In this document: piece after piece, positions 1 through 64,000 of the stretch
Layout: each line of letters starts with the position of its first letter
Numbering within the stretch: position 1 is the first letter of the stretch
Origin: an uncultured Methanomassiliicoccales archaeon
Lineage (GTDB): Archaea; Thermoplasmatota; Thermoplasmata; Methanomassiliicoccales; UBA472
Direction: 5' to 3'
Assembly (NCBI GenBank): GCA_963732855.1
Contig: CAVTBB010000003.1
Coordinates: forward strand, 285,790-349,789
Length of the DNA: 64,000 nucleotides
The notes under the pieces: generated by a model
What the model was told of the DNA's origin: nothing
The model's input: the letters and a program-made list of their open reading frames with translations, nothing else
Databases searched by the model: none
Translations under genes and position numbers: made by a program

Positions 1-80
1 TCATCGACCGGGTTCTCATTGGTAGCGTCTCCGAATATGTGGTGCGCAACGCACGATGCACGGTCATCGTGGTTAGATGA
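1..80 (+). CDS. universal stress protein (UspA family), C-terminal fragment entering from the left edge
   Basis: Frame 3 reads IDRVLIGSVSEYVVRNARCTVIVVR* (stop at 78-80). This resembles the conserved C-terminal end of UspA-family proteins. It is too short for the ORF track. Confidence 0.5.
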   Translation, partial: IDRVLIGSVSEYVVRNARCTVIVVR

Positions 81-100
81 GCATCCGGACATAGGGGTCC

Positions 101-607
101 TTACAGATTCGATGAAAGGCCACTGGCCCCCTTCATTCTAGATTCCATCAGGTCCAGGGCCACCATGATTCCTTGGATTATAGCCTGTGGTCGCGGAGGA
201 CAGCCTGGGATGAAAACATCCACCGGGATGACCGAGCTGACCCCATGCGAACATGCATAGGTATCGGCGAAAAGACCTCCGCTGATGGCGCACACGCCCA
301 TCGCCACAACAATCTTCGGGGAAGGTGTGGCGTTATACGTCTGGAGAAGCGCGTGCTCCATGTTCCGAGTCACCGGACCGGTGACCAACAGCATGTCGGC
401 GAACCGGGGAGACGCAACGATGTGGACGCCGAACCGCTCGATGTCGTAGATGGAGTTGTTCAGCGCGTTCACTTCCACCTCGCATGCGTTGCAGGAACCG
501 GCATCGACCTCCCGGATGGCGAGCGATCGACCTAACATCTTCTTGATTTTCTCATCCAGCAACTGCCCTAGGACCTTGATTTCTTGATCACTGCGTTCTT
601 CGGTCAA
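101..607 (-). CDS. NuoB/HycG/EchC-type [4Fe-4S] small subunit of a group-4-hydrogenase-like membrane complex
   Basis: Corresponds to the C-terminal two thirds of ORF 101..877. Motifs CNAC, GVCAISGG and PGCPPRP match the CxxC / GxCxxxG / GCPP cluster ligands. The first ~90 aa of the tracked ORF are read-through across the upstream gene. The start is placed at TTG 607 (LTEERSDQEIKVLGQLLDEKIKK); the next ATG is at 538, so the start is uncertain. Confidence 0.85.
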   Translation of the reverse strand: MTEERSDQEIKVLGQLLDEKIKKMLGRSLAIREVDAGSCNACEVEVNALNNSIYDIERFGVHIVASPRFADMLLVTGPVTRNMEHALLQTYNATPSPKIVVAMGVCAISGGLFADTYACSHGVSSVIPVDVFIPGCPPRPQAIIQGIMVALDLMESRMKGASGLSSNL

Positions 608-926
608 TCCGGTACACCACCTTAAGATTCGCGCTGTCCTTAACGGCCAGCTCGAACTTCTTTGACATCTTGATCGCCTGTTCCGGGCAGTACCTGGCAC
701 ATTCCCCGCAGAATATGCATTTGCCCACGTCGATGGAGATCGTGCTGTACCCCTCATCGATCGCTCCAGTGGGGCACACCTCGACACAGGTCTTGTCCAT
801 CCGGCAAACGTTGACGTCGACCTCAGGCATACCCATATGACCGTCATATGGCTCGTAGGGTTGGTTCGGATAGTCAACCGTTACCACCCCCTTCTTCATC
901 ACTCCCTTGGTGTACCATTTGAACAT
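588..926 (-). CDS. 2x[4Fe-4S] ferredoxin-type subunit (HycF/NuoI-like)
   Basis: 112 aa. It has one canonical motif, CIFCGECARYCP, and one variant, CRMDKTCVEVCP (CxxDxxCxxxCP, with Asp where the second Cys normally sits). It lies between the large and small subunit genes. Confidence 0.85.
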   Translation of the reverse strand: MFKWYTKGVMKKGVVTVDYPNQPYEPYDGHMGMPEVDVNVCRMDKTCVEVCPTGAIDEGYSTISIDVGKCIFCGECARYCPEQAIKMSKKFELAVKDSANLKVVYRIDRRTQ

Positions 927-935
927 GTTCTTGCC

Positions 936-2522
936 TCACAGGTCGTTCCCAGCATAGGAGAGGCTGAGACTCTTGTTCACTAATGGGAAGTCGGGCACTA
1001 TGTTACCTAGGACCGCGAACTCAATCGCCAGCCAGTTACTGAAGGAGGGATCGCGAACCTTGTGACGGAACGGAACACCTTGCCCGGCCATGATCCAGTG
1101 CATCGCTTCGCCGCGGGGTGATTCCACCAGGCTCATCCCCACTTTCTTTTCCTGCACTTCTCCCATCTTCGCCGTGAGATCGGATCCCTTCATCGACTCC
1201 AGCGCCTGTTCGATGATGCTCACCGATTCGTAGATCTCTTCGATCCTGACCTTTGTCCTGGCCAGTATGTCCCCTTCCCTATAGACGGGGACATTGAAGC
1301 TCATCCGTTTATATGCCGCATAAGGATGGTCCCGCCTTACGTCCCTATCAACACCGCTCCCCCGGGCAGCTGGCCCGACCAGGTCCATGTTCTTTGCGAT
1401 GTCGAAGGTGATCGTCCCGGTAACCTCGACTCGGTCTATCAAGGATGGCATTTCGGTGATCATTTTGACCCATTCTGTAAGATCTAACTTCATCTTTACC
1501 ACGGTCGATTTGATCTTGACCGCCTGCTCCTTGTTGATGTCCTTACGCACGCCACCCAAGGTATTGACCGAACGGAGGAATCGGCTGCCGGTGAGCCAGT
1601 CATTGAGGTCCATCATGCGCTCTTTGAGCACGTAAGCCTGCTGTGCGCCGACGTTGAACGCCGTGTCTAACGCGATACCCCCAAGATCTCCGAGATGATT
1701 GTAGATGCGTTCCATTTCCAGCAACACAGTCCTGATGTTCTCTGCCCTCTCAGGGATCTGAACTTCGGCGATCGATTCTATAGCTTGACAATACGCGGTG
1801 GAATGCGCGAAGCCATTGTCCCCGGAGATCCGCTCGGCCAAGAAAACACCACGGCGGTAGGATGTCGATTCGGATAACTTCTCCACGCCGCGGTGGACGT
1901 AGCCCAACCGAATCTCAAGATTGATGATCGGTTCTCCCGCCACGCTGAAACGGAAATGCCCCGGTTCAATGACACCAGCATGGACCGGTCCGACAGGGAT
2001 CACGAACACCCCTTCACCCTCGACCGGACGGTATGAGTAATCGGTCTTTATACGCTCCACCTTGGACTCGATATCAAAGTCCTTACGGAGCGGATAATAG
2101 CCAAGAGGCCAGTCGTCCCATAGGACTAACGGTCTCGGATCCGGATGACCAACCGCGGTTATCCCGAACATGTCCATGATCTCCCGCTCATACCAATAGG
2201 CCGCGAAGACCTCGGATGTGAGAGTTCGATATGCCGGGAGTGAATCGTCTATTTTTGTGGCCAGCGTTAGGAAAAGGTCCTTCTTGGGCAGAGAGAAGAT
2301 GGTATAGTGGCAGAAGCTGGAACTGGATTCCCGTTCGTCAGTGGCATGTTCGGAGATTAGGGTCACATGGTACCGCCGATTCAGGTGAGCCACCATATCA
2401 GGAAGTGTGTCCTTGTTCAAATCGATGCGGAGGTTCCTGCCTTCGAATGACGTCGAGAGCACTCCGATGGCTATGTTAGGGGGCAGGTCCTCGAGTATCT
2501 CCATCAAGTACTCTTCGCTCAT
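936..2522 (-). CDS. fused NuoC/NuoD-like (HycE/HyfG-like) large subunit lacking the NiFe-binding cysteines
   Basis: 528 aa. GPVHAGVIEPGHFRF and RLGYVHRGVEKL are typical of group-4 large subunits. The N-terminal ligand motif reads RISGDNGFAHS where RxCGxCxxxH is expected. The C-terminus reads SLSLSYAGNDL* where DPCxxCxxR/H is expected. Confidence 0.85.
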   Translation of the reverse strand: MSEEYLMEILEDLPPNIAIGVLSTSFEGRNLRIDLNKDTLPDMVAHLNRRYHVTLISEHATDERESSSSFCHYTIFSLPKKDLFLTLATKIDDSLPAYRTLTSEVFAAYWYEREIMDMFGITAVGHPDPRPLVLWDDWPLGYYPLRKDFDIESKVERIKTDYSYRPVEGEGVFVIPVGPVHAGVIEPGHFRFSVAGEPIINLEIRLGYVHRGVEKLSESTSYRRGVFLAERISGDNGFAHSTAYCQAIESIAEVQIPERAENIRTVLLEMERIYNHLGDLGGIALDTAFNVGAQQAYVLKERMMDLNDWLTGSRFLRSVNTLGGVRKDINKEQAVKIKSTVVKMKLDLTEWVKMITEMPSLIDRVEVTGTITFDIAKNMDLVGPAARGSGVDRDVRRDHPYAAYKRMSFNVPVYREGDILARTKVRIEEIYESVSIIEQALESMKGSDLTAKMGEVQEKKVGMSLVESPRGEAMHWIMAGQGVPFRHKVRDPSFSNWLAIEFAVLGNIVPDFPLVNKSLSLSYAGNDL

Positions 2523-3904
2523 GGGAACACCTGGAACAAAGACGCGATACTGACTAACAGATCATTCAGTTGTGTCGGGATGAACACACCCATCACCAGA
2601 ATCATTACCAATAGTGCTCCCATGGGCAGGAAGCGGGAACGTTCCAGCTCGCCCTTGGACACGCCTTCCGTAGGCTCACCGAACATCATCTTGCTGACGT
2701 GGTACATGAACGCAGCGAATATCACCGCGAGCAAGAGGATATAGATGCCTACTGCTAGATAGTTGGCCGAAGAAAGGCCTCCAGTGAGTATCGTCACCTC
2801 GGAGAGGAATATGCTGAACGGCGGGGAGCCGGTGATCGCCAAGGCGCCCGCTATGAACAAAATAGCGGTCGTTGGCATCAAGGTCGCCACGCCCCTGATC
2901 TCGAGGATCTCCCGGGTCTTGAACTTCTGCAATAGGTTACCGGCACCCAGGAACATCAGGCACTTTGTGAGAGCGTGGTTCAGCATATGCAGCAGAGCAC
3001 CGAATATTCCCAGGAACCCGCCAATACCGAAACCGAACGCGATAATCCCCATGTGCTCGATTGACGAATAAGCAAGCAGCCGCTTGAAATCCCTGGCCAC
3101 AATGATGAAAGACGCCGCCACGGCCATTGATACCAGGCCGAATATCAGCAATAACATGGAGGAGAATCCGGGTACTGTCACGGAGGTTATCAGGTGGAAC
3201 CTTAGGATACCATACATTGCGCAATTCAGGAGCACCCCTGAAAGGAGGGCGCTAACCGGTGTCGGGGCTTGGGAGTGCGCGTCGGGTAGCCAGGTGTGCA
3301 TCGGCGCCAGCCCCACCTTAGTGCCGTAACCCACCATGATCAGGATGAATGATATTTTTAGAAGGGTGGGGTCCAGATGCGCGGCCTCCGCCATCAGCCT
3401 GGACCAGTTCAGCGCATCGGAGGACTCGCCCAGGGCTGCGATCGAAGAAGCGTAAGCGAGTATCGTGCCGAATAACGCTAGCGTTATTCCGACGGAGCAG
3501 ATTATCAGGTACTTCCATGCCGCCTCGACGGCCAGGTCGTTCTCGGTGAAACCGACCAGGAAGGCGGACGCGAGCGTGGTCGCCTCGATGGCGATCCACA
3601 TGATTCCCAGGTTATTGCTGACGACCACCATCAGCATGGTGAACATGAAAATGTGGAACAGGATGTAATAATATTTGGCCCGCTCCATCGACAGCTCCCT
3701 TTCCTTGAGCTCATGACCGATGTATGGAATCGAATAGATAGCCGCCATCATGCCGATGAAGATGATGATGAAAAGCATGTAAGCGCTCAGAGAGTCCAGG
3801 TACCAGATTCCATATTCGATGTTGCCGTTAGTGATCACATCGTAGACCATGTAGCACCCGATTGCGAATAGTGCCACAATACCGGTGGTGGAGGCTACCT
3901 CCAT
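2519..3904 (-). CDS. NuoN/NuoM/HyfF-like antiporter-type membrane subunit (N-terminal helix apparently displaced by a frameshift; see findings)
   Basis: 461 aa polytopic protein with Mrp/NuoN-type motifs (WLPDAHSQAPTPVSALLSG, AYSSIEHMG). Its stop overlaps the start of the large subunit gene. Confidence 0.85.
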   Translation of the reverse strand: MEVASTTGIVALFAIGCYMVYDVITNGNIEYGIWYLDSLSAYMLFIIIFIGMMAAIYSIPYIGHELKERELSMERAKYYYILFHIFMFTMLMVVVSNNLGIMWIAIEATTLASAFLVGFTENDLAVEAAWKYLIICSVGITLALFGTILAYASSIAALGESSDALNWSRLMAEAAHLDPTLLKISFILIMVGYGTKVGLAPMHTWLPDAHSQAPTPVSALLSGVLLNCAMYGILRFHLITSVTVPGFSSMLLLIFGLVSMAVAASFIIVARDFKRLLAYSSIEHMGIIAFGFGIGGFLGIFGALLHMLNHALTKCLMFLGAGNLLQKFKTREILEIRGVATLMPTTAILFIAGALAITGSPPFSIFLSEVTILTGGLSSANYLAVGIYILLLAVIFAAFMYHVSKMMFGEPTEGVSKGELERSRFLPMGALLVMILVMGVFIPTQLNDLLVSIASLFQVFP

Positions 3905-3979
3905 CTGACGGCGGGACTTGGTCGAAAAAAATTAGGAACGCGGTCACGATTGGGATCGCTATCATCAGTTCAAGCATCA

Positions 3980-4639
3980 TCAGTCTCTCAGCCTCCGCAT
4001 GAATGTAGTGTCGACCGTCTCGAAAGTATGGTTGATCTTGAAGGCGAAGATCCCCATGATTATTGCGGCGACCAGTACATCAAAGAAAATGCCGATCTCG
4101 ACGATCATCGGCATGCCATACGTCAACGATATTGCTGCCAGGAATAAACCGTTCTCCATCATCAGGAGCCCTACGATCTCGGTCATCGCCTTGCGTCGGG
4201 CGATGATGACGAAGAACCCGATCAGAACCACCGCCAACGAAATTGCTAGACAGTTCTTTGTGATCACGCTTCCCTGGGCAATGATGGGAGATGCAATATA
4301 ATACGCGACGAAGGTAAGCGCACCGCATATCAGGAGAGACCCTGGTATGCTGACCAATGGCTCTACCTCCTTCTTGACCTTGAGGCGGTCCACCGTATAG
4401 TTCAGGAACCTAGGGATGACAATGACCTTCAACACGATTGTCATGATGGCGACGAAATAGATGTGGTCCGCCTTCGTATAATAGGCGACCGCGGCCGCCA
4501 GCAACCCGAGCGCCAAGGAACCGAGGGTATACGCCCGGATGATCTGAGGCATCCTTACCCCTGCCACTAGAACGAATGCGAACAGGAGGATAAGTGCTGC
4601 CAGCCCATTTATCACGTCGGTTAGGATAATGTCGCTCAT
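3980..4639 (-). CDS. HyfE-like small membrane subunit (NuoK-related)
   Basis: 219 aa and very hydrophobic. It occupies the position that hyfE holds in hyf operons. Confidence 0.65.
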   Translation of the reverse strand: MSDIILTDVINGLAALILLFAFVLVAGVRMPQIIRAYTLGSLALGLLAAAVAYYTKADHIYFVAIMTIVLKVIVIPRFLNYTVDRLKVKKEVEPLVSIPGSLLICGALTFVAYYIASPIIAQGSVITKNCLAISLAVVLIGFFVIIARRKAMTEIVGLLMMENGLFLAAISLTYGMPMIVEIGIFFDVLVAAIIMGIFAFKINHTFETVDTTFMRRLRD

Positions 4640-4649
4640 TTTGTACGCC

Positions 4650-5600
4650 TCATAGGATATAGAATGACATCACCGCCAGCAGGGCCAGAGTGAAAGATAC
4701 GGTCAACAGGTTGGGCAGCCGGAACAACCGAAGCTTCGATATGGACGACTCGATAATTGCGATGACCAGTGCCAGGAACAATACCTTGACCATGATCGCG
4801 ATGAGCCCGCCCCCGATGCTTAGCACCGACAGGTCATTCGCTATTCCCCAGGGGAAGAACACATTTGACAATATCGAGAAGTACAGGACCAGCCGAGTCA
4901 TGCTAGACAGTTCCATTAACCCCAGTTTCTTGCCTGAGTACTCTAGGATCATGCCCTCGTGGATCATCGTGAGCTCCAGGTGAGTGGTCGGGTTGTCTAC
5001 CGGAACCCGCGCATTCTCAGCGATCGTGGAGATCATGAAAGCGGCGGAAGCCAGGAATAGGGCAGGTCGCACCAGGTCGATACCCGAGATGGAGAGGGCG
5101 CTGGCAATCGTCCCCAGGCTGGTCGTTCCTGTGATTAGGCCCATGGAGAAGATTGAAAGCAGCATCGTAGGTTCGACGATCGACGCTACCATCATTTCCC
5201 TGCTGGAGCCCATGCCTCCGAAGGCGCTACCGGCGTCCAACGCCGCCAACGCGGTGAAGAAGCGAATGGTGCCCAACAAATAGACCACAACAATGAGGTC
5301 ACCGACGAAACCGAGCGTCCTGGTGACGAACACCGGCACGAGGAGCGCGGCGATCAGCACCATGGCCATGGAGATGTATGGTGTGACAGAGAATATCCAT
5401 GAGGCCTCACTTGAAACGACGGAATCCTTGTGGAAATACTTGGCTATATCATGGTAGGGCTGGAATATGCTTGCACCCCGCCTCGATTGCATATACGCCT
5501 TAATCTTCCGGATGATTCCTGTGACCAGTGGCGCTATCGCCAGCAGGAACAGGGCCTGCAGGACGCTCAGCACGATGTCGAAGTATATCTGGTCCATCAT
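4650..5600 (-). CDS. NuoH/HycD/HyfC-like membrane subunit
   Basis: 316 aa polytopic protein with NuoH-type features (RRGASIFQPYHDIAKYF, LTMIHEGMILEYSG). Confidence 0.85.
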   Translation of the reverse strand: MMDQIYFDIVLSVLQALFLLAIAPLVTGIIRKIKAYMQSRRGASIFQPYHDIAKYFHKDSVVSSEASWIFSVTPYISMAMVLIAALLVPVFVTRTLGFVGDLIVVVYLLGTIRFFTALAALDAGSAFGGMGSSREMMVASIVEPTMLLSIFSMGLITGTTSLGTIASALSISGIDLVRPALFLASAAFMISTIAENARVPVDNPTTHLELTMIHEGMILEYSGKKLGLMELSSMTRLVLYFSILSNVFFPWGIANDLSVLSIGGGLIAIMVKVLFLALVIAIIESSISKLRLFRLPNLLTVSFTLALLAVMSFYIL

Positions 5601-5601
5601 A

Positions 5602-7620
5602 TCACCTGAATATGATCAGCAAGAACACGAGCGTCACGAAGATGTAGGCCAAATAGGCCTGGATGCTGCCCGCCTGGATCTTGCTGACCCGGTGCGCCAG
5701 GCTGACCATGGCGGCCACGATCGGACGGTACAAGTATATTTCGAACACTGGCACGACGGTGAAGGCGTATGACACCTTCTTCTTCACATAAGGTGAGGTT
5801 GTCGATTCGGTCCTGACCTCCGGCTTGGGCCGATAGATGTAATTGAAAACTTTGACCAGAGGATTGGAATAAGCGGCCCCGGTATATTGGTTCCGGGCGG
5901 TTAGCGGGGTCCCGCAATCCCATGTGTCACCTACCACGGTCTTACGCTTTCCCCCATAGCGCCTCGTGATCACAATGACCAGAGGAACCATTGTGGCGAT
6001 TAGAATCGCCAATATGAACGGTGACATGGTCGAGAACTGGTCGTTGGTCGGGCTAATGACGAACCCGTTAACGATGGAGGAGGCCGCCGAAGCCCCTACA
6101 AGGGGAGCGGTTACTTCGTCCACATATGGTATGATCGCGAAGGACAAGACGCCCGTGACGATGCACATGAAGGCCGCCATCCCAGAACCGACGAGCATGG
6201 ACCGAGGTACTTCTTTGGCGTGTTCGGCGTGCTCACTGCGGGGCTTTGCCAAGAACACAATACCGAAAAGTCTCACGAAACAAACCGCAGCCAGTGCGCC
6301 GGTCAATGCCAATATCGCAATTGCCACCGGCAGCAGTATCTTGACCGTCATGTCCGGTATCTGGAACGATTGCAGCAGCGACTGGAAGATCAGCCATTCG
6401 CTGACGAAACCATTGAACGGCGGTATGGCCGAGATGGACAGGGCACCGATGAAGAATATGATCCCGGTCCATTTCATTCTCTTGGCCAGCCCCCCGAGCT
6501 TCTCCATATCCTTGGTGTGAGTGGCGAATAGAATTGACCCCGCACCCATGAAGAGAGCTCCCTTGAAGAAAGCGTGATTCATTACATGGAGCAGTGTAGC
6601 GATGAGGGCTAGACCGGCAAGCAGGTTCAGGTTATATGACTGGAAGACCATCGCCGCGCCGAGTCCGATAAGGATGATCCCCACATTCTCGACCGTGGAG
6701 TATGCCAGTACTCTCTTGATATCGGTCTCCATCAATGCGTACATCACACCGAGTAGCGCGGAGATCGAGGCCACCAGCAATACCAGCAGACCCCACCAGG
6801 TATCGGTGACGCCGAGAAAATCAAAGAAAGTACGGATCATCATGAACACGGCGGTCTTGACCATGACACCTGACATGAGTGCCGAGACGTTCGAGGGCGC
6901 GGCGGGATGGGCATAGGGTAGCCATACGTGCAACGGAATAATTCCGGCCTTGGTCCCGAAACCGATGAAGAGCAGTACGAACAACGTGCTCTTGAGGGCG
7001 CTCGGCATCGTTGCCCCTACCCCCGAGAACGCGGAGAAATCGAACGAATGGGCGTATATCCCCATCATGACCAGCGCAACCATGATCAGTGCTGTGCCCA
7101 GGTGGGTCATGACCACGTAGAGGAGACCAGAGGAAGGGATTCCTTCCTTCCGGTTCTCATACACAACCAGAAGATATGATGTCAATGACATCGCCTCCCA
7201 GACGACCAGGAAGAATATGGCGTTACTGGCCGAGACGACAAAGGCCATGGAAAGCAGGAACAGGTTGAATAGCAGGCCGAGCAGGCCGATACTGTACTTG
7301 CCGTCATATTCTTTCGAGTACCCTATCGAGTAGATCGAAACGGCGAACGACACCATCGAAATGACCAGGAGGAAGAATGCGCTCAAGCGGTCCAGGGCGA
7401 AACCGAACTGCCCAAAGGGAGTTTCAAATGGTAACTGGAGGTTCATCGGTGAGCCGGTCAGAACCAAGATAGCTGTTATCGTCCCGAAGATGGCGGACAG
7501 CGCCGCGGCACCAAAAGATACGGAGGCACAAGTCCTCTCCCATTGTCTGAGGGCAACGGCGGAGACTGCTCCAACGATACCTGTTACTGTAAGCAGAATA
7601 AAGAACAGATCAGCGTCCAA
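5602..7620 (-). CDS. NuoL/HycC/HyfB-like antiporter-type membrane subunit
   Basis: 672 aa. Carries the NuoL/Mrp motifs WLPYAHPAAPSNVSALMSG and AYSTVENVG. It is the first gene of the 7-gene block. Confidence 0.85.
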   Translation of the reverse strand: MDADLFFILLTVTGIVGAVSAVALRQWERTCASVSFGAAALSAIFGTITAILVLTGSPMNLQLPFETPFGQFGFALDRLSAFFLLVISMVSFAVSIYSIGYSKEYDGKYSIGLLGLLFNLFLLSMAFVVSASNAIFFLVVWEAMSLTSYLLVVYENRKEGIPSSGLLYVVMTHLGTALIMVALVMMGIYAHSFDFSAFSGVGATMPSALKSTLFVLLFIGFGTKAGIIPLHVWLPYAHPAAPSNVSALMSGVMVKTAVFMMIRTFFDFLGVTDTWWGLLVLLVASISALLGVMYALMETDIKRVLAYSTVENVGIILIGLGAAMVFQSYNLNLLAGLALIATLLHVMNHAFFKGALFMGAGSILFATHTKDMEKLGGLAKRMKWTGIIFFIGALSISAIPPFNGFVSEWLIFQSLLQSFQIPDMTVKILLPVAIAILALTGALAAVCFVRLFGIVFLAKPRSEHAEHAKEVPRSMLVGSGMAAFMCIVTGVLSFAIIPYVDEVTAPLVGASAASSIVNGFVISPTNDQFSTMSPFILAILIATMVPLVIVITRRYGGKRKTVVGDTWDCGTPLTARNQYTGAAYSNPLVKVFNYIYRPKPEVRTESTTSPYVKKKVSYAFTVVPVFEIYLYRPIVAAMVSLAHRVSKIQAGSIQAYLAYIFVTLVFLLIIFR

Positions 7621-7794
7621 AGGATGTCCCCCGTGCTCTTGTCACGATCTTTCGCGGCGCATCCAACGTCCCATTGAAGTTCGTACTCGTTGTGAAGACC
7701 TTCTGTGTTTTGTTGGCAAATCAATACTTGCCTTTAACCTTTCGTCATGAACGGCCCAGGTCGTCCATCCGCTAATGGGTATCCTCCAATACCA

Positions 7795-9786
7795 CTAAGG
7801 GTCGGGATCAGCCCGTTTTCTTCCCGCGGAGAAGAACCTCATGGCCATGCCCACGGCCATTAGGCCGGCCCCGGTCCACAGGAAGGACATCAAAGGTATA
7901 ATTTTCAACTGGATGTTGGCGGTGGAGTTGTCGACCCAATCATATGTGATGTAGACATCCTCCATTGCCGCGCTGTAGACGAAAACCATGACATCGACCT
8001 TGCCCAGGTCTCCGAAAAGGGATAGATACATGGCCTTGAGGGCGATGCCGCCCTGTATCAGTTGCCCGTTGTGGTATAGATCGACGGTCGCCTGCCGCAG
8101 CTGATCGTACCGTTCCCCTGCGACGTTGGTCACGTTGATGATGCTCACTTCCTTCACCGTGATCGAATATCCATCCACGCCCACCGTCCCTCCGATCGGC
8201 ACCTTGTTGTACTCTCCCGAGGCTGGGAAAGCCTGGGCATTAGTGGAGACAACAAACGCCAGAAACATCAATGCCACCCCAAAGTGCATGACCTGGGGAC
8301 CTGCCCGGAACAGAGTCTTGCGGAGGGAACAAATCACCCGGGAACGGATTATCAGCTCCACCGAGATCATGATGGAGACGATCGCCGGAGGGACGACCAG
8401 GCCGATCTCCAGACTCGAACCGAGCAACGACATGACAGCGCCCAGTCCGATCGAAGAGGCGACCAGGCCAATAGCCAGCCATGTCATCCACTTGCCCTTG
8501 ACCCATTTGTAGACCAGGCAAAGAGACATGGCGATCAGTATGGCGGCGACGAAGAAGGACATCTTCTGGTTGAACTCCACGAAGTTCGCTGTCATACTGA
8601 GGTCCACGTTCTTGACCATGATGAGCAGGATGACCGCCGCGGCCAGAACCATGATGACAACGGCCATGGTCATCAAGGATCGATCGGTGAAGAGATCGCC
8701 TTCGTCCTCTGTTGACTTGGGAGCTGAACGGTAGTTCCGGTAAAGATAAAACATTCCCAACAGGAAGATCGCCATCAGCACGATGAAAGAGACCGCGACG
8801 ACTGCGTCCTTCTGCAGCGCCCTTGACAGCCGGTCCGGCGCCGATTCCAGGGCACCCGTCCCGAAAGAATGCACCGATGCCGCCCATATCCCACCCGCCC
8901 GGGTGATGAAGGTCACGAGCAGGGCGGATGAGAACGTTATCATGGCCATAGGCGCAGCGACCATCCGAAATTGCTTTCCTCGCATGTTACGCAGAAGCAC
9001 ATGTACCAGAGCGGTCGAGAGCACCCATGCGAGCAGCGAAGATGTCTCCACCGGGTCCCACCCCCAATATCCCCCCCATCCGATGACGTAATAAGCCCAA
9101 ACCGCCCCAATGACTATTCCAAGGGTCAATAGAAGCCACGCCGGCCTTGCCCAGAAGAGCCCGGTCTCAGCCCATCCCTCTTCCTTGTTCAGTTGACCGG
9201 AGAAGGCCGAAGCGAACACCATCATGAGCAAGGCATAAGCAGCAAAGACCAAGATCGGGTGCACAGCCATCTCCGGGGTCTGGAGCGACAACTCCATGCC
9301 CTGGCCGTCGGGATATAAGGAAACAAGGGTCGGATCGCTTGGTGCGAAGATGTTCACGGTCAGAAGAACGATGGCAAAAATGGCGGTCACTGACACCGCG
9401 ATCAGTCTGAGCCGGGCATGGAATACCGTGTTTGCCAAATTCGCGCGTCTTTCTCTGAACAGTTCCAGCGCCGTGACCAAGGACATCAGCCAGACGAGCA
9501 GCACAAAGGAACCTGGCGGGCCAGCCCATATCCCTGAGATCTTGTAAACGATATCGAGATCTTTTGAAGAGTTGGTCCACACGTAGGAAAGGGAGGTATC
9601 GGTCACTAAGAAGGAATAAAGGAGGTAAAGAAGGGACAGGCTCATTGCGGAGAAGGAGAGAAGCATGGCCAGGTCGAATACCCTGTCCAGCTTGTGCTGT
9701 TTGAGATAAGTGCTGGCAAACCCGCACAGGGCTGAAACGGCCATTAATATCGCCCCTATGACCAAAAGTACGTCTCCGATCCCCAT
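7795..9786 (-). CDS. ccmF: cytochrome c-type biogenesis protein CcmF (heme lyase component)
   Basis: Polytopic protein with the Trp-rich motif WGGYWGWDPVETSSLLAW. The start is placed at MGIGDVLLVIG (9786), which is preceded by GGGAG. The tracked ORF extends to 9819. Confidence 0.85.
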   Translation of the reverse strand: MGIGDVLLVIGAILMAVSALCGFASTYLKQHKLDRVFDLAMLLSFSAMSLSLLYLLYSFLVTDTSLSYVWTNSSKDLDIVYKISGIWAGPPGSFVLLVWLMSLVTALELFRERRANLANTVFHARLRLIAVSVTAIFAIVLLTVNIFAPSDPTLVSLYPDGQGMELSLQTPEMAVHPILVFAAYALLMMVFASAFSGQLNKEEGWAETGLFWARPAWLLLTLGIVIGAVWAYYVIGWGGYWGWDPVETSSLLAWVLSTALVHVLLRNMRGKQFRMVAAPMAMITFSSALLVTFITRAGGIWAASVHSFGTGALESAPDRLSRALQKDAVVAVSFIVLMAIFLLGMFYLYRNYRSAPKSTEDEGDLFTDRSLMTMAVVIMVLAAAVILLIMVKNVDLSMTANFVEFNQKMSFFVAAILIAMSLCLVYKWVKGKWMTWLAIGLVASSIGLGAVMSLLGSSLEIGLVVPPAIVSIMISVELIIRSRVICSLRKTLFRAGPQVMHFGVALMFLAFVVSTNAQAFPASGEYNKVPIGGTVGVDGYSITVKEVSIINVTNVAGERYDQLRQATVDLYHNGQLIQGGIALKAMYLSLFGDLGKVDVMVFVYSAAMEDVYITYDWVDNSTANIQLKIIPLMSFLWTGAGLMAVGMAMRFFSAGRKRADPDP

Positions 9787-9827
9787 TTTATTCTCCCGCC
9801 TCTGGCTAGATGATAGCACCTATCAAA

Positions 9828-11102
9828 TCAATCTTCCCCCGCCTTGACCACCGTCCGCCCCTTCCCCACCGAACCGCGCCACAGTGCGATGTATGCGGCC
9901 AGCGAGATCACCAGGACCAGGGAGGTGATGAACCATGCAGCTTCGATGGAATATAACCCGGAAACGAATCCCAGAGTGACCGAGCCGATAACGCCTCCCA
10001 TCTGGATCACAAGCGAATCGAAGGACATCAGGGTCGAGCGTTTTTCAGATGGTATCCCTGCATTATACGCTGCTGCATGGGGTGACCCCATGACCCCGAT
10101 GAGCAGATAGACGACGAAATAGAGGACGACGAAACCCAGGACCGTGTTCTGGACCGCCAGTACGGCAATCGACCCCGATAATCCGACCGCCACGACCGCC
10201 AGCGTCAGGTAGAGGTTGCCACGGAAAACATCACATACCTTGCCGGAGAGAGCGGCGCCCATCGATGCCATAGCGAAGTAACCGGCAGCGACCGCTCCGA
10301 ATATCCAGGATTGCGAGTCCGAACCGATGATCCCTTTGAGCTGCGGCTGCCACAAAAGCTCCAAGCTGAAAAGCGCGAACCCGAAAGCCACCATGGCGGT
10401 GAGAAGTAGGCGCGTGTGACGATCGCGGATCCCGAATTCCACAGCATCCCGCAGGACCTTCGGGACTGCCTTGAACCCCTGGGAAACGCTCCCACGCCTT
10501 TCCGGTCCGATGCTCTCGTGGATCATGACGGAAGTGAGCATGAATTGCACGATCAACATGATCGTCATCGCTAGGATGTTCGCCGAGTACCTTCCCATTC
10601 CTGTCAGGCTGGCAGCCGAATCGCCAAACAATGTGGGGATGAATCCGCCCACCAACGCACCCGCTGCAAGACCCGCCGGGATGAAAACATTGGCGGTCCC
10701 TAGTGCTTTTTGCAGGTTCCCGCTGGGGTGCTTCCGGTTGAACTCGTCGACGAACCATGCATCAATAGAACCGGAGGAAAAGGCCCGGGCCACACCAAGG
10801 ATGACGAAACCGATCGCGAAAAAGAGGAAATCCCGACTCACCAGGATGACCACGAGTGCCATCATTGAGATGCCTAGAGACACCAGGTACACTTTCTTCC
10901 GCCCTATGGCATCGGCCAGTCCGCCAGTGGGCAGTTCAAGGACAATGATCGTCCCAGAATAGAGCGCTAGGACCGTTCCCACCTCGATCAGGTTTAGCCC
11001 ATTATCCAACAGGAGGAGAACCATCACCGGCGTGAAGATACCGGGGATGAACCAGTGCACCGTCTGATTGATGACATAGGTGGTAATTAGTCCGTCCTTC
11101 AT
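9828..11102 (-). CDS. MFS-type transporter
   Basis: 424 aa with roughly 12 predicted TM segments and an MFS loop motif (GGLADAIGRKKV). It is inserted between ccmE and ccmF. Confidence 0.7.
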   Translation of the reverse strand: MKDGLITTYVINQTVHWFIPGIFTPVMVLLLLDNGLNLIEVGTVLALYSGTIIVLELPTGGLADAIGRKKVYLVSLGISMMALVVILVSRDFLFFAIGFVILGVARAFSSGSIDAWFVDEFNRKHPSGNLQKALGTANVFIPAGLAAGALVGGFIPTLFGDSAASLTGMGRYSANILAMTIMLIVQFMLTSVMIHESIGPERRGSVSQGFKAVPKVLRDAVEFGIRDRHTRLLLTAMVAFGFALFSLELLWQPQLKGIIGSDSQSWIFGAVAAGYFAMASMGAALSGKVCDVFRGNLYLTLAVVAVGLSGSIAVLAVQNTVLGFVVLYFVVYLLIGVMGSPHAAAYNAGIPSEKRSTLMSFDSLVIQMGGVIGSVTLGFVSGLYSIEAAWFITSLVLVISLAAYIALWRGSVGKGRTVVKAGED

Positions 11103-11169
11103 CTCTTGCGCCTCCGAACAGCTAGGTATGGACCTGAGCTACTGGCTACATATTAAGCCTAACTGTGAG

Positions 11170-11589
11170 TCAATACTTCGACGCGCATCCCACGGTGACC
11201 GCGTCGGCATATAGGGCCACAGGCAGCCCGGATGATATCGCGCCTTTCACAACCACCTCTTTACCGTTCTCGAAACCCGAGGGCAATGTCCCTTTCATGA
11301 CGACGACGATCGTATCGTTCAGATTCGTCCGGTCTGTTAGCGTGAAATTGCCTGACCCGAACCAGTTATTTACTTTACCCTGGACCTCGAGATACTTTCC
11401 GACGTAATTTGATGTGCCAGTGCCAATGGCAGCGGAGTCGTTCGAGATCGGTGTCACCTCTAGGAAGGTCTTTCCTGTTGTATCCCAGCCCCAGAAGATT
11501 ATGACCAGGGCTAAGGCGATTACGACGAAGGCAATCAGGAGGTGCTTCCGTTTGCGGGGCATGCCTTTCTTCTTCGGTTCATTTTCCAT
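11170..11589 (-). CDS. ccmE: heme chaperone CcmE, Cys variant (CxxxY)
   Basis: 139 aa with an N-terminal TM anchor. The OB-fold pattern is YLEVQGKV...FTLTD...IVVVMKGTLPSGFENGKEVVVKG. The C-terminus ends GCASKY*, giving CxxxY in place of the usual HxxxY. Confidence 0.8.
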   Translation of the reverse strand: MENEPKKKGMPRKRKHLLIAFVVIALALVIIFWGWDTTGKTFLEVTPISNDSAAIGTGTSNYVGKYLEVQGKVNNWFGSGNFTLTDRTNLNDTIVVVMKGTLPSGFENGKEVVVKGAISSGLPVALYADAVTVGCASKY

Positions 11590-11728
11590 CTTGCTTGGAC
11601 CTCTGCTTCAGCTCCGCCAGTTCCCTTCTGAGGGCGCACTGTTTTCGATCGATGTAGAACAGATACAGGAACAGGCCCACCCACACCAATGAATAGGCTA
11701 CATAAACCGGAACCATCTCGTTGGCCAT
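11579..11728 (-). CDS. ccmD: CcmD-like small membrane protein (below the ORF-track size cutoff)
   Basis: 49 aa: MANEMVPVYVAYSLVWVGLFLYLFYIDRKQCALRRELAELKQRSKQDGK*. It has a single TM segment and a basic tail. Its ATG overlaps the ccmC stop (TGATG), and its stop overlaps the ccmE start. Confidence 0.6.
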   Translation of the reverse strand: MANEMVPVYVAYSLVWVGLFLYLFYIDRKQCALRRELAELKQRSKQDGK

Positions 11729-12801
11729 CAGGTCTCGCCCCCCATTCTCTGCTTCATGTGCTCGAGCTCGATTATTGCCGCCTCTATTTCAACCCTTTTC
11801 AATAGTATCGCAAGGAAGAGTAAGGAGAATCCAATTACCGATGCCGTTACCGTGACCCCGGCCTCCAGCGACAGACTGCCGGTATCAGATGCTATCACCT
11901 CCGGATGGCTCGACTGCAGCAGCGGGGCGACGCGTGCCGACAACAGACTGAGCGGCACGGTGAGGAATGCTACGACCCCATACACAGAGGACACCCGCGC
12001 CCGGCGCCCCACCTCAGTTATGGCTGGCCTGAGCATCAGGTAACCGATGTATGCCACCCACAAGATGAACGTGGTCACCAGCTTTGTGTCCTCCCAGCGC
12101 CAATACACGCCCCATTCCTCCTTCGCCCAGACCGGACCGGTAAGCAACGCCAGAGTGGCGAATAGTATACCGATCTGGGCTGAGGCGAAGGCGATGGTGT
12201 CCGCCCTTTCATCCCGCTTCCACAGGTAAATCATGCTGGTGACGAACGTGATGAAGAAAGCCAGGTATGACACCCATGCCACCGGCATGTGGAAGTAGAA
12301 TATCTTCTGCGCCAACGGAGCAACGAGTACCCCTGGGTTTGCCCCGGTCGGCGATTGGTCGACGCTGTTCCGATCGCTGGAGATGGCTGCCGATGAAGTT
12401 ACTTTTCCGTCTACGGTCAGGTTTGTGCCGGCCAGGATGGTAAAGTTCGGATCGTATGGAAGAATCACGAGGATCGGTCGTGCCATCCAGAACGGGCTGG
12501 CATAAAAATGGTCGTCGGCCCGTGCGACCGATCCAGCGATGTAATCGCTGCCCTTCCATAGGAGATAATCAGAATGGTCGAGAAGAAGGAACTCATAGTC
12601 AGTTCGATTGACGTCGGGCTCGGTTAGGATGGCAAACCCGGTCACCTTGATCCGGGAACCCTCCACCGACGGCAGAATCTTGTCCGCAGATCGGACCCCG
12701 GTGGTCGGTATCGGTGCGTAGAACGTCGCCAGGTATACGGTCAGGAGGATTAGCGCAATGGCGATGGCCATTAACGGAACGAACAGTTTCTTCACCTTCA
12801 T
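11728..12801 (-). CDS. ccmC: heme exporter protein CcmC with a ~125-aa insertion in the first extracytoplasmic loop
   Basis: Carries the Trp-rich motif WGVYWRWEDTKLV and the conserved His loop FYFHMP. At 357 aa it is longer than the ~250 aa typical of CcmC. The extra segment lies at about aa 36-160. Confidence 0.85.
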   Translation of the reverse strand: MKVKKLFVPLMAIAIALILLTVYLATFYAPIPTTGVRSADKILPSVEGSRIKVTGFAILTEPDVNRTDYEFLLLDHSDYLLWKGSDYIAGSVARADDHFYASPFWMARPILVILPYDPNFTILAGTNLTVDGKVTSSAAISSDRNSVDQSPTGANPGVLVAPLAQKIFYFHMPVAWVSYLAFFITFVTSMIYLWKRDERADTIAFASAQIGILFATLALLTGPVWAKEEWGVYWRWEDTKLVTTFILWVAYIGYLMLRPAITEVGRRARVSSVYGVVAFLTVPLSLLSARVAPLLQSSHPEVIASDTGSLSLEAGVTVTASVIGFSLLFLAILLKRVEIEAAIIELEHMKQRMGGET

Positions 12802-12802
12802 C

Positions 12803-13483
12803 TCAAACCTCCAGGACGTAGTCTATCATCAGGTATCCGACCGCCGCGAAAAGGATGGCGAATCCCAACACTGGCTGCAGCTGAGTAACCAGTCCAGAAT
12901 GGTCACCATTGATCGCGAACCGAGTTGCGGAAACAGCCGGAAGTATGACGGCGAAAATGATCAATGGGATCGATATAACGGGGAACAAAGCAGCCCCAGA
13001 CCGGGTAGTGGATGCTATGGCAGCCACCAGTGTGCCGATCAGGACGATTGCGGTCGAACCAGCGATCATCACTAAACAGACCTCCATGAACGCCCCTGAA
13101 TAATCATAGTTGAAGAACAGGTAGAACATGACCAATGAGAACGAGTTGACGGCCAGGACCAGTATCAGATTGGCGATCACCTTGCCTGCGAACAGGGTTC
13201 CCCGGTCGACCGGACAAAGCAAAAGGGCCTCCATTGTGCCGCTTTGCCGCTCCTTATCGAATGCGGCGTAGATCCCGGTGATGGCAGCGAAGGAGAAACA
13301 TACCCAGAGAGATGCCGAGGAGAGCTCCGACATATCGACGGTACCCGTCCTTACCGAATCCGTGAAGGCAAAACGGAACGCCATGATGATGAGTAGCGAA
13401 AACAGGAGCATCACGCCCAGCAGCTCTTTCGAGCGGGCCTCCACCTTCAGGTCCTTGACGGCCAATGCAATCGCCCCTTTCAT
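12803..13483 (-). CDS. ccmB: heme exporter membrane protein CcmB
   Basis: 226 aa with six predicted TM segments, located between ccmA and ccmC. Confidence 0.75.
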   Translation of the reverse strand: MKGAIALAVKDLKVEARSKELLGVMLLFSLLIIMAFRFAFTDSVRTGTVDMSELSSASLWVCFSFAAITGIYAAFDKERQSGTMEALLLCPVDRGTLFAGKVIANLILVLAVNSFSLVMFYLFFNYDYSGAFMEVCLVMIAGSTAIVLIGTLVAAIASTTRSGAALFPVISIPLIIFAVILPAVSATRFAINGDHSGLVTQLQPVLGFAILFAAVGYLMIDYVLEV

Positions 13484-14193
13484 TAATGCCCCCCCTTCAG
13501 CACGCTCTGGTAGGCTTTGCTGAAATCAGGTGCTAGCATCTCGTCCCGATCGAACGAGGCCGTAATGAGGCCGCCATCCAAGACCACGCCCCGATCGGCT
13601 ATGGAAGCGGCCAATTCGAGGTCGTGTGTCACCATCAGACCCCCACCGCAGCCGCTCTTCTCCTTTTCCAGTATTACAGTGAGAAGATCTACGCTCTTCA
13701 GATCGAGACCGGAGAAAGGCTCATCCAATAGCAGCAACCGGGGAGAGGTGATGAGCGCCCGGGCGATGGAAAGACGTCGTCTCATGCCCATCGACAAGGT
13801 CGCGCTGATGTCGTTCTTTCTAAGGCTTAGACCAAGCTCTTCCAGTAAGCCTTCCGCTCTGGGTTTGAACTCCGATGATGGGCGCCCGGACATGGAATGG
13901 AAGAACCGCAGATTCTCTAACGCTGTGAGCTCGTCATACAGCAATGGTGAATGCATTACCGCCCCGATGGCCCGGCGGGCCTCCACCGGATCATCGGATA
14001 TGTCATTCCCGTCAATGAGCACTTGGCCCTTGTCAGCGGAGGATAGTGTGGCAATGACCTTGAGCAGAGTTGTCTTACCCGCCCCGTTCGGCCCCAGCAC
14101 GGCCACCAGCTCACCATCGCGTAGAGAAAGGGTCACTCCTTTCAAAACCTCTTTCCTGCCATAGGACTTCCATAGGTCCTTTACCTGCAACAT
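13483..14193 (-). CDS. ccmA: heme exporter ATP-binding protein CcmA (ABC ATPase)
   Basis: Walker A GPNGAGKTT, ABC signature LSMGMRRRLSIARAL and Walker B LLLLDEP. It is the first gene of the ccm run. Confidence 0.85.
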   Translation of the reverse strand: MLQVKDLWKSYGRKEVLKGVTLSLRDGELVAVLGPNGAGKTTLLKVIATLSSADKGQVLIDGNDISDDPVEARRAIGAVMHSPLLYDELTALENLRFFHSMSGRPSSEFKPRAEGLLEELGLSLRKNDISATLSMGMRRRLSIARALITSPRLLLLDEPFSGLDLKSVDLLTVILEKEKSGCGGGLMVTHDLELAASIADRGVVLDGGLITASFDRDEMLAPDFSKAYQSVLKGGH

Positions 14194-14428
14194 TTGTGGC
14201 TGCCGCTCCTTGGGAAGTCCTTATCGCACCATATCTGTTATCAATTCTTTTATGACAACGAAGATCCGATCATCGATTTGATGACTCCCCGCGTGATCCG
14301 TCATGAAACAGGCATAGCCCGATTTGTCCGTTCTCCAATATTTCAGTCACATTAGAATCTATGTTTCTCGGCTGGCCCTGTATTCATATCGGGCTCCTAG
14401 GCAAAGGCATATTAAAGATGGAGCTCAA

Positions 14429-15136
14429 ATGGTAATCAAGGGACGGAGGCACGTTCCCCCCATGGAAAGGAAGGTCGCTGTATCATTCATACTTATCGTA
14501 GCTGTCCTGGCTATGGCAATGTCGGTAGCTGCGTTTCCTGAGGTCGGGGTGCCAAACTCCAACAGAGACGCCGATTGTGGATTCCGACCGGGCTGCCACC
14601 AAGCGGACAATTCCCTGAGCCTGTCCATGCAGTCTTCTTCCCTCTCTTTGCAGGCAGGCCAATCCGTATCGGTCTGGGTCAACGTGACCAGGAACGGGGC
14701 CGGCGGAGAAGGAGGAGATGAGGGGGTGAGCCCAATAGCCGTCATCCTTTTAGCCGGAACCGCGACAGGTAACGGGACAAATCCGGCGTCCGTAGGATGG
14801 ACCATCGTCAGCGATCCTTTCGGTACAACGTTCAATGAGAACCAACAGAACGCCGGGGTCGGGCCGACCTCGTACCACTGGACGTTGAAGGCCCCCTCCA
14901 CTGCTGGCACATATAAACTGTTGGCCCAAGGGTACCATGATGGGCCGGCCTTCAACACCTATTCGCTCGGTTTGGCATTCAGCGTTACTAACGCCTCAAC
15001 GCCATCGCCAAATGGGGTATCGGGCACACCACAATCATCTACTCCGATTAGTCCCGGAATCTTCGCCCTCATAGCGGCAACGGTTATTATGATTGCGATC
15101 GTCGCGAGCTGGCTTTTCGTAAGGGGGAGAAAGTAA
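14429..15136 (+). CDS. secreted/anchored protein, divergent paralog ('0') of the Cys/His N-terminal-domain family
   Basis: Start placed at ATG 14429, with GGAG 6 nt upstream; the tracked ORF begins at 14324. It has a signal peptide (ILIVAVLAMAMSVAA), then DCGFRPGCHQ, then GQSVSVWVNVT...GWTIVSDP...YHWTLKAPSTAGTYKL. The C-terminal anchor SPGIFALIAATVIMIAIVASWLFVRGRK is PGF-CTERM-like. Confidence 0.7.
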   Translation: MVIKGRRHVPPMERKVAVSFILIVAVLAMAMSVAAFPEVGVPNSNRDADCGFRPGCHQADNSLSLSMQSSSLSLQAGQSVSVWVNVTRNGAGGEGGDEGVSPIAVILLAGTATGNGTNPASVGWTIVSDPFGTTFNENQQNAGVGPTSYHWTLKAPSTAGTYKLLAQGYHDGPAFNTYSLGLAFSVTNASTPSPNGVSGTPQSSTPISPGIFALIAATVIMIAIVASWLFVRGRK

Positions 15137-15149
15137 GATACGAGGTGAC

Positions 15150-17192
15150 TTGTTCATGAAAAAAACGAGCCTGTTGACATTGCTGGTTGTGCTGGTCGCG
15201 GCCGTCGTCGTGACCACCCCTATCCTGGCGCATAGTGGCGGAGAGGGCGCCGGAAACCAGGAGATCGGCTGTGCCGGTACAAGCAAGCACACCACCGGGT
15301 CGGCGGTGGTCACGATGGCGGGCAGCCCCATGAGCCCGACACCAGGACAACAAGTCACCGTCTGGGTCAATGTGACTGGCGGGGCTACAGTGGGCAGACT
15401 TTACGGGGTCATGATCATCTCGGCCTTAAGCGGATCCTCCCTGCCGTCAGTTGATGGCTGGGTAATTGTCACCGACCCTTCAGGGACCGCGGCGAACAAC
15501 TACTATGAGAGGGCGGCCACCGCGGGACAGAACTCGTTCATGTGGACGCTGACCGCCCCCGCGAGCGGCGGTCACACGCTGTACTCGAAGGCGTACTATT
15601 CCGGGGCAGGTTCCAGCTCGGCAACGATATTCACGCAGGGATTGACCTTTACGGTGAACGCGGTCACGCCTGTAGCCCCGACCGTGGTGATCAATGCTCC
15701 TGCCGCCTCGTCTACCCAATCGGGAACAGCAATGTCAGTCACCGCGACCGTGACCCCCGGCTCTTCAGCCCTTCAGACCGTTACCCTCACTGTCGACGGA
15801 ACGGCGATATCTCCAGCCCAGTCCGTTACCAATCCATCTTGGACTGTGGACACTACCCTCTTCAGCAATGGATCCCGTTCACTCGTAGTCAGTGCCACGT
15901 CGGCAGACGGGACAGGTTCAGCAACCGTAGCGGCTAACTTCGTCAACCCTGGTCCGACGGTCACCTTGACCAGCCCTACCTCAGGATCCACGGTCTCGGG
16001 AACGATCACCGTATCGCTCACCGCGACATCGCTCCCGGGATCGACAATGGGATCGGTTTCCATCAGGGTAGACTCGGGCACTCCGATCCCGTTACCTTCG
16101 CCTTATAGCTACCAGCTTGACACGACCGGATTGACGAACGGAGCCCATATCTTGACCGCCACGGGGACAGACAACCTGGGCAGGATCGATCTCACCCAAA
16201 CCTCTTTCACGGTCGCTAACCAGGGTCCCTCGGTTCTGATACTTCAGCCGGCCGACGGAGCCTCACTGACCGGGAATGTGACAGTGAACTCCACGGTGAC
16301 CCTCGGTCCGATGTCCTCGCCCATAACCCAGGCGGTCTTCAGCGTGGACGGCGTGCCGATCCAGACGAAAACCACTTCACCATATGACTTCGCCCTTGAC
16401 ACTAGCCAATATTCCAACGAGATCCATACCTTAACGGTCATGGCCACCGATGCCAATTCGAATAGTGGCTCTCACACCATCACCGTAACGATCTCGAACG
16501 GAGTGGTTGTCACCAACCCGCCGTCGGTCCAGATATCATCCCCAAGTGATGGGCAGGTTCTGACCGGTACGATATCCGTGAATGCCACTGTGACGGCTGG
16601 AACTAACGCAGTCAATTTCGTTACCATGTCTGTTGACGGGACAATCGTGGGTAACAAGACCGTCGGACCATTTGTTTTCGAATTGGACACATCGCCCTAC
16701 ATGAATGGAAGCCATATCATCAATGTCACAGCCTATGATACGATGGATCTGATGGGCTCCCGATCTTTATCCGCCACGTTTGCCAACGCCACGACCTCGC
16801 CTCCGATGCTATCTCCTCTCCAGATCGTGCAACAGACCGGTTCGACCGAGGTTTCGGTGAGCGTAACAGGCTCAGTCACGAATGTTACCCTCGCGGTGGA
16901 TGGGACGGTTGTCAGGTACAAGACCGTGGCGCCTTTCTCATTCATCATCGATACGACTGTGCTAACCGATGGCCAGCATACACTGAATCTGACTGCAACG
17001 GGTCCGGGTGGAATCACATCTGCGGAAACGACGATAACGGTCAGCCACGGGGCTCAGCAGCCAGTCAGTTCGAACCTATCTCGATGGGAGGCGACCATCA
17101 TTGGGGGGAGCCTGCTTCTGATGGGAGGAGTGGTTTTCATGGTAGCTTCGGTGCTGATGCTGCGCCGATCGAAAATGAGGAGAGTGAAGTGA
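15150..17192 (+). CDS. secreted protein 'A': Cys/His N-terminal domain, five Ig-like repeats and a C-terminal TM anchor
   Basis: 680 aa. The signal peptide ends PILA|HSGGEG. The N-terminal domain covers about aa 28-176 and includes IGCAGTSKH. Five ~90-aa repeats follow the pattern P(T/S)Vxhxx P..G..hxGThxV...V.....h..V.h.VDG......T..P(Y/F).F.LDT....NG.H.h. The protein has many N-x-S/T sequons and ends in a TM segment plus RRSKMRRVK. Confidence 0.8.
   Translation: MFMKKTSLLTLLVVLVAAVVVTTPILAHSGGEGAGNQEIGCAGTSKHTTGSAVVTMAGSPMSPTPGQQVTVWVNVTGGATVGRLYGVMIISALSGSSLPSVDGWVIVTDPSGTAANNYYERAATAGQNSFMWTLTAPASGGHTLYSKAYYSGAGSSSATIFTQGLTFTVNAVTPVAPTVVINAPAASSTQSGTAMSVTATVTPGSSALQTVTLTVDGTAISPAQSVTNPSWTVDTTLFSNGSRSLVVSATSADGTGSATVAANFVNPGPTVTLTSPTSGSTVSGTITVSLTATSLPGSTMGSVSIRVDSGTPIPLPSPYSYQLDTTGLTNGAHILTATGTDNLGRIDLTQTSFTVANQGPSVLILQPADGASLTGNVTVNSTVTLGPMSSPITQAVFSVDGVPIQTKTTSPYDFALDTSQYSNEIHTLTVMATDANSNSGSHTITVTISNGVVVTNPPSVQISSPSDGQVLTGTISVNATVTAGTNAVNFVTMSVDGTIVGNKTVGPFVFELDTSPYMNGSHIINVTAYDTMDLMGSRSLSATFANATTSPPMLSPLQIVQQTGSTEVSVSVTGSVTNVTLAVDGTVVRYKTVAPFSFIIDTTVLTDGQHTLNLTATGPGGITSAETTITVSHGAQQPVSSNLSRWEATIIGGSLLLMGGVVFMVASVLMLRRSKMRRVK
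15212..15640 (+). repeat. copy 1 of a ~430-bp near-identical direct repeat (N-terminal domain coding region)
   Basis: Aligns base for base with 18001..18429 at a constant offset of 2789 nt. I counted about 10 mismatches by eye, clustered at 15448-15500. Confidence 0.9.
15678..17090 (+). repeat. five tandem Ig-like (Big-type) domain repeats at the protein level
   Basis: The repeat units start at PTVVINAP, PTVTLTSP, PSVLILQP, PSVQISSP and PLQIVQQT. Boundaries are approximate. Confidence 0.6.
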
Positions 17193-17193
17193 T

Positions 17194-17892
17194 ATGGTAG
17201 CGATGTCTGCCTTACATTCCCTGACCGCGGAACTGCACACTGGGTTCCTGACCCTGGCATTCGCAGGAATATTCCTGACATTCCTTTGCCAGATGGCGAT
17301 CTCCTGGGAGAAGCACATGCCGCCAGTCCTGGTCCGTTGGGCTCGCTCTATCAGAGGCTACACCGAAGCGGCCGGGATCGTCGGGGCGATCCTGGGGGTC
17401 ATTGTCTTGGTGGCTTCGGGATTCACTGGATACGATGCATATGGAAATTCCAACCAGATACTGGACATTGCGATCACCCGGAACAAGGTCATGTTCACCA
17501 TTTTCGCTACGATACTGTGGACTGCCGTGGTGGTGTTCAGGTTAGCATTCAAACGGAAGCTCTGGACCTCCTTTGAGGTCTCCGGATTGTACACGCTCCT
17601 GGCACTAGGGGCCTATGGCCTTACCGCACTGACTGGATCGATGGGAGGACACATCACCAAGGGCGAGAGCTCCATCGAACCGATACTGAAGATGGTCGGG
17701 TTTGACTACACCCAGCCCTTTGATTTCGAACCTTGGCTGATGGTGCTAGTGGCATTGATGGGGATTGGGGCGTTTATCATGGGACTGGCACAGATCAGGT
17801 TGTCCAAGCTATGGAGGCTTCGGCCGGGGGCAGACGACGGCAACCTACGGACCTGGAGTGAGCCCAGGATGATCGAGAAGGAGGACAATTAA
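17194..17892 (+). CDS. polytopic membrane protein 'A' with conserved His residues, coupled to secreted protein A
   Basis: 232 aa with about 5 TM segments. It starts 1 nt after the upstream stop (TGAtATG). The motifs SALHSLTAELHTGFL, IRGYTEAAGI and GGHITKGESSIEPIL are shared with the paralog at 18875. It is possibly DUF2231-like, but that rests on memory and is unverified. Confidence 0.7.
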   Translation: MVAMSALHSLTAELHTGFLTLAFAGIFLTFLCQMAISWEKHMPPVLVRWARSIRGYTEAAGIVGAILGVIVLVASGFTGYDAYGNSNQILDIAITRNKVMFTIFATILWTAVVVFRLAFKRKLWTSFEVSGLYTLLALGAYGLTALTGSMGGHITKGESSIEPILKMVGFDYTQPFDFEPWLMVLVALMGIGAFIMGLAQIRLSKLWRLRPGADDGNLRTWSEPRMIEKEDN

Positions 17893-17944
17893 ATGCCATG
17901 CACACCACCCGAGCCGAGTACAACACCAAGGGAGGTGCTTTGAA

Positions 17945-18875
17945 ATGATCAAAACAAGATGGTTAACAATATTAGCGGTCGTGTTTGCAGCGGTCGTGCT
18001 GACCACCCCTATCCTGGCGCACAGTGGCGGAGAGGGCGCCGGAAACCAGGAGATCGGCTGTGCCGGTACAAGCAAGCACACCACCGGGTCGGCGGTGGTC
18101 ACGATGGCGGGCAGCCCCATGAGCCCGACACCAGGACAACAAGTCACCGTCTGGGTCAATGTGACTGGCGGGGCTACAGTGGGCAGACTTTACGGGGTCA
18201 TGATCATCTCGGCCTTAAGCGGATCCTCCCTGCCTTCCGTTGACAGCTGGACAATTGTCTCTGACCCTTCAGGGACCGCGACGAACAACTACTATGAGAG
18301 GGCGGCCACCGCGGGACAGAACTCGTTCATGTGGACGCTGACCGCCCCCGCGAGCGGCGGTCACACGCTGTACTCGAAGGCGTACTATTCCGGGGCAGGT
18401 TCCAGCTCGGCAACGATATTCACGCAGGGTATCACATTCAATGTTGGGGGAATCGGCGGAAGCCAGGGCAACACGTCGGTAACAATAACCAACCCGATTC
18501 CTGGAATCTCTGTAGTCGGGACCGTGAGCATCAACGCTAACCCGGTAAACACGGCTGGTATCTCATATGCAGTGCTTCGAATCGATGGCGTCATTATTTC
18601 GAACTTGACCGCCGCACCTTATGAGTGGACCTGGAACACAGCGCAGTATTCCGACGGATTGCACACGATCAACATCACGGCCGCCGGTGCGGACGGTACC
18701 TTCAGGTTACGCGCAAAGGACGATGATCGTATCGAACGCAGCCGCCCGGACCCTTGACCAGAACGCATGGCAGTGGACCGTGGTCGCTCTGCTGCTTTTG
18801 ACAGTCGCAGCGATTTCCGTCATTACCGTGCTGATCCTGATGGTCAGGAAGCGCAAGATGGGAGGTGGAAGCTGA
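17945..18875 (+). pseudogene. secreted protein 'B' (N-terminal domain, one Ig-like repeat and TM anchor), interrupted by a 1-nt frameshift near 18695-18705
   Basis: ORF 17945..18757 ends ...ITAAGADGTFRLRAKDD.... The expected continuation, SGYAQRTMIVSNAAARTLDQNAWQWTVVALLLLTVAAISVITVLILMVRKRK, lies in ORF 18621..18875. That continuation parallels the C-terminus of protein A. Confidence 0.7.
18001..18429 (+). repeat. copy 2 of the ~430-bp near-identical direct repeat
   Basis: See copy 1. Identity stops abruptly at 15640/18429 and decays upstream of 15212/18001. Confidence 0.9.
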
Positions 18876-19556
18876 TGGCCGACATGTCCGCTCTACATAC
18901 ATTGACGGCAGAGCTGCATGTCGGTTTCCTGGCGATGGCCATGATCGGCATCGGGGTCACCTTCCTGTGCCAAATAGTCATCCGTTTTGGCCGAGGCGGG
19001 GTGTTCTCGCGAATGTCGGTTAAGATCAGGGGCTATACCGAAGCGGCCGGTATCATGGGCGCGTTCTTCGGCGTCTTCGCCCTGCTACTGTCAGCCTACA
19101 CTGGCATGGGCTCAAGGACATCGTTCGATATCCTGTTCAATGACCCCATTACGGCAAACAAGATCCTGCTGACAGTGGTGATCACAGGCATCTGGAGCAT
19201 GGTGGTTATCGTCAGGCTGGAGGTCGGAAAGAGGCTCTGGACCTCCGGAGGCTTCGCGCTGTTCTACACCGCCTTAGCGGTGTTTGGATTCACCCTGACC
19301 ACATTGACACGGATCCATGGGGGCGCACATCACGAAGGGGGAGAGCACGATCGACCCGATCCTGACCTCGATCGGCATCGACTATACCAAATTCTTCCTG
19401 CTGGATGCGAACATGGCCGTGATCATCTCGATGGTCAGTCTGGCGGTCATAGTCCTATGCATCTTCATGGCGGCGAGGATGAGACTGCTGAGAGTGAGGG
19501 TTGCCAAGCCCGACTCGAAGTGGACGCTGCCAACGATCGAAGAGTCGAAGAAGTGA
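18875..19556 (+). pseudogene. polytopic membrane protein 'B', interrupted by a 1-nt insertion near 19310
   Basis: It starts MADMSALHTLTAELHVGFL, with its ATG overlapping the upstream stop (TGATG). The frame breaks after ...FTLTTLT. The conserved GSMGAHITKGESTIDPIL then continues in ORF 19317..19556. Confidence 0.7.
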
Positions 19557-19597
19557 CGCGGAAACCCTTTCCTGGTCTTATTTTTCAATACCCAATT

Positions 19598-20126
19598 TCA
19601 AGTAATGATGATGGAGAGATACTTAACAATCTCGACGAGAACCCGATAGGCCGCTGTGATCCCTATCAATGCCAGATAGAACTCGAGGGGGTGGGATCAG
19701 TTGGAACAGAAGCCCGACCGGGGTGTAGGGCAGGATGAAGCAAGCACCACAATGGCGACACTGCTGAAGGTGAGCAATCGGCTCGGCTTGGAACGGTAGA
19801 TCGGTGTGACCCAGGTCCCGATCGTGAAGATGATGAGCACCCGGATCGCCAGGCCTTCGATGAAGCAGTTCGACTGGAACTGCTGGGGTGATGCATTGAA
19901 TATCAATAGCGGAATGATCACTCGGTGTCTCTCCTTATTGGCGGAGGGGCGGAGGTTTCTCCATCAGGAACGACTTCCCGGTCAGTGAGCTCTGGTCGAA
20001 GAAGAAGTCCTTGGCAGCCAGCACCTCCCGTCGGCCGGACTTTGCCTCCGACAGAAAGTAGGACAATGCCGCCCGGAACGATGGAGGAATCTTTGATCTG
20101 CTGGTCTTTCCCTTCCTCACCACCAT
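19598..20126 (-). pseudogene. decayed remnant of a Mg2+/cation P-type ATPase (MgtA-like): A-domain fragment plus C-terminal TM fragment, with frameshifts
   Basis: On the minus strand, 19935..20126 contains AKDFFFDQSSLTGKS, matching the DQSxLTGES motif. Region 19697..19921 reads QFQSNCFIEGLAIRVLIIFTIGTWVTPIYRSKPS.... Shifted frames continue ILPYTPVGLLFQL.. and PLEFYLALIGITAAYRVLVEIVKYLS*, resembling the MgtA C-terminus. The central ~1.7 kb of a normal gene is missing. Confidence 0.5.
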
Positions 20127-20544
20127 GGCCGTGCTGGTTACCTTTCCTTTAGCCTCCGGGTCGCTTGGTTGGACTCATGCTCTTGACAGAAGTCCAGGCC
20201 ACTGAACACAAGGAGGATATTATCCCGGTCCGGACGCTTGCGCCGGAGAGCCCGTAAAACGAACCATGCGAATCAGAAGCATGTCGATGAGCGGTTCTTT
20301 AAATAGAAAGGGTATTGCAGCAAAGATTCCGATATTTTGCTGCAATCTCGTCGGTCCATTGAACTACAGGAGCTCGGCCGCCTCATCATTAGAGACCGGG
20401 CGGTATGCCATTACCACCTCCCATGTTCAGCCTGGGTCATCTCCCGCGGAAGGGTCGGGGCCGACCATTGGTCAACAATTGAAGCGGACCGCCAATCAAC
20501 CTTCCCAGCGAATCCCTGCCCATGAAGATTCTAAAGCTAGAAAT

Positions 20545-21090
20545 ATGACAAGCCCGAATGATAACGGCGAGCTTATGGAATCCAACGCACCGACCATCCT
20601 CTCCATCCTTTCGGCCGCACGGCAGATCGAGATATTCGGCATCCAGTTCTACTCGAAAGTGGCAACTTGTGTGGCAGATGAGAACGGCAAGGCCCTCATG
20701 AGATCACTGGGGGCTGACGAGCGAACGCATAAAGAAACAATAGAGGAAGTGATGCGGCACCTTTCACCAGACCTGGACCTCGATGAGATCGAACCGGAGA
20801 AGGAATTCCTGGACATCATTCCAAAGAAGGTATTCCCTTTCCCTCCGGAGGGCACCTGCCTCACTGCCCAGGATGAGATCAGGGCGGTACAAATCGGGCT
20901 GGACGTGGAGATCGCCTCCGTCAAGATGTACCTGGATGCAGCCGCGTTGGTCGATGACCAGAGAGTAAGGAACATTCTTGTTACCCTTACCAAGATCGAA
21001 GAGAAGCACAAGATCCTCCTTGAGTCATCCTTGCTCATGCTGAAAACGGATGGCAGCTGGTACGCTTACACTCCGATATTGGAAGGATAA
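20545..21090 (+). CDS. ferritin-like / rubrerythrin-family di-iron protein
   Basis: Start placed at MTSPNDNGELME (20545); the upstream part of ORF 20266.. looks non-coding. Four-helix-bundle ExxH pairs are present (GADERTHKE, KIEEKHKIL). Confidence 0.6.
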   Translation: MTSPNDNGELMESNAPTILSILSAARQIEIFGIQFYSKVATCVADENGKALMRSLGADERTHKETIEEVMRHLSPDLDLDEIEPEKEFLDIIPKKVFPFPPEGTCLTAQDEIRAVQIGLDVEIASVKMYLDAAALVDDQRVRNILVTLTKIEEKHKILLESSLLMLKTDGSWYAYTPILEG

Positions 21091-21256
21091 AGGAACCTTT
21101 GGTCCCACCGCCCGAGGCGAAGCCACATGACTCTTAACAAGGTATAGGGGACGGTCCGTCAGCAGATTTTTATATCCGTCCTCCATGCTTACTCCAACCT
21201 ACCAACGGCTATCGGCTCTCTTATCTGATACCGCCCGGTGTTCAAGAGGTATTTGA

Positions 21257-22492
21257 ATGGTCAAGTTACCAAAAAGCCTTGAAAGAGATATGGCTGCATG
21301 CCTTCAGTGCGGATACTGCGTCCAGGTCTGCGATACTTATAATCAGAACCGCTGGGAGTCGAACTCCCCTAGGGGCAAGGTCTTCTACCTGAGCGCGCTA
21401 GCCAAGAGGAACGCTCTGGACACCTTGTTGGGGAGGAAGATCAAATTGGACCAGGAGTTCATCGACGCGCTGTATCAATGCACTGGATGCGCCAGATGCC
21501 ATACGGTCTGTCACGTCAGCATCGAGTTCGCCGAGTTCTGGGAAGTGGTAAGGGAGTGGGCCCACGAGCAGGGCTATGGACCTTTGCCGGCGCATGTCAA
21601 GATCCGGGAGAGACTGGAAGAGAAACGTAACCCGTACGATGAACCGATGGAGAAGCGCGGAGCATGGTTCCCCAAGGAGATACCACGATCGCCGCAGCCT
21701 GACATATTGTTCTTTGCTGGATGCACCGCATCGTACCGGACACCACATCTCGCCAAGGCAGGGGTCACCGTTCTGAGTCGAGGAGGCGCCACCATCAATA
21801 TCTTGGGAGAAGACGAATGGTGTTGCACGTCACCGGCGCTCAGGACCGGACAGACCAAGCTCACCGCCGAGTTCGCTGAGCATACTATCACCCACGTTGA
21901 GACCATGGGTGCCAAGTCAATGGTCATGACCTGCGCCGGATGCTACAAGACCTCCTCCCACGACTACGGCAAGTACTACTCTAACCCAGCATTCGTTGTG
22001 CAGCACTTTTCGCAGGCTGCCGAGAAGATGATCAAGGACAAGAAGCTCAAGTTCACCAAGGAGATCAATGCAAAGGTCACCTACCACGATCCGTGCCACC
22101 TGGGACGCCACGCTCAGGTGTTCGACGCGCCGCGAGAATGCATAAAGGCGATCCCGGGCGTCACACTGGTGGAGATGAAGCACACCCGAATGGACTCCCG
22201 ATGCTGCGGCGCCGGAGGCGGCTACAAATCGGCCTTTAACGAGATGGCGGTAAACATTGCGGCTGAGAGGGTCAAAGAGGCCGTCGAAACCGGAGCTGAC
22301 ATCCTGGCAACAGCTTGCCCCTTCTGCGTGGTCAATCTACAGCAGGGCGCTAAGAAGATCGGCGCCAAGATCAAGGTTATGGACATCTCGGAGATGATGT
22401 TGGAAGCCACTGAGCCTTTGCCGCCTGCTCCTGCCGAGGCACCTGTTGCCCCTGCACCAGCAACTCCCGCCGCAACAGACGAGAAAAAGTAA
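21257..22492 (+). CDS. HdrD/GlpC-family Fe-S oxidoreductase (2x[4Fe-4S] ferredoxin domain plus two CCG domains)
   Basis: Fe-S motifs CLQCGYCVQVCD and CTGCARCHTVCHV. CCG-type motifs FFAGCTASY, WCCTSP, YHDPCHLGRH, RCCGAGGG and ACPFC. Confidence 0.75.
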   Translation: MVKLPKSLERDMAACLQCGYCVQVCDTYNQNRWESNSPRGKVFYLSALAKRNALDTLLGRKIKLDQEFIDALYQCTGCARCHTVCHVSIEFAEFWEVVREWAHEQGYGPLPAHVKIRERLEEKRNPYDEPMEKRGAWFPKEIPRSPQPDILFFAGCTASYRTPHLAKAGVTVLSRGGATINILGEDEWCCTSPALRTGQTKLTAEFAEHTITHVETMGAKSMVMTCAGCYKTSSHDYGKYYSNPAFVVQHFSQAAEKMIKDKKLKFTKEINAKVTYHDPCHLGRHAQVFDAPRECIKAIPGVTLVEMKHTRMDSRCCGAGGGYKSAFNEMAVNIAAERVKEAVETGADILATACPFCVVNLQQGAKKIGAKIKVMDISEMMLEATEPLPPAPAEAPVAPAPATPAATDEKK

Positions 22493-22500
22493 ACGCTAAT

Positions 22501-22530
22501 GCCGGTCACTGACCGGCCACAATTTTCCTC
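22501..22530 (+). terminator. putative terminator: palindrome plus T-rich tract after the HdrD-like gene
   Basis: The palindrome GCCGGTCAcTGACCGGC (22501-22517) is followed by CACAATTTTCCTCATTC. Confidence 0.4.
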
Positions 22531-22627
22531 ATTCTTGTCCTGAAAGGAATGGCCATTTTCGGTGTTCTGTCGCAAAGATTCAAGTATCGATGCACTTTCG
22601 TTAAGCAGGTCATCCTGGACAGTTACC

Positions 22628-25369
22628 ATGGTATTCGAGCTTCTGGACGAGAGGATCAGGAAGGTCCTCTCTGACAAGGAAATCAGCATGCCCACCGGGC
22701 CCCAGATGGAGGCCATCCCACACATACTGGCGGGTAGGAACATCCTTCTTGTGGCACCAACCGGAATCGGCAAGACCGAGGCAGCGATGCTACCCATTTT
22801 CCACAAGCTCATCTCCACCGAGGGGAAGGGCATACGTTGCATCTACGTCACGCCGTTACGGGCGTTGAACCGAGACATGCTGAGGCGTCTGGAAGAGTTC
22901 GGTGACGCCCTTAACCTGCGGGTAGCTGTCCGTCACGGCGACACGCCCCAATCGGAACGAACACACCAGTCCAAGTACGCACCGGACGTGCTCATCACGA
23001 CGCCGGAGACATTGCAGATCATGTTCACCGGTAAGAACCTGAGGCAGCACCTTGCGCATGTGAAGTTCTTCGTTGTCGATGAGATACACGAGCTGGCGAA
23101 CGACGAGCGCGGCGCTCAGCTCTCCATCGCAATGGAACGCCTGGTCTTTCTGGCGGGGGATTTTCAAAGGATCGGGCTATCTGCCACCGTCGGGAGCATC
23201 CAGGAAGTGGCCAACTTCCTAGGGGGCTCAAAGCGTTCGGTGACCATTGTTAAAGCCCAGATCGCTAAGGAAATGCGGCTGTCGGTACAATACCCGGAGG
23301 TCACCGACGAGGACCGTGATCTTGCCGGAACCTTGCAGAGCGATGCCCAGCTCACAGCATGCATGCGGCGCTGCCGGAAGATGATCGAGGACCATCGCTC
23401 CACCCTACTCTTCGTCAACACCCGAGACACGGCTGAAGCGCTAGCCGCCCGGTACCATATCTGGGATGAGGAGTTCTCGGTCGGCGTCCACCACGGCTCG
23501 CTGTCGAAGGAGACCCGTATCGAGATGGAGGAGAACTTCAAGGCAGAGAAGCTGAAGGGACTGATCTGCACGTCCTCGCTGGAGATGGGCATCGACATCG
23601 GTTCAGCAGACTACGCCATCCAGTACAACTCCCCTCGCCAAGTGGCTAGATTGATCCAAAGGATGGGGCGGGCGGGACATCAGGTCGGAGCTTACTCGGA
23701 GGGTGCCATTGTCGCTTCTTCCCCGGACGAGATAGTTGAATCGCTGGTAATCACGCGTAAAGCGCTGAACGAAGAACTGGAACCACTGCTTGTCCGTCCC
23801 AATCCGATGACCGTTCTGGCCAACCAGCTGGTCGCCATGACGATGCAGGGCGAGGTCAACAAGGACGACGCATATGCGGCCTGTGTCCGCACCTATCCGT
23901 TCCGAGACCTCACCCGGGAGGAATTCGACCAAGTGCTCGACCAGATCCAAAAGATCGGCCTGGTCTTCGTCGACCGGGATAAATACCGCCGGTCTGCGCG
24001 GGGCCGGAAGTACTTCTACGACAACATTTCGATGATCCCGGACGAACGGACGTACATGATCCGAGAACTGTCCAGCCGTAAGATCGTAGGCACGCTTGAC
24101 GAGTCGTTCGTGGTCTCTTTCGCAGAACCTTATGCCACCTTCATAACACGTGGTCGGACCTGGAGAATTGTGGAAGTGCGAGAGGACGAGCTGCTGGTAG
24201 AACAGGTCCGAGAGATCGGCTCCATCCCTTCGTGGGTGGGGGAGGACATCCCTGTCCCGTACGACGTGGCACAGGAGGTGGGCCGTCTTCGCCGGTTAGA
24301 GGATTATTCCGAATACAATGGGGACGGGGCTTCGGTGAAGGCGGTCAAGGATTACTTCGTCGAGCAGCGGGCCAAGTTCCCCATGCCTACGGATAAGAAG
24401 GTGACACTGGAGATAGGGAAGCGCCTCGCGATCCTCAATGTCTGCTTTGGCACAAAGGTCAACGAGACGCTGTCCAAGATGCTCTCTATCCTTTTGACCG
24501 CCCGGCTGGGGGAGTCCGTAGGAGTCACGACCGATCCGTACCGCATCATCCTCGACCTACCTCGGGACATCAAGCCGGACATGATCATCGAGACGTTGAA
24601 GGGCATCCGCTCAGATACCGTCGAATCGCTGGTAAGGATGGTCATAAAGAACTCGAGCCATTTACGGTGGCGTTTCGTCTACGTAGCGAAGAAGTTCGGC
24701 GCCGTGGACAAGGATGCGGATTACAAGAGCGTAAACTTCGGTCGATTGGTCGAGGCGTACGAGAACAGCCCGATATTCGACGAGGCGATCGCAAGGGTCT
24801 TGTGGGAGGACTTCGATCTGGACGGAACGGTGGAGGTCGTCCGTCGCATCGAGAGCGGCGACCTGGAGTTCCAGGTCTGCGGACTCACGCCGATAGGCCG
24901 GGCCGGGCTGTCGCATTCGAAAGAGCTGATAACGCCCCAGCGTGCCGATCACTCTATACTGATGGCGCTCAAGAAACGCCTGGAGGAGGAGCAGATGCAC
25001 ATGTCCTGCCTGAGCTGCAGCTCCCAGTGGCGCCTCCGGGTGCGCGAGGCGCCAAAGACGCTTGTCTGCCCGAAATGCGGGGGACACATGATCGCGGCGC
25101 TCAATCCTTACAATAAGGACCTAGTCAAGCTGGTGAGGAAGAAGAACCTAACCGAGGACGAAGAGAAGGAACTGCGCAAGCTGTTCAAGAATGCCAGCCT
25201 GGTGATGAAGAACAGCAAGAAGGCGATGACCGCGCTCGCCGGTCGCGGCATCGGCCCAGATACCGCCTCCAGGGTGCTGGCCGGGTTCTTCGACAGTGAG
25301 GATGACTTCCTGAGGGAGATCCTCAGCGCCGAGATCAACTATGCGAAGACCAAACGTTTCTGGGATTAA
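22628..25369 (+). CDS. lhr: Lhr-family ATP-dependent DNA helicase (superfamily 2)
   Basis: Start placed at MVFELLDERIRKVL. Walker A APTGIGKTEAA, DEIH box and QRMGRAGH. A C-terminal Zn ribbon is present (CLSCSS...CPKCGG). The length and order match archaeal Lhr. Confidence 0.85.
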   Translation: MVFELLDERIRKVLSDKEISMPTGPQMEAIPHILAGRNILLVAPTGIGKTEAAMLPIFHKLISTEGKGIRCIYVTPLRALNRDMLRRLEEFGDALNLRVAVRHGDTPQSERTHQSKYAPDVLITTPETLQIMFTGKNLRQHLAHVKFFVVDEIHELANDERGAQLSIAMERLVFLAGDFQRIGLSATVGSIQEVANFLGGSKRSVTIVKAQIAKEMRLSVQYPEVTDEDRDLAGTLQSDAQLTACMRRCRKMIEDHRSTLLFVNTRDTAEALAARYHIWDEEFSVGVHHGSLSKETRIEMEENFKAEKLKGLICTSSLEMGIDIGSADYAIQYNSPRQVARLIQRMGRAGHQVGAYSEGAIVASSPDEIVESLVITRKALNEELEPLLVRPNPMTVLANQLVAMTMQGEVNKDDAYAACVRTYPFRDLTREEFDQVLDQIQKIGLVFVDRDKYRRSARGRKYFYDNISMIPDERTYMIRELSSRKIVGTLDESFVVSFAEPYATFITRGRTWRIVEVREDELLVEQVREIGSIPSWVGEDIPVPYDVAQEVGRLRRLEDYSEYNGDGASVKAVKDYFVEQRAKFPMPTDKKVTLEIGKRLAILNVCFGTKVNETLSKMLSILLTARLGESVGVTTDPYRIILDLPRDIKPDMIIETLKGIRSDTVESLVRMVIKNSSHLRWRFVYVAKKFGAVDKDADYKSVNFGRLVEAYENSPIFDEAIARVLWEDFDLDGTVEVVRRIESGDLEFQVCGLTPIGRAGLSHSKELITPQRADHSILMALKKRLEEEQMHMSCLSCSSQWRLRVREAPKTLVCPKCGGHMIAALNPYNKDLVKLVRKKNLTEDEEKELRKLFKNASLVMKNSKKAMTALAGRGIGPDTASRVLAGFFDSEDDFLREILSAEINYAKTKRFWD

Positions 25370-26025
25370 AGTCTGGCCCGAACCGGGTTGGTAAGCGTTC
25401 CTACCCCTTCGATCCTCATCTCGATCATGTCGCCCGGCACTATCGGCCCCACGCCGCTAGGTGTTCCAGTGGCGATGATGTCCCCTTCCTCCAGCGTCAT
25501 CCACTTGGAGATGAAGGCGATGAGCTCCTCCGGCGTATAGATCATCATGGACGTGCTGCTGTTCTGCCTGACATTCCCGTTCACTCGGCACGAGATCTCC
25601 AGATCGTGGATGTCATGTGCCGCCGCAAGTGGTTTCGGTTCAGACATCGGCGCAAAGGTGTCCATTCCTTTGCTCAAGGACCAAGGCAACCCGGCCTTGC
25701 GATACGAGCTTTGGATGTCCCGGGCGGTCACATCGTTGAAGACGGCCACGGCGGAAACGTGCGACATCGCTCTCTCCTTCGGAATGTTCTTGCCGGTCTT
25801 GCCGATGATCAGAGCCAGTTCGACCTCGTGGTCGACCCTTCCGACGCCATCGGGGATAAGGATGTCGTCTCCATTGCCGATCAACGACGACGTGGGCTTG
25901 AGGAATATGACCGGTTCGGCAGGCAACTCGCTATTGAGCTCCTTGATGTGCTCCCTATAGTTCTGGCCGATGCAAACGATCTTGCCACTTCTAATTGGAC
26001 ACGCCCCCTGCACAGATCGGTTCAC
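25366..26025 (-). CDS. fumarylacetoacetate hydrolase (FAH) family protein
   Basis: 219 aa with KIVCIGQNYREHIKE, DHEVELALIIGK and GDIIATGTPSGVG. Confidence 0.8.
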   Translation of the reverse strand: MNRSVQGACPIRSGKIVCIGQNYREHIKELNSELPAEPVIFLKPTSSLIGNGDDILIPDGVGRVDHEVELALIIGKTGKNIPKERAMSHVSAVAVFNDVTARDIQSSYRKAGLPWSLSKGMDTFAPMSEPKPLAAAHDIHDLEISCRVNGNVRQNSSTSMMIYTPEELIAFISKWMTLEEGDIIATGTPSGVGPIVPGDMIEMRIEGVGTLTNPVRARL

Positions 26026-26270
26026 TCTTCACAGGGGTTGTCCCGCTCGGATACGGTCTCGAACTTCAGGAGGACGTTCATCCCCTTCATCGTCGCGTGC
26101 ACCTTGTCTGCCAGGTAGATAGTATCGTCAATGGTGGCGTTCTTATCCCATTTGAAAATGCCATCATAATTACCCTTGGTCGGTTCAAAACCCAGGTTCC
26201 GGAGCGCGTCCAGTATCTCGGAAGGGCGCCTACCCTCGGAACTGAACGTGACGGTGATGTACGTCAACAT
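26022..26270 (-). CDS. small conserved-looking hypothetical protein
   Basis: Start placed at MLTYITVTFSSEGRRPSEILDALRNLGFEP. The upstream part of ORF 26022..26459 overlaps the end of rlmE and looks non-coding. Confidence 0.45.
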   Translation of the reverse strand: MLTYITVTFSSEGRRPSEILDALRNLGFEPTKGNYDGIFKWDKNATIDDTIYLADKVHATMKGMNVLLKFETVSERDNPCEE

Positions 26271-26316
26271 AAAGAGCGATACCCCGCTCCGCTCCTTTAA
26301 CCATTGCGGAATTTTG

Positions 26317-26961
26317 TTAGTTGTCGTCCCTTTCCTTGGGGAGCTCCACGTGCTCTGCTCCTCTAAACCTTCTGGCGATGATATAGACCTCGGAGGAGCT
26401 GTCCCTGGAAGCCTTCGGAGCGTACATGCGGACGTTATCGAAGTACTTCCTAACCTCAAGGACGAACTCCTTGGTGTCCTTTCCCTCGAAGATCTTCATG
26501 ACCAATGTGCCGTTATCGACCAGGGTCTTCTGGGCGAACACGAGCGCATACTCGCACAGTTCGACGGAGCGGGCCTGGTCGGTGTCATAGGCACCGGATA
26601 TGTTGGGGCTCATGTCGGAAAGGATGACATCGGCCTTACCGGCTATCATGTACAGCAGTTTTTCCACCGTCTCGGGCTTCCTGATGTCGCCACGGATCGT
26701 TTCGACCATCCCGTCGACCGGTGCGATGCTCTGCAGGTCCACTCCGACCACGTGGCCGGACTCGGTGACCCTCTCCGAGGCGACCTGCAGCCAACCTCCT
26801 GGTGCAGCGCCCAGGTCCACTACCACGTACCCGGGTTTCATGATGTGGAAACGGTCGTCGATCTGGATGAGTTTGAAGGAGGCCCGGCTGCGATAGTCCA
26901 GCTGCTTCGCTTTACGGTAGAAGAAGTCCTTACGGCGGGCCGAGAGCCAGTTCTTGGACAT
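26317..26961 (-). CDS. rlmE: 23S rRNA 2'-O-ribose methyltransferase RlmE/FtsJ
   Basis: Start placed at MSKNWLSARRKDFFYRKAKQLDYRSRASFKL. SAM motif VVDLGAAPGGW, plus DVILSDMSPNISG. Confidence 0.85.
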   Translation of the reverse strand: MSKNWLSARRKDFFYRKAKQLDYRSRASFKLIQIDDRFHIMKPGYVVVDLGAAPGGWLQVASERVTESGHVVGVDLQSIAPVDGMVETIRGDIRKPETVEKLLYMIAGKADVILSDMSPNISGAYDTDQARSVELCEYALVFAQKTLVDNGTLVMKIFEGKDTKEFVLEVRKYFDNVRMYAPKASRDSSSEVYIIARRFRGAEHVELPKERDDN

Positions 26962-27091
26962 AACGTCTGTTCGATGCAATCCCGGGATAAAACGTTTGTC
27001 ATCAGACGTCGCCGAGTGTGGATATTTCTGCGTGATTGGTTGCCATGAAAGACTATTTAGACGCCGGACCGATTTACCTTCGGTGCCTTCC

Positions 27092-28117
27092 ATGACCAAG
27101 AACGACTGGACGTACGCCCGCGCTGGTGTCGACATCGAACAGAAGTCCCGCTCTATCGCTTCGCTTGTCAACAAGCTCACCTACCGCAGGACCGGCAAGG
27201 GCAGGGTCATCGACATCAAGGGACAGTTCACCAGCCTGATCGATTTTGACGGCACCATTCTGACACTATGCACCGATGGCGTCGGGACGAAGCTTCTCAT
27301 CGCCGAGGCACTGGAGAAGTGGGACACGGTAGGCATCGACTGCATAGCCATGAACGTCAACGACACCATCTGCGTCGGCGCCGAGCCGTTCGCGTTCGTC
27401 GATTATATCGCCATAGACAAGCCGGACGAGAGGATCACCGAGCAGATCGGCATAGGCCTGGAGAAGGCCGCAGAAGAGTGCAATGTGGACATAGTCGGCG
27501 GTGAGATAGCGGTCCTCCCCGAGATCGTCAGGGGTGTCGACCTGTCAGGAACCGCACTGGGCTGGCTGGAGAAGGAGAAGATCGTCGACGGCAGCAAGGT
27601 CCAGATCGGCGACGCCATCATCGGGCTCAGGTCATCCGGAATTCATTCCAATGGGATGACGCTGGCCAGGAAGGTCCTTGAATCCGCTGAGGTCAAACTG
27701 GACCAGAAGTTCGACCGTTTGGGGAAGACCGTCGGCCAAGAACTGCTAACGCCGACCGAGCTGTATGTCAAGAAGGTGGTGGAACTGGTGGATCAGGTCA
27801 CGGTCCATGGCATGGTCAATGTGACCGGTGGCGGTCTGAAGAACTTCGTCCGCTTGAAGAAGGATGTGCTCTTCGAGGTATCTAATCCGATCAAGCCTCA
27901 GCCCGTGTTCGAGATGATATCAGAATTAGGCAAGGTGAGCGCGATGGAGATGTACAAGACCTTCAACATGGGTATGGGCTACGGCATCGTGCTCCCGCAA
28001 GAGAACGTCAAGAAGGCGTTGCAGATCCTGGGCGAAGGGGCAAAGGTCGTCGGCCAAGTGTCCGCGGGCAACGGGGTCGGAATATCATCACTGGGCGTCC
28101 ACTACGAGAACTACTGA
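27092..28117 (+). CDS. purM: phosphoribosylformylglycinamidine cyclo-ligase (AIR synthetase)
   Basis: Start placed at MTKNDWTYARAGVDI. Motifs DGVGTKLLIA, DCIAMNVNDTICVGAEP, SSGIHSNG and FNMGMG. Confidence 0.9.
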   Translation: MTKNDWTYARAGVDIEQKSRSIASLVNKLTYRRTGKGRVIDIKGQFTSLIDFDGTILTLCTDGVGTKLLIAEALEKWDTVGIDCIAMNVNDTICVGAEPFAFVDYIAIDKPDERITEQIGIGLEKAAEECNVDIVGGEIAVLPEIVRGVDLSGTALGWLEKEKIVDGSKVQIGDAIIGLRSSGIHSNGMTLARKVLESAEVKLDQKFDRLGKTVGQELLTPTELYVKKVVELVDQVTVHGMVNVTGGGLKNFVRLKKDVLFEVSNPIKPQPVFEMISELGKVSAMEMYKTFNMGMGYGIVLPQENVKKALQILGEGAKVVGQVSAGNGVGISSLGVHYENY

Positions 28118-28118
28118 A

Positions 28119-29441
28119 ATGAAACGGATCTCGCTTAATTCCCGCACGCTCGGCTCCGAGTTCGCCGGTTTCGAACGGGAGCTGATGCGACCGGATCGAC
28201 ATGCTGGCTGGGTCAAGTTCGTGGCCAGCGGCGTGATCAAGCTGAGACGTTCACCATTCTCCGAGCATTACTCCGACAGCTTCTACTACGTCCCCGAGGA
28301 CATCCAGCTCAACGAGGGGGAACTGGTCAATCTGAACGTAGGCCCGCTGCGATGGGCGGGGATCAAGATCGAGGACGGGTCTGTCTTTCCTTCCTACAAA
28401 GCTTCCTATCGTGAAGTGAGAAGCGCGGAGAAGGGCGTGCTCCGTATGCCCCGCCCCAGGATAGACGCTAAGGATTTCCAGTACTTCCTGACCGAGCAAT
28501 GGCGGGATGCGGAGTACGATGACCTGGGAAAATCCTTGGCGCTCCAGCTGCTATCCTGCCCGCCGGACGTCTACGGCAATGGCGGTATCGGTGCCCAGTC
28601 GATCTGCCTCTCGACCAAGAAGGGACCCCTTCTGGACCTAAGGTCGACGCTCAGGAACAGCCTGCCCATCGAGTTCACCGGCAAGAGCGACCTTTACCGG
28701 TTCGACATAATCGAGAAGGAAGAACAGACCGAGGCATTGCAGGAAAAGCTTGGCCAGACGTCGTCAAGGGAAACATCGTTCAATTTCCTTACGGTGATGA
28801 ACCCGGTGGCCGACCCGCTGCCTGTGCAGGTGCCGACCACGATCGTCAACGCGCACAAGATAGGGGTAGAGAAGGAAGCGAACCTGGATGTCTTGGAGTA
28901 TCTGCTTTATTCGCTCATGCTCCGCCCGGTGATCAAGCTCTCCGCCGTCAAGGAGATCGAGGCGGGTATGCGGCTGGTCAAGGAGCAGGTGGAGCCGGAA
29001 TCGGTGGAACTGGAACTGCCCATCGACCGATATGCCATAACAAAACTGGCGATGGCCATTTGTCGTCTAGAAGGCAAAGAGGAGATCGACGATTCTGCGT
29101 TCTCCAAGAGCAAGGAGACCTTCTTCCAGCTTTACCGCGAGTTCCTGGACACACGCAAGGACCATTTCAGACCGGGAAAAAGATCGTATGGGGGGAAGGG
29201 TGTGCGCTCACAGGTGGCAGGCCAGCTCGACGCCAACGACCTCATTCTACTATCCTACGTGCGCAAGATCTCAAGGCAGCTGGGAAAGGAATACGTCACC
29301 GTCCAGGATATCAAGGCAGAGCTGGGCAGGAAACGCTACCAACGATTTGACCTGGACCGTTCGCTGGAACGCCTAAACAACTTCGGAAGGGTGATCCGAA
29401 GCGAGAACATGAGCGCTTTCAAGCCCATCGACCTGGAATAA
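28119..29441 (+). CDS. hypothetical protein (possible C-terminal winged-helix)
   Basis: 440-aa ORF with protein-like composition, starting 1 nt after the purM stop. I did not recognise any catalytic motif. Confidence 0.5.
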   Translation: MKRISLNSRTLGSEFAGFERELMRPDRHAGWVKFVASGVIKLRRSPFSEHYSDSFYYVPEDIQLNEGELVNLNVGPLRWAGIKIEDGSVFPSYKASYREVRSAEKGVLRMPRPRIDAKDFQYFLTEQWRDAEYDDLGKSLALQLLSCPPDVYGNGGIGAQSICLSTKKGPLLDLRSTLRNSLPIEFTGKSDLYRFDIIEKEEQTEALQEKLGQTSSRETSFNFLTVMNPVADPLPVQVPTTIVNAHKIGVEKEANLDVLEYLLYSLMLRPVIKLSAVKEIEAGMRLVKEQVEPESVELELPIDRYAITKLAMAICRLEGKEEIDDSAFSKSKETFFQLYREFLDTRKDHFRPGKRSYGGKGVRSQVAGQLDANDLILLSYVRKISRQLGKEYVTVQDIKAELGRKRYQRFDLDRSLERLNNFGRVIRSENMSAFKPIDLE

Positions 29442-29455
29442 GAGAAGATGTCGTT

Positions 29456-30025
29456 CTAGTCCTTTTTCGTCCGGTCGTGGACCTTGTGCGCGATGACCGC
29501 TACGCACGCCCCGAGCGCTGTGCAGGTCTCCATCGAGAACTCGCCAAAGGTAATGTCCATGTGGTTGGGCGCCATATCGTGGATGTCCTTGGGGACGCCC
29601 TTCGGACCGGCCCCGAAGACCAGGCATATGCTCCTGCCGTTCAGCAGCATGTCGACCACCTCGTCCACCGAGCGCTTCTTCTTTTTGTCCGGGTTACAGG
29701 TCGTCAGAACGACCTCCCCGAGCTGCGGCTGGAAGCCTTTGCCCGGATAGGCGACGGTCGAAAATCGTCCCTTGGAGGTCACGTCCTTGAGGTAACTGCC
29801 GTCTTCGCCGATCGAAGTGGTCGTCGAGACCCAGTTGGCGATCTCCTGCGGCGTTGTCAGGTCCTGGGGGAACGGAAAGCCAAGCGTTACCAGGTTGCAG
29901 TCGAACGCCAAAGTCAATGGCCCCGCTCTTGCCAGGATGCGGCGGTGGGCCTCGCGGAAGTTGTTCGGGTCGTAGGAGTTGTAGATGGCGATTGTCGCCC
30001 GTCCAAGTCTGCGTGGTTCCTTCAT
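29456..30025 (-). CDS. SPOUT-like (DUF531-type) putative RNA methyltransferase
   Basis: 189 aa. The C-terminal trefoil-knot-like motifs are ICLVFGAGPKGVPKDI and FSMETCTALGA. The assignment is made from memory of the family. Confidence 0.4.
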   Translation of the reverse strand: MKEPRRLGRATIAIYNSYDPNNFREAHRRILARAGPLTLAFDCNLVTLGFPFPQDLTTPQEIANWVSTTTSIGEDGSYLKDVTSKGRFSTVAYPGKGFQPQLGEVVLTTCNPDKKKKRSVDEVVDMLLNGRSICLVFGAGPKGVPKDIHDMAPNHMDITFGEFSMETCTALGACVAVIAHKVHDRTKKD

Positions 30026-30073
30026 GATCGTCCTAGAATAAAGATGGAAACAGGCCCGGAGGCCTGAAGAAGT

Positions 30074-31156
30074 TTACTTCTTCTCGATGTTGAGCGATAC
30101 CTGCTTCACCGATGTGAGCATGTCCTCGTCCCAGGTGTTCTTCAGCCTCTTCCTGCCCTTCCATGCCCCGGACTGCAGGATGTAGCCGACCAGGAGAGAC
30201 AAACCGATCGACGCCTCGACATAGGCGACGGACTTGTTCGCGTCCCGGTTGATCTTGCCCCATGACTGTGCCTCCTCGAAGGTGCAGCCGGACAGCCCGC
30301 CCCACTGGGGTGCGTCCATGGTGATCTGGATGGCGTAGTGGTGGCCGCCCTTGTCGTAGCCCAACGTCTCCGCGATGACCTCGGTCTGCTGGATGAAGTT
30401 CTTGGGGACCCCGCCGCCAATGTAAATGACGCCGGTCTTCTCCGCTTTGATCTTCATCTGGGTCAGTTCCCAGTTGTCGCGGATCGGGTCCATGTGCATG
30501 AACGGCTTCTTAGCGGCGCGTGCCCTCTGGTACAGGCCGGTGAGACCGATGCCGATGCTCGAGTCATTGAGAGCCGGGACGAACATCGGGACACCGTACT
30601 TGCGGCAGTTATAGAGGATCGAGTTCTTGTCCTTGACATGGTCGCCGAGGACCTCCATGAACTCCCTGGACGAGTAGCCGCGGGGCTCCAGCTTCTCTGC
30701 TATGTCACCTATGACCGCGTCCGTTTCGCGGAACTTGTCCTCGTCGACCAAAGTGTCGTATATCCGGTCGACGAACAGCTCCCTGAGCGCCAGGTCGTCG
30801 ACCCGCGGGGAGGTCTTGTAATGTGAGTAACCTTGGGCCTGGTAGAAGTCCTGGTATGGTATGGCGCCGATGGTGACGATCCCGTCGACGATGCCGTACT
30901 TCACCATGTCCGCGATGACCTTCCTCAGACCAGCCGCTACCAGCGGTCCTGCCAGACCAAGTATTATGGTCGGCCTTGCGGGGTCCTTCAGCGCCTTCTC
31001 GTAAGCGATTCCGCAGGTGGCCAGGGCGCGACTCTGTATAGAGCTGTCCTTGTAGGCCTCCATCAGGTCCTTGACGGTCGAAATGTTGTCAAAGTCAATG
31101 TGCTTGACCTTCTCCTTCATCACAGTCTTCTTGGACACTTCGCTTTTCTTTGCCAA
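30074..31156 (-). CDS. dys: deoxyhypusine synthase
   Basis: 360 aa with LAGPLVAAGLR, IYIGGGVPKNF and ITMDAPQWGGLSGCTFEEAQSWGK. Confidence 0.9.
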   Translation of the reverse strand: MAKKSEVSKKTVMKEKVKHIDFDNISTVKDLMEAYKDSSIQSRALATCGIAYEKALKDPARPTIILGLAGPLVAAGLRKVIADMVKYGIVDGIVTIGAIPYQDFYQAQGYSHYKTSPRVDDLALRELFVDRIYDTLVDEDKFRETDAVIGDIAEKLEPRGYSSREFMEVLGDHVKDKNSILYNCRKYGVPMFVPALNDSSIGIGLTGLYQRARAAKKPFMHMDPIRDNWELTQMKIKAEKTGVIYIGGGVPKNFIQQTEVIAETLGYDKGGHHYAIQITMDAPQWGGLSGCTFEEAQSWGKINRDANKSVAYVEASIGLSLLVGYILQSGAWKGRKRLKNTWDEDMLTSVKQVSLNIEKK

Positions 31157-31227
31157 AGTTTAACCCCCGCTTACATAGGAATCTAGTATTTCAAACTTAA
31201 AGAATCACATCGATCGATGATGCGTTC

Positions 31228-31398
31228 TCACTGCTTTTCCGGCGCCTTTCTGGGCCGGCTGCATATTGCATAGTCATCGCCGTCAAAAAAGACGTCCAAT
31301 TCGGGGTGCTCGGCCTGGATCTCCTCGATCTTTTTGAGGACCTCGCGCAACGTGAAGTCGCTGTTCCTATCCAACTTTACGTGTACGCGTTTCTCCAT
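31228..31398 (-). CDS. small hypothetical protein (56 aa, below the ORF-track cutoff)
   Basis: MEKRVHVKLDRNSDFTLREVLKKIEEIQAEHPELDVFFDGDDYAICSRPRKAPEKQ*. GGAGTCGGAG lies directly upstream of the ATG. Confidence 0.35.
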   Translation of the reverse strand: MEKRVHVKLDRNSDFTLREVLKKIEEIQAEHPELDVFFDGDDYAICSRPRKAPEKQ

Positions 31399-31706
31399 CT
31401 CCGACTCCTGGCCAATGAGCCCAATTCCCTCTAAGATAGGTCGGAGAATATATATCCTTTTTTGGAGGTCGACCGAAAGTGGTGGAGTTTACCAGAGGAA
31501 CGTGTACATTGGATTGAACTGGCGCGGTAATGTTCCTCGGGACCGGATATCGACATGGACCCTTTTCCATCCTCGAATAATGCCTTGCCAGGTATGTTAA
31601 ATCCGCTGGACTGCATTATTATCCGTTTGTACTTCACGAGGAACATCTTATATAGATGGCTGGCGCGTCCTGAGTCTATTCAAGTTTCACCATATAGGGT
31701 TCAAAA

Positions 31707-33647
31707 ATGGCTGCTAGTAAGAAAGTAGACGCCGCCCAACAGGAGGTCCGTTTAGACCCTGGGCAATCCTCCGTCGATGCGAGCATAGTCTCTGGAGCCA
31801 ATGACGGAACGGACCTCAAATCCTGGTTGGAAGGAGGAGACGATTTTCTATCATGGTTGAACGAAGGTGCCGAGGAGCAGGCGGCCGCTGAGCACAAACA
31901 GGTGGCAGTGGTCGAGGCAAGCTCGGAGTACATAGCCGAGCTCAATGACCGGCTCAAGAAATACGAGGATGAACTGCGCCTCCTTAAGATGAAGCTGGCG
32001 GAAGCGTTCATGGACAATGCCTCAGAATCATCCAGCAAGGATGTGGAGGTCGACTTGGGCCGAAAACTGCAGGAGCTCATCGAGGCAAAGGACCGCCTGG
32101 GACTCGAGGTGGACCGGCTCCAGAAACTGAACGATGAGATCAAGCAGCACTTCCAGCAGTCACTCGTCAACGTTTCAGAGGACAAATCGTCCTTGCTCAT
32201 GAAAGAGATAGAGCTCAAGGAGAAGGAGTCTAAGCTACTGACCCGGGTGAGGGAACTTGAGCTCCGGCAACGCGAGGCATCAAGCTACACCTCGAAGGAG
32301 GTCGAGGCGAACCTGGAGGAGCGGTTCCACACCGAGCTCAGACAGAAGGAGACGGAATGGCGGTTCAAGGAACAGCAATTGCTCAACCGCATCCAGGACA
32401 TGGAGAAGGAGATGCTGAGGCTCTCCATGGACCTCAAGCTCAAGGACGACAAGCTCAAGATCTCCAATCTGGGCAAGCCAGACATCGAGAAGGCGATATC
32501 CCAGAAGTACGAAGAGCTGATGGTCAAGGAGAAGGAATCGGCCCTGATGGAGAGCGAACTGGATCAGATGAAGATCCAGATACGCGAGAAGGATGACGAG
32601 CTGAAGAAGATCAGGGATGTCGTCACGTACAAGGAGGACGAGCTGAACCGCCGAGAAGAGGACATGATGTACCGTGAGAAGGTACTCTCCGGCGAGAAGC
32701 GCAAGTTCGAGGAGACCCGGAAAGAACTCAGCGGCACCGACGAGGTGGAGCTGAAGAAGCGCATCGAGGAGCTCAGGAACGAGGTGCAGAAGAAGGAGGA
32801 GGACCTCCGCGCCAAGGAAAGGTTCCTGAACACCAAGGCCGAGGAGATCCGGATGCGCGAGTCCGGCCTGATCGAGGACGAGATCAAGGCGAGGGAGAAG
32901 GACCGGGTATTAGAGGCCACTCAGGCCAAGGTCAAGACCGGCAACACGAGGCTGGATGACCTGCTGCTGGGCGGAATACCGTTCGGTTCCAACATCATGG
33001 TCCACGGCCCACCGTTCGTCGGCAAGGAGATCATGGTCAATTCGTTCGTGGCGGAAGGTCTGAAGAAGGGAATTCCGGCGTTGTGGGTTATCACAGACAA
33101 GACCCCCAAGGACATACGCGAAGAGATGAAGTTCGTTTTGTCCGGGTACGATGAGTACGAAAGGAAGGGACTGGTCCGGTACATTGACGCGTTCTCCCGC
33201 TCCATGGGAGATGATTCCAAGGACGAGTACACCGTCTATATCGACGAGCCCACCGATCACGAGAAGATATCGGAGGCGGTCGAGACCATCACTAAGTCTT
33301 TCCGCGAGAGCCATGAATATTATCGCATGGCGTTCCGCTCCATTTCCACATTGATCGCCTACTCCGACCCGAACACTGCGTTCCGGTTCCTGTCCCCGCT
33401 GTGCGGAAAGCGCAAGCGCGACAAGGCCGTCTCCATGTTCACGGTGGAGAAGGGAATGCACGGCGAACAGGAGATTCAGATGCTCGGCTCGATCATGGAC
33501 GGGATGATCGACTTCAAGGTCGACCAGCTGAAGACGTTCTTCTCGGTGCAGGGTATCAGCGAAGTTCAGTCCCGTGCCTATATCCGATACACCGCGTCGA
33601 AGCACGCGCTGCAGATCGGCTCATTCGCCCTAGACCACATAAGGTAA
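31707..33647 (+). CDS. long coiled-coil protein fused to a C-terminal KaiC/RecA-like domain with an atypical Walker A
   Basis: Roughly aa 60-400 are heptad-rich and E/K/L-biased. The C-terminal domain reads LDDLLLGGIPFGSNIMVHGPPFVGKEIMVNSFVAEGLKKG. Its Walker A is GPPFVGKE, with Glu where Ser/Thr is expected. Confidence 0.65.
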   Translation: MAASKKVDAAQQEVRLDPGQSSVDASIVSGANDGTDLKSWLEGGDDFLSWLNEGAEEQAAAEHKQVAVVEASSEYIAELNDRLKKYEDELRLLKMKLAEAFMDNASESSSKDVEVDLGRKLQELIEAKDRLGLEVDRLQKLNDEIKQHFQQSLVNVSEDKSSLLMKEIELKEKESKLLTRVRELELRQREASSYTSKEVEANLEERFHTELRQKETEWRFKEQQLLNRIQDMEKEMLRLSMDLKLKDDKLKISNLGKPDIEKAISQKYEELMVKEKESALMESELDQMKIQIREKDDELKKIRDVVTYKEDELNRREEDMMYREKVLSGEKRKFEETRKELSGTDEVELKKRIEELRNEVQKKEEDLRAKERFLNTKAEEIRMRESGLIEDEIKAREKDRVLEATQAKVKTGNTRLDDLLLGGIPFGSNIMVHGPPFVGKEIMVNSFVAEGLKKGIPALWVITDKTPKDIREEMKFVLSGYDEYERKGLVRYIDAFSRSMGDDSKDEYTVYIDEPTDHEKISEAVETITKSFRESHEYYRMAFRSISTLIAYSDPNTAFRFLSPLCGKRKRDKAVSMFTVEKGMHGEQEIQMLGSIMDGMIDFKVDQLKTFFSVQGISEVQSRAYIRYTASKHALQIGSFALDHIR

Positions 33648-33698
33648 AGCAACTTGATCGAAAAGGAAAGGTTGAAACGGTCGCGATATCTCAAAGGA

Positions 33699-34133
33699 CT
33701 ACGCGACCTCAACACCACTTCCCGGTTTTATCGTGCCTTTCTTCTGCACATTGATGTGGGGCAGGGGGAAAGGCGGGGGAAGCTTGATGTCCCTGGCAAC
33801 CAGGAGCGCGGTGGGCAGGCAGTTCGAAACGATGGTGTTGTGAACGACGTTCGCATCGTCCACCGGCATCGAGCCGTCCTTGGCCCATTCCGTCATGATG
33901 GCGTTAGCGTTTCCATCGCCGATTATTTGGCCTTCTATCTTGATGAAGCCCATCCCGGCATAGTTGGCGGTGAAACGGAAATCAACGGAGATGGTCTCGT
34001 CCGAAACCCTCACCACCTGGGTAATGCTACTGTTCTGATCGATGCGGATGTTGGCGATGCGTTCCCCTGCTTTGGAGAAACGTTTTGCCTCGATGACACT
34101 CATCTCGAAGGACTTGACCTGCATATTAACCAT
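33699..34133 (-). CDS. hypothetical protein
   Basis: Start placed at MVNMQVKSFEMS. Composition is protein-like. The overlapping plus-strand ORF 33654..34304 runs through the tRNA and looks like a shadow ORF. Confidence 0.5.
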   Translation of the reverse strand: MVNMQVKSFEMSVIEAKRFSKAGERIANIRIDQNSSITQVVRVSDETISVDFRFTANYAGMGFIKIEGQIIGDGNANAIMTEWAKDGSMPVDDANVVHNTIVSNCLPTALLVARDIKLPPPFPLPHINVQKKGTIKPGSGVEVA

Positions 34134-34198
34134 GCACCTTATCGGTGCGGGCGATATCAAACCTTTGTTGCTATACTAAAGAAGCAAATGAAAAGGAG

Positions 34199-34271
34199 TG
34201 CCGCAGGCCGGGCTCGAACCAGCGACTTCAAGGTCTTCAGCCTTGCACTCTCCCAGCTGAGTTACTGCGGC
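34199..34271 (-). tRNA. tRNA-Phe (anticodon GAA), no encoded CCA
   Basis: Minus strand: GCCGCAG-TA-ACTC-AGCTGGGA-GAGT-G-CAAGG-CTGAAGA-CCTTG-AAGTC-GCTGG-TTCGAGC-CCGGC-CTGCGGC-A. The cloverleaf folds fully by hand (73 nt). Confidence 0.9.
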
Positions 34272-34297
34272 TTGGCGGTCAGAGAAAGTGGAATACC

Positions 34298-34305
34298 ATT
34301 ATAAA
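34298..34305 (-). promoter_or_regulatory. putative archaeal TATA box for tRNA-Phe
   Basis: Minus strand AACCTTTATAATGG lies 27 nt upstream of tRNA position 1. It closely resembles the element upstream of tRNA-Thr. Confidence 0.5.
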
Positions 34306-34451
34306 GGTTGGCATGACAGTGTTCCAGGTACACGGAATGGTTACCCCGCCGCATCGTAGTAAATTAGGCGCGCGTTCGGAACGGGCGGGCAGATAGAAAT
34401 ATCGTCCAGTCTTCGCCCATGATTTCACAATTAGCCAGTCATCTCATAACG

Positions 34452-34459
34452 TTTAAATA
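34452..34459 (+). promoter_or_regulatory. putative TATA box for the pilus-like operon
   Basis: AACGTTTAAATACT lies about 45 nt upstream of ATG 34503. TGAGGAACC sits just before the ATG. Confidence 0.4.
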
Positions 34460-34502
34460 CTCACGACCCGCTCCTTTCACGATACGATTTTGAGGAACCA
34501 GC

Positions 34503-35474
34503 ATGGTCAAAATTGGCTTTAGAAAAAGGATTCTGAGCAAATCAAGTCGGGCACGATGCTTACGCCGGGACCAAGAGGGAGTAGCTTCGGTCATCGGCAC
34601 GATCATGGCCCTGCTGATCTTCCTAACTTTCATGTCCATGTTCGTAAACACCTACATCCCGATTTGGATGAAGGAGAACGAACGCCTGCATATGAACGAG
34701 GTGCAGAACCAGATGGGCGAGATCAAGGGGAAGGTCGACAACCTGATAGTCAACGCTCAGGTCACCGGGACTAGCATGGTCACCACCTACCAGCCGTTGA
34801 CCCTGGGTGCGGATGGGATACCCCTGTTCGCTTCGCCCACTGCGGGTGCGATCGTCCTGAAACCGAGTGGTACAAGCACCACTGGGACTAGCATCTCCTT
34901 CAACTACACGTCAAACGCCGCAAAGGTCATGTTCAATGAGACCGGGGGCGGAAAGCTGGAGTTCTATGCGCCTAACCGTTACTACGTTGGCCAGTGGCTG
35001 GCATATGAGAACGGCGCCCTTATCGTCAAGCAGGACGCGGGGGAGGCCATGAAGGCCGCTCCATCCCTGACCCTGACAAAGAACAACAACATGGTCAACA
35101 TCGAGTTCACCCAGATCGACATCGTCGGTACCAACTCCACGATGGCCGGGACCGGGATCGCCGGGGTCAACATCAACCTGATCTACCTGGACACGCAGAT
35201 GTATGAGCCCCATTGGGCGGAGGGCGGGGCAGCCCAGAACACCACCGTCTTCAGCTTCAATACCGTTTATAGTGTGGCATACATGGACTTCATGAACAAG
35301 ACGATCGCGGCAGCCACGCCCCAGGGCAGCCCAAACCCCCTGGTAGCTGGTACAGATTACGTCCTGACGGACACCACCCTGCCGAACAAGTCCCACATGA
35401 TCACCCTTAAGATCATCAACACGGGAACGCTGACGCTCAGCCGCGCCTTCGTCCAGGTTGACATCAATGTTTAA
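34503..35474 (+). CDS. archaeal type IV pilin-like protein (class III signal peptide)
   Basis: The N-terminus reads ...RRDQEG|VASVIGTIMALLIFLTFMSMFVNTYIPIWM. This is a basic segment, Gly, and then a hydrophobic helix typical of prepilin-peptidase substrates. The rest is Thr/Asn-rich and looks extracellular, with N-x-S/T sites. Confidence 0.65.
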   Translation: MVKIGFRKRILSKSSRARCLRRDQEGVASVIGTIMALLIFLTFMSMFVNTYIPIWMKENERLHMNEVQNQMGEIKGKVDNLIVNAQVTGTSMVTTYQPLTLGADGIPLFASPTAGAIVLKPSGTSTTGTSISFNYTSNAAKVMFNETGGGKLEFYAPNRYYVGQWLAYENGALIVKQDAGEAMKAAPSLTLTKNNNMVNIEFTQIDIVGTNSTMAGTGIAGVNINLIYLDTQMYEPHWAEGGAAQNTTVFSFNTVYSVAYMDFMNKTIAAATPQGSPNPLVAGTDYVLTDTTLPNKSHMITLKIINTGTLTLSRAFVQVDINV

Positions 35475-35486
35475 TGAGGTTCCAGA

Positions 35487-37211
35487 ATGACGACAGAAGC
35501 AGATCCAATTGCTCGGGGCGGCAGGAGGCAGGAGCTGTCCAGAGAGAGCACCATGGAGAAGGCGAAGGAAGGCTACCTGCGCTTCCTTAAGAAGGTCGCC
35601 CCGAACCGCGGCATCAAGGTTATGCTATCCGCCAAGACAGTGGCGCAGAAACGTCTCCAGAAGGGTTCCCATGTCACAGACATCCCGCCGCTCAAGAGCT
35701 CTGCCATCGAGGTCCTAGAGACCTATCCCGTCAAGGAACCGTACAGCTACATCAGGATCACGTTCAACAATGAGAACAGCGAATATCTCTACGAGGTCAT
35801 CGAGCCGGAACTGAACCGGGAAGAAAAGGACCTGCTGGCCCTGATCAAGGACACCTTGCAGCGCACCCTCGGCTACGAGTGGGAGAAGCTGACCTCGCTG
35901 GACAAGGAAGAGTACCTCCGGGAGAGCGTGGACTCGTTCGTGCAGACAAGGGGCATCAAGGTCGAGCCGATAACCAAGAAGAAGCTCGGCTACTACATCA
36001 TCAGGGATTTCGTCGGCCATGGCGTGATCGACGTCATGATGAACGACGACGACATCGAGGATATCTCCTGCGACGGTTACAACATACCGATCTTCATCTC
36101 CCACCGGAAGTATGAGTCAGTGCGGTCTAACATCATATTTGACAACGAGGATTCGCTTAACAACTTCGTTGTGACGCTATCGCAGAGGAGCGGAAAACAG
36201 ATCTCGGTTTCGAGCCCGATCCTGGACGGCACGACCATCGAGGGTCACCGGGTCCAGGCGACATATTCTAGGGAGGTCACCACCCGAGGGTCGACCTTTA
36301 CCATCAGACGTTTCAAGCACCGCCCGTTCACCCCGGTGGACCTGCTGAAGTACAAGACAGTCTCCCCGGAGATGATGGCCTACCTTTGGCTGGGAGTCGA
36401 GAACGGGGAATCGATGATCCTGTGCGGGGGGACGGCGTCCGGCAAGACGTCCGCCTTGAACTCGCTGGCACTGTTCATCCCGCCGGGAGCCAAGATCGTC
36501 ACCATGGAAGATACCAGGGAGATTAACCTGCCCCATGAGAACTGGATCCCGGGAATGACCCGTACCGGGGTCGGCGAGAAGGACCGGGACGGAAAGTCGG
36601 CCGGTGAGATCGACATGTTCGACCTGGTGCGTGCCGCCCTGAGGCAACGTCCTAACTACATCATCGTTGGAGAGGTCAGGGGAAAGGAGACCTACATAAT
36701 GTTCCAGGCGATGGCGACCGGGCATTCGACCTATTCGACCATGCATGCCGATTCTGTCAAGTCCATGGTGAACAGGCTGGAGAACCCGCCCATCAACTGC
36801 CCCAGGATCCTGCTTACCGCTCTTCGCAACGTTTTGATCCAGGCACAAGTGCGGGTCGGGAACGACCTGGTGCGTCGGATGAAGCAGGTCATCGAGATCG
36901 TCGGATTTGAGCCAGAGACGAACGAGCTCATTACCAACACCGTCTATGAATGGGACCAAGCCACGGACCGATTCATCTACAAAGGTCACTCCTTCCTGTT
37001 CGACAAGATCATGGAAATGAAGTCGCTCACGCACGATGAGATGATGACGGAGTTCCAGAAGCGCATCGAGATCGTCAATTACATGGTGTTCAAGGACATG
37101 ATAGACTATCGCAAGATCTGGGCCATCACCAATGCTTATTACAAGGATCCTGAGAAGACGCTTGCCCGGATAAGGAAGGACACAGAGGAGGCTGGCAAGA
37201 ATGTCGCCTGA
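35487..37211 (+). CDS. FlaI/ArlI/TadA-family type IV filament assembly ATPase, copy 1
   Basis: 574 aa. Walker A GGTASGKTSALNSL and Walker B-region IIVGEVRGKE. A FlaI-type N-terminal domain is present (YLYEVIEPELNREEKDLL). Confidence 0.85.
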   Translation: MTTEADPIARGGRRQELSRESTMEKAKEGYLRFLKKVAPNRGIKVMLSAKTVAQKRLQKGSHVTDIPPLKSSAIEVLETYPVKEPYSYIRITFNNENSEYLYEVIEPELNREEKDLLALIKDTLQRTLGYEWEKLTSLDKEEYLRESVDSFVQTRGIKVEPITKKKLGYYIIRDFVGHGVIDVMMNDDDIEDISCDGYNIPIFISHRKYESVRSNIIFDNEDSLNNFVVTLSQRSGKQISVSSPILDGTTIEGHRVQATYSREVTTRGSTFTIRRFKHRPFTPVDLLKYKTVSPEMMAYLWLGVENGESMILCGGTASGKTSALNSLALFIPPGAKIVTMEDTREINLPHENWIPGMTRTGVGEKDRDGKSAGEIDMFDLVRAALRQRPNYIIVGEVRGKETYIMFQAMATGHSTYSTMHADSVKSMVNRLENPPINCPRILLTALRNVLIQAQVRVGNDLVRRMKQVIEIVGFEPETNELITNTVYEWDQATDRFIYKGHSFLFDKIMEMKSLTHDEMMTEFQKRIEIVNYMVFKDMIDYRKIWAITNAYYKDPEKTLARIRKDTEEAGKNVA

Positions 37212-38241
37212 AATCTCGGATATGTTCTCCAAGGTGGACACGAGCAAGCAGTCCTATATGAAGACCAAGAAGATCGGTGAGCACAAGAAGGAGCTCGGCC
37301 CCCGTGTCATCAGGCTGCCCGAGGGCGTAGTCCCTGACTATGTCAAGCTCACCAAGTACCAGGAGTTCTGCTGGAGAACGATGGGTAAGATCGTGCGTCT
37401 CCGGGCCAAGCCCAACCCCAAGCAGGAGTCGCTATTGTTGCAGGCGCACATGCGGATGCGGCAGGAAGAGTTCGTCGCTTTCGTTTGGATGACCACGCTG
37501 CTGGTGGCAATGATCACGGTCCTGATCAGCGTGTTCTTTGGCGCCATATTCTTGGCGGTGCTGAACATCAACCCGGCGCTGACCGTTCTCTTCTCCGTGA
37601 TGGTCGTTCTGGTCCCGACGATGATGACCTATGTGGTCATGAATTCGATGCCTGGCTCGAAGACGAAAACAAGAAAACGAGATATCGATAAGCGCATCGG
37701 TCCAGCTATGTCTTTCATTTCTGCGATGGCATCGGCAGACGTCAACATCGATGTCATTTTCAAAGAGCTCTCCCGCCAGCCGATCTATGGCGAGATACAG
37801 AAGGAGTCGGAATGGATCACCAGGGATACCGAGTTGCTCGGCATCGATATCCTTACCGCGATCGGCAAGGCCGCACAAAGGACACCCTCACAACGCTTCC
37901 AGGAATTCCTGCAAGGTGTCGTGACCACATCCACTTCCGGCGGTCAACTGAAACCATACTTCCTGCAGAAGGCAGAGCAGTTCGAGAAGGAGCACAAGCT
38001 GGAGATCAGGGCGCAACTGGAGAGCCTCGGTCTGATGGCCGAATCGTTCGTCACGGTGGTCGTGGCGTTCCCCCTGTTCCTTATCGTTATCATGGCCATT
38101 ATGGCCATCGTGCCAGGTGGTGGTGGCAGCGCCGGGACCACGATAACCCTGCTCTACTTGGTGGTAGGACTGATGGTCCCATTTTCCCAGTTCGGCTTCA
38201 TCTTCTTCATCTGGAACAGTACGAAGGAGTCGACGATGTGA
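37201..38241 (+). CDS. FlaJ/TadB-like platform membrane protein, first half-gene (single T2SS-F domain)
   Basis: 346 aa. A cytoplasmic helical domain (GPAMSFISAMASADVNIDVIFKELS...GIDILTAIGKAAQRT) is flanked by TM segments. Confidence 0.75.
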   Translation: MSPEISDMFSKVDTSKQSYMKTKKIGEHKKELGPRVIRLPEGVVPDYVKLTKYQEFCWRTMGKIVRLRAKPNPKQESLLLQAHMRMRQEEFVAFVWMTTLLVAMITVLISVFFGAIFLAVLNINPALTVLFSVMVVLVPTMMTYVVMNSMPGSKTKTRKRDIDKRIGPAMSFISAMASADVNIDVIFKELSRQPIYGEIQKESEWITRDTELLGIDILTAIGKAAQRTPSQRFQEFLQGVVTTSTSGGQLKPYFLQKAEQFEKEHKLEIRAQLESLGLMAESFVTVVVAFPLFLIVIMAIMAIVPGGGGSAGTTITLLYLVVGLMVPFSQFGFIFFIWNSTKESTM

Positions 38242-38250
38242 GGTGCTCAA

Positions 38251-39168
38251 ATGGCCACTGACAAGAACCCGGAAATAATGGACCTTAAGCAACTCAGATC
38301 CGAAAAGCATGACTACACCAAAACTGCCTTAATCGTCGGCGTGGTAATCGGCGTTATCTTCTTCCTCATTGGATTCCTAGACGCCATCGGCGGCCTGGAG
38401 ACGCCGCTGAACTGGATCGACTACGTTGCGCTGGGATTGATGGGCATGTCGGGACCGTACGGGTTCTACACCACATACAAGCACAAGAGGGTCAAGAACA
38501 TCGAGGCCCGCCTTCCTGATTTCCTCAGGGACGTGGCCGAAGCGGGCCGGTTCGGAATGACCTTGGCCGAGTCCATCAAGGTCTCGTCCCGTGGGAGATA
38601 TGGGCCGCTGACGCCCGAGATCCAACGCATGGCAGCGCAGATCGAGTGGGGCGTACCTGCGGCCGAGGCGCTGAAGCTATTCGCCGAGCGTGTCGACACC
38701 CCGCTGGTCAACCGGATGATATCGATCATCATCAAGGCCAACGATGCCGGCGGTAACGTCGCGGACGTGCTCAGCATGGTTGCCCACGATGCCCGCGAGA
38801 GCATGCTCGACCAGAGCGAGCGCAGCCTGGAAATGTCTACCTACACCGTCGTCATCTATGTTGCATTCGCGGTGTTCCTGGCCACGATCTTCATCCTTAA
38901 CGCGACCTTCCTGCCGAAGATGGCGGAAGCTGGAGCGCAGGTGGCCGCGGGCGCCGAAGCGGCCGGCATAACCAACATGCCAGCCACCATCAAGACCGAG
39001 ATCATACCGCAGATACAGCTCATATTCGTAATATCTGTCGTTATCCACGCCTTTGGTGACGGGATACTCGCGGGGGTGTTGCAAGACGGCCGCATCGCCA
39101 ATGGTCTGAGGCATTCGTTCATTATGCTCCTGATTGGGCTGATCGGGACAAAACTTGGAGGGGCCTGA
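38251..39168 (+). CDS. FlaJ/TadC-like platform membrane protein, second half-gene (single T2SS-F domain)
   Basis: 305 aa with LPDFLRDVAEAGRFGMTLAESIKVSS...WGVPAAEALKLFAERV...ANDAGGNVADVLSMVA, flanked by TM segments. Confidence 0.75.
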   Translation: MATDKNPEIMDLKQLRSEKHDYTKTALIVGVVIGVIFFLIGFLDAIGGLETPLNWIDYVALGLMGMSGPYGFYTTYKHKRVKNIEARLPDFLRDVAEAGRFGMTLAESIKVSSRGRYGPLTPEIQRMAAQIEWGVPAAEALKLFAERVDTPLVNRMISIIIKANDAGGNVADVLSMVAHDARESMLDQSERSLEMSTYTVVIYVAFAVFLATIFILNATFLPKMAEAGAQVAAGAEAAGITNMPATIKTEIIPQIQLIFVISVVIHAFGDGILAGVLQDGRIANGLRHSFIMLLIGLIGTKLGGA

Positions 39169-40894
39169 ATTGGAAGCCGGCAAAGAACCAAAGGACGAGA
39201 TCGAGGAAGTCCTCAAGAGGAACCGCGAGCCTCGCGTCAAGCTGACTGCCATGCAGGGGTTTAACAGCAAGTACCTCGGATTCCTGCTGAAGGTCAAGAG
39301 CCGACCCATTAAGGTCCTGCAGCGATCTGAGGCGAGGCCGATGGAGCTCGATACCGGCGTCATAACCGATGTGCCGAAGATAGCGGAGCAGTATGTGGAC
39401 GAGGTCGAAGTGACCCCTGTCCTGAAACCCTATTCATTCGTCCGCATCAAGTTCGACAACACCTCTTCCGAGTATATCTATGAGGTCATCGAACCGCGTC
39501 TGTCCGATGACGAGATGTACCTGCTGGACATACTGAAGTCATCCCTCATCGTCACGCTCAACCTGACCGTCAGGAAGTCCCCCAAGGAGAAGATGGAGAT
39601 CCTGCGCAAGGCAACGGACGAGCTGCTGCGGGTGTTCGAGGTCAACCCTAACCCATTGTCGAAAGAACGTATCCTCTACTACCTGCGCCGGGACTTCATA
39701 GGCTATGGGGCGATCGACGTCATGATGATCGACCCGAATGTCGAGGATTGTTCCTGCGACGGAGTCAACATCCCGCTCTATATATTCCACCGCAAGTACG
39801 GTTCCATCAAGTCTAACGTCAAGTTTGAGAAGGAGGATGAACTGGACTCGTTCGTGGTGTGGTTATCGCAGAAGTGCGGAAAGCACATCTCGGTGGCCAG
39901 TCCAATGCTGGACGCAACGATCCCGGACGGCTCCAGGCTGAATGCGACGCTCGGTATGCACGTCACCAAGAGAGGCTCGTCGTTCACCATCAGACGGTTC
40001 AAGGAAAACCCGTTCACGCCCATCGACCTGCTCAAGTTCAAGACCATGAGCACGGAGATGATGGCCTACCTATGGATATCCACCGAGTTCGGCTCGTCGA
40101 TGCTGGTATGCGGTGGTACCGCTTCCGGAAAGACGACCACGCTGAACGCCGTGCTGCTGTTCATCCCGCCCCAGAAGAAGATCATCAGTATCGAGGACAC
40201 CAGGGAGCTGAACCTCCCACACGAGAACTGGATCCCCGGCCTGACCCGGGAGGGATTCGGCGGCAAGAAGGCGGGCAGCACCGGTTCGGTCGACATGTTC
40301 GACCTTCTGACCGCGGCTTTGAGGCAACGTCCCGATTACCTGATGGTCGGTGAGGTCAGAGGCAAGGAGGCGTATGTCGTCTTCCAGGCCATGGCCACCG
40401 GAAAGACCTCCTATTCCACTTTCCACGCAGAGGATGTCCAGGCGATGGTGCACAGGATGGAGAACGACCCGATCAACCTGCCCCGGGCTCTGATGACCGC
40501 ATTGGACATCGTCATGCTCCAGGCCCAGGTCAAGGTCGGCACCAAGATGACCAGGAGGGTCAAGTCGCTTACTGAGATCGTGGGCATGGACCCGGAGACC
40601 GGGGAGCTGATCACCAACGCGGTTTTCAGCTGGAACCCGGCGGACGACTCCTTCAACTATTCCGGTCATTCGTACATCTTCGAGAAGGTCAGGACCATTA
40701 AGTCCTGGTCGCCGAGGGAGATGGAACGCGAAGTGAAACGCCGGGTCGAGATCTTAGAGTACATGAAGAAGACCGGCGTGGACAATTACAAGCAGGTCGC
40801 GAGGATCATCTCAGCCTATTACAAGAGCCCGGAGCGCGCCATGTTGGAGATCCGGGAGAAGATGACGTCCACGCAACCAGTCCTTCCCCAGTGA
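39155..40894 (+). CDS. FlaI/ArlI/TadA-family type IV filament assembly ATPase, copy 2
   Basis: 579 aa. Walker A GGTASGKTTTLNAV, plus LMVGEVRGKE. The N-terminal domain is collinear with copy 1 (YIYEVIEPRLSDDEMYLL). The start is a TTG at 39155 or 39170 and is uncertain. Confidence 0.85.
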   Translation: MEGPELEAGKEPKDEIEEVLKRNREPRVKLTAMQGFNSKYLGFLLKVKSRPIKVLQRSEARPMELDTGVITDVPKIAEQYVDEVEVTPVLKPYSFVRIKFDNTSSEYIYEVIEPRLSDDEMYLLDILKSSLIVTLNLTVRKSPKEKMEILRKATDELLRVFEVNPNPLSKERILYYLRRDFIGYGAIDVMMIDPNVEDCSCDGVNIPLYIFHRKYGSIKSNVKFEKEDELDSFVVWLSQKCGKHISVASPMLDATIPDGSRLNATLGMHVTKRGSSFTIRRFKENPFTPIDLLKFKTMSTEMMAYLWISTEFGSSMLVCGGTASGKTTTLNAVLLFIPPQKKIISIEDTRELNLPHENWIPGLTREGFGGKKAGSTGSVDMFDLLTAALRQRPDYLMVGEVRGKEAYVVFQAMATGKTSYSTFHAEDVQAMVHRMENDPINLPRALMTALDIVMLQAQVKVGTKMTRRVKSLTEIVGMDPETGELITNAVFSWNPADDSFNYSGHSYIFEKVRTIKSWSPREMEREVKRRVEILEYMKKTGVDNYKQVARIISAYYKSPERAMLEIREKMTSTQPVLPQ

Positions 40895-40917
40895 CCAATG
40901 GTCCTGGGTTCGGTCTA

Positions 40918-40923
40918 TTTTTT
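40918..40923 (+). terminator. oligo-T tract after ATPase copy 2
   Basis: A T6 run in GGTCTATTTTTTCTG lies 24 nt after the stop. Archaeal terminators are typically oligo-T. Confidence 0.35.
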
Positions 40924-41243
40924 CTGACTCTCTTGACTTAATCAGGTAAAAGGGATTTCATTTGAGATGGTTGGGAAGGTCCATCGCCCCTCCAAACGAT
41001 GCTTGAATGGTTACGATTAACCGTTCTATGTTGGGAACCCGATACTAAGGCAACTTACATTGGATCGATCCATAAATCTTTGAAGATTATCCTGCCCATC
41101 CGATCATATCAGAATCGTTTTTCACAAGCACAAAACAGAGGGAGGCCGATTTTGCCCCTCATCCGAACAGCCGGTGCTGTCACTGCCTGTAGTTTTTTAG
41201 AGAAAATGGGGAATGGGTTTATGGAAAGAGTTTAGGGCGAGGC

Positions 41244-44192
41244 TCACTCCTTCTTCGGTTCCTCTGGTGGGGCTTGTTCCACGAATTGCTCAGCCGGTTC
41301 CTGTGCGACCTTCTTCGAGACCACCTTGCGATCTGACGACCGCTTGACGATCTTGCGGAAGGGCTTCTGTTCCCCAGCATCTCCGGCCGGGGTCATGTCT
41401 GAGACCTTGTCGAACACGGTGCCGCACTTGGAGCAGATGGTAGCCCCTTTCGGGTTCAGGGTGCCGCATGACGGGCATGTCATGGAACCGACCTTGCGGT
41501 CCGCCTCCTGCTTGGCCACCCAAACCTCGAAGGGCATATAGGCCGGCTCGGTCTTGAGCCAATCCATGAACTTTTCCTCGGAGTACTTCTTGCCCAGGGC
41601 GGCCTTGGCCTGCTCCCGGAACCCGTTGACGTACTCCTCGTACTGCCTCCTCATGGACGCCATGTAATCGTCCTCGGATATCTCTTCCACTGGCTCGGTC
41701 ATGAACTTCGCGCCGCACTCGGGGCATTCCTTCGACTTCGCGGGTATCCAGGTGCCGCACTCGGAACACTTTGCGGTGTCCGTCTCGAACTCGGTGGCGC
41801 ACCTTGGGCAGCGCTTCGAGCTCTCCGGGATCAACGCACCGCATTCGCCGCACTCCACCATCTTTCCCAGCCCATACTTGTACAGGTATACCGAGAAGAT
41901 TATGATGACCGCGATTACGATGACCGCTATGAGGATGAAGATCCAGAACGGTATCGACTGGGGCTTGAATATCTCCACGATGTTGATCGGGAGCGCGGAC
42001 GAGTAGACCGCACCGGTGTTCAACGTCACGCTCACCGAGTGAGAACCGGCCCGGTCCGTGGGCACAAAGACATAGCCGCTATAAGCTCCATTGCTGTCGG
42101 TCTTGGTCGGAACTGGCTGTCCGACGGGCAACCCGCCCGCATCCAGCAGCCTGATGGTTATCGACTGGTTGGCCAGAGCGTAGTTACCATCGGCGTTCGT
42201 GATCTCTCCGTAGACGTATATCGACTCACCGGGCTGGAATTCCGTCCTGCCGCCCGCGCTGATCACTATCAGCGGGTTCGGCACATTGACGGTGAAGTTC
42301 CGGGCGTCGATGTTGTTGGTGTAGTTCGACTCCTCTATCACATGCATGGAGTTGACTTCCACAACCAATGAGTAGACGCCGGCGGTGACGTTCACGACCC
42401 ACGGGAACGATACCTGCACTGAACCTCCGCCCATCAGGTCCTTGGTCGTGGTCATCAGCAGGGTTTTGAAGTTGTCGCTGTCCTTGACGTAGATGTTCAG
42501 GATGGCCCCGTTCGCGGGCTTCATGCCCTGGTTGGCCATAGTGAACGTTATATCGATCGACTGGCCAAGAACGGCGGAGGAAGTGGAGTTGGTGCTGCCA
42601 GATGGCTTCACCGATACACCCGTCGGGTACCATATGTCCGCCCGGTTGTCGATCACGAGAACCGAGTTGGCAATTATGTTGTTACCATAATACGTCTCCT
42701 TGATCGGAGTGTCGTTGCCCTGGGTGAAGGGGTTTACCTCCACCGTGATCATGCGGCTCTGGTTATGCAAGGAATCCTGAAGGACGTTGGCGATCCAGGA
42801 TGTCCGTATATCGGCGGTGACGCCGGATTCTAAGCTTGGCACGAACACATTACCGATCACGATGCCGGTGCTCGTCGTTCCAAGCCAGAACCGTACCATG
42901 AAGTTGGTGGCCTTTGACTCGCCGGCGTTCATCACGGTCGCCGTCAAGGTGACGGACTCACCTATGAACACCTGTGTTACCACAGATCCGGAGCTGGTCA
43001 GTTTGAACTGCAGGTTCGTCGCCACCAGGTCTGGATAGTCCAGAACGTGGACGACCTTGCCAGCCTGGTTGTTCCCTTTGTATGCTTCCAAGAAGGCGTT
43101 CTCCTCATCGATCACCACGGTGATGTTGTGATCGCCTGGCAACATGTTGTTCCAGGTCATGATGGCCACACCGGTCTGTCCGCTGCGGATCGCCGGCAGG
43201 GTGAAGTTGCCTATCAGGGTCCTGACGTTCTTGAACACGTCATAGAAGCTGACCACAGCGGACTGGTCCATGTTGTCCCCGCCATTCATGATGTCAGCGC
43301 GGATAGACACGGTTGAATTGGCCACTGGTGAGGTTGGATCTACAATTATATGATTAGAAGTAATGATCAGATCCGGTACCCCTAGGACCGTTACCGTTGT
43401 CTGGTTCCAGTTGTTGCCGAGGTGCAGCTCCGAGATGGCTTCGAGCGGGTTCACCGTCACATTGAGCACATGATCGCCCACTGGATAAGATGCCGTCCAC
43501 TGGACCTTGATGTTCGAATAATCACCTGGTGCGATTGAGGCAATTGTTCGGTCCTCGATTATCGTGCCGGTGGTCAGGTCACTGAAGCGGACAAGTGTAT
43601 CATAGGCTGTGGCGACACCCGAGTTCGTCACGTTCACTGTGAGATCCACCAGATCGCCCACAGAGGGGTTGAGGTTGGAAACCAAGAATGGTGGGTACAG
43701 TTCTGGTAGTGCGTATAATGCCTGGAACGTGACATTGCTGGTATAAGAATTCGCGACCGTGTTTGGGTAATGCAGGAAGAGGGTCGATATTCCAGCGCTA
43801 TTGTTTAGTACGTTCAACCCTCCCGAATTAAGGTACACGAATACCAGGTTGTAGTCGAATGCCTTGCCATTCCAGACATTGGAGCTGTTGAGCACATCGC
43901 TCAGGAGCGGTATCTTGACGAAACCATCCATTCCGGTCCAGTTGAAGTTGGTCTCGGTCTTCCCTAGGTAGTTCAGGATTGCCTGTGATGGGGCGGAAGC
44001 TACTCCCGACTGGCCGAGGTAGTACGCTGTTATGTCGGTGCCATTGATGTAGGATGTTATTCCGACGTTTCCGACCGGCAGCATTTTGTTATCCGTGACA
44101 TTAAGGCCCATCCAGCGGTAAATGGCGACTGTAGGCTCGGATACAATGTTTAACCAAATAGCATCAAAATATACGATTCCGGCTGATGCCAA
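41244..44192 (-). CDS. C-terminal ~1000 aa of a giant surface protein: CARDB-like repeats, one TM helix and a cytoplasmic tail with zinc ribbons
   Basis: Repeated units end ...GNN.. (HLGNNWNQT, YKGNNQAG, YYGNNIIAN, NYTNNIDAR), as in CARDB domains. The TM helix is IPFWIFILIAVIVIAVIIIFSVYLY. The tail carries CGECG..CPRC, CSECG..CPECG and CPSCG..CSKCG. There is no ATG start and no signal peptide. The frame stays open up to 44324. Confidence 0.75.
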   Translation of the reverse strand: MASAGIVYFDAIWLNIVSEPTVAIYRWMGLNVTDNKMLPVGNVGITSYINGTDITAYYLGQSGVASAPSQAILNYLGKTETNFNWTGMDGFVKIPLLSDVLNSSNVWNGKAFDYNLVFVYLNSGGLNVLNNSAGISTLFLHYPNTVANSYTSNVTFQALYALPELYPPFLVSNLNPSVGDLVDLTVNVTNSGVATAYDTLVRFSDLTTGTIIEDRTIASIAPGDYSNIKVQWTASYPVGDHVLNVTVNPLEAISELHLGNNWNQTTVTVLGVPDLIITSNHIIVDPTSPVANSTVSIRADIMNGGDNMDQSAVVSFYDVFKNVRTLIGNFTLPAIRSGQTGVAIMTWNNMLPGDHNITVVIDEENAFLEAYKGNNQAGKVVHVLDYPDLVATNLQFKLTSSGSVVTQVFIGESVTLTATVMNAGESKATNFMVRFWLGTTSTGIVIGNVFVPSLESGVTADIRTSWIANVLQDSLHNQSRMITVEVNPFTQGNDTPIKETYYGNNIIANSVLVIDNRADIWYPTGVSVKPSGSTNSTSSAVLGQSIDITFTMANQGMKPANGAILNIYVKDSDNFKTLLMTTTKDLMGGGSVQVSFPWVVNVTAGVYSLVVEVNSMHVIEESNYTNNIDARNFTVNVPNPLIVISAGGRTEFQPGESIYVYGEITNADGNYALANQSITIRLLDAGGLPVGQPVPTKTDSNGAYSGYVFVPTDRAGSHSVSVTLNTGAVYSSALPINIVEIFKPQSIPFWIFILIAVIVIAVIIIFSVYLYKYGLGKMVECGECGALIPESSKRCPRCATEFETDTAKCSECGTWIPAKSKECPECGAKFMTEPVEEISEDDYMASMRRQYEEYVNGFREQAKAALGKKYSEEKFMDWLKTEPAYMPFEVWVAKQEADRKVGSMTCPSCGTLNPKGATICSKCGTVFDKVSDMTPAGDAGEQKPFRKIVKRSSDRKVVSKKVAQEPAEQFVEQAPPEEPKKE

Positions 44193-44330
44193 GTTGCTAT
44201 ATCGAATTCTCAGATTCGCAAGCTCCGCGAATGTGTGCTTACCAGGTATTGAGAATGAGGTTGTTAAATCTCCACCGAGATCTGATCGACGATCAAGGTA
44301 TTTGTGTTTGTGTATGTGACACCATCAAAG

Positions 44331-45983
44331 CTATAGGCAACATAACCACCGTTTGTATACCGCAACGGAAGTCCTGTACCTCAAGTTAATTGAAGCATTC
44401 ACGATCAGACCGTTCAAATCGCCGACATTGAAGTGACTGACTTGCATTATTTGGCCTGTACCAGTCTGATAATATACAGTGTCAATTGTCTGAAGGTAGC
44501 TAAGTGTGTTGCCCGTCGTAGTGTCCGAAGGTCCGGTCGTATCCGGCTTAATTATCACTTGATGATTCTTGGTCTGGAACACGTTGGTGCCATTATAACT
44601 GCCAGCGCTGTCCACAACAGTGACCCCATAGAGGTTCGCGATCGATTGATCGAGCGCCACCAGCTTGTGGTATGCACCATTAGTCGCGTTCGTCCCCGCG
44701 TTCTCGTCAATATTGTTCAGTGGAATGAACGAGTCGGCAGCGATGAGGTTCGTCGACCCACCAAGGGTGATATTACGATATGTAGACAGCTTCATGTCTA
44801 TCGTGACCCAGATCCTGTCGATATAGACATTGCCGGCCTTAGAATTGGTGTAGTTCAGTGCCAGTTTGCTCAGGCTCTGTGCCGACATGTTCGGCAATAC
44901 GAAGTTCTTTGTGGTGTTGATGTTCGTCAATGAAGGATCGTAGCCCTGGTAGGTCGGAGTGGTCGTTAGAGTTGTTGCTGTTGCACTGCCAAACTGTGGA
45001 GTGTAATAAAATGAGTCGTGCGTTCCTGCGATTGGGGCATTGGTGCTTGTCTTATAACTCAAATGCAGAACGATACTAACGATATCGGCCGCCTCGAAGA
45101 CCAGACCACCCATGTCAAAACCGGTTGTATAGAGTTTCTGGGTCGTAGCAACCGTCACGTTCTTGGTGTCGTTCATGGTCATCGACAGCGGAATGCCGGT
45201 GGCCGTGGTCCCGACGCCGAACACTTCATTGACGTCCCGTTCTAGGAAGTAGTCGACGAACTGCCGGCTGCTCGTATCCCTTGCGAACTGGTAGTTGTTG
45301 TTGAAGGGAGGTGTGAGGACCGTGTTGTACGACCCGTTGTCATACATATCTTTTATCTGCGAGCCGATCATCGTCACATCACTGGAAATGAACATCATGA
45401 CCGGAGAGCTGCTGAAGACTTCGGAAGGGAAGGAGAGCGAAGTGTATGACGGTGTCACTCCCGAGATGGTCGAATTGATCAGTGTGAACCTGGCATCATC
45501 GACTAGAAGGTGCCCGGAGAATGAGATGATGGACGACCTTGACTCAAAGTAGCCGCCATGCCTGACGACAACTCCAAGGGCTGGTATGGGATTGCGCGAA
45601 TCAACAACCGTCTTCATAGTGGAGTTATCAAGGATCAGCATGCCGCCGTCCTCGACGGTGATGGAAAGTGCCTTTACACCCGCGCCTGTCGGTGTGGATC
45701 CCGAATAGGAAGAACGGAAGAGCACGGTCGAATTCATGATCTCGACAATTCCGCCTGCTCTGATCGTCAGGTTGCCGTCGAACGTGACCGTCCCTTGGTT
45801 ATACAGTAATAGGTTATTGGAATAGCCAGTACCGACGATCATATCCTTCACTGGAATTTCACCCTGAGCAGTAACTCCCACCTCAGGGATTGCTATCAGA
45901 AGAATGCCCAAAAAGGACGAAATCACCATGCACCAAACAATTGCAAAGCTAACAAGCTTGTTGAATCCAGCACCCAGCCTCAT
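44331..45983 (-). CDS. N-terminal ~550 aa of the same surface protein (signal/anchor plus beta-rich domain)
   Basis: The N-terminal hydrophobic segment is LVSFAIVWCMVISSFLGILLIAIPEV. The rest is Thr/Asn/Ser-rich. The motif LSKLALNYTNSKAGNVYIDRIWVTI recurs downstream as FAELANLRIRYSNLASAGIVYFDAIWLNI. Confidence 0.7.
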   Translation of the reverse strand: MRLGAGFNKLVSFAIVWCMVISSFLGILLIAIPEVGVTAQGEIPVKDMIVGTGYSNNLLLYNQGTVTFDGNLTIRAGGIVEIMNSTVLFRSSYSGSTPTGAGVKALSITVEDGGMLILDNSTMKTVVDSRNPIPALGVVVRHGGYFESRSSIISFSGHLLVDDARFTLINSTISGVTPSYTSLSFPSEVFSSSPVMMFISSDVTMIGSQIKDMYDNGSYNTVLTPPFNNNYQFARDTSSRQFVDYFLERDVNEVFGVGTTATGIPLSMTMNDTKNVTVATTQKLYTTGFDMGGLVFEAADIVSIVLHLSYKTSTNAPIAGTHDSFYYTPQFGSATATTLTTTPTYQGYDPSLTNINTTKNFVLPNMSAQSLSKLALNYTNSKAGNVYIDRIWVTIDMKLSTYRNITLGGSTNLIAADSFIPLNNIDENAGTNATNGAYHKLVALDQSIANLYGVTVVDSAGSYNGTNVFQTKNHQVIIKPDTTGPSDTTTGNTLSYLQTIDTVYYQTGTGQIMQVSHFNVGDLNGLIVNASINLRYRTSVAVYKRWLCCL

Positions 45984-46179
45984 TATTCCACCCGATAGAT
46001 AACCATTATAATACCTGAAAATAACGTTTGACTCTATAAAAAGATGGGTGATATTCGCAAGCTTCGAAGATATGGTGGCTCATTTTGACGAAAGAAACCA
46101 CTTATGGGGGAATGTGCGATAAGCTATTATCAGATTCAGAAAATTGAAGGATAAAGATAAGGATAGGAGGGTGCAGCCC

Positions 46180-47373
46180 TCACTTCCTCTTGATTATCTT
46201 GCGGATCGACACTGAGCGTTTCACTTCCGACCTCTTCTCTTCCTCAGGCTCCTTGTGCTCCCCCTCTTCGACGTGCTTCTCTTCCTCGACCGGCTCTGGC
46301 TCTTCCACCGGTTTCGGCGCTGGCTCCTCTTTCTTCGGTTCAGGTCGACGCATTTGCGTTTCCTTCTTCTTCGGAGCCTCGATCAGTACCCCGTCCTTGA
46401 GCTTCGCGTCGCATGCCCAGCAATGCTCTGACGTGGAATCGATGATGGTGCCGCAGTTCGGGCACTCGAACTCCTTCTTAACTTCCTCGACCGGCTCTTC
46501 CACCGGCACTTCTTCTTTGATCTCGGCCGCTGGTTCAGAAGCTGACTCCTCTTCCTCGGGCTCCTCGATGGGGGCCGGGATCGACTGCATGGCGGGAGGG
46601 TCCGCCTCGACGCCCGGATCCAGTTTGGCAGCGTTGTCCCCTTCCAGGATCTCTTCCGGTTTAGCAGCCTCGAAGACAGGTTCGGCCAGGACATTGGATT
46701 GGACCGGGGCATGGGCCGCTCGGCGGCCGTCCACCGCTTCCCTCATCGTGAGGGCTTTCTCCCGCTCCCCCAAGGTGCGCTCCCATTCCACGAAGCGCTT
46801 CTGCTCCTCTAATATCAGCTTCTTGCTATTTGCGAGCAGGTCACTCTGCTCTTCCACCACGTTGATCTTGGCCAGGAGCTCCTCTCGCTTGGCGGTTAGG
46901 GACTCGACCATCTTCTTCAGGTCCGACTCCTCGGATAGAAGGCGCTCTTCCACCTTGGCGATGCGGTCCCCGGAATCGCGCAGCCTCTTCTCGTAAGTGG
47001 CGGTCAGCTCGGTCAGCCGGAGCAGTTCCGCCTCCTGCTTGGTGATCTCCTCTTGACGCCTGTCCAGGTTCTCGCGGCCTGCCTGGATGTCGTCCTCCCT
47101 TCCCTGCAGGTCGATCTGGAGGTGCCCTAGCTCTTCCTGCAGCTTGGCCGTCTTGTGCTCCCTGGGGGTCAGCTCGCCCTCTCGCTTTTTGAGCTCGGAC
47201 TCTTTTGCCGCTAGAATGTCCGCCTTGTCCGCCAGGTCGCGCTCGTCTGAACGAAGTCTGGACTCCAGGACATCGAGGTCCTCCCGGCGTTTCTTTAGGT
47301 CCGCCTCTTGGGTCTTGATCTTATCCTTGAACTCCTCAATGACTTGCCAGATCGGTACTGAATCGTCAGCCAT
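46180..47373 (-). CDS. coiled-coil protein with a C-terminal zinc ribbon and acidic/basic tail
   Basis: 397 aa. Roughly aa 10-210 are heptad-like E/L/K/R-rich sequence. The Zn ribbon is CPNCGTIIDSTSEHCWACDAKL. Confidence 0.65.
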   Translation of the reverse strand: MADDSVPIWQVIEEFKDKIKTQEADLKKRREDLDVLESRLRSDERDLADKADILAAKESELKKREGELTPREHKTAKLQEELGHLQIDLQGREDDIQAGRENLDRRQEEITKQEAELLRLTELTATYEKRLRDSGDRIAKVEERLLSEESDLKKMVESLTAKREELLAKINVVEEQSDLLANSKKLILEEQKRFVEWERTLGEREKALTMREAVDGRRAAHAPVQSNVLAEPVFEAAKPEEILEGDNAAKLDPGVEADPPAMQSIPAPIEEPEEEESASEPAAEIKEEVPVEEPVEEVKKEFECPNCGTIIDSTSEHCWACDAKLKDGVLIEAPKKKETQMRRPEPKKEEPAPKPVEEPEPVEEEKHVEEGEHKEPEEEKRSEVKRSVSIRKIIKRK

Positions 47374-47435
47374 ATGTATCCCCTTCTTCCCTTCCGAGAA
47401 TGGAAAGTATTAATATTGTCTCCATATCAATTTTT

Positions 47436-48137
47436 CTAGGCCAACGTTGGTCCTAGGATCGTCAGCCCGTGGTCGCCGACCTCCATGGTGTGGCGTTCCA
47501 TCGAATGCTCCGTTGCCCTCATCTTCTCCACGCGCATGTAACGCACCAGCTTCCCGCGGGTACGGTCAAGACCGAGCTCGATTATGCCATCCACCAGGAA
47601 ACCTTCGTTGCCGAGCAGATCGGACGGTGTCCCGGTGTTACGCTCCATGACGATGAACGACATGAGGTTGTAGTCACGCAGCGTCTTGAAGAAGTAGAAC
47701 ATCTTCTTGCGCATGCCCTTGACGTCATCCATCAGCGAATACAATGCCCCGAGCGAGTCCAGGCTGAAGACGGTGAACCGGTCCCCGTGCTTCTTCTTGT
47801 AGTATCCGATGGTCTGGATGATGAATTGCAGATAGTCGGTCGGTGAATCGACCTCGACGATCTCGTCCAGCTCGCGCAGGTCGGTGAAGTCCGATATCTC
47901 CAGGTTCGACGTGAGCTTGAGGTTCAGGGACCTCATGTTCCTTATGTGGCTGTCCGCCGTCTCTTCCAAAGTGATGTATAGGCCGAACTCGCCCGTCTTG
48001 TCCAGATAGGAGGACATCATTGAGTAGCAGAAAGAGGTCTTCATCGAGCCTGGGGGTCCGGTGATCAGCACTACTTTCGGGACCTCGATGTCCGTCCTGA
48101 ATACCTTGTCTAATCCTTGTATGGAATTCCTGAACAC
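47436..48137 (-). CDS. KaiC/RecA-superfamily ATPase (single domain, ArlH/FlaH-sized)
   Basis: 233 aa with Walker A GPPGSMKTS and Walker B-like FTVFSLDSLGAL. Confidence 0.65.
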   Translation of the reverse strand: MFRNSIQGLDKVFRTDIEVPKVVLITGPPGSMKTSFCYSMMSSYLDKTGEFGLYITLEETADSHIRNMRSLNLKLTSNLEISDFTDLRELDEIVEVDSPTDYLQFIIQTIGYYKKKHGDRFTVFSLDSLGALYSLMDDVKGMRKKMFYFFKTLRDYNLMSFIVMERNTGTPSDLLGNEGFLVDGIIELGLDRTRGKLVRYMRVEKMRATEHSMERHTMEVGDHGLTILGPTLA

Positions 48138-48250
48138 TTTATCGACCGCCCGGATTCGACTATTTTATCGGCGGTCAGGTAATAAACCTTTTCCAACTGG
48201 GCCTCGGAGTTGATAATTTGACCGATGGTCGCGATCGAGACTGCTGGCTG

Positions 48251-48285
48251 AATAAAAAATATGAAGGGGAACGGGGTTTGCCCCG
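48251..48285 (-). terminator. hairpin plus oligo-T after gyrA
   Basis: On the minus strand after the TAG stop: CGGGGcaaaCCCCG, then TTCCCCTTCATATTTTTTATTC. Confidence 0.5.
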
Positions 48286-48296
48286 GTCGAAGGCCC

Positions 48297-51200
48297 CTAC
48301 TCTTCCCCTTCCTCGCCGCCCTCGACCCGGAGCGAGTCACCCTTTGCCTCGGTCTCTTCCACCATGCGCTCCTCGCCCCTGCCGATCAGGCGTGCCACGG
48401 CGATGACCTTCTCGCCCTCCTCCAGGCGCTTGGCCCGAACGCCCATGGTCACCCGGCCTAAGACACGGAAGTCCGACGCCGGGAAGCGGATGATGTTTCC
48501 CTTGTTGCTGGCCAGGATGATCTCGTCCTCTTCGGACACCTCGAGAACCGCCAGAACCTTGCCGTTGCGTTCGCAGACCTTGATGGCTTTGACGCCTTTG
48601 CCGCCGCGGCGGGTCTTGCGGTACTCGTCACGCGGCTCGGCGCCGGGGATCTCCTCCTCGCAGGCCTCTTCGGTCTCCTCGGGTTCCTCGATCTCCTCTT
48701 CCGCCAGCTCTTCCGACTCCGCCTGGCCCTCGGTCCCGGCCTCTTCCGTCACACCGCGCTTGCCGACGATGGATATCTTTCCGAATCCGTTCTCCGTGAT
48801 CGTCAGCAGCTTGGCGTCCTGTGTGACGATGGCCATGCTGACGACGCGATCGCCCTCGCCCAGCCTGATGCCGCGGACGCCATGCGCTGGGCGGCCCATC
48901 GGCCTCACATCCTTCTCGTTGAAGCGTATCGCCCTGCCGTTCGCTGTCGCCAGGATGATCTCCTTGGTTCCGTCGGTCAGCTTGGTGTCGACCAGCTCAT
49001 CGCCCTCTTCGAGACCGACCGCAATTATGCCGCTGGAGCGGACGTTCACGTAAGCTTCCAGCGGGGTCTTCTTGATCGTTCCCTTCTTGGTCGCGAAGAC
49101 GAGATAGTTGTCGCCGCCGATCTCCTTCACCGGCAACGTCTTCACCACCTTTTCACCCTCTTCCAGCTTCGGCAGGAGGTTGACGATCGGCTTCCCCTTG
49201 GAATGGCGTCCACCGACCGGCAGCTGCCAGGCCTTGAGCACATAGACGCGGCCCAGGTTCGTTATGAACATCAACCGGTTGTGCGTCAGCGTGACGAACA
49301 TGTCGGTGACGTTGTCCTCCTCCTTGGTCTCCATGCCGATGAGGCCGATGCCGCCGCGTCTCTGCTGCTTGTAGGTGTCCAGAGGTATCCGCTTGATGTA
49401 TCCGTCGGACGTCCCCATGACCACCATATCCTCGTTCGGGATCAGGTCCTCGATGTCGAAATCCAACGCGTTCGCGACGATCTCGGTCTTCCTCTCGTCG
49501 CCGTACTTCTCACGCATTTCGAGCTCCTCGCTCTTGACGATGCCGACTATCCTCTCTCTCGATGCCAGAATCGCCTCGAGTTCGCGCACCAGCTTCTCGA
49601 TCTCCATGTACTCGGCGCGGAGGGCCACCAGTTCCAACCCGGTGAGCTTCCTTAACGTGAGGTCGAGGATGGCCTTTGCCTGTTCTTCGTCTATGACCAG
49701 GAATTCTATGAGACCGAGCCTCGCCTCCTCCGGCGAACCGGCCGCCCGGATGATGCGGATGGTCTCATCCAGCAAGTCCACTGCCTTGATCAGCCCTTGC
49801 AGGATGTGGTCCCGCTTCTGAGCCTGCCTGAGCTCGAACTGGGTCCTGCGCGTCACGACGCTGACCCGATAGTCTAGGAAGTGCTGCATCATCTCCTTGA
49901 GGGTGAGCACCTTGGGCTGGTTGTCAACCAGGGCGATGTTGATGACACCGAATGTTACTTCCATCTGGGTATGCTTGAAAAGCTGGTTGAGGATGACCTC
50001 CTCCATGACGTCCTTGCGCAGCTCGATGACTATCCTCATGCCGTCTCGGTCGGACTCATCACGCAGGTCGGTGATGCCTTCGATCTTCTTGTCCTTGACA
50101 AGTTCGGCGATGGCCTCGATCAGGGTCGCTTTGTTGACCTGGTACGGGATCTCGTTGACGATGATGCGCTGCCTGCCCTCGACCTCTTCCTTGATCGTCC
50201 GGGCGCGCACCTTGATCTTGCCGCGGCCGGTCTGGTATGCCTCGACGATCCCATTGATGCCGTAGATGATGCCACCGGTCGGGAAATCCGGGCCTTTGAT
50301 GAACTGCATCAGGTCGGAAACTTCTGCCTCCGGGTGGTCGGCCAGATAGATAATGGCATCGATGACCTCGCGCAGGTTGTGCGGCGGTATGTTGGTCGCC
50401 ATTCCGACCGCGATACCGGATGAGCCGTTGACCAACAGGTTCGGCAGCTTTGATGGTAGGACGGACGGCTCTTTCAAAGAACCATCGAAATTGTCGACCC
50501 AGTCGACCGTTTCCTTGTCCAGGTCGGCCAGCATCTCCTCGGCCGTCTTCTGCAGACGGCATTCGGTGTACCTCATGGCTGCAGCTGAGTCACCATCAAC
50601 CGAACCGAAGTTACCCTGGCCATCGACGAGCGGGTAACGGAGCGAGAACGTCTGGGCCATGCGGACCATCGAGTCGTAGACAGCTGTATCTCCGTGCGGG
50701 TGATATTTCCCAAGACAATTGTGTGCCAGTATACCATTTGCTACAAACTCGTGAGCGCCCGCGACCTGCATATCGTATGTTTTCTGTTTCGGAGCTGCTT
50801 CCGTCCTTTCGACCTTTTGGAAATAGAGATTCTTTTCCAGCATCTCGTCTAGAACTGGAGCGAGGTCCGAGCCGATTCTCTGCAGCTTTGATTGGATGCC
50901 CCAATCCACTATCTGGGTGCGCCCGAGGTTTGTGTCCTTAAGGTTGGAAGAGTACCTGATCTTCGTTCCGTCGGGGAACTTGATTCCGGCACGGAACTTG
51001 CTGCCCTCCGTGTCCTCGTACCATCCGCTGCCAATGTGGCATCTGGATAATTCGGAGAATACCGCATTGGCGGCAAATGGTATCTGGTCGAACATGACCA
51101 CTTTTTGTTCTGAAACCGCGATCCTTTCCAGCCGCTCTCTCTTCTCATCGCATGCTAGGTTCAACAGACCGCTCAGAACCTTCGAGTATCTCCCACTAGC

Positions 51201-52451
51201 CTCCAGTGCATAGAACTTGTGGTTCAGTCTTGTGTAGCGATCGTCGATTGTATGGTAATCATTGCTCTCTGGCAGAGTATGATACCGCTTGAGCATGACC
51301 CCTAGGTGCTGCGATATTATCTGGATGCCTTCGGCGAGGGCCGATGAAACTGTTCCATAATTGACCATCGAACGGTTCGTGTGTATCGATCCATCGCCAT
51401 CGATCAGTCCCGAGAGAAGTGCACTTAGCACATTCTTAGGTGATTGATAGAACTGCTCCGGGATCCTCTTGGTTGGAGCCTTCCACGACGAATCGATACC
51501 AAAAGTCTGAGCCAGATAGACATTCAGAGTCTTGCAATTTACACGTATTTGGAAAGCGGTCCCGACGTATCCCGGACCATTCGTGTGCACCGCGTTGTAC
51601 GTTTTCGCCTCTATGGTGGCATCATAGCCGAAAGCCCTATCAAGAGCGTCTCTTACCCTCTCAACAACGCCATCTGACGTTGAGTAGAAATTAAAACGCC
51701 CAGCGCCACTGTAGTTTGCCTCGTACCATCCATCTGAAAGGAACTGACCAATGAGATAGGCAATGTCCTCATCCAAAAAGATCGTCCTGCCCTCATAGTC
51801 GGGAAGTCTTACCGGGGAAAGATCATCTGGATAGGCCATCCGCATTACCACATGATCCTCAGCGGTAAGTTCACTTGCTGCCTTCCATTCATATTGCAAT
51901 GAACGGTTGATGACCTTTATCGGCTGGGATGGAGTGGCTGTAACCGTAACGCCACTTTCGAGAGTTATCTTGACGAGTTCCTTTTCAGGCATCTCGTAAA
52001 GCTCAGTGACCGGGCACTTTCCTGACTGGGTATAGACCAGATCACCGATATTCACATTCTCGATCGGGATCAGACCCCTCTCTGTGAGAACTCGAGTACC
52101 GGGGACGAAGCATTCTCCAACGACCCTGGCGCTCTTCTTTGGAGCGGATTTTGAGGTTATCCCCAGGTCGTTCATGGCGTAGAGGATCCTGCGATGCACC
52201 GGCTTCAGACCGTCGCGCACATCCGGCAGCGCCCTGCCGACGATGACGCTCATGGCATAGTCGATGTAGCACTTCTTCATCTCGATCTCGATCGATTTCG
52301 GGACCACCTGGAAGCCCGCGTTCTTATCCTCGGGAACCAACAGAGCCGACGCAGGTTCGACCTGTGCTGGCACTGGCGTGATCTGCTCTTCCTCCTTCTC
52401 CGGCTCGATCTGTTCGGCGGGCTTGTTGTTCTGTTCTTCGTTGTCTGCCAT
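48297..52451 (-). CDS. gyrA: DNA gyrase subunit A, intein-containing
   Basis: 1384 aa. Extein motifs include [24 protein letters not shown] and AAMRYTE (the catalytic Tyr), plus a GyrA-box [11 protein letters not shown] 465-aa insertion is present. Confidence 0.95.
50718..52112 (-). mobile_element. GyrA intein (465 aa) with a LAGLIDADG homing-endonuclease domain
   Basis: It begins CFVPGTRVL and ends GILAHN, followed by a +1 Cys. Excision would restore [17 protein letters not shown]. Two LAGLIDADG-type blocks are present ([11 protein letters not shown] and [11 protein letters not shown]). Confidence 0.9.
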
Positions 52452-52461
52452 TTAGCTCACC

Positions 52462-54936
<2,475 letters not shown>

Positions 54937-55164
54937 CTATCTCGACTACGATTCCGTGCACTGGGAAAGGTAGTCGTCTCCCATCCTTCTGTTATTTAAA
55001 ACATAATGGCATCGCGGTATTTAAACAATCGCCTCGTCTGGCTATGGTCAGAAAAATGGGTCTAGAATTGGCACGCTTTGGGGCATCGTTCCACACGGAT
55101 GAGGACGCCAGTTTGCGAAGAGTCCGGGGAAATGTCTTTTAGACCGGAGCGGGTTTGCCGGAAC

Positions 55165-56439
55165 ATGACGATCATGGAGGCTGCCACGGGCGGTCTGACC
55201 GAGGAGATCAGGGCGGTCGCCGCGAACGAAAGGATGGACCCAGAGAAGGTCAGAAGGCTCGTCGCCTCCGGCCGGGTGGTCATCCCGCTCAACCCGATAC
55301 ACGGTGCGGCAGCATGCGGCATCGGCGAAGGCCTCCGGGTCAAGGTGAACGTCAATCTCGGCACTTCAAGGGACATAGTGAACGTCGAAGAGGAGCTGGC
55401 CAAGGCCAAGCTTGCAGTCCGCTATGGCGCGGATGCGATCATGGACCTGAGCACCGGCGGGGATATCGACGCCATACGGCGCCGCATCATCAAGGAGACG
55501 CCGGTCCCGATCGGCACCGTCCCGATCTACCAGGAAGGGCTCCGCGCCGCCCGCCGGAGCGCGGTCGTGGATATGGACGAGGACGATATCTTCAACGGTA
55601 TCGAGAAGCACGCCAAGGACGGCGTGGACTTCATGACCGTCCATTGCGGGATCACCAGGCAGAGCGTGGATCGGTTGAAGCACTCCGACCGGATCACCGA
55701 CGTGGTCTCCCGTGGCGGGTCGTTCCTGGTGGCGTGGATCCTCCACAACGAAAAGGAGAACCCCCTCTATCAGAGGTTCGACTATCTGCTGGAGATGGCC
55801 AGGAAGTACGAGTTCGCTCTGTCATTGGGCGACGGCCTGCGGCCAGGATGCCTCCACGACGCAAGTGATGGCGCCCAGATATCCGAGCTCATCATCTTGG
55901 GAGAACTGGTCAAGCGGGCACGGAAGGCCGGCGTGCAGACCATGGTCGAGGGACCAGGCCACGTGCCGATGGACCAGATCGCGGCCAACGTCCGCATGCA
56001 GAAGACCATCTGTGACGGCGCCCCGTTCTACGTGCTGGGGCCGTTGGTCACCGACATTGCTCCCGGATACGATCACATAACGGGGGCGATAGGAGGGGCC
56101 ATCGCCGCGTTCAGCGGCGCCGACTTCCTATGCTATGTCACTCCCGCCGAACATCTTGGCCTGCCGGACCTGGACGATGTCAAGGAAGGGCTCATCGCCT
56201 CGAAGATTGCCGCCCACGCGGCCGATATCGCCCGGGGCATCGACACCGACAGGGACGACCGCATGGCCCGGGCCCGCAAAGCCTTGGACTGGGAAGGCAT
56301 GTTCACCGAATCCCTGGACCCGGAAAAGGCCCGCCGTTACCGGTCGCGGGGGAAGACCGAGCAGAAGGACGGTTGCTCGATGTGCGGCGATGTGTGCGCC
56401 ATGAAGATCGTGGGAGAATACCTGAAAAAGGACCTATGA
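55165..56439 (+). CDS. thiC: phosphomethylpyrimidine synthase ThiC
   Basis: Start placed at MTIMEAATGGLTEE. Motifs include DLSTGG, TVPIYQ, FMTVHCG and GPGHVPM. The C-terminal CSMCGDVCA is the radical-SAM cluster motif. Confidence 0.95.
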   Translation: MTIMEAATGGLTEEIRAVAANERMDPEKVRRLVASGRVVIPLNPIHGAAACGIGEGLRVKVNVNLGTSRDIVNVEEELAKAKLAVRYGADAIMDLSTGGDIDAIRRRIIKETPVPIGTVPIYQEGLRAARRSAVVDMDEDDIFNGIEKHAKDGVDFMTVHCGITRQSVDRLKHSDRITDVVSRGGSFLVAWILHNEKENPLYQRFDYLLEMARKYEFALSLGDGLRPGCLHDASDGAQISELIILGELVKRARKAGVQTMVEGPGHVPMDQIAANVRMQKTICDGAPFYVLGPLVTDIAPGYDHITGAIGGAIAAFSGADFLCYVTPAEHLGLPDLDDVKEGLIASKIAAHAADIARGIDTDRDDRMARARKALDWEGMFTESLDPEKARRYRSRGKTEQKDGCSMCGDVCAMKIVGEYLKKDL

Positions 56440-56450
56440 TCGGGAGAAGA

Positions 56451-56525
56451 TGGAGCCACCGAGGGGAATCGAACCCCCAACCTAGTGATTACGAATCACT
56501 CGCCCCGCCATTAGGCTACGGTGGC
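56451..56525 (-). tRNA. tRNA-Thr (anticodon CGU), CCA encoded
   Basis: Minus strand: GCCACCG-TA-GCCT-AATGGCG-GGGC-G-AGTGA-TTCGTAA-TCACT-AGGTT-GGGGG-TTCGATT-CCCCT-CGGTGGC-T-CCA. The cloverleaf folds fully by hand (75 nt). Confidence 0.9.
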
Positions 56526-56552
56526 ACTGGTTTCCCAACAAATGTTCCCATC

Positions 56553-56560
56553 ATTTAAAG
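56553..56560 (-). promoter_or_regulatory. putative archaeal TATA box for tRNA-Thr
   Basis: Minus strand AACCTTTAAATGATGG lies 26 nt upstream of tRNA position 1. Confidence 0.5.
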
Positions 56561-56678
56561 GTTTCTTAGAACCGCCAGATTTATTGCGACCCCTGAACTG
56601 ACATGTCCTCGTGTCCATGAGACTTCAACGCTTGGCAAAACGATTTAAGCGCTCCGGCTCATGTTTCCCTGATCTAAA

Positions 56679-57719
56679 TTGCTGCCTCAGTTCGGAATCT
56701 CGCCTGGCGTCCTGATCGAGCAGCGACGCGGTGGCCAATCGTCCCTCAAATCGCTCTTGGACAGGATGAAGGTCGAGCATTTCACCGGCTATCTGATCAC
56801 CGGGATGACGCTGGATGGAGATACCACGAACGGCGTCATCGCCGTCGAGGCGGGAAAGGCTGTTCTGGCCCTCTATGCCTTCAGGCCTTCTGGCAACAAC
56901 AGCGTGGAAATGATGTACCGGGGTGAAAGGGCGATCGAGTTCACCTGCGGTGATGCGCTGTGCCCCGAATCGCAGCTCGAACTGCATGCATTGAAGGACC
57001 TGAAGGAGGTCCGGAAGAACATCGGCGAGAGCAGGGACGGCGTCGACCTCCCCCGGTTCCTGGAGAACTTCTACCACGACCGGTTGGAGACCCCCGTTCA
57101 TCAGCCTGAGCCGACATCGCCGGAGAAGCCCCGCGACCTTTCGCCGCCGGCCCCCCGAAAGGATTCGCTCGATTCGATCAAGAACACGATCGTCCAATAC
57201 CACAAGAGGAATTCGGAGCGGAACGCCAGAAAGGGCGGATACCACGAGCTGGAGATAGACATCGTTGAAGGAGAGTCGTACCTGGTCGAGGAACAGAGCC
57301 GGGAGTTCTCCTACGGGATATTCGCTTCCATGGTCGAGGACGGCTATAAAGGGATCGGGATCACCCGGGTCAACCCCCGTCTGCTCCGGTCGAAGATCGA
57401 GGGAGCGAAGCCACGGATGCTTTGGCTGACAGACCACGAATCTGCCAGCGAGGAGACCATCCCACCGTCGCTGGAGAAGATCATGGTCGTCCTGGAGGAG
57501 TTCATCCTCAAGAACGAGATGAGCGTGGTCCTGGTCGATGACCTGCAGTACCTGATCAGCTGCAACACCTTCGAGGGCGCCGTCCGCTTCATCCGCAATC
57601 TGGTGGACAAGATATCGGAGCGTTCCGCGGTCTTCCTGCTTTCGGTGGACCCGAACTCCCTCAACGCCCAGGAGCGTTCGATCCTGGAACGGGAGATGCG
57701 CGTTATCCGCGACCGTTAA
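56679..57719 (+). CDS. DUF835-type protein (N-terminal small domain, linker and C-terminal DUF835-like domain)
   Basis: The C-terminal ~140 aa read GESYLVEEQSREFSYGIFASMVEDGYKGIGITRVNP...MLWLTD...VVLVDDLQYLI...FLLSVDPNSL. This matches the DUF835 pattern as I remember it. The start is uncertain: TTG 56679 or ATG 56766. Confidence 0.55.
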   Translation: MLPQFGISPGVLIEQRRGGQSSLKSLLDRMKVEHFTGYLITGMTLDGDTTNGVIAVEAGKAVLALYAFRPSGNNSVEMMYRGERAIEFTCGDALCPESQLELHALKDLKEVRKNIGESRDGVDLPRFLENFYHDRLETPVHQPEPTSPEKPRDLSPPAPRKDSLDSIKNTIVQYHKRNSERNARKGGYHELEIDIVEGESYLVEEQSREFSYGIFASMVEDGYKGIGITRVNPRLLRSKIEGAKPRMLWLTDHESASEETIPPSLEKIMVVLEEFILKNEMSVVLVDDLQYLISCNTFEGAVRFIRNLVDKISERSAVFLLSVDPNSLNAQERSILEREMRVIRDR

Positions 57720-57746
57720 GATGGTGATAAAAAAACAAGCGCACCA

Positions 57747-58823
57747 TCAGATGCGCTTCATCTCTGCCTTGAACTCAATCAGACGGTCCAGCGTCTCTTC
57801 GTACTTCTCGCGCTTCATCGCCATACCGGCGTCCTTGAGTATCTTGACCATGACCGAAACGTCCTTGCCGTCTGCCTTCGAATCAAGCAGTGTGCTCTTT
57901 GCCTTCCTCATCTCGCTCTTGAGCACTTCCGGCAACGTCTTCATGATGTCCTCGCGGCCCTTCCGTGAGAGAATCCCCATCATGCTCCAGTCACCACGTT
58001 CGCCTGCCTCCTGCGCCTCCTTGAGCAGGTTCCTGGCCTCTCTGACGTCGACGTAGAACCGTTCCGAGTTCTGCACCAGTTTTCCGAGCGACTCGCAGAT
58101 GTCGTGCGCCTCGATGTACTTCCCGGTGACCTTCTCGGCCGTCTTGCGGCCGTTCTTCGACTCGTCCAGCGCTGCCTGGAGCTCTCCCTGGGCCATCTTC
58201 TCCCGCATGTTCTTGATCGATTCGGACATCTCAGAGGTGTCGCCGCCCATGGACCTGGCCACTTCGATCAGCTTGTCCATATGCTCCACGTCGCGGGTGA
58301 GCCTTTCCTCGATCGCGAACCTCACCGTTGAGCGGCAATCCTTGACGCATTGCACTGCGGTGGCTATGTCCTTCTGCTTTCCGGCGCGCACAGCCTTGTC
58401 GATCAGGCGCCTGCATTCGGCGGTATCGATGTCGTGGTCCTTGGCCATCGCCATCAGCGGTTTGACCTCTGCGACGAGGATCGGGAACTGCTTCTTCAGC
58501 TCCTCGTTCTGTTCCGCCTCGATGCGGGCCAATTCTTTCTGGTTCTCCAGCTCTTTCTCCCGCTCCTTCTGTTCCTGCTTCGCCTGTTCCTCATCTTCGA
58601 TGACGACCTCGAACTTGGCGCCGCAGGACGGGCACTCCTCACTTTCGACTGGAATCATCTTGCCGCAATCGGGGCATTCTGATTCGGACACCTCTTCGAT
58701 GACGAACTCGACCCCGCACTTGGGGCATTTCGTTGCGTCTCCGGCGATGTGAGTGCCGCACTCTGGGCAGTCGAACTCAAACGATTCCTTTTCCTTCTCT
58801 TTAGATGAAGTCGAACTTGCCAT
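57747..58823 (-). CDS. double zinc-ribbon protein with a long alpha-helical C-terminal region
   Basis: Zn ribbons CPECG..CPKCG and CPDCG..CPSCG, then an E/K-rich helix and repeated helical segments. Total length is 358 aa. Confidence 0.6.
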   Translation of the reverse strand: MASSTSSKEKEKESFEFDCPECGTHIAGDATKCPKCGVEFVIEEVSESECPDCGKMIPVESEECPSCGAKFEVVIEDEEQAKQEQKEREKELENQKELARIEAEQNEELKKQFPILVAEVKPLMAMAKDHDIDTAECRRLIDKAVRAGKQKDIATAVQCVKDCRSTVRFAIEERLTRDVEHMDKLIEVARSMGGDTSEMSESIKNMREKMAQGELQAALDESKNGRKTAEKVTGKYIEAHDICESLGKLVQNSERFYVDVREARNLLKEAQEAGERGDWSMMGILSRKGREDIMKTLPEVLKSEMRKAKSTLLDSKADGKDVSVMVKILKDAGMAMKREKYEETLDRLIEFKAEMKRI

Positions 58824-58910
58824 CGAACCACGACTCGACTGCTATGACCTATCGGATTACCCTCAGGTTATTTATTGCTGTTCATCTGGTTGCTCAACAT
58901 GAGAACATGT

Positions 58911-59711
58911 TCAGCCGTCAAACTCCGCCCGCATGGCCACCGCGTCCTCTACCGGTGCGGGGGTCTCGCAGATGACGGTGCACTCTTGGGAGAGCCCGCG
59001 TAGCGATGGTACCAGCAGCGAGAAGTCCGGGTCCCTGGTACTGAGCGGCAGGTGCCGCTTCTCCCCTGCCTTGGTATACTCGATGCAGCTGTAGTGGCAA
59101 TGCAGGTTCCCGGGGCATATCGAGATCAGTTCATCGACCACCTTCCGGAAGTCGTCCTGGGTGCGGAGTGAGCCGGCGTACCGGGCGTGGATATGAGCAA
59201 AATCGACCACTGGCTGCACACCTTTCAGTGCGCGGACCACGGTGCCGATCTCCCCCAGGGTGCCCCAGGTGCTGGCCCGGCCCATGGTCTCCAGGCCGAG
59301 CACGACGTCCAAGCCTTCCTCGGACATCTGGTCCAGGCACTCGGACAGGCCCTGGATGACCGCCCTGGTGGCTATCTCCGGTTCCTTCCCAGCGTAGGTG
59401 GCGGCGTGGACCACGATGATCCCTGCCCCGGCCTTGGATGCCACACGGGCGGTGCGCATGATCCACTCCTTGCTCTTTTCGTACGTCTCCGGGACCGAAT
59501 TGAGACTGATGTAGTAGGGGGCGTGGGCGCTCAACCGGACATCCAGCTCCTCCGCCTTTCTTCGAATGGCATCGGCACGCTCGTCGCTCATTTTCACCTG
59601 GCGGCCGAACTGAAGCTCCAAGGCGTCCAAGCCCGCCTTTCGGACCAGCTCGACGGCGTTAGCCCCATCCTTCGCGCCCTCCGGATATCCCGCCGGACCA
59701 AACCTGACCAT
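58911..59711 (-). CDS. endonuclease IV-like (AP endonuclease family 2, TIM barrel)
   Basis: 266 aa. The pattern SAHAPYYISLNS, IIVVHAATYAG, LGLETMG and VVDFAHIHARYAG parallels the Nfo metal-ligand blocks. Confidence 0.6.
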   Translation of the reverse strand: MVRFGPAGYPEGAKDGANAVELVRKAGLDALELQFGRQVKMSDERADAIRRKAEELDVRLSAHAPYYISLNSVPETYEKSKEWIMRTARVASKAGAGIIVVHAATYAGKEPEIATRAVIQGLSECLDQMSEEGLDVVLGLETMGRASTWGTLGEIGTVVRALKGVQPVVDFAHIHARYAGSLRTQDDFRKVVDELISICPGNLHCHYSCIEYTKAGEKRHLPLSTRDPDFSLLVPSLRGLSQECTVICETPAPVEDAVAMRAEFDG

Positions 59712-59815
59712 GCCAACGGCATCGCCTCAGGCCGATATATGGTTTGACCCAATGTGGTGCGGCGGGGCTCAAAAAGGCTATCTAATGGTAACTCCGTAAT
59801 ATCTCTGGAGCGGAA

Positions 59816-60298
59816 ATGGAGACCGAGGGAGTACCGGTGGAGATCCCGCCGGAGTGCAACGTCATCATTGGGCAGTCGCACTTCATCAAGACGGCCGAGG
59901 ACCTGTACGAGGCAATGGTCAACTCGACACCGTCAGCCAAGTTCGGCATTGCCTTCTGCGAGGCGTCCGGTCCGAGGCTGGTGCGTGTCGAGGGCAACGA
60001 CGAGGAGCTGAAAGGCGTGGCGGCGATGAACGCCATGCGGATCGGCGCCGGACACACGTTCGTCGTGTTGCTCAAGAACGCCTTCCCGGTGAACGTGCTC
60101 AATGCCATCAAGGCCGTCCCCGAGGTGTGTTCCATCTTCTGCGCCACAGCCAACGAGCTGCAGGTCGTCGTAGCCAAGGACGCCGACGGCCGAGGCGTGA
60201 TCGGTGTGATCGATGGTAAGTCGCCCTTAGGAGTGGAGAACGATGAGAACGTCAAAGAAAGAAAGGAATTCCTCAGAAAGATCGGATACAAGCGCTGA
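59816..60298 (+). CDS. adenosine-specific-kinase-family protein (PF04008-like)
   Basis: 160 aa with [29 protein letters not shown] and [21 protein letters not shown]. The assignment is made from memory of the family. Confidence 0.5.
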
Positions 60299-61067
60299 CG
60301 AAGACTTCCTGGACCAATATGAGGTCACCGCCAAGTACTATGACATCTGGTACGAGGACTTCACCGAGGACGTCGAGTTCCTGAAGCGGATGGCGGAACG
60401 TACTGGAGGTCCGATCCTGGACTGCATGTGCGGCACCGGCAGGACGCTGCTCCCGCTGGCCAAAGAGGGCTACGAGATCTCCGGCTTCGATGCTTCAGAG
60501 GCTATGCTGGACAAGCTGACGGCCAAGATCGAGACCCTGCCCGAGTCGACCCAGGAGAACGTCCATATCGGGCACGGCGACGTGAGGAACTTCGTATGCA
60601 AGAAGAAGTTCAAGCTCGTCATCATCCCGTTCAACGCTTTCCTACACCTGCTGGAAACGGAGGAGCAGGAGGCCGCCCTGAAGAACGTGGCCGACCATAT
60701 GGCCAAGGATGGATTGTTCATCTTCAGCATCTTCAACCCGCGCCTCGACCGGCCCGAGGGATTGCTCCGCCACCGCGGCACACGCATAACCTCACAGGGA
60801 GAGATCATCACCAAGATGGAAGCCCAGGAGTTCAACACCCCGGAGCAGACCACCACCATCCATTACTTCTATGACATCTCCCGGCAGGACCAGGAGCTTC
60901 GGCGGGTAACGGCAACGATGACGCTGCGGTACATGTTCGAAAGGGAGGTCGTCGACCTCATGGAGCGCTGCGGCCTGGAAGTGGCCGAGGAGTATGGTGA
61001 CTACCTGCTCTCCCCGTTCAAGAAGACCAGCGATATCATGGTGTTCGTGGCTAGGAAATCGGCATGA
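60243..61067 (+). CDS. class I SAM-dependent methyltransferase
   Basis: Motif [17 protein letters not shown] and a post-I acidic residue (GFDASEAM). It overlaps the upstream gene by 56 nt, and no alternative ATG is available. Confidence 0.7.
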
Positions 61068-61870
61068 GGGTCGGGCCGATCGACCTCGACAGCACGCTGG
61101 GCTGCGGACAGGTGTTCCGTTGGCGCAAGGAAGGCGGTGTTTGGAAGGGCATCCTGAACGGCACCAAGGTCCATCTCCGTCAATGTGGCGATGAGATCGT
61201 GGCAGAAGGTGGCATCAGCGAAGAAGCGCTGATGACGTACTTCCGGTCAGACGATGACCTTGACAGCATCCGTTCCGAGATCTCGAAAGATGAGCTGATG
61301 ACCTCGTTGGTCTCGAGCTTCCACGGCCTACGCCTCATACGCCAGGATCCATGGGAATGCGCAGCGTCGTATGTCCTGGCGACGAACGCCAACATACCCC
61401 GCATACAGAAAATGATCGAAAACGTGTGCTGCGCGTTCGGGGATCGCCTGCCCGGAGGCGGCTACGCCTTCCCCCGTCCGGACCAGATCGCCCGCGGCCA
61501 TGAGGTGGCGCGGACCTGCGGGCTCGGATTCCGATGCGGCCGGTTCGTGGAGTTCGCACACCAGGTCGATCGGGGCGAGATCGATCTCGAGTCGCTGAGG
61601 GGTGTCGAATACGAGGAGTGCGTCAAGGAGCTGAGCTCATATCCTGGAATCGGAGACAAGGTGGCCGATTGTGTGGCCGTCTTCAGCTTGGACCATTTGG
61701 ACGCGTTCCCGGTCGATGTCCGCATCAAGAAGGCGATGGAGGAGATGTACGGTGTCAGCGGCACCTACCGTCATGTCAACCAGTTCGGGCGCGGCTATTT
61801 CGGCCGGTACGCAGGCTATGCCCAGGAGTACATCTACTATTCTTTCCAGCGATCGAAACGCCCTAGATGA
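61064..61870 (+). CDS. ogg: 8-oxoguanine DNA glycosylase / AP lyase (Ogg, HhH-GPD)
   Basis: LGCGQVFRW at the N-terminus. The HhH-GPD block YPGIGDKVADCVAVFSLDHLDAFPVDVRIKKAM closely parallels OGG1. Confidence 0.75.
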   Translation: MRVGPIDLDSTLGCGQVFRWRKEGGVWKGILNGTKVHLRQCGDEIVAEGGISEEALMTYFRSDDDLDSIRSEISKDELMTSLVSSFHGLRLIRQDPWECAASYVLATNANIPRIQKMIENVCCAFGDRLPGGGYAFPRPDQIARGHEVARTCGLGFRCGRFVEFAHQVDRGEIDLESLRGVEYEECVKELSSYPGIGDKVADCVAVFSLDHLDAFPVDVRIKKAMEEMYGVSGTYRHVNQFGRGYFGRYAGYAQEYIYYSFQRSKRPR

Positions 61871-62249
61871 GCGGCGTTCTGACATCCGGACAGACACAGT
61901 CCGGGGCCTTCAGGCCAGTATGGATCTCGTAGACCTTGACCAGCATTCCGCTCTTCTTGACCATCTCGCAGACGCGGCAGGTCTCGGTGACGATGTCGGA
62001 ACCGTTCATGATCCGGACCGCCGCCACTTCGACCTCCCGCTTGAACTCGTCATATTTCCCGCTGTTCTCGATCTCCTTGCTGGTGCCTCGTTTGGCCTTG
62101 AGGTACTGGGATATCGCGGCATCGGTAACACCAAAACGCCTTGCCACTTCGGCCTGGCTGAGATGATGCTTTTCGACCAATTCTCTCGCGAGTTCCCTTC
62201 GGATCGAAGGCAGAACATACCAGACGATGAGCTCGCACGGAATCTTCAT
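61863..62249 (-). CDS. HTH transcriptional regulator with a C-terminal Cys cluster
   Basis: 128 aa. The HTH is LSQAEVARRFGVTDAAISQYLKAKRG. Cys residues follow in CRVCE and CVCPD. Confidence 0.6.
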   Translation of the reverse strand: MKIPCELIVWYVLPSIRRELARELVEKHHLSQAEVARRFGVTDAAISQYLKAKRGTSKEIENSGKYDEFKREVEVAAVRIMNGSDIVTETCRVCEMVKKSGMLVKVYEIHTGLKAPDCVCPDVRTPLI

Positions 62250-62441
62250 AAGAACCTAAAAAGCATAACGATGTGCGCTAGTTTAAACTATTGCTAACTA
62301 GTGACGCCGCTCCGAATGACCGGACACCCAGTCATGCTATATCATACTTGCCTTCAATTTTCAACGTCCAGTCATGTCATTTTCATGAACCCCTGTTAAG
62401 GGGGGGCGTTAATTCCACATCACGTTTGGGCGGGAAAGCGG

Positions 62442-63989
62442 TCAATCCTCTTCCCCGAGATGTGTCTTCTCGTAGAACTCCTGTATCTCCCATTCCTTGA
62501 TCCGGTCCCCTTCCTCATCCCTTAGGGTGAGCCCGAGTGACCGGATATGATCGTTCAGCGTTCTCCTGGCCTCCCGATCTCCGGTGAACTGCACGATGAT
62601 TATGTCCTTCCCCCTGGTGCGAGCCTTATAGGCCGCCTTCATCTCTACGCCGTCGAAGATCACGTTGCAGGTGCAGCCGAACATGGTCCTGATCCATGGA
62701 TACTGGAAGTATACTGCAAGGTTATCGTCGGAGGTGAGCACGAAACGTTCCGGGGGCTCGACCCCCCGGATCGTTCCAATATCCTCGGCCAGCATCCAAT
62801 ACATGGTATCGTCCCCTTCCAGCAGGAAACCTTTGACCAGCAGTCCGTCCTTCTCCAGTTCCGCCAGCATCGTCCGCAGCTCCCGCATCGGCATGGACCC
62901 TAGGAACCGGGAAAGGTTCTCGGCGCTGAAGATGCCGAAGTTGCGGAACGCCATCCGCATCAGCTCCTTCTTCGCCTCGGTCCGCTCCATGCCGTTGTCT
63001 GGAATCGGCCGGAGCAGGCCATGCCCGTCGGCGTAGACGATCGTCGAGCGGAGCAAAACCCGGAGCGCGTCGTAGCTGCGGCGATGTCCCACCGGCGACA
63101 GGTCGAACAGCTTGTGCTTGCTTATCGGCGCTTCCTCCTCTATGATCCGCAACAGATTGGCCATATCCTCCGAGGGCGTCACGTTGCGCACCTTGCGGTA
63201 GAGGGCGGCGTGTTCCAGAGAGGTATAGGTGGAATACTCCGGTATCGCCCACACCTTGATCAGGCTGCCTTGCTCGGCCAGCTTCTTGAGCGGCACATGC
63301 ACCTCAGAGCGAAGGTAAGCGGCCGCGTCCGATCGCAGCCCGCCCATGGAACGGACGGCCTCGATCTCGTCTGGATACCGTCGTCCGGAACCGACGTGCT
63401 GCTTGCTGAAAACGTAAGCGAAATAGTCCTTTTCGCTCACCTGCAGATCGACCATATTGCCTTTGGCGAACATTCCGTCCAGCTTGATGTAGCCTTTTGA
63501 CAGCAGGACCTGGCTGGTCTCTTCGTCCAGGTCGTTGACCGGGGTGCCCAGCACCTCGCGGATGCGCACGACGTCGTATCCAACGAGCTGGTAGAATCTC
63601 ATCATGCCGTCGATCGCATCCAAAGCGTCCGGGAGCAGTTTGGGTTCGTCCAGGTCGAACGAGCGGATCTCGGTGCAACCGCTCATCTCCCATTTCTCGA
63701 TCGCCCCGATCAGACGGCCGTCCGACAGGATGGGAAAGATCCAGCCTTCCCCGTACCGGGACGCTATCTCCGCCCACATGGGCTGCACGTCTGGATCATA
63801 CAATGAGACGACCTTTACCCCTTCTTCCTTATGCTTGAAACGGTCCAGTGCCGGAAGCTCGTCTGCCAGCATCACCATCTCCGTCCGCGTATCGCCGACC
63901 GAGATGGTCGCCACCTCCAGTTTCATGATCCGTTCGCGGACCTCGGTCGGCATCATGTCCAGCGCCGTGCCGATGGAATAGGGTTGCAC
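62442..63989 (-). CDS. winged-helix DNA-binding domain protein (AlkZ/YcaQ-like; Lhr-C-terminal-domain-like)
   Basis: 515 aa. WIFPILSDGRLIGAIEKWEMSG resembles the YcaQ/AlkZ core strand motif. The start lies 11 nt from the window edge, so the gene may extend further. Confidence 0.4.
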   Translation of the reverse strand: MQPYSIGTALDMMPTEVRERIMKLEVATISVGDTRTEMVMLADELPALDRFKHKEEGVKVVSLYDPDVQPMWAEIASRYGEGWIFPILSDGRLIGAIEKWEMSGCTEIRSFDLDEPKLLPDALDAIDGMMRFYQLVGYDVVRIREVLGTPVNDLDEETSQVLLSKGYIKLDGMFAKGNMVDLQVSEKDYFAYVFSKQHVGSGRRYPDEIEAVRSMGGLRSDAAAYLRSEVHVPLKKLAEQGSLIKVWAIPEYSTYTSLEHAALYRKVRNVTPSEDMANLLRIIEEEAPISKHKLFDLSPVGHRRSYDALRVLLRSTIVYADGHGLLRPIPDNGMERTEAKKELMRMAFRNFGIFSAENLSRFLGSMPMRELRTMLAELEKDGLLVKGFLLEGDDTMYWMLAEDIGTIRGVEPPERFVLTSDDNLAVYFQYPWIRTMFGCTCNVIFDGVEMKAAYKARTRGKDIIIVQFTGDREARRTLNDHIRSLGLTLRDEEGDRIKEWEIQEFYEKTHLGEED

Positions 63990-64000
63990 CGGCCCGTAGG

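What the first reader, a model, noticed from the sequence alone, without database searches (positions are those of the whole stretch)
101..7620. hyf/hyc-type seven-gene membrane complex whose 'hydrogenase' large subunit has no NiFe ligands (Ehr-like)
The gene order matches hydrogenase-4/formate-hydrogenlyase-type operons: NuoL-like, NuoH-like, HyfE-like, NuoN-like, fused NuoCD-like, 2x[4Fe-4S] ferredoxin, then NuoB-like.

Evidence that the NiFe site is lost:
- The N-terminal ligand motif reads ERISGDNGFAHS where hydrogenases have RxCGxCxxxH.
- The C-terminus reads KSLSLSYAGNDL* where they have DPCxxCxxR/H.
- All four active-site cysteines are therefore absent.

Other subunits:
- The small subunit keeps the complete CxxC / GxCxxxG / GCPP cluster site.
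- The ferredoxin subunit has one CxxDxxCxxxCP motif, with Asp in place of a Cys ligand.

No hyp or hycI maturation genes and no formate dehydrogenase are present in the window. The complex therefore resembles the energy-converting-hydrogenase-related (Ehr) class, which sits between group-4 hydrogenases and complex I and has unknown substrates. It lies directly downstream of ccmF on the same strand, with a 175-bp gap.
Basis: partly seen in the sequence, partly recalled or inferred. Interest (0 to 1): 0.65.

Follow-up and report, generated by a model that had tools for sequence, protein, structure and literature searches.

The report
Hydrogenase-like membrane complex without nickel site
This is a seven-gene membrane complex that descends from a hydrogen-producing enzyme but has lost the metal site that handles hydrogen; it belongs to a widespread, already named class (Ehr) whose real job is still unknown.

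Summary
Window 101-7620 (minus strand) encodes seven co-linear genes. Each one best matches its positional E. coli Hyf/Hyc counterpart rather than the Nuo counterpart: HyfB, HyfC/HycD, HyfE, HyfF, HyfG/HycE, HyfH/HycF, HyfI.

The 528-aa fused NuoC/D-like large subunit has only two cysteines, C71 and C245. Neither sits at a [NiFe] ligand position: CGxC has become SGDN, and DPCxxC has become SLSYAG.

The small subunit keeps its four cluster cysteines. Both antiporter-like subunits keep their charged transmembrane residues. All seven genes are under strong purifying selection (dN/dS 0.02-0.24).

The Ehr reading is supported. The protein sits in a large Cys-less clade next to group-4f hydrogenases. 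That clade is found in Nitrospira, ammonia-oxidising archaea, CPR bacteria, Acidobacteria and Methanomassiliicoccales, the taxa in which the literature already reports Ehr.

Corrections:
- The ccmF adjacency is strain-specific; two close relatives lack ccm genes here.
- The Cys-to-Asp change in the ferredoxin subunit is restricted to this lineage.
- Gene D carries a 1-nt 5' frameshift relative to its relatives.

It is most likely a ferredoxin-linked, ion-translocating oxidoreductase with an unidentified non-H2 partner. It is a new member of a known kind, of modest interest.

The parts
5602..7620 (-). ehrA: HyfB/NuoL-like antiporter-type membrane subunit, 672 aa (TTG start)
   Evidence: Pfam Proton_antipo_M 9e-54. 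NCBIfam 'hydrogenase 4 subunit B' scores 726.7 bits, above its 667 cut-off. It is 40% identical to E. coli HyfB, which is also 672 aa. The charged TM residues E142, K224, K255 and E408 are kept.
4650..5600 (-). ehrB: HyfC/HycD/NuoH-like membrane subunit, 316 aa
   Evidence: Pfam NADHdh 1e-44. It is 34% identical to HycD and 24% to NuoH. It carries the loop DNPTTHLELTMIHEGMILEYSG, which is the signature of the whole 4f+Ehr clade and differs from AEAEQEL in HycD/NuoH.
3980..4639 (-). ehrC: HyfE-like membrane subunit, 219 aa (NuoK-like C-terminal half)
   Evidence: NCBIfam 'hydrogenase 4 membrane subunit' 2e-32, below its cut-off. Pfam Oxidored_q2 is weak. It is 24% identical to HyfE over its full length.
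2519..3904 (-). ehrD: HyfF/NuoN-like antiporter-type subunit, 461 aa as read. The ancestral start lies at about 3981, and a 1-nt insertion near 3929 puts the first ~25 codons out of frame.
   Evidence: Pfam Proton_antipo_M 4.5e-55. It is 47% identical to HyfF. E107, K196, N227 (as in HyfF) and E369 are kept. The frameshift is seen relative to L001 and L002.
936..2522 (-). ehrL: fused NuoC/NuoD-like 'large subunit', 528 aa, without [NiFe] ligands (S233, N236, S522, G525)
   Evidence: Supported. The AF2 model has pLDDT 88.9, and its best structural match is HycE 7Z0S_E at TM 0.93. dN/dS is 0.023-0.040.
588..926 (-). ehrF: HycF/HyfH/NuoI-like 2x[4Fe-4S] ferredoxin subunit, 112 aa. The first motif is CxxDxxCxxxCP.
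   Evidence: Pfam Fer4 hits and the alignment to HycF/HyfH/NuoI. The Asp is present only in the window, L001 and L002.
101..607 (-). ehrS: HyfI/HycG/NuoB-like small subunit, 168 aa, with four Cys for the proximal [4Fe-4S] cluster (hydrogenase-type CxxC)
   Evidence: Pfam Oxidored_q6 9e-33. It is 45% identical to HyfI. The start was chosen by analogy with the gene called in L001.
7621..7848 (.). Upstream non-coding region shared with the ccm-less relative L001. It presumably carries the operon's own promoter.
   Evidence: The blastn alignment of the window to L001 runs uninterrupted from 1 to 7848 and breaks exactly where ccmF begins. Promoter function is inferred and was not tested.
3..80 (+). 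3' end of a convergent universal-stress-protein (Usp) gene that closes the cluster. It is cut by the window edge.
   Evidence: Pfam Usp 2.3e-7 on the 25-aa tail. The full gene is present in L001. A Usp gene flanks the cluster in M. luminyensis, PtaU1.Bin124, L090 and Methanocella, and is co-directional and overlapping in ANME-2.
21257..22492 (+). HdrD-like Fe-S/CCG-domain protein, 411 aa. It is a syntenic neighbour and its membership of the system is only a hypothesis.
   Evidence: Pfam CCG x2 plus Fer4_8. The order Lhr, HdrD-like, rubrerythrin, Ehr is conserved in six Methanomassiliicoccales genomes.

Best explanation
The locus encodes an Ehr-type complex (energy-converting-hydrogenase-related). 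It is a seven-subunit membrane enzyme that descends from a group-4f, Hyf-like [NiFe]-hydrogenase and has lost the [NiFe] site, while keeping the iron-sulfur wire and the ion-translocating membrane arm.

Shown here:
- the subunit set and gene order;
- absence of all four metal-ligand cysteines;
- retention of the proximal-cluster ligands, of seven of the eight cysteine ligands in the ferredoxin subunit (the eighth position is Asp), and of the Glu/Lys residues of both antiporter-like subunits;
- strong purifying selection;
- membership of a large Cys-less clade.

Inferred:
- A low-potential soluble carrier, most likely ferredoxin, exchanges electrons with the HycF-like subunit. The reason is that no HycB/HyfA-type docking subunit and no dehydrogenase partner is encoded.
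- Electrons pass to the proximal [4Fe-4S] cluster of the small subunit. From there they reach an acceptor other than H+ that binds in the remodelled pocket (S233-G-D235-N236, D286, S522-Y-A-G525-N-D527) at the junction of the large, small and NuoH-like subunits.
- The redox step drives H+ or Na+ export through the NuoH-like, HyfE-like, HyfB-like and HyfF-like subunits. Run in reverse, the ion gradient would drive ferredoxin reduction.

The acceptor is not identified. It is not H2/H+ at a NiFe site, and it is not a quinone bound in the complex I manner.

The confidence of 0.6 is for the whole statement. By layer it is about 0.9 for the identity, about 0.6 for redox-driven ion pumping, and well under 0.2 for any named acceptor.
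For: Subunit identities: Pfam and NCBIfam, and best BLASTP hits to the positional Hyf/Hyc subunits.

Ligand loss: HMMER alignment to HycE 7Z0S_E and MbhL 6CFW_L. The only Cys are C71 and C245.

Family:
- All 120 closest database homologues are Cys-less, with a conserved C-terminus NKS[FL][NS]LSY[SA]GNDL.
- The ERISGD motif is invariant in the 14- and 72-sequence alignments of those homologues.
- A scan of one genome per species found at least 600 loci.
- Among 81 usable loci, 72 are Cys-less and 9 are Cys-bearing 4f-like.
- The two groups differ systematically at 233 (S/C), 522 (S/C), 525 (G/C) and 286 (D/G), and more weakly at 180 (V/I). At 235 the Cys-less group has D against A/V, and at 236 it is variable against C.
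- The NJ tree places the window protein in an archaeal subclade of the Cys-less clade. HycE/HyfG lie outside and NuoCD is the outgroup.

Electron wire: the small-subunit Cys and ferredoxin motifs align with HycG/HycF.

Pump: TM5 Glu, TM7 Lys, TM8 Lys/Asn and TM12 Glu are conserved exactly as in HyfB/HyfF. The coupling loop of the NuoH-like subunit is nearly invariant across the clade.

Selection: dN/dS is 0.02-0.24 for all seven genes against L001 and L002.

Self-contained module: no conserved redox-partner gene was found in the flanks of the 81 fetched loci.

Fold: AF2 pLDDT 88.9, best match HycE at TM 0.93, then NuoCD at about 0.85.

Literature:
- Ehr is defined as hydrogenase-related complexes lacking the catalytic-centre ligands (PMC4758237, PMC6349859).
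- Ehr is close to group 4f (PMC10284858).
- Ehr is present in Methanomassiliicoccales (PMC6147122), AOA (PMC10432482) and CPR bacteria (PMC7304191).
- The Geobacter Ehr has NuoL-like, HyfE-like, large and small subunits (PMC7894505).
Against: - No Ehr complex has been characterised biochemically. No solved structure closer than HycE (34% identity) turned up in the PDB searches. The electron donor, the acceptor and the direction are therefore all inferred.
- Many family members lack the ferredoxin subunit: gene orders ABCDE-G and G-ABCDE occur. Entry through that subunit cannot be universal.
- The family occurs both in organisms expected to have quinones and in groups that to my knowledge lack them (Acetobacterium, Patescibacteria). 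This argues against any single obvious acceptor.
- In this window gene D has a 5' frameshift relative to its relatives. If the frameshift is real, it removes about 25 N-terminal residues.
- I could not compare the protein directly with Geobacter EhrL.
Confidence: 0.6

Rival explanations
1. It is a working Hyf-type (group 4a/4f) [NiFe]-hydrogenase or formate hydrogenlyase that makes H2.
For: The gene order and the best hits match HyfBCEFGHI. Subunit A passes the NCBIfam 'hydrogenase 4 subunit B' cut-off. The proton-relay Glu186 and Arg470 are retained.
Against: - All four Ni/Fe cysteine ligands are replaced (S, N, S, G), and the protein has only two cysteines, located elsewhere.
- There is no HyfA/HycB subunit.
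- There is no FDH, hyp or hycI gene in 64 kb.
- True Cys-bearing relatives exist in the same clade and look different at exactly these positions.
Confidence: 0.02
2. It is a decaying relic: a hydrogenase operon that lost its function and is drifting.
For: The catalytic ligands are lost. Gene D has a 1-nt frameshift near its 5' end.
Against: - dN/dS is 0.02-0.24 in all seven genes, and lowest in the large subunit.
- The replacement residues S233, G234, S522 and G525 are invariant or nearly so, and D235 is kept in 67 of 72 Cys-less sequences from many phyla.
- The Fe-S ligands and pump residues are intact.
Confidence: 0.03
3. It is a small complex-I/Fpo-like enzyme that passes electrons from ferredoxin to a membrane-soluble carrier (a quinone- or methanophenazine-like lipid).
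For: It shares a NuoH-like subunit and a NuoB/NuoD-like module with complex I. Borrel et al. note genes for a liposoluble carrier in Methanomassiliicoccales (PMC4153887). Many carriers of the family are respiring bacteria.
Against: - The quinone head-group ligands of complex I are absent. Position 185 is Ile (His38 in T. thermophilus Nqo4, His in E. coli NuoCD). Position 234 is Gly (Tyr87, Tyr in E. coli NuoCD).
- The small subunit has the hydrogenase CxxC, not the NuoB CC motif.
- The family also occurs in Acetobacterium and Patescibacteria, which to my knowledge lack quinones.
Confidence: 0.12
4. In Methanomassiliicoccales the complex works with the neighbouring HdrD-like protein as an ion-pumping ferredoxin:heterodisulfide (or other disulfide) oxidoreductase.
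For: An HdrD-like CCG protein and rubrerythrin lie divergently upstream of the cluster in six Methanomassiliicoccales genomes whose large subunits are 55-98% identical to the window's. In M. luminyensis this neighbour is probably hdrD1 of Borrel et al. (accession three below ehrA). Membranes of M. luminyensis show ferredoxin:heterodisulfide activity, which is assigned to Fpo-like/HdrD by inference only (10.1101/2024.03.29.587405).
Against: - The synteny may simply be inherited.
- MFS and ccm genes have been inserted between the two in some strains.
- HdrD is not a neighbour outside this order.
- hdrD1 also exists in 'Ca. M. alvus' and 'Ca. M. intestinalis'. Whether those genomes carry Ehr was not tested.
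Confidence: 0.1
5. It runs in reverse, using the ion gradient to push electrons from a higher-potential donor onto ferredoxin for biosynthesis (an Eha/Ehb-like anaplerotic role without H2).
For: The family is common in aerobic or microaerobic autotrophs that need reduced ferredoxin, such as Nitrospira and ammonia-oxidising archaea. Group-4 enzymes are reversible (established for Ech and Eha/Ehb; my own knowledge).
Against: The donor is as unknown as the acceptor in the forward model. There is no supporting gene linkage.
Confidence: 0.15
6. It is a redox-independent Mrp-like cation/proton antiporter, and the peripheral module is only structural.
For: It has two antiporter-like subunits with intact charged residues. 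Seven group-4f-related genes are strongly induced by acid stress in a Methylocystis strain (10.1101/2025.08.29.672306). A Usp gene is a conserved neighbour in archaea.
Against: The four Cys of the proximal cluster and the ferredoxin motifs are conserved under purifying selection. That is hard to explain without electron transfer.
Confidence: 0.05

Closest known systems
Ehr complexes (Ech/energy-converting-hydrogenase-related; Coppi 2005; Marreiros et al. 2013). Examples: Geobacter sulfurreducens GSU0739-45, comammox Nitrospira, ammonia-oxidising archaea, CPR bacteria, the Methanomassiliicoccales 'MALP' genome, M. tuberculosis Rv0082-87.
   Same: - It is a multi-subunit cluster with NuoL-like, NuoH-like, HyfE-like, NuoN-like, large and small subunits.
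- The large subunit lacks both CxxC motifs.
- Its position is next to group 4f.
- Loci from Nitrospira, Nitrososphaeria and Patescibacteria fall in the same Cys-less clade as the window protein (PMC10284858, PMC10432482, PMC7304191, PMC6147122, PMC7894505).
   Different: - This version keeps a HycF-like ferredoxin subunit, which many bacterial and thaumarchaeal Ehr clusters lack.
- In this narrow lineage the ferredoxin subunit has Asp in place of one Cys ligand.
Group 4f [NiFe]-hydrogenases (HydDB 'Ehf', uncharacterised). In this work these are the Cys-bearing loci L005, L009, L017, L026, L031, L052, L066, L069 and L081.
   Same: - The gene order is the same (A-B-C-D-E-F-G).
- They share the clade-specific motifs PVGP[VI]HAG[IV]IEPGHFRF, NKSF.L.Y..DR/L and DNPxTHLELTMxHE in the NuoH-like subunit.
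- They are 41-45% identical in the large subunit.
   Different: They keep RxCG[AV]C and LCY[AS]C. The window protein has S233, D235, N236, S522 and G525, plus D286 where they have Gly.
E. coli hydrogenase 4 (HyfA-J) and hydrogenase 3 / formate hydrogenlyase (HycB-G, PDB 7Z0S)
   Same: - It is co-linear with hyfB, C, E, F, G, H and I.
- It has a fused NuoC/D-type large subunit.
- The best structural match is HycE at TM 0.93.
- HyfB has the identical length of 672 aa.
   Different: - There is no HyfA/HycB, HyfD, HyfJ/HycH, HycI, FdhF or FocB.
- There are no NiFe ligands.
- The C-terminal tails of the small and ferredoxin subunits are missing.
- The NuoH-like loop differs.
MBS/MBX of Pyrococcus furiosus (PDB 6U8Y)
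   Same: It offers the same evolutionary logic: a group-4 hydrogenase descendant that no longer makes H2 but keeps the Fe-S wire and ion pumping. It is therefore a useful functional analogy.
   Different: - The relationship is remote: MbsL E=3.9e-36 against HycE 2.8e-94.
- MBS has a 13-subunit Mrp-type membrane arm, not a 4-subunit Hyf-type arm.
- No sulfur-metabolism genes are linked here.
Respiratory complex I / Fpo (NuoB, CD, H, L, M, N)
   Same: The large, small, NuoH-like and antiporter-like subunits are homologous, and the antiporter Glu/Lys residues are conserved.
   Different: - There are seven genes, not 11-14.
- There is no NuoA/J or N-module.
- The His/Tyr quinone ligands are absent.
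- It has CxxC instead of CC in the small subunit.
- Sequence identity is lower, at 25% to NuoCD.
Hyq cluster of Azorhizobium/Rhizobium (hyqRBCEFGI)
   Same: The B-C-E-F-G-I gene order is the same, and it is reported to lack canonical Ni-Fe ligands (PMC4758237).
   Different: It was not compared here by sequence. It has no H-type ferredoxin gene and was proposed to react with quinone.

Membership tests
Ehr (energy-converting hydrogenase-related complex) | Gene cluster encoding homologues of the group-4 hydrogenase large and small subunits together with NuoH-like and antiporter-like membrane subunits | tested here: met
   Pfam and NCBIfam domains and E. coli best hits for all seven genes.
Ehr (energy-converting hydrogenase-related complex) | Large subunit lacks the cysteine ligands of the [NiFe] centre (both CxxC motifs) | tested here: met
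   C to S233, N236, S522 and G525 in alignments to HycE, HyfG and 4f relatives. The only Cys are C71 and C245.
Ehr (energy-converting hydrogenase-related complex) | Groups with sequences that the literature calls Ehr (next to group 4f; Nitrospira, AOA, CPR, Methanomassiliicoccales) | tested here: met
   The NJ tree puts the window protein in the Cys-less clade with loci from Nitrospira (L018, L022), Nitrososphaeria (L012, L015, L038, L051) and Patescibacteria (L019, L041, L048, L074). The labels come from PMC10284858, PMC10432482, PMC7304191 and PMC6147122. The tree is distance-based and has no bootstrap.
Ehr (energy-converting hydrogenase-related complex) | Orthology to the founding example, Geobacter sulfurreducens EhrL (GSU0739-45) | not tested
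Only the subunit list (NuoL-like, HyfE-like, large, small) matches (PMC7894505).
Group 4a/4f [NiFe]-hydrogenase (Hyf/Hyc, formate hydrogenlyase) | N-terminal RxCGxCxxxH and C-terminal (D/E)(P/L)CxxCxx(H/R) metal-binding motifs | tested here: not met
   The window has ERISGDNGFAHS and SLSYAGNDL.
Group 4a/4f [NiFe]-hydrogenase (Hyf/Hyc, formate hydrogenlyase) | Co-linearity with, and closest similarity to, Hyf/Hyc subunits | tested here: met
   The best hit of each product is its positional Hyf/Hyc counterpart. The best structural match is HycE.
Group 4a/4f [NiFe]-hydrogenase (Hyf/Hyc, formate hydrogenlyase) | Electron-input partner (HycB/HyfA plus FdhF) and maturation genes (hypA-F, hycI) | tested here: not met
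   None was found among about 55 ORFs of the 64-kb window or in the 10-kb flanks of relative L001. The rest of the genome could not be searched.
Respiratory complex I / F420H2 dehydrogenase (Nuo/Fpo) | 11-14 subunits including NuoA, J, K and three antiporter-like subunits at one locus | tested here: not met
   There are seven genes and two antiporter-like subunits. The cluster is bounded by its own upstream region and a convergent Usp gene.
Respiratory complex I / F420H2 dehydrogenase (Nuo/Fpo) | Quinone head-group ligands in NuoD (His38 and Tyr87, T. thermophilus numbering) and tandem-Cys N2 motif in NuoB | tested here: not met
   Ile185 and Gly234 align with His and Tyr of Nqo4 and E. coli NuoCD. 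The small subunit has CNAC where NuoB has CC.
MBS/MBX (membrane-bound sulfane reductase) | 13-gene cluster with Mrp-type membrane subunits, and close similarity to MbsL | tested here: not met
   The locus has seven Hyf-type genes. MbsL (6U8Y_L) matches only at E=3.9e-36, far behind HycE.

The most novel reading that the evidence does not exclude
In Methanomassiliicoccales, the Ehr complex may be the membrane partner of HdrD1, either instead of or in addition to the Fpo-like complex. HdrD1 is the CCG-domain protein that stays next to the Ehr cluster in six genomes of the order. Together they would form an ion-pumping ferredoxin:heterodisulfide (or other disulfide) oxidoreductase. The conserved Ser-Gly-Asp ... 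Ser-Tyr-x-Gly pocket would then be a new, metal-free or non-Ni catalytic or coupling site.
Probability: 0.1. Interest if true: 0.7.

Novelty: new member of a known kind. Interest (0 to 1): 0.3.

Why it matters
Ehr complexes are one of the most widespread members of the complex I / group-4 hydrogenase superfamily that still have no known reaction. They occur in nitrifiers, acidobacteria, mycobacteria, CPR bacteria, methanogens and Asgard archaea.

This locus adds no new kind of system. It is a clean example in a methanogen-related lineage that has a cultured relative carrying an orthologue (M. luminyensis WP_019178463-69, 57% identity).

Two things from this work could help design experiments:
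- The Cys-less clade differs systematically from true group-4f hydrogenases at the former ligand positions (233, 236, 522, 525), at two neighbouring residues (D235, D286) and more weakly at V180.
- Within the order, the cluster keeps an HdrD-like neighbour.

If the acceptor were found, it would fill a gap in the energy budgets drawn for many uncultured organisms.

Tried and rejected
- My first literature search with 'Ehr' was swamped by electronic-health-record and Ehrlichia papers. Narrower searches worked.
- Marreiros et al. 2013 is not held. Its content is cited through papers that quote it, plus my own memory of the abstract.
- An exact look-up of the window's large subunit found no recorded gene. 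The 98% relative P0002 gave the flanks instead.
- I looked for a conserved redox partner by clustering 742 flanking ORFs from the 81 fetched loci. Only regulators (sigma-54 type, ArsR type), an ABC ATPase, GGDEF, Usp and an acetate-channel-like protein recur. No dehydrogenase recurs.
- I suspected that the AIRS-domain gene at 26954-28117 was HypE. NCBIfam says it is PurM.
- I looked for c-type cytochromes to go with the ccm genes. No CxxCH-rich protein is in the window.
- I asked whether the altered NuoH-like loop (THLEL in place of EAEQEL) was specific to the Cys-less state. It is shared with the Cys-bearing 4f relatives, so it says nothing about the lost site.
- I asked whether the ferredoxin Asp was a family trait. 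It is not.
- The structure model gives no coordinates, so the pocket geometry could not be measured. The β1-β2 loop (180-193) and the C-terminus (525-528) are modelled with low confidence in the monomer.

Full report
**What is in the sequence.** On the minus strand of window 101-7620 there are seven tightly packed ORFs.
- A: 7620-5602, 672 aa
- B: 5600-4650, 316 aa
- C: 4639-3980, 219 aa
- D: 3904-2519, 461 aa
- E: 2522-936, 528 aa
- F: 926-588, 112 aa
- G: about 607-101, 168 aa

Pfam assigns them as follows, with E-values down to 1e-55.
- A and D: Proton_antipo_M
- B: NADHdh
- C: a weak NuoK-type match
- E: Complex1_30kDa plus Complex1_49kDa, with a short NiFeSe_Hases match
- F: two Fer4 motifs
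- G: Oxidored_q6

I fetched the E. coli hyf, hyc and nuo operons and compared them by BLASTP. Every product hits its positional Hyf/Hyc counterpart best: HyfB 40%, HycD 34%, HyfE 24%, HyfF 47%, HycE 35%, HycF 36%, HyfI 45%. The Nuo homologues always score lower. Subunit A even passes the NCBIfam equivalog cut-off for 'hydrogenase 4 subunit B'. No curated model accepts the large subunit.

**The metal site.** HMMER against all PDB chains gives these matches.

| Chain | Protein | E-value |
|---|---|---|
| 7Z0S_E | HycE of the solved formate hydrogenlyase | 2.8e-94 |
| 2FUG_4 | T. thermophilus Nqo4 | 1.6e-52 |
| 6CFW_L | MbhL | 6e-52 |
| 6U8Y_L | MbsL | 3.9e-36 |

In the HycE alignment, 'drvCgiCgfahstay' pairs with 'eriSgdNgfahstay', and 'sldpCysC' pairs with 'slslSyaG'. 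The whole protein contains only two cysteines, C71 and C245, so the ligands are not hiding elsewhere. The protein ends (…GNDL) at the position where HycE is cut during maturation, so no HycI-type protease is needed.

The small subunit keeps all four cysteines of the proximal [4Fe-4S] cluster. It has the hydrogenase arrangement (CNAC … GVC … GCPP), not the tandem CC of NuoB. The ferredoxin subunit has CRMDKTCVEVCP, with Asp in place of the second Cys, and a complete CIFCGECARYCP.

Pfam and NCBIfam scans of about 55 ORFs covering the 64 kb found no hyp, hycI or formate dehydrogenase gene. The single AIRS-domain protein is PurM. All parts of the observation are confirmed.

**Where the cluster ends, and what the ccmF neighbour means.** The window starts only 100 nt past gene G. 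I therefore fetched the locus from a 2.55-Mb genome whose large subunit is 98% identical (GCA_942492955.1, L001). There the cluster also has exactly seven genes. It is followed by a convergent Usp gene, whose last 25 codons are visible at window 3-80.

Aligning the window to L001 (91.6% nt identity) shows two blocks present only in the window. One is 7849-9827, which is exactly ccmF. The other is 11197-20392, which holds ccmE, ccmC, ccmB, ccmA and several Big_7 or membrane proteins. A second relative (L002, 90% aa identity) lacks the ccm genes and also the MFS gene.

The 228 nt upstream of gene A are shared with the ccm-less relative. The operon therefore most likely has its own promoter, and the ccmF adjacency is a strain-level accident. 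CcmF homologues at 74-80% identity exist in other Methanomassiliicoccales MAGs.

**The family.** The 120 best database homologues (51-100% identity) all end in NKS[FL][NS]LSY[SA]GNDL, and none has the cysteine motifs. ERISGD is invariant in the 14- and 72-sequence alignments of these homologues. The named ones are from Methanomassiliicoccales (including M. luminyensis at 57%), Methanocella arvoryzae, ANME-2 and Lokiarchaeia.

The taxa include Acidobacteria, Nitrospirota, Nitrososphaeria, Rokubacteria, Chloroflexota, Patescibacteria, Firmicutes and Methanosarcina.

Of the 81 large subunits I could read, 72 are Cys-less (E[RS][IV]SGD… and …LSY[SA]G.D.). Nine keep RICG[AV]C and …LCY[AS]C.DR, as expected for group-4f hydrogenases.

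Positions that systematically separate the two groups are listed below.

| Position | Cys-less clade | Cys-bearing 4f-like |
|---|---|---|
| 233 | S | C |
| 235 | D | A or V |
| 236 | variable polar | C |
| 286 | D | G |
| 522 | S | C |
| 525 | G | C |
| 180 (weaker) | V | I |

In a Kimura-distance NJ tree, NuoCD is the outgroup and HycE/HyfG form one branch. The 4f-like and Cys-less sequences form the other branch. The window protein lies there in an archaeal subclade with Methanocella, Methanomassiliicoccus, Lokiarchaeia and ANME-2. The tree has no support values.

An exhaustive HMMER search of 1.84 billion cluster representatives gives 1,167 clusters at E<=1e-30. The top 150 show the same mixture of Cys-less and Cys-bearing sequences.

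Gene order is A-B-C-D-E-F-G, A-B-C-D-E-G or G-A-B-C-D-E.

**Is it alive?** The evidence below indicates a functional protein complex, not a relic.
- Against L001 and L002, dN/dS is 0.02-0.24 for all seven genes, and lowest for the large subunit and subunit C.
- Both antiporter-like subunits retain the canonical TM5 Glu, TM7 Lys, TM8 Lys (Asn in D, as in HyfF) and TM12 Glu: A has E142/K224/K255/E408, and D has E107/K196/N227/E369.
- The cytoplasmic loop of the NuoH-like subunit (DNPxTHLELTMIHE) is almost invariant in the whole 4f+Ehr clade and differs from AEAEQEL of HycD/NuoH.
- The AlphaFold model (pLDDT 88.9, pTM 0.92) superposes on HycE with TM 0.93 and on E. coli NuoCD with about 0.85. No closer solved structure turned up in the PDB searches.

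One caveat applies. The window has a 1-nt insertion near 3929 compared with L001 and L002. It throws the first ~25 codons of gene D out of frame, and translation can restart at ATG 3904. This may be an assembly error.

**How it most likely works.** The following is shown by sequence: an intact Fe-S wire (F, then G), an intact Hyf-type ion-translocating arm (B, C, A, D), and a remodelled polar pocket where NiFe used to sit.

The rest is inferred.
- There is no HycB/HyfA docking subunit. No dehydrogenase gene is conserved beside the cluster in the 81 fetched loci. The redox partner on the cytoplasmic side is therefore most likely a soluble low-potential carrier such as ferredoxin, as for Ech and Mbh (my own knowledge).
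- The acceptor cannot be H+ at a NiFe centre.
- It is also unlikely to be a quinone bound as in complex I. The two head-group ligands are Ile185 and Gly234 here. The family also occurs in Acetobacterium and Patescibacteria, which to my knowledge lack quinones.

I therefore favour a ferredoxin-linked, reversible, ion-translocating oxidoreductase with a still unknown small acceptor that reacts at or near the proximal cluster. MBS of Pyrococcus is the precedent for such a change of chemistry.

My confidence differs by layer.
- Identity (an Ehr-class descendant of a 4f hydrogenase that lacks NiFe and is functional): about 0.9.
- Redox-driven ion pumping: about 0.6.
- Any particular acceptor: well under 0.2.

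**Context clues in the order.** In six Methanomassiliicoccales genomes the arrangement is conserved: Lhr helicase, HdrD-like CCG protein, rubrerythrin, (MFS), Ehr x7, convergent Usp. The six are the window, L001, L002, M. luminyensis, PtaU1.Bin124 and L090.

The M. luminyensis cluster is WP_019178463 to WP_019178469. Its HdrD-like neighbour is probably the hdrD1 (WP_019178460) listed by Borrel et al.. This leaves open that Ehr, and not only the Fpo-like complex, partners with HdrD. The synteny could equally be inherited, and it does not extend outside the order.

Other archaeal contexts are as follows.
- In Methanocella the cluster sits between frh genes and fdhC-fdhAB, and its F and G genes are fused.
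- In ANME-2 a Usp gene overlaps the end of G on the same strand.
- In Methanomassiliicoccus an Ech operon follows.

**Comparison with what is known.** The literature already names this class Ehr.
- It is defined by the absent NiFe ligands (PMC4758237, PMC6349859).
- It is placed next to group 4f (PMC10284858).
- It is reported in ammonia-oxidising archaea (PMC10432482), CPR bacteria (PMC7304191), M. tuberculosis Rv0082-87 (PMC6728331), Geobacter (PMC7894505) and a Methanomassiliicoccales genome (PMC6147122).
- All of these papers state that the function is unknown.

The finding is sound but ordinary for a specialist. Its value lies in the still open question of what Ehr does, not in this locus.

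Noticed in passing
window 7795-9819 (ccmF), 11170-14193 (ccmE, ccmC, ccmB, ccmA) and 14324-19738 (Big_7 and unknown membrane proteins): A cytochrome c maturation system (System I) is present in a Methanomassiliicoccales genome, an order usually described as lacking cytochromes. Its CcmE ends in the archaeal-type CxxxY motif (…VGCASKY). The genes form two blocks that are absent from relatives L001 (91.6% nt identity) and L002. No CxxCH-rich cytochrome is encoded in the window. CcmF homologues at 74-80% identity exist in other Methanomassiliicoccales MAGs.
   Followed up: partly
window ~3929 (5' end of gene D, 3904-3981): There is a 1-nt insertion relative to L001 and L002 (TTTTTTTCGACC against CTTTTTC-ACC). 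It puts the first ~25 codons of the HyfF-like gene out of frame. It is either an assembly error or a real N-terminal truncation.
   Followed up: partly
window 20266-22492, with L001, L002, L085, L086 and L090: An HdrD-like CCG/Fe-S protein and a rubrerythrin are conserved divergent neighbours of the Ehr cluster throughout Methanomassiliicoccales. In M. luminyensis the HdrD-like gene is probably the published hdrD1.
   Followed up: partly
window 3-80 (+), with L001, L085-L087, L089 and L090: A universal stress protein gene sits directly after the small-subunit gene in archaeal relatives. It is convergent in Methanomassiliicoccales and Methanocella, and co-directional and overlapping in ANME-2.
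   Followed up: partly
window 588-926 (ferredoxin subunit): The CxxDxxCxxxCP motif, with Asp in place of a Cys ligand, occurs only in the window, L001 and L002. Other family members keep four Cys. This may indicate an Asp-ligated [4Fe-4S] cluster or a [3Fe-4S] cluster, as in Pyrococcus ferredoxin.
   Followed up: partly
window 936-2522, residue C245 (AYCQA): A cysteine twelve residues after the lost first ligand is conserved in 60 of 72 Cys-less sequences and in 4 of 9 4f-like sequences. HycE/HyfG have Thr and NuoCD has Val at this position. Its role is unknown.
   Followed up: no
window 48297-52451 and 52462-54894: Both the gyrA and gyrB genes contain inteins. The gyrA intein carries a LAGLIDADG homing-endonuclease domain.
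   Followed up: no
L085 13195-18348, L090 13426-18458 and L003 9524-14103: In Methanomassiliicoccus genomes a six-gene Ech-type hydrogenase operon lies immediately after the Ehr-Usp unit. The Cys-less complex and a presumably true group-4 enzyme are therefore neighbours there.
   Followed up: no
L087 (Methanocella arvoryzae) 979-4357 and 13486-17756: The Ehr cluster, with fused ferredoxin and small subunits, is flanked by the F420-reducing hydrogenase genes (frhADGB) and by a formate transporter plus F420-dependent formate dehydrogenase. This echoes the formate links proposed for Ehr in Geobacter and Margulisbacteria.
   Followed up: no
window 31707-33647, 35487-40894 and 47436-48137: The window holds KaiC-like ATPases and a set of type IV pilus / archaellum-like secretion genes (two T2SSE ATPases and two T2SSF membrane proteins). 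These are unrelated to the finding.
   Followed up: no

What the first reader, a model, noticed from the sequence alone, without database searches (positions are those of the whole stretch)
31707..33647. Recurring theme: RecA/KaiC-like or DUF835 domains paired with long coiled coils and zinc ribbons at three separate loci
Three loci show the same pairing:
- Locus 1 (31707-33647) fuses a ~350-aa coiled coil to a KaiC-like domain. Its P-loop reads GPPFVGKE, with Glu replacing the Ser/Thr that normally coordinates Mg, so the domain is probably non-hydrolytic or atypical.
- Locus 2 (46180-48137) has the same two parts as separate genes, with an intact P-loop and an added Zn ribbon.
- Locus 3 (56679-58823) has a DUF835-type protein convergent with a double-Zn-ribbon helical protein.

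Three occurrences in 64 kb suggest an expanded family of modular signalling or scaffold systems built from the same parts. KaiC-like ATPases have been proposed as archaeal signalling hubs, but these partner architectures are uncharacterised.
Basis: inference. Interest (0 to 1): 0.55.

Follow-up and report, generated by a model that had tools for sequence, protein, structure and literature searches.

The report
KaiC-like proteins with coiled-coil, zinc-ribbon partners
Three loci in this methanogen-related archaeon pair one working and two catalytically dead KaiC-type ATPase domains with long helical and zinc-ribbon partners, and two of the loci are halves of one gene cluster, conserved across the class Thermoplasmata, that lies next to genes for giant cell-surface proteins; its function is untested.

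Summary
The window comes from a Methanomassiliicoccales archaeon.

- **Locus 1** is a 646-aa protein: about 350 aa of long helices followed by a KaiC/DUF7504-type RecA-like domain. The GPPFVGKE motif is invariant in this family. The catalytic Glu pair (now Asp-Lys) and the Walker B Asp (now Arg) are also lost, so the domain is a pseudo-ATPase. The family is large: 151 clusters (50% identity) at E<1e-30. Most members carry long helical N-termini, and some also carry Zn ribbons.
- **Locus 2** is an intact single-domain KaiC followed by a coiled-coil/Zn-ribbon protein. A comparable charged downstream gene is present in 75 of 78 related loci, and 65 of them have Zn ribbons.
- **Locus 3** is a DUF835 protein (described in the literature as an inactivated KaiC) convergent with a double-Zn-ribbon helical protein.

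The main new result is that in other Thermoplasmata the locus 3 pair lies directly upstream of the locus 2 KaiC. Loci 2 and 3 are therefore one conserved module, split here by gyrBA and thiC. A giant surface-protein gene follows the module. In Methanomassiliicoccales, loci 1 and 2 also bracket a conserved type-IV-pilus-like operon.

The three ATPase-like domains are anciently distinct families, not a local expansion. I read the system as a KaiC-centred switch or scaffold, probably acting on the cell envelope. It fits the published KaiC-hub idea, so it is a new variant of a known kind.

The parts
31707..33647 (+). Locus 1: 646-aa protein with a helical/coiled-coil N-terminal part and a pseudo-KaiC (KaiC/DUF7504-type) C-terminal domain
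   Evidence: Pfam KaiC 1.8e-20, DUF7504 49 bits, DUF7090. Full-length orthologues at 48-93% identity in Methanomassiliicoccales.
31863..32930 (+). Long helical, coiled-coil-like region (aa 53-408), broken at about aa 103-110, 156-157, 192-196, 254-256 and 341-345
   Evidence: AlphaFold2 secondary structure. A crude heptad/charge heuristic exceeds shuffled controls. Oligomeric state was not tested.
31815..31868 (+). Conserved 'LKxWLxG...WL' motif (aa 37-54; W40 and W50 invariant). It occurs in several copies in relatives that also carry an N-terminal Zn ribbon and HhH motifs.
   Evidence: Alignment A1; N-termini of representatives.
32931..33644 (+). RecA-like pseudo-ATPase domain (aa 409-646)
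   Evidence: Foldseek hits to ArlH 4yds, KaiC and PH0284, E about 1e-8. Collinear hhalign alignment with the locus 2 KaiC.
33006..33029 (+). Variant Walker A motif GPPFVGKE (aa 434-441), with Glu in place of Ser/Thr
   Evidence: Invariant in 17 orthologues. This position is Glu in 115 and Asp in 12 of 150 family representatives.
33699..34160 (-). Unannotated gene of about 141-153 aa next to locus 1. It is conserved beside the orthologues in L081 and L082.
   Evidence: tblastn 60-63% identity at the same position. No Pfam family.
34503..40894 (+). Type-IV-pilus-like operon: pilin-like 323 aa, PilB-like ATPase, two TadC-like membrane proteins, second PilB-like ATPase
   Evidence: Pfam T2SSE, PilB3_C and T2SSF. 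Same order in L081 and L082 at 44-73% identity.
41244..44192 (-). 982-aa surface protein: four CARDB domains, one transmembrane helix, and a cytoplasmic tail with three Zn ribbons
   Evidence: Pfam CARDB 1.4e-41, DZR and Zn_Ribbon_1. Sequence read directly. Follows the 550-aa gene in Methanomassiliicoccales loci.
44331..45983 (-). 550-aa protein with an N-terminal membrane anchor. It is homologous to the N-terminal part of the giant surface proteins that follow the KaiC operon in other Thermoplasmata.
   Evidence: tblastn hits in 41 loci. 27% identity over 210 aa to the L050 giant ORF.
46180..47373 (-). Locus 2 partner: 397-aa coiled-coil protein with one C-terminal Zn ribbon (aa 304-321, nt 46411-46464)
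   Evidence: A charged downstream gene is present in 75 of 78 related loci, and 65 of these have one to three Zn ribbons.
47436..48137 (-). Locus 2: intact single-domain KaiC (233 aa). Walker A GPPGSMKT is at nt 48036-48059; it also has TLEE and a Walker B Asp.
   Evidence: Pfam KaiC 3e-36. PDB profile hits to KaiC, PH0186 and PH0284. 65-99% identity across 80 Thermoplasmata loci.
56679..57719 (+). Locus 3: 346-aa protein with a conserved unannotated N-domain and a DUF835 domain (aa 206-340, nt 57294-57698). It has no P-loop.
   Evidence: Pfam DUF835 5.7e-24. Alignment A4. Both domains recur in DnaA-AAA+/DUF835 proteins of about 580-790 aa next to KaiC elsewhere.
57747..58823 (-). Locus 3 partner: 358-aa protein with two Zn ribbons (aa 19-67, nt 58623-58769) and then helical-hairpin repeats
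   Evidence: Pfam DZR. AlphaFold2 secondary structure. Orthologues lie divergent from KaiC in 24 of 30 distant loci.

Best explanation
The three loci encode parts of KaiC-centred cytoplasmic switch or scaffold assemblies. They are not three copies of one duplicated system.

**The module (loci 2 and 3).** These loci form one module that is conserved across the class Thermoplasmata. Its members are:
- an intact, very conserved single-domain KaiC ATPase;
- a co-transcribed coiled-coil protein that ends in Zn ribbons;
- a divergently encoded protein with a double Zn ribbon and helical repeats;
- a DUF835 (inactivated KaiC) protein, which outside Methanomassiliicoccaceae also carries a DnaA-type AAA+ module;
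- one or more giant membrane-anchored surface-protein genes immediately downstream.

**Proposed mechanism (inferred, by analogy with KaiC, ArlH and GvpD).**
- The intact KaiC forms a nucleotide-dependent ring that switches state by ATP binding, hydrolysis or autophosphorylation.
- The elongated coiled-coil and helical partners dock on the ring and act as adaptors.
- Their Zn ribbons serve as docking modules. The same ribbon type is found on the cytoplasmic tail of the neighbouring CARDB surface protein.
- The dead KaiC paralogues (DUF835 and the locus 1 protein) act as non-catalytic ring partners or competitors.
- The likely output is control, anchoring or assembly of envelope structures, meaning the giant surface proteins and the adjacent type-IV-pilus-like machine.

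**Locus 1.** This protein belongs to a separate, widespread DUF7504-type pseudo-KaiC family. It keeps the P-loop Gly and Lys but has lost the Mg-coordinating Thr, both catalytic Glu residues and the Walker B Asp. It probably cannot hydrolyse ATP and may at most bind a nucleotide or a phosphorylated ligand.
For: **Shown: domain identities and active-site states**
- Domain assignments.
- Collinear alignment of the locus 1 domain with the locus 2 KaiC gives T34 to E441, E58/E59 to D464/K465, and D127 to R544. All of these residues are invariant in 17 orthologues.
- Across 150 family representatives, the last Walker A residue is Glu in 115 and Asp in 12. The P-loop Lys is kept in 135. The second catalytic-Glu position is Lys or Arg in 100. 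The Walker B position is Asp in only 8.

**Shown: gene linkage**
- KaiC is followed by a charged gene in 75 of 78 loci, and 65 of these have Zn ribbons. Of the 13 without a ribbon, 8 are cut by contig ends.
- In lineages that share only 65-69% KaiC identity and no other synteny, the double-Zn-ribbon helical gene lies divergent and immediately upstream in 24 of 30 loci. The DUF835 gene is present in 15 of 21 loci with enough flanking sequence (undercounts L061 because of an ORF artefact).
- Giant ORFs with an N-terminal anchor follow the coiled-coil gene in at least 13 distant loci. One carries Pilin_N.
- The window's 550-aa and 982-aa proteins correspond to parts of such a giant protein.

**Shown: Zn ribbons and independent transcription**
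- The Zn ribbons of the two partner proteins are similar (E=5e-6). The CARDB protein has three of the same type on its cytoplasmic tail.
- A stem-loop with a T-run follows gyrA, and an A/T-rich TATA-like box precedes the KaiC gene. This argues that KaiC and its partner are transcribed separately from gyrase.

**Shown: the same parts combined elsewhere**
- P0310 is a single protein with Zn ribbon, coiled coil and pseudo-KaiC.
- L090 has a GvpD-like P-loop ATPase, a coiled-coil protein, a coiled-coil/pseudo-KaiC fusion and a stand-alone pseudo-KaiC in a row.
- L092 has a KaiC, a Zn-ribbon protein and a Zn-ribbon membrane protein close to a locus 1 family member.

**From the literature**
- DUF835 and MEDS are classed as inactivated KaiC domains (PMC5847659).
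- KaiC-family genes are strongly associated with archaeal type IV pilus loci. Coiled-coil and double-Zn-ribbon proteins also occur in such loci (PMC4858521).
- ArlH and CirA are KaiC-like regulators of archaellum function and motility (PMC10983859).
Against: - No protein-protein contact, ring formation or ATPase activity was tested. Every mechanistic step is an analogy.
- The link between locus 1 and the pilus operon holds only within Methanomassiliicoccales (window, L081, L082), where general synteny is also conserved. It is absent in L090, L091, L092 and L093.
- No PilB or TadC genes lie within 6 kb of the module in distant Thermoplasmata.
- Five distant loci lack both the double-Zn-ribbon helical gene and the DUF835 gene.
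- Some coiled-coil partners lack a Zn ribbon (L051, L054).
- DZR-type Zn ribbons are very common in archaeal proteins, so their recurrence here may not be specific.
- Some DNA-related hints exist: gyrBA adjacency, the DnaA-type AAA+ fusion, HhH motifs in relatives, and RPA-like neighbours.
- I could not read Makarova et al. 2017. I cannot say whether this exact neighbourhood is already described there.
Confidence: 0.5

Rival explanations
1. The proteins are structural accessories of the type-IV-pilus-like machine. On this view the KaiC-like domains play the role of ArlH and the coiled-coil parts the role of ArlX or ArlCDE. Together they would form a cytoplasmic ring or scaffold around the two PilB-like ATPases encoded between loci 1 and 2.
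For: - Loci 1 and 2 bracket a pilin/PilB/TadC/TadC/PilB operon.
- The whole block of roughly 17 kb recurs in L081 and L082 at 44-73% identity.
- The best structural match of the locus 1 domain is ArlH/FlaH 4yds.
- Makarova 2016 reports that KaiC genes and coiled-coil proteins occur in type IV pilus loci.
Against: - The NCBIfam ArlH model scores 21-24 bits against a cut-off of 215.
- An opposite-strand gene and a tRNA separate locus 1 from the operon.
- Outside Methanomassiliicoccales, neither the locus 1 family nor the KaiC module lies next to PilB or TadC genes.
- The KaiC233 module is conserved in lineages where only the giant surface-protein gene is nearby.
Confidence: 0.2
2. The proteins act on DNA as RadA/RecA-paralogue-type factors in repair, replication or chromosome handling, rather than on the cell envelope.
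For: - The KaiC operon follows gyrB-gyrA in all Methanomassiliicoccales loci and in L080.
- The DUF835 protein carries a strong bacterial-type DnaA ATPase domain (4.6e-55) and an Hda lid in other Thermoplasmata.
- RPA-like OB-fold genes lie nearby in L084 and L086.
- Locus 1 relatives have HhH motifs and an N-terminal Zn ribbon, reminiscent of RadA or Sms.
- SSO2452, among the PDB relatives of both domains, is from my own recall a KaiC-like RadA paralogue.
Against: - A terminator-like hairpin and a separate promoter-like element separate gyrA from the KaiC gene.
- Gyrase adjacency is absent in most distant lineages, whereas the surface-protein gene is retained.
- RadA, RadB and Sms models score far below their cut-offs.
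- The window proteins themselves lack the HhH motifs, the N-terminal Zn ribbon and the DnaA-type module.
Confidence: 0.12
3. There is no functional connection. On this view three unrelated RecA-superfamily genes happen to lie in one syntenic region, and the coiled coils and Zn ribbons are just common archaeal building blocks.
For: - The three domains are only remotely similar to each other.
- The coiled-coil similarity is marginal.
- DZR Zn ribbons are common in archaea.
- Within Methanomassiliicoccales even housekeeping neighbours are syntenic, for example DHS, DUF531 and thiC.
Against: - The four-to-five-gene arrangement around KaiC233 survives in lineages where all other synteny is lost.
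- Fusion proteins combine the same parts.
- Operons elsewhere combine an active KaiC-like ATPase, a coiled-coil protein and a pseudo-KaiC.
Confidence: 0.1

Closest known systems
Archaeal KaiC-like ATPases and inactivated KaiC domains (iKaiC: DUF835, MEDS), proposed as signal-transduction hubs (Makarova, Galperin and Koonin 2017; cited in PMC5847659 and PMC6393860)
   Same: - Single-domain KaiC-family ATPases and P-loop-less or inactivated paralogues.
- Encoded next to predicted adaptor proteins.
- Function predicted from gene context only.
   Different: - The specific module has not been found in any paper I could read: KaiC + coiled-coil/Zn ribbon + double-Zn-ribbon helical protein + (AAA+)-DUF835 + giant surface protein.
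- The GKE-type (DUF7504) family with long coiled coils is also absent from those papers.
ArlH (FlaH) with ArlX or ArlCDE and ArlI/ArlJ of the archaellum motor
   Same: - A KaiC-like single-domain protein that works with a PilB-type ATPase, a TadC-type membrane protein and coiled-coil scaffold proteins.
- ArlH (4yds) is the best structural match of the locus 1 domain.
- PilB- and TadC-type genes lie between loci 1 and 2.
   Different: - ArlH has a canonical Walker A and binds ATP with Mg, as the title of PDB entry 4yds states. Locus 1 lacks the Mg-coordinating residue.
- The ArlH model scores far below its cut-off.
- There are no archaellin or ArlCDE/ArlX genes here.
- The pilus linkage is limited to one order.
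GvpD of haloarchaeal gas-vesicle clusters, and CirA of Haloferax volcanii
   Same: - KaiC-family P-loop proteins that act as regulators of a cellular structure, not as clocks.
- In L090, a GvpD_P-loop-type ATPase sits in one operon with a locus 1 family member.
   Different: - No gas-vesicle genes or arl genes are present here.
- The partner proteins differ: coiled-coil, Zn-ribbon and helical-repeat proteins.
HP0958 (FlgZ) of Helicobacter pylori: a coiled-coil hairpin with a Zn ribbon, needed for flagellum formation (cited in PMC4858521)
   Same: - Architecture of a long coiled coil followed by a C-terminal Zn ribbon.
- A cytoplasmic accessory of a surface appendage.
   Different: - No sequence relationship was detected. 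The Pfam scan at E<=0.1 returned no such family.
- Different domain of life and a different partner ATPase.
Cyanobacterial KaiC (circadian oscillator) and Rhodobacter KaiC with a C-terminal coiled coil (the latter recalled from memory)
   Same: - RecA-like KaiC fold.
- The locus 2 protein keeps Walker A, the catalytic Glu pair and Walker B.
- A coiled coil is appended to a KaiC ring.
   Different: - Single domains here, not the double CI-CII domain.
- I did not look for KaiA or KaiB partners.
- In locus 1 the coiled coil is N-terminal, about 350 aa long, and attached to a dead domain.

Membership tests
KaiC family (Pfam PF06745), locus 2 protein 47436-48137 | Profile match above the curated cut-off, and a RecA-like core | tested here: met
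   125.4 bits against a cut-off of 26.6. PDB profile hits to KaiC, PH0186 and PH0284 over the whole length.
KaiC family (Pfam PF06745), locus 2 protein 47436-48137 | Walker A GxxxxGK[ST], catalytic Glu pair and Walker B Asp | tested here: met
   GPPGSMKT, TLEE and LDS are present and invariant in 15 orthologues. They align with TFEES of KaiC.
Bona fide circadian KaiC | Duplicated CI-CII domains of about 500 aa, with KaiB or KaiA partners | tested here: not met
   All three proteins have a single domain. The circ_KaiC models score 20-83 bits against cut-offs of 408-546. I did not search specifically for KaiA or KaiB.
KaiC family, hexamer formation and autophosphorylation | Nucleotide-dependent ring and autokinase activity | not testable with these tools
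   Needs biochemistry or multimer modelling.
KaiC family, active ATPase, locus 1 domain | Walker A Ser/Thr, catalytic Glu pair and Walker B Asp | tested here: not met
   The corresponding residues are E441, D464-K465 and R544, all invariant in the orthologues. The fold and profile match are retained, so the domain is a KaiC-superfamily pseudo-enzyme.
DUF7504 (Pfam PF24336), locus 1 domain | Profile match above the curated cut-off | tested here: met
   49.3 bits against a cut-off of 27. NCBI names a relative 'DUF7504 family protein'.
DUF835 / inactivated KaiC (Pfam PF05763), locus 3 protein | Profile match above the curated cut-off, and no P-loop | tested here: met
   84.9 bits against a cut-off of 33.1, aa 206-340. 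No GxxxxGK[ST] motif is seen in alignment A4, while a Walker-B-like VDDLQ is kept. Classed as iKaiC in PMC5847659.
DUF835 related to the KaiC/RecA fold | Detectable profile or structure similarity to KaiC-like domains | tested here: inconclusive
   hhalign against the locus 1 domain gives E=0.006 over 76 columns. Against the locus 2 KaiC it gives E=0.09. There is a weak FlaH hit at 0.031, and L084's DUF835 region weakly hits DUF7504 at 2.7e-4. No PDB sequence relative was found. No structure was predicted.
ArlH (NCBIfam NF052589) | Equivalog score above the cut-off, and location in an arl cluster | tested here: not met
   24 and 21 bits against a cut-off of 215. The neighbouring ATPases are PilB3-like, not ArlI within an arl cluster.
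RadA / RadB / Sms recombinases | Equivalog score above the cut-off | tested here: not met
   13-16 bits against cut-offs of 172-403.
Known anti-phage defence systems (PADLOC) | Match to a defence protein model | tested here: not met
   Only coiled-coil-type weak matches to JetC (8.5e-6) and DrmA (0.0036). The KaiC-like proteins gave no hits.

The most novel reading that the evidence does not exclude
The module is a previously undescribed machine found across Thermoplasmata. In this reading, a highly conserved active KaiC ring is coupled, through Zn-ribbon, coiled-coil and helical-repeat adaptors and dead KaiC paralogues, to giant envelope proteins that carry matching cytoplasmic Zn-ribbon tails. 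The machine would either drive their export or anchoring, or carry signals inward from the surface. Members of the GKE pseudo-KaiC family would serve as hydrolysis-dead scaffolds, with an acidic Walker A residue and a basic residue at the catalytic-Glu position filling the Mg/gamma-phosphate site.
Probability: 0.25. Interest if true: 0.7.

Novelty: new variant of a known kind. Interest (0 to 1): 0.5.

Why it matters
KaiC-like ATPases are among the most expanded and least understood protein families in archaea. The proposal that they act as signalling hubs still rests mostly on genome context.

- **A defined target set.** This analysis identifies four or five genes conserved across a whole archaeal class. 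At its centre is a KaiC that stays 65-99% identical across the 80 fetched Thermoplasmata loci.
- **Fusion evidence.** Fusion proteins suggest that the coiled-coil and Zn-ribbon partners contact KaiC-like domains physically.
- **A natural pseudo-enzyme family.** The GKE family has more than 150 clusters at 50% identity. Its active-site substitutions (Thr to Glu in Walker A; Glu to Lys or Arg at the second catalytic position) can be tested directly by mutagenesis.
- **An envelope link.** If the connection to giant surface proteins and pili holds, it would show how some Thermoplasmata control their cell envelope.

Tried and rejected
- **Direct comparison of the three ATPase-like domains.** BLASTP gave E=0.059 or nothing. 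hhalign with narrow family profiles gave only weak hits (E=0.002-0.09). Recent paralogy is rejected. The superfamily relationship rests on Pfam, structure and the literature.
- **Homology of the two coiled coils.** BLASTP gave E=0.003 with a repetitive K/E/R pattern. I treat this as compositional, not as evidence of homology.
- **Function of the double-Zn-ribbon helical protein.**
  - The PDB profile search gave only Zn-finger and weak TPR hits.
  - The single-sequence AlphaFold2 model is confident only to about aa 236.
  - Foldseek found nothing with E<0.1, and the Vipp1/ESCRT-III hits at E=0.2-1 are not meaningful.
- **DUF835 family against PDB sequences.** No hits.
- **Defence-system models (PADLOC).** Nothing relevant.
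- **The small gene next to locus 1.**
  - It is unrelated to the 156-aa gene that follows the locus 1 relatives in L090.
  - It has no Pfam family.
- **L092's 307-aa Zn-ribbon protein.** I tested whether its N-terminus is KaiC-like. It is not supported.
- **An E441-R544 salt bridge as a family-wide feature.** Rejected, because the Walker B position varies across the family (R 40, L 36, E 12 and others). The basic residue at the second catalytic-Glu position is more widespread, at 100 of 150.
- **Makarova et al. 2017 (mBio).** The paper could not be retrieved. Searches for DUF835, DUF7504 and iKaiC found only PMC5847659.
- **Bacterial promoter scan.** It is not applicable to archaea, so I read the intergenic sequence directly instead.


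Full report
**1. What is in the sequence**

The window comes from a Methanomassiliicoccales archaeon, according to the source names of near-identical proteins.

*Locus 1* (31707-33647, +, 646 aa)
- It matches Pfam KaiC (1.8e-20, aa 409-609). It also matches DUF7504 and DUF7090 above their cut-offs.
- An AlphaFold2 model built on 17 homologues predicts almost continuous helices from aa 53 to 408, with five short breaks. After these comes a RecA-like alpha/beta domain of moderate confidence.
- The best structural matches are ArlH/FlaH (4yds, 4.6e-9), KaiC and PH0284.

*Locus 2*
- 47436-48137 (-, 233 aa) is a KaiC match (3e-36).
- It is followed, after a 62-nt spacer, by a 397-aa protein. Its N-terminal half is charged and helical, and it carries one CPNC-x10-CWAC Zn ribbon.

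*Locus 3*
- 56679-57719 (+, 346 aa) is a DUF835 match (5.7e-24, aa 206-340).
- It is convergent with a 358-aa protein that has two Zn ribbons and then helical hairpins.

An HMM scan of all window ORFs finds exactly these three KaiC-superfamily genes.

**2. The GKE variant is a family hallmark, and the domain is a pseudo-ATPase**

GPPFxGKE is invariant in 17 orthologues that share 49-91% identity. In PDB alignments the Glu lies where RecA and PH0284 have the Walker A Thr.

A collinear profile alignment with the locus 2 KaiC shows two further losses:
- The catalytic Glu pair (LEE in KaiC233) is D464-K465 in locus 1.
- The Walker B Asp is R544 in locus 1.

An exhaustive search with the C-terminal domain found 151 clusters (50% identity) at E<1e-30 and 539 at E<1e-10. 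Among the best 150 representatives:
- The last Walker A residue is Glu in 115 and Asp in 12.
- The P-loop Lys is kept in 135.
- The second catalytic-Glu position is Lys or Arg in 100.
- The Walker B position is Asp in only 8.

Whether the conserved Glu pairs with the basic residue to fill the Mg/gamma-phosphate site is my own inference.

By contrast, the locus 2 KaiC keeps all catalytic motifs. The DUF835 domain has no P-loop but keeps a Walker-B-like VDDLQ. Galperin et al. class it as an inactivated KaiC.

**3. The three domains are old, distinct families**

Pairwise BLASTP is insignificant. hhalign between the family profiles gives only E=0.002-0.09. This is not a locally expanded family.

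The coiled-coil parts share only a repetitive K/E/R pattern (E=0.003). The Zn ribbons of the two partner proteins are clearly alike (E=5e-6). The same type occurs three times on the cytoplasmic tail of the 982-aa CARDB surface protein at 41244-44192.

**4. Conserved pairing**

I fetched 80 genomic loci that encode relatives of the locus 2 KaiC at 65-99% identity. All are from Thermoplasmatota, apart from L016, a short contig binned as a Shapirobacteria MAG.

*The KaiC and coiled-coil pair*
- In 75 of 78 loci with a downstream ORF, that ORF is highly charged. In 65 it ends in one to three CxxC-x(8-16)-CxxC ribbons.
- Of the 13 without a ribbon, 8 are cut by contig ends.

*Methanomassiliicoccales*
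- The order gyrB-gyrA-KaiC-coiled coil-550-aa protein-CARDB protein is conserved.
- So is the order thiC, DUF835, then the convergent double-Zn-ribbon protein.

*The decisive result comes from the 30 more distant Thermoplasmata loci.* These share no other synteny with the window.
- The double-Zn-ribbon helical gene lies immediately upstream of the KaiC gene and divergent from it in 24 of 30 loci.
- A DUF835 gene is convergent with it in 15 of 21 loci that have enough flanking sequence (undercounts L061 because of an ORF artefact).

Window loci 2 and 3 are therefore two halves of one conserved module, separated here by gyrBA and thiC.

*Further features of the distant loci*
- The DUF835 protein is about 580-790 aa long. 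It carries a strong bacterial-type DnaA ATPase domain and an Hda lid ahead of the two domains present in the window protein.
- Giant ORFs with an N-terminal anchor (more than 1500 aa) follow the coiled-coil gene in at least 13 of these loci. One carries Pilin_N.
- The window's 550-aa and 982-aa proteins match parts of such a giant protein.

**5. Context of locus 1**

Between loci 1 and 2 lies a type-IV-pilus-like operon: a pilin-like gene, two PilB-like ATPases and two TadC-like genes. The whole block recurs in L081 and L082 at 44-73% identity. In L081's contig the KaiC operon (L043) lies about 17 kb from the locus 1 orthologue.

Outside this order the pilus link is lost. Relatives of locus 1 instead sit in other settings:
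- in tandem with further GKE-type paralogues (L091);
- in an operon with a GvpD-like P-loop ATPase and a coiled-coil protein (L090);
- close to another KaiC, a Zn-ribbon protein and a Zn-ribbon membrane protein (L092).

Of 150 family representatives, 96 have long charged helical N-termini, by a crude charge/helix heuristic. Several add an N-terminal Zn ribbon, HhH motifs and repeated WLxG...WL motifs. The combination Zn ribbon + coiled coil + KaiC-like domain thus occurs both as fusion proteins and as neighbouring genes. This is fusion-type evidence that the parts act together.

**6. Mechanism**

*Shown:* domain identities, active-site states and conserved gene linkage.

*Inferred:*
- The intact KaiC forms a nucleotide-driven ring switch.
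- The coiled-coil/Zn-ribbon and helical-repeat proteins are adaptors.
- The dead paralogues are non-catalytic partners.
- The output acts on envelope structures.

The inference is by analogy with ArlH, CirA and GvpD. It also draws on the reported association of KaiC genes, coiled-coil proteins and double-Zn-ribbon proteins with archaeal type IV pilus loci.

A terminator-like hairpin with a T-run after gyrA, and an A/T-rich box before the KaiC gene, argue against co-transcription with gyrase.

*Rival explanations:*
- a purely structural pilus accessory, like ArlH and ArlX;
- a DNA-related role, suggested by gyrase adjacency, the DnaA-type fusion, HhH motifs and RPA-like neighbours;
- no functional link at all.

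**7. Comparison with known systems, and novelty**

- The finding fits the KaiC-hub concept of Makarova et al. 2017, which I could not read.
- The locus 1 and locus 2 proteins fail the membership tests for circadian KaiC, ArlH and RadA/RadB/Sms.
- None of the seven proteins scanned matches a defence-system protein beyond weak coiled-coil-type hits.
- I found no paper that describes DUF7504, or that describes this module.

I rate it a new variant of a known kind, of moderate interest. Its value lies in giving experiments a sharply defined, widely conserved target. Its limitation is that the function remains inferred.

Noticed in passing
window 48297-52451 (-) and 52462-54894 (-): Both gyrase subunits carry inteins. 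GyrA (1384 aa) has Hint, LAGLIDADG_3 and Intein_splicing at about aa 114-578. GyrB (810 aa) has a mini-intein at aa 468-608. In relatives the intein is in only one subunit: GyrB in L088 and GyrA in L089.
   Followed up: partly
window 34503-40894 (+): This is a type-IV-pilus-like operon with two PilB3-like ATPases and two TadC-like genes. It is conserved in other Methanomassiliicoccales. Makarova et al. 2016 reported that the Methanomassiliicoccus genomes then available lacked secretion ATPases.
   Followed up: partly
L084 5908-8220; L086 6054-8246; proteins P0291-P0301: In non-Methanomassiliicoccaceae Thermoplasmata the DUF835 protein is fused to a strong bacterial-type DnaA ATPase domain (Bac_DnaA 4.6e-55) and an Hda lid. 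A DnaA/Hda-type AAA+ domain in archaea, joined to an inactivated KaiC, is unusual.
   Followed up: partly
window 31815-31868 (aa 37-54 of locus 1); P0302-P0316: There is a conserved 'LKxWLxG(x6-8)WL' motif with two invariant Trp residues. Relatives carry it in two to four copies, after an N-terminal Zn ribbon and HhH motifs. It may be a short peptide-binding or docking motif. Its function is unknown.
   Followed up: no
window 41244-44192 (-): The 982-aa protein with four CARDB domains has a single transmembrane helix (about aa 748-772) and a cytoplasmic tail of roughly 210 aa. The tail carries three Zn ribbons of the same type as the KaiC partner proteins.
   Followed up: partly
window 33699-34160 (-): This unannotated gene of about 141-153 aa is conserved next to the locus 1 orthologues (60-63% identity in L081 and L082). 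It has no Pfam family.
   Followed up: partly
window 34198-34271 (-) and 56451-56525 (-): tRNA-Phe(GAA) lies between locus 1 and the pilus operon. tRNA-Thr(CGT) lies between thiC and the DUF835 gene.
   Followed up: no
L084 5383-5778 and 2689-4976; L086 3211-5943: In some distant Thermoplasmata a PRC-barrel gene and an RPA-like OB-fold gene pair lie just upstream of the DnaA-DUF835 gene. Clustering placed the PRC-barrel-sized gene (133 aa) and a neighbouring 320-aa gene there in 6 of 32 loci each.
   Followed up: no
L092 662-2825: A different KaiC subfamily member (231 aa, 25% identical to the locus 2 KaiC) sits in an operon with a wHTH-like 181-aa protein, a 307-aa protein ending in two Zn ribbons, and a Zn-ribbon/transmembrane protein. 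The operon lies about 1.7 kb from a locus 1 family gene.
   Followed up: partly
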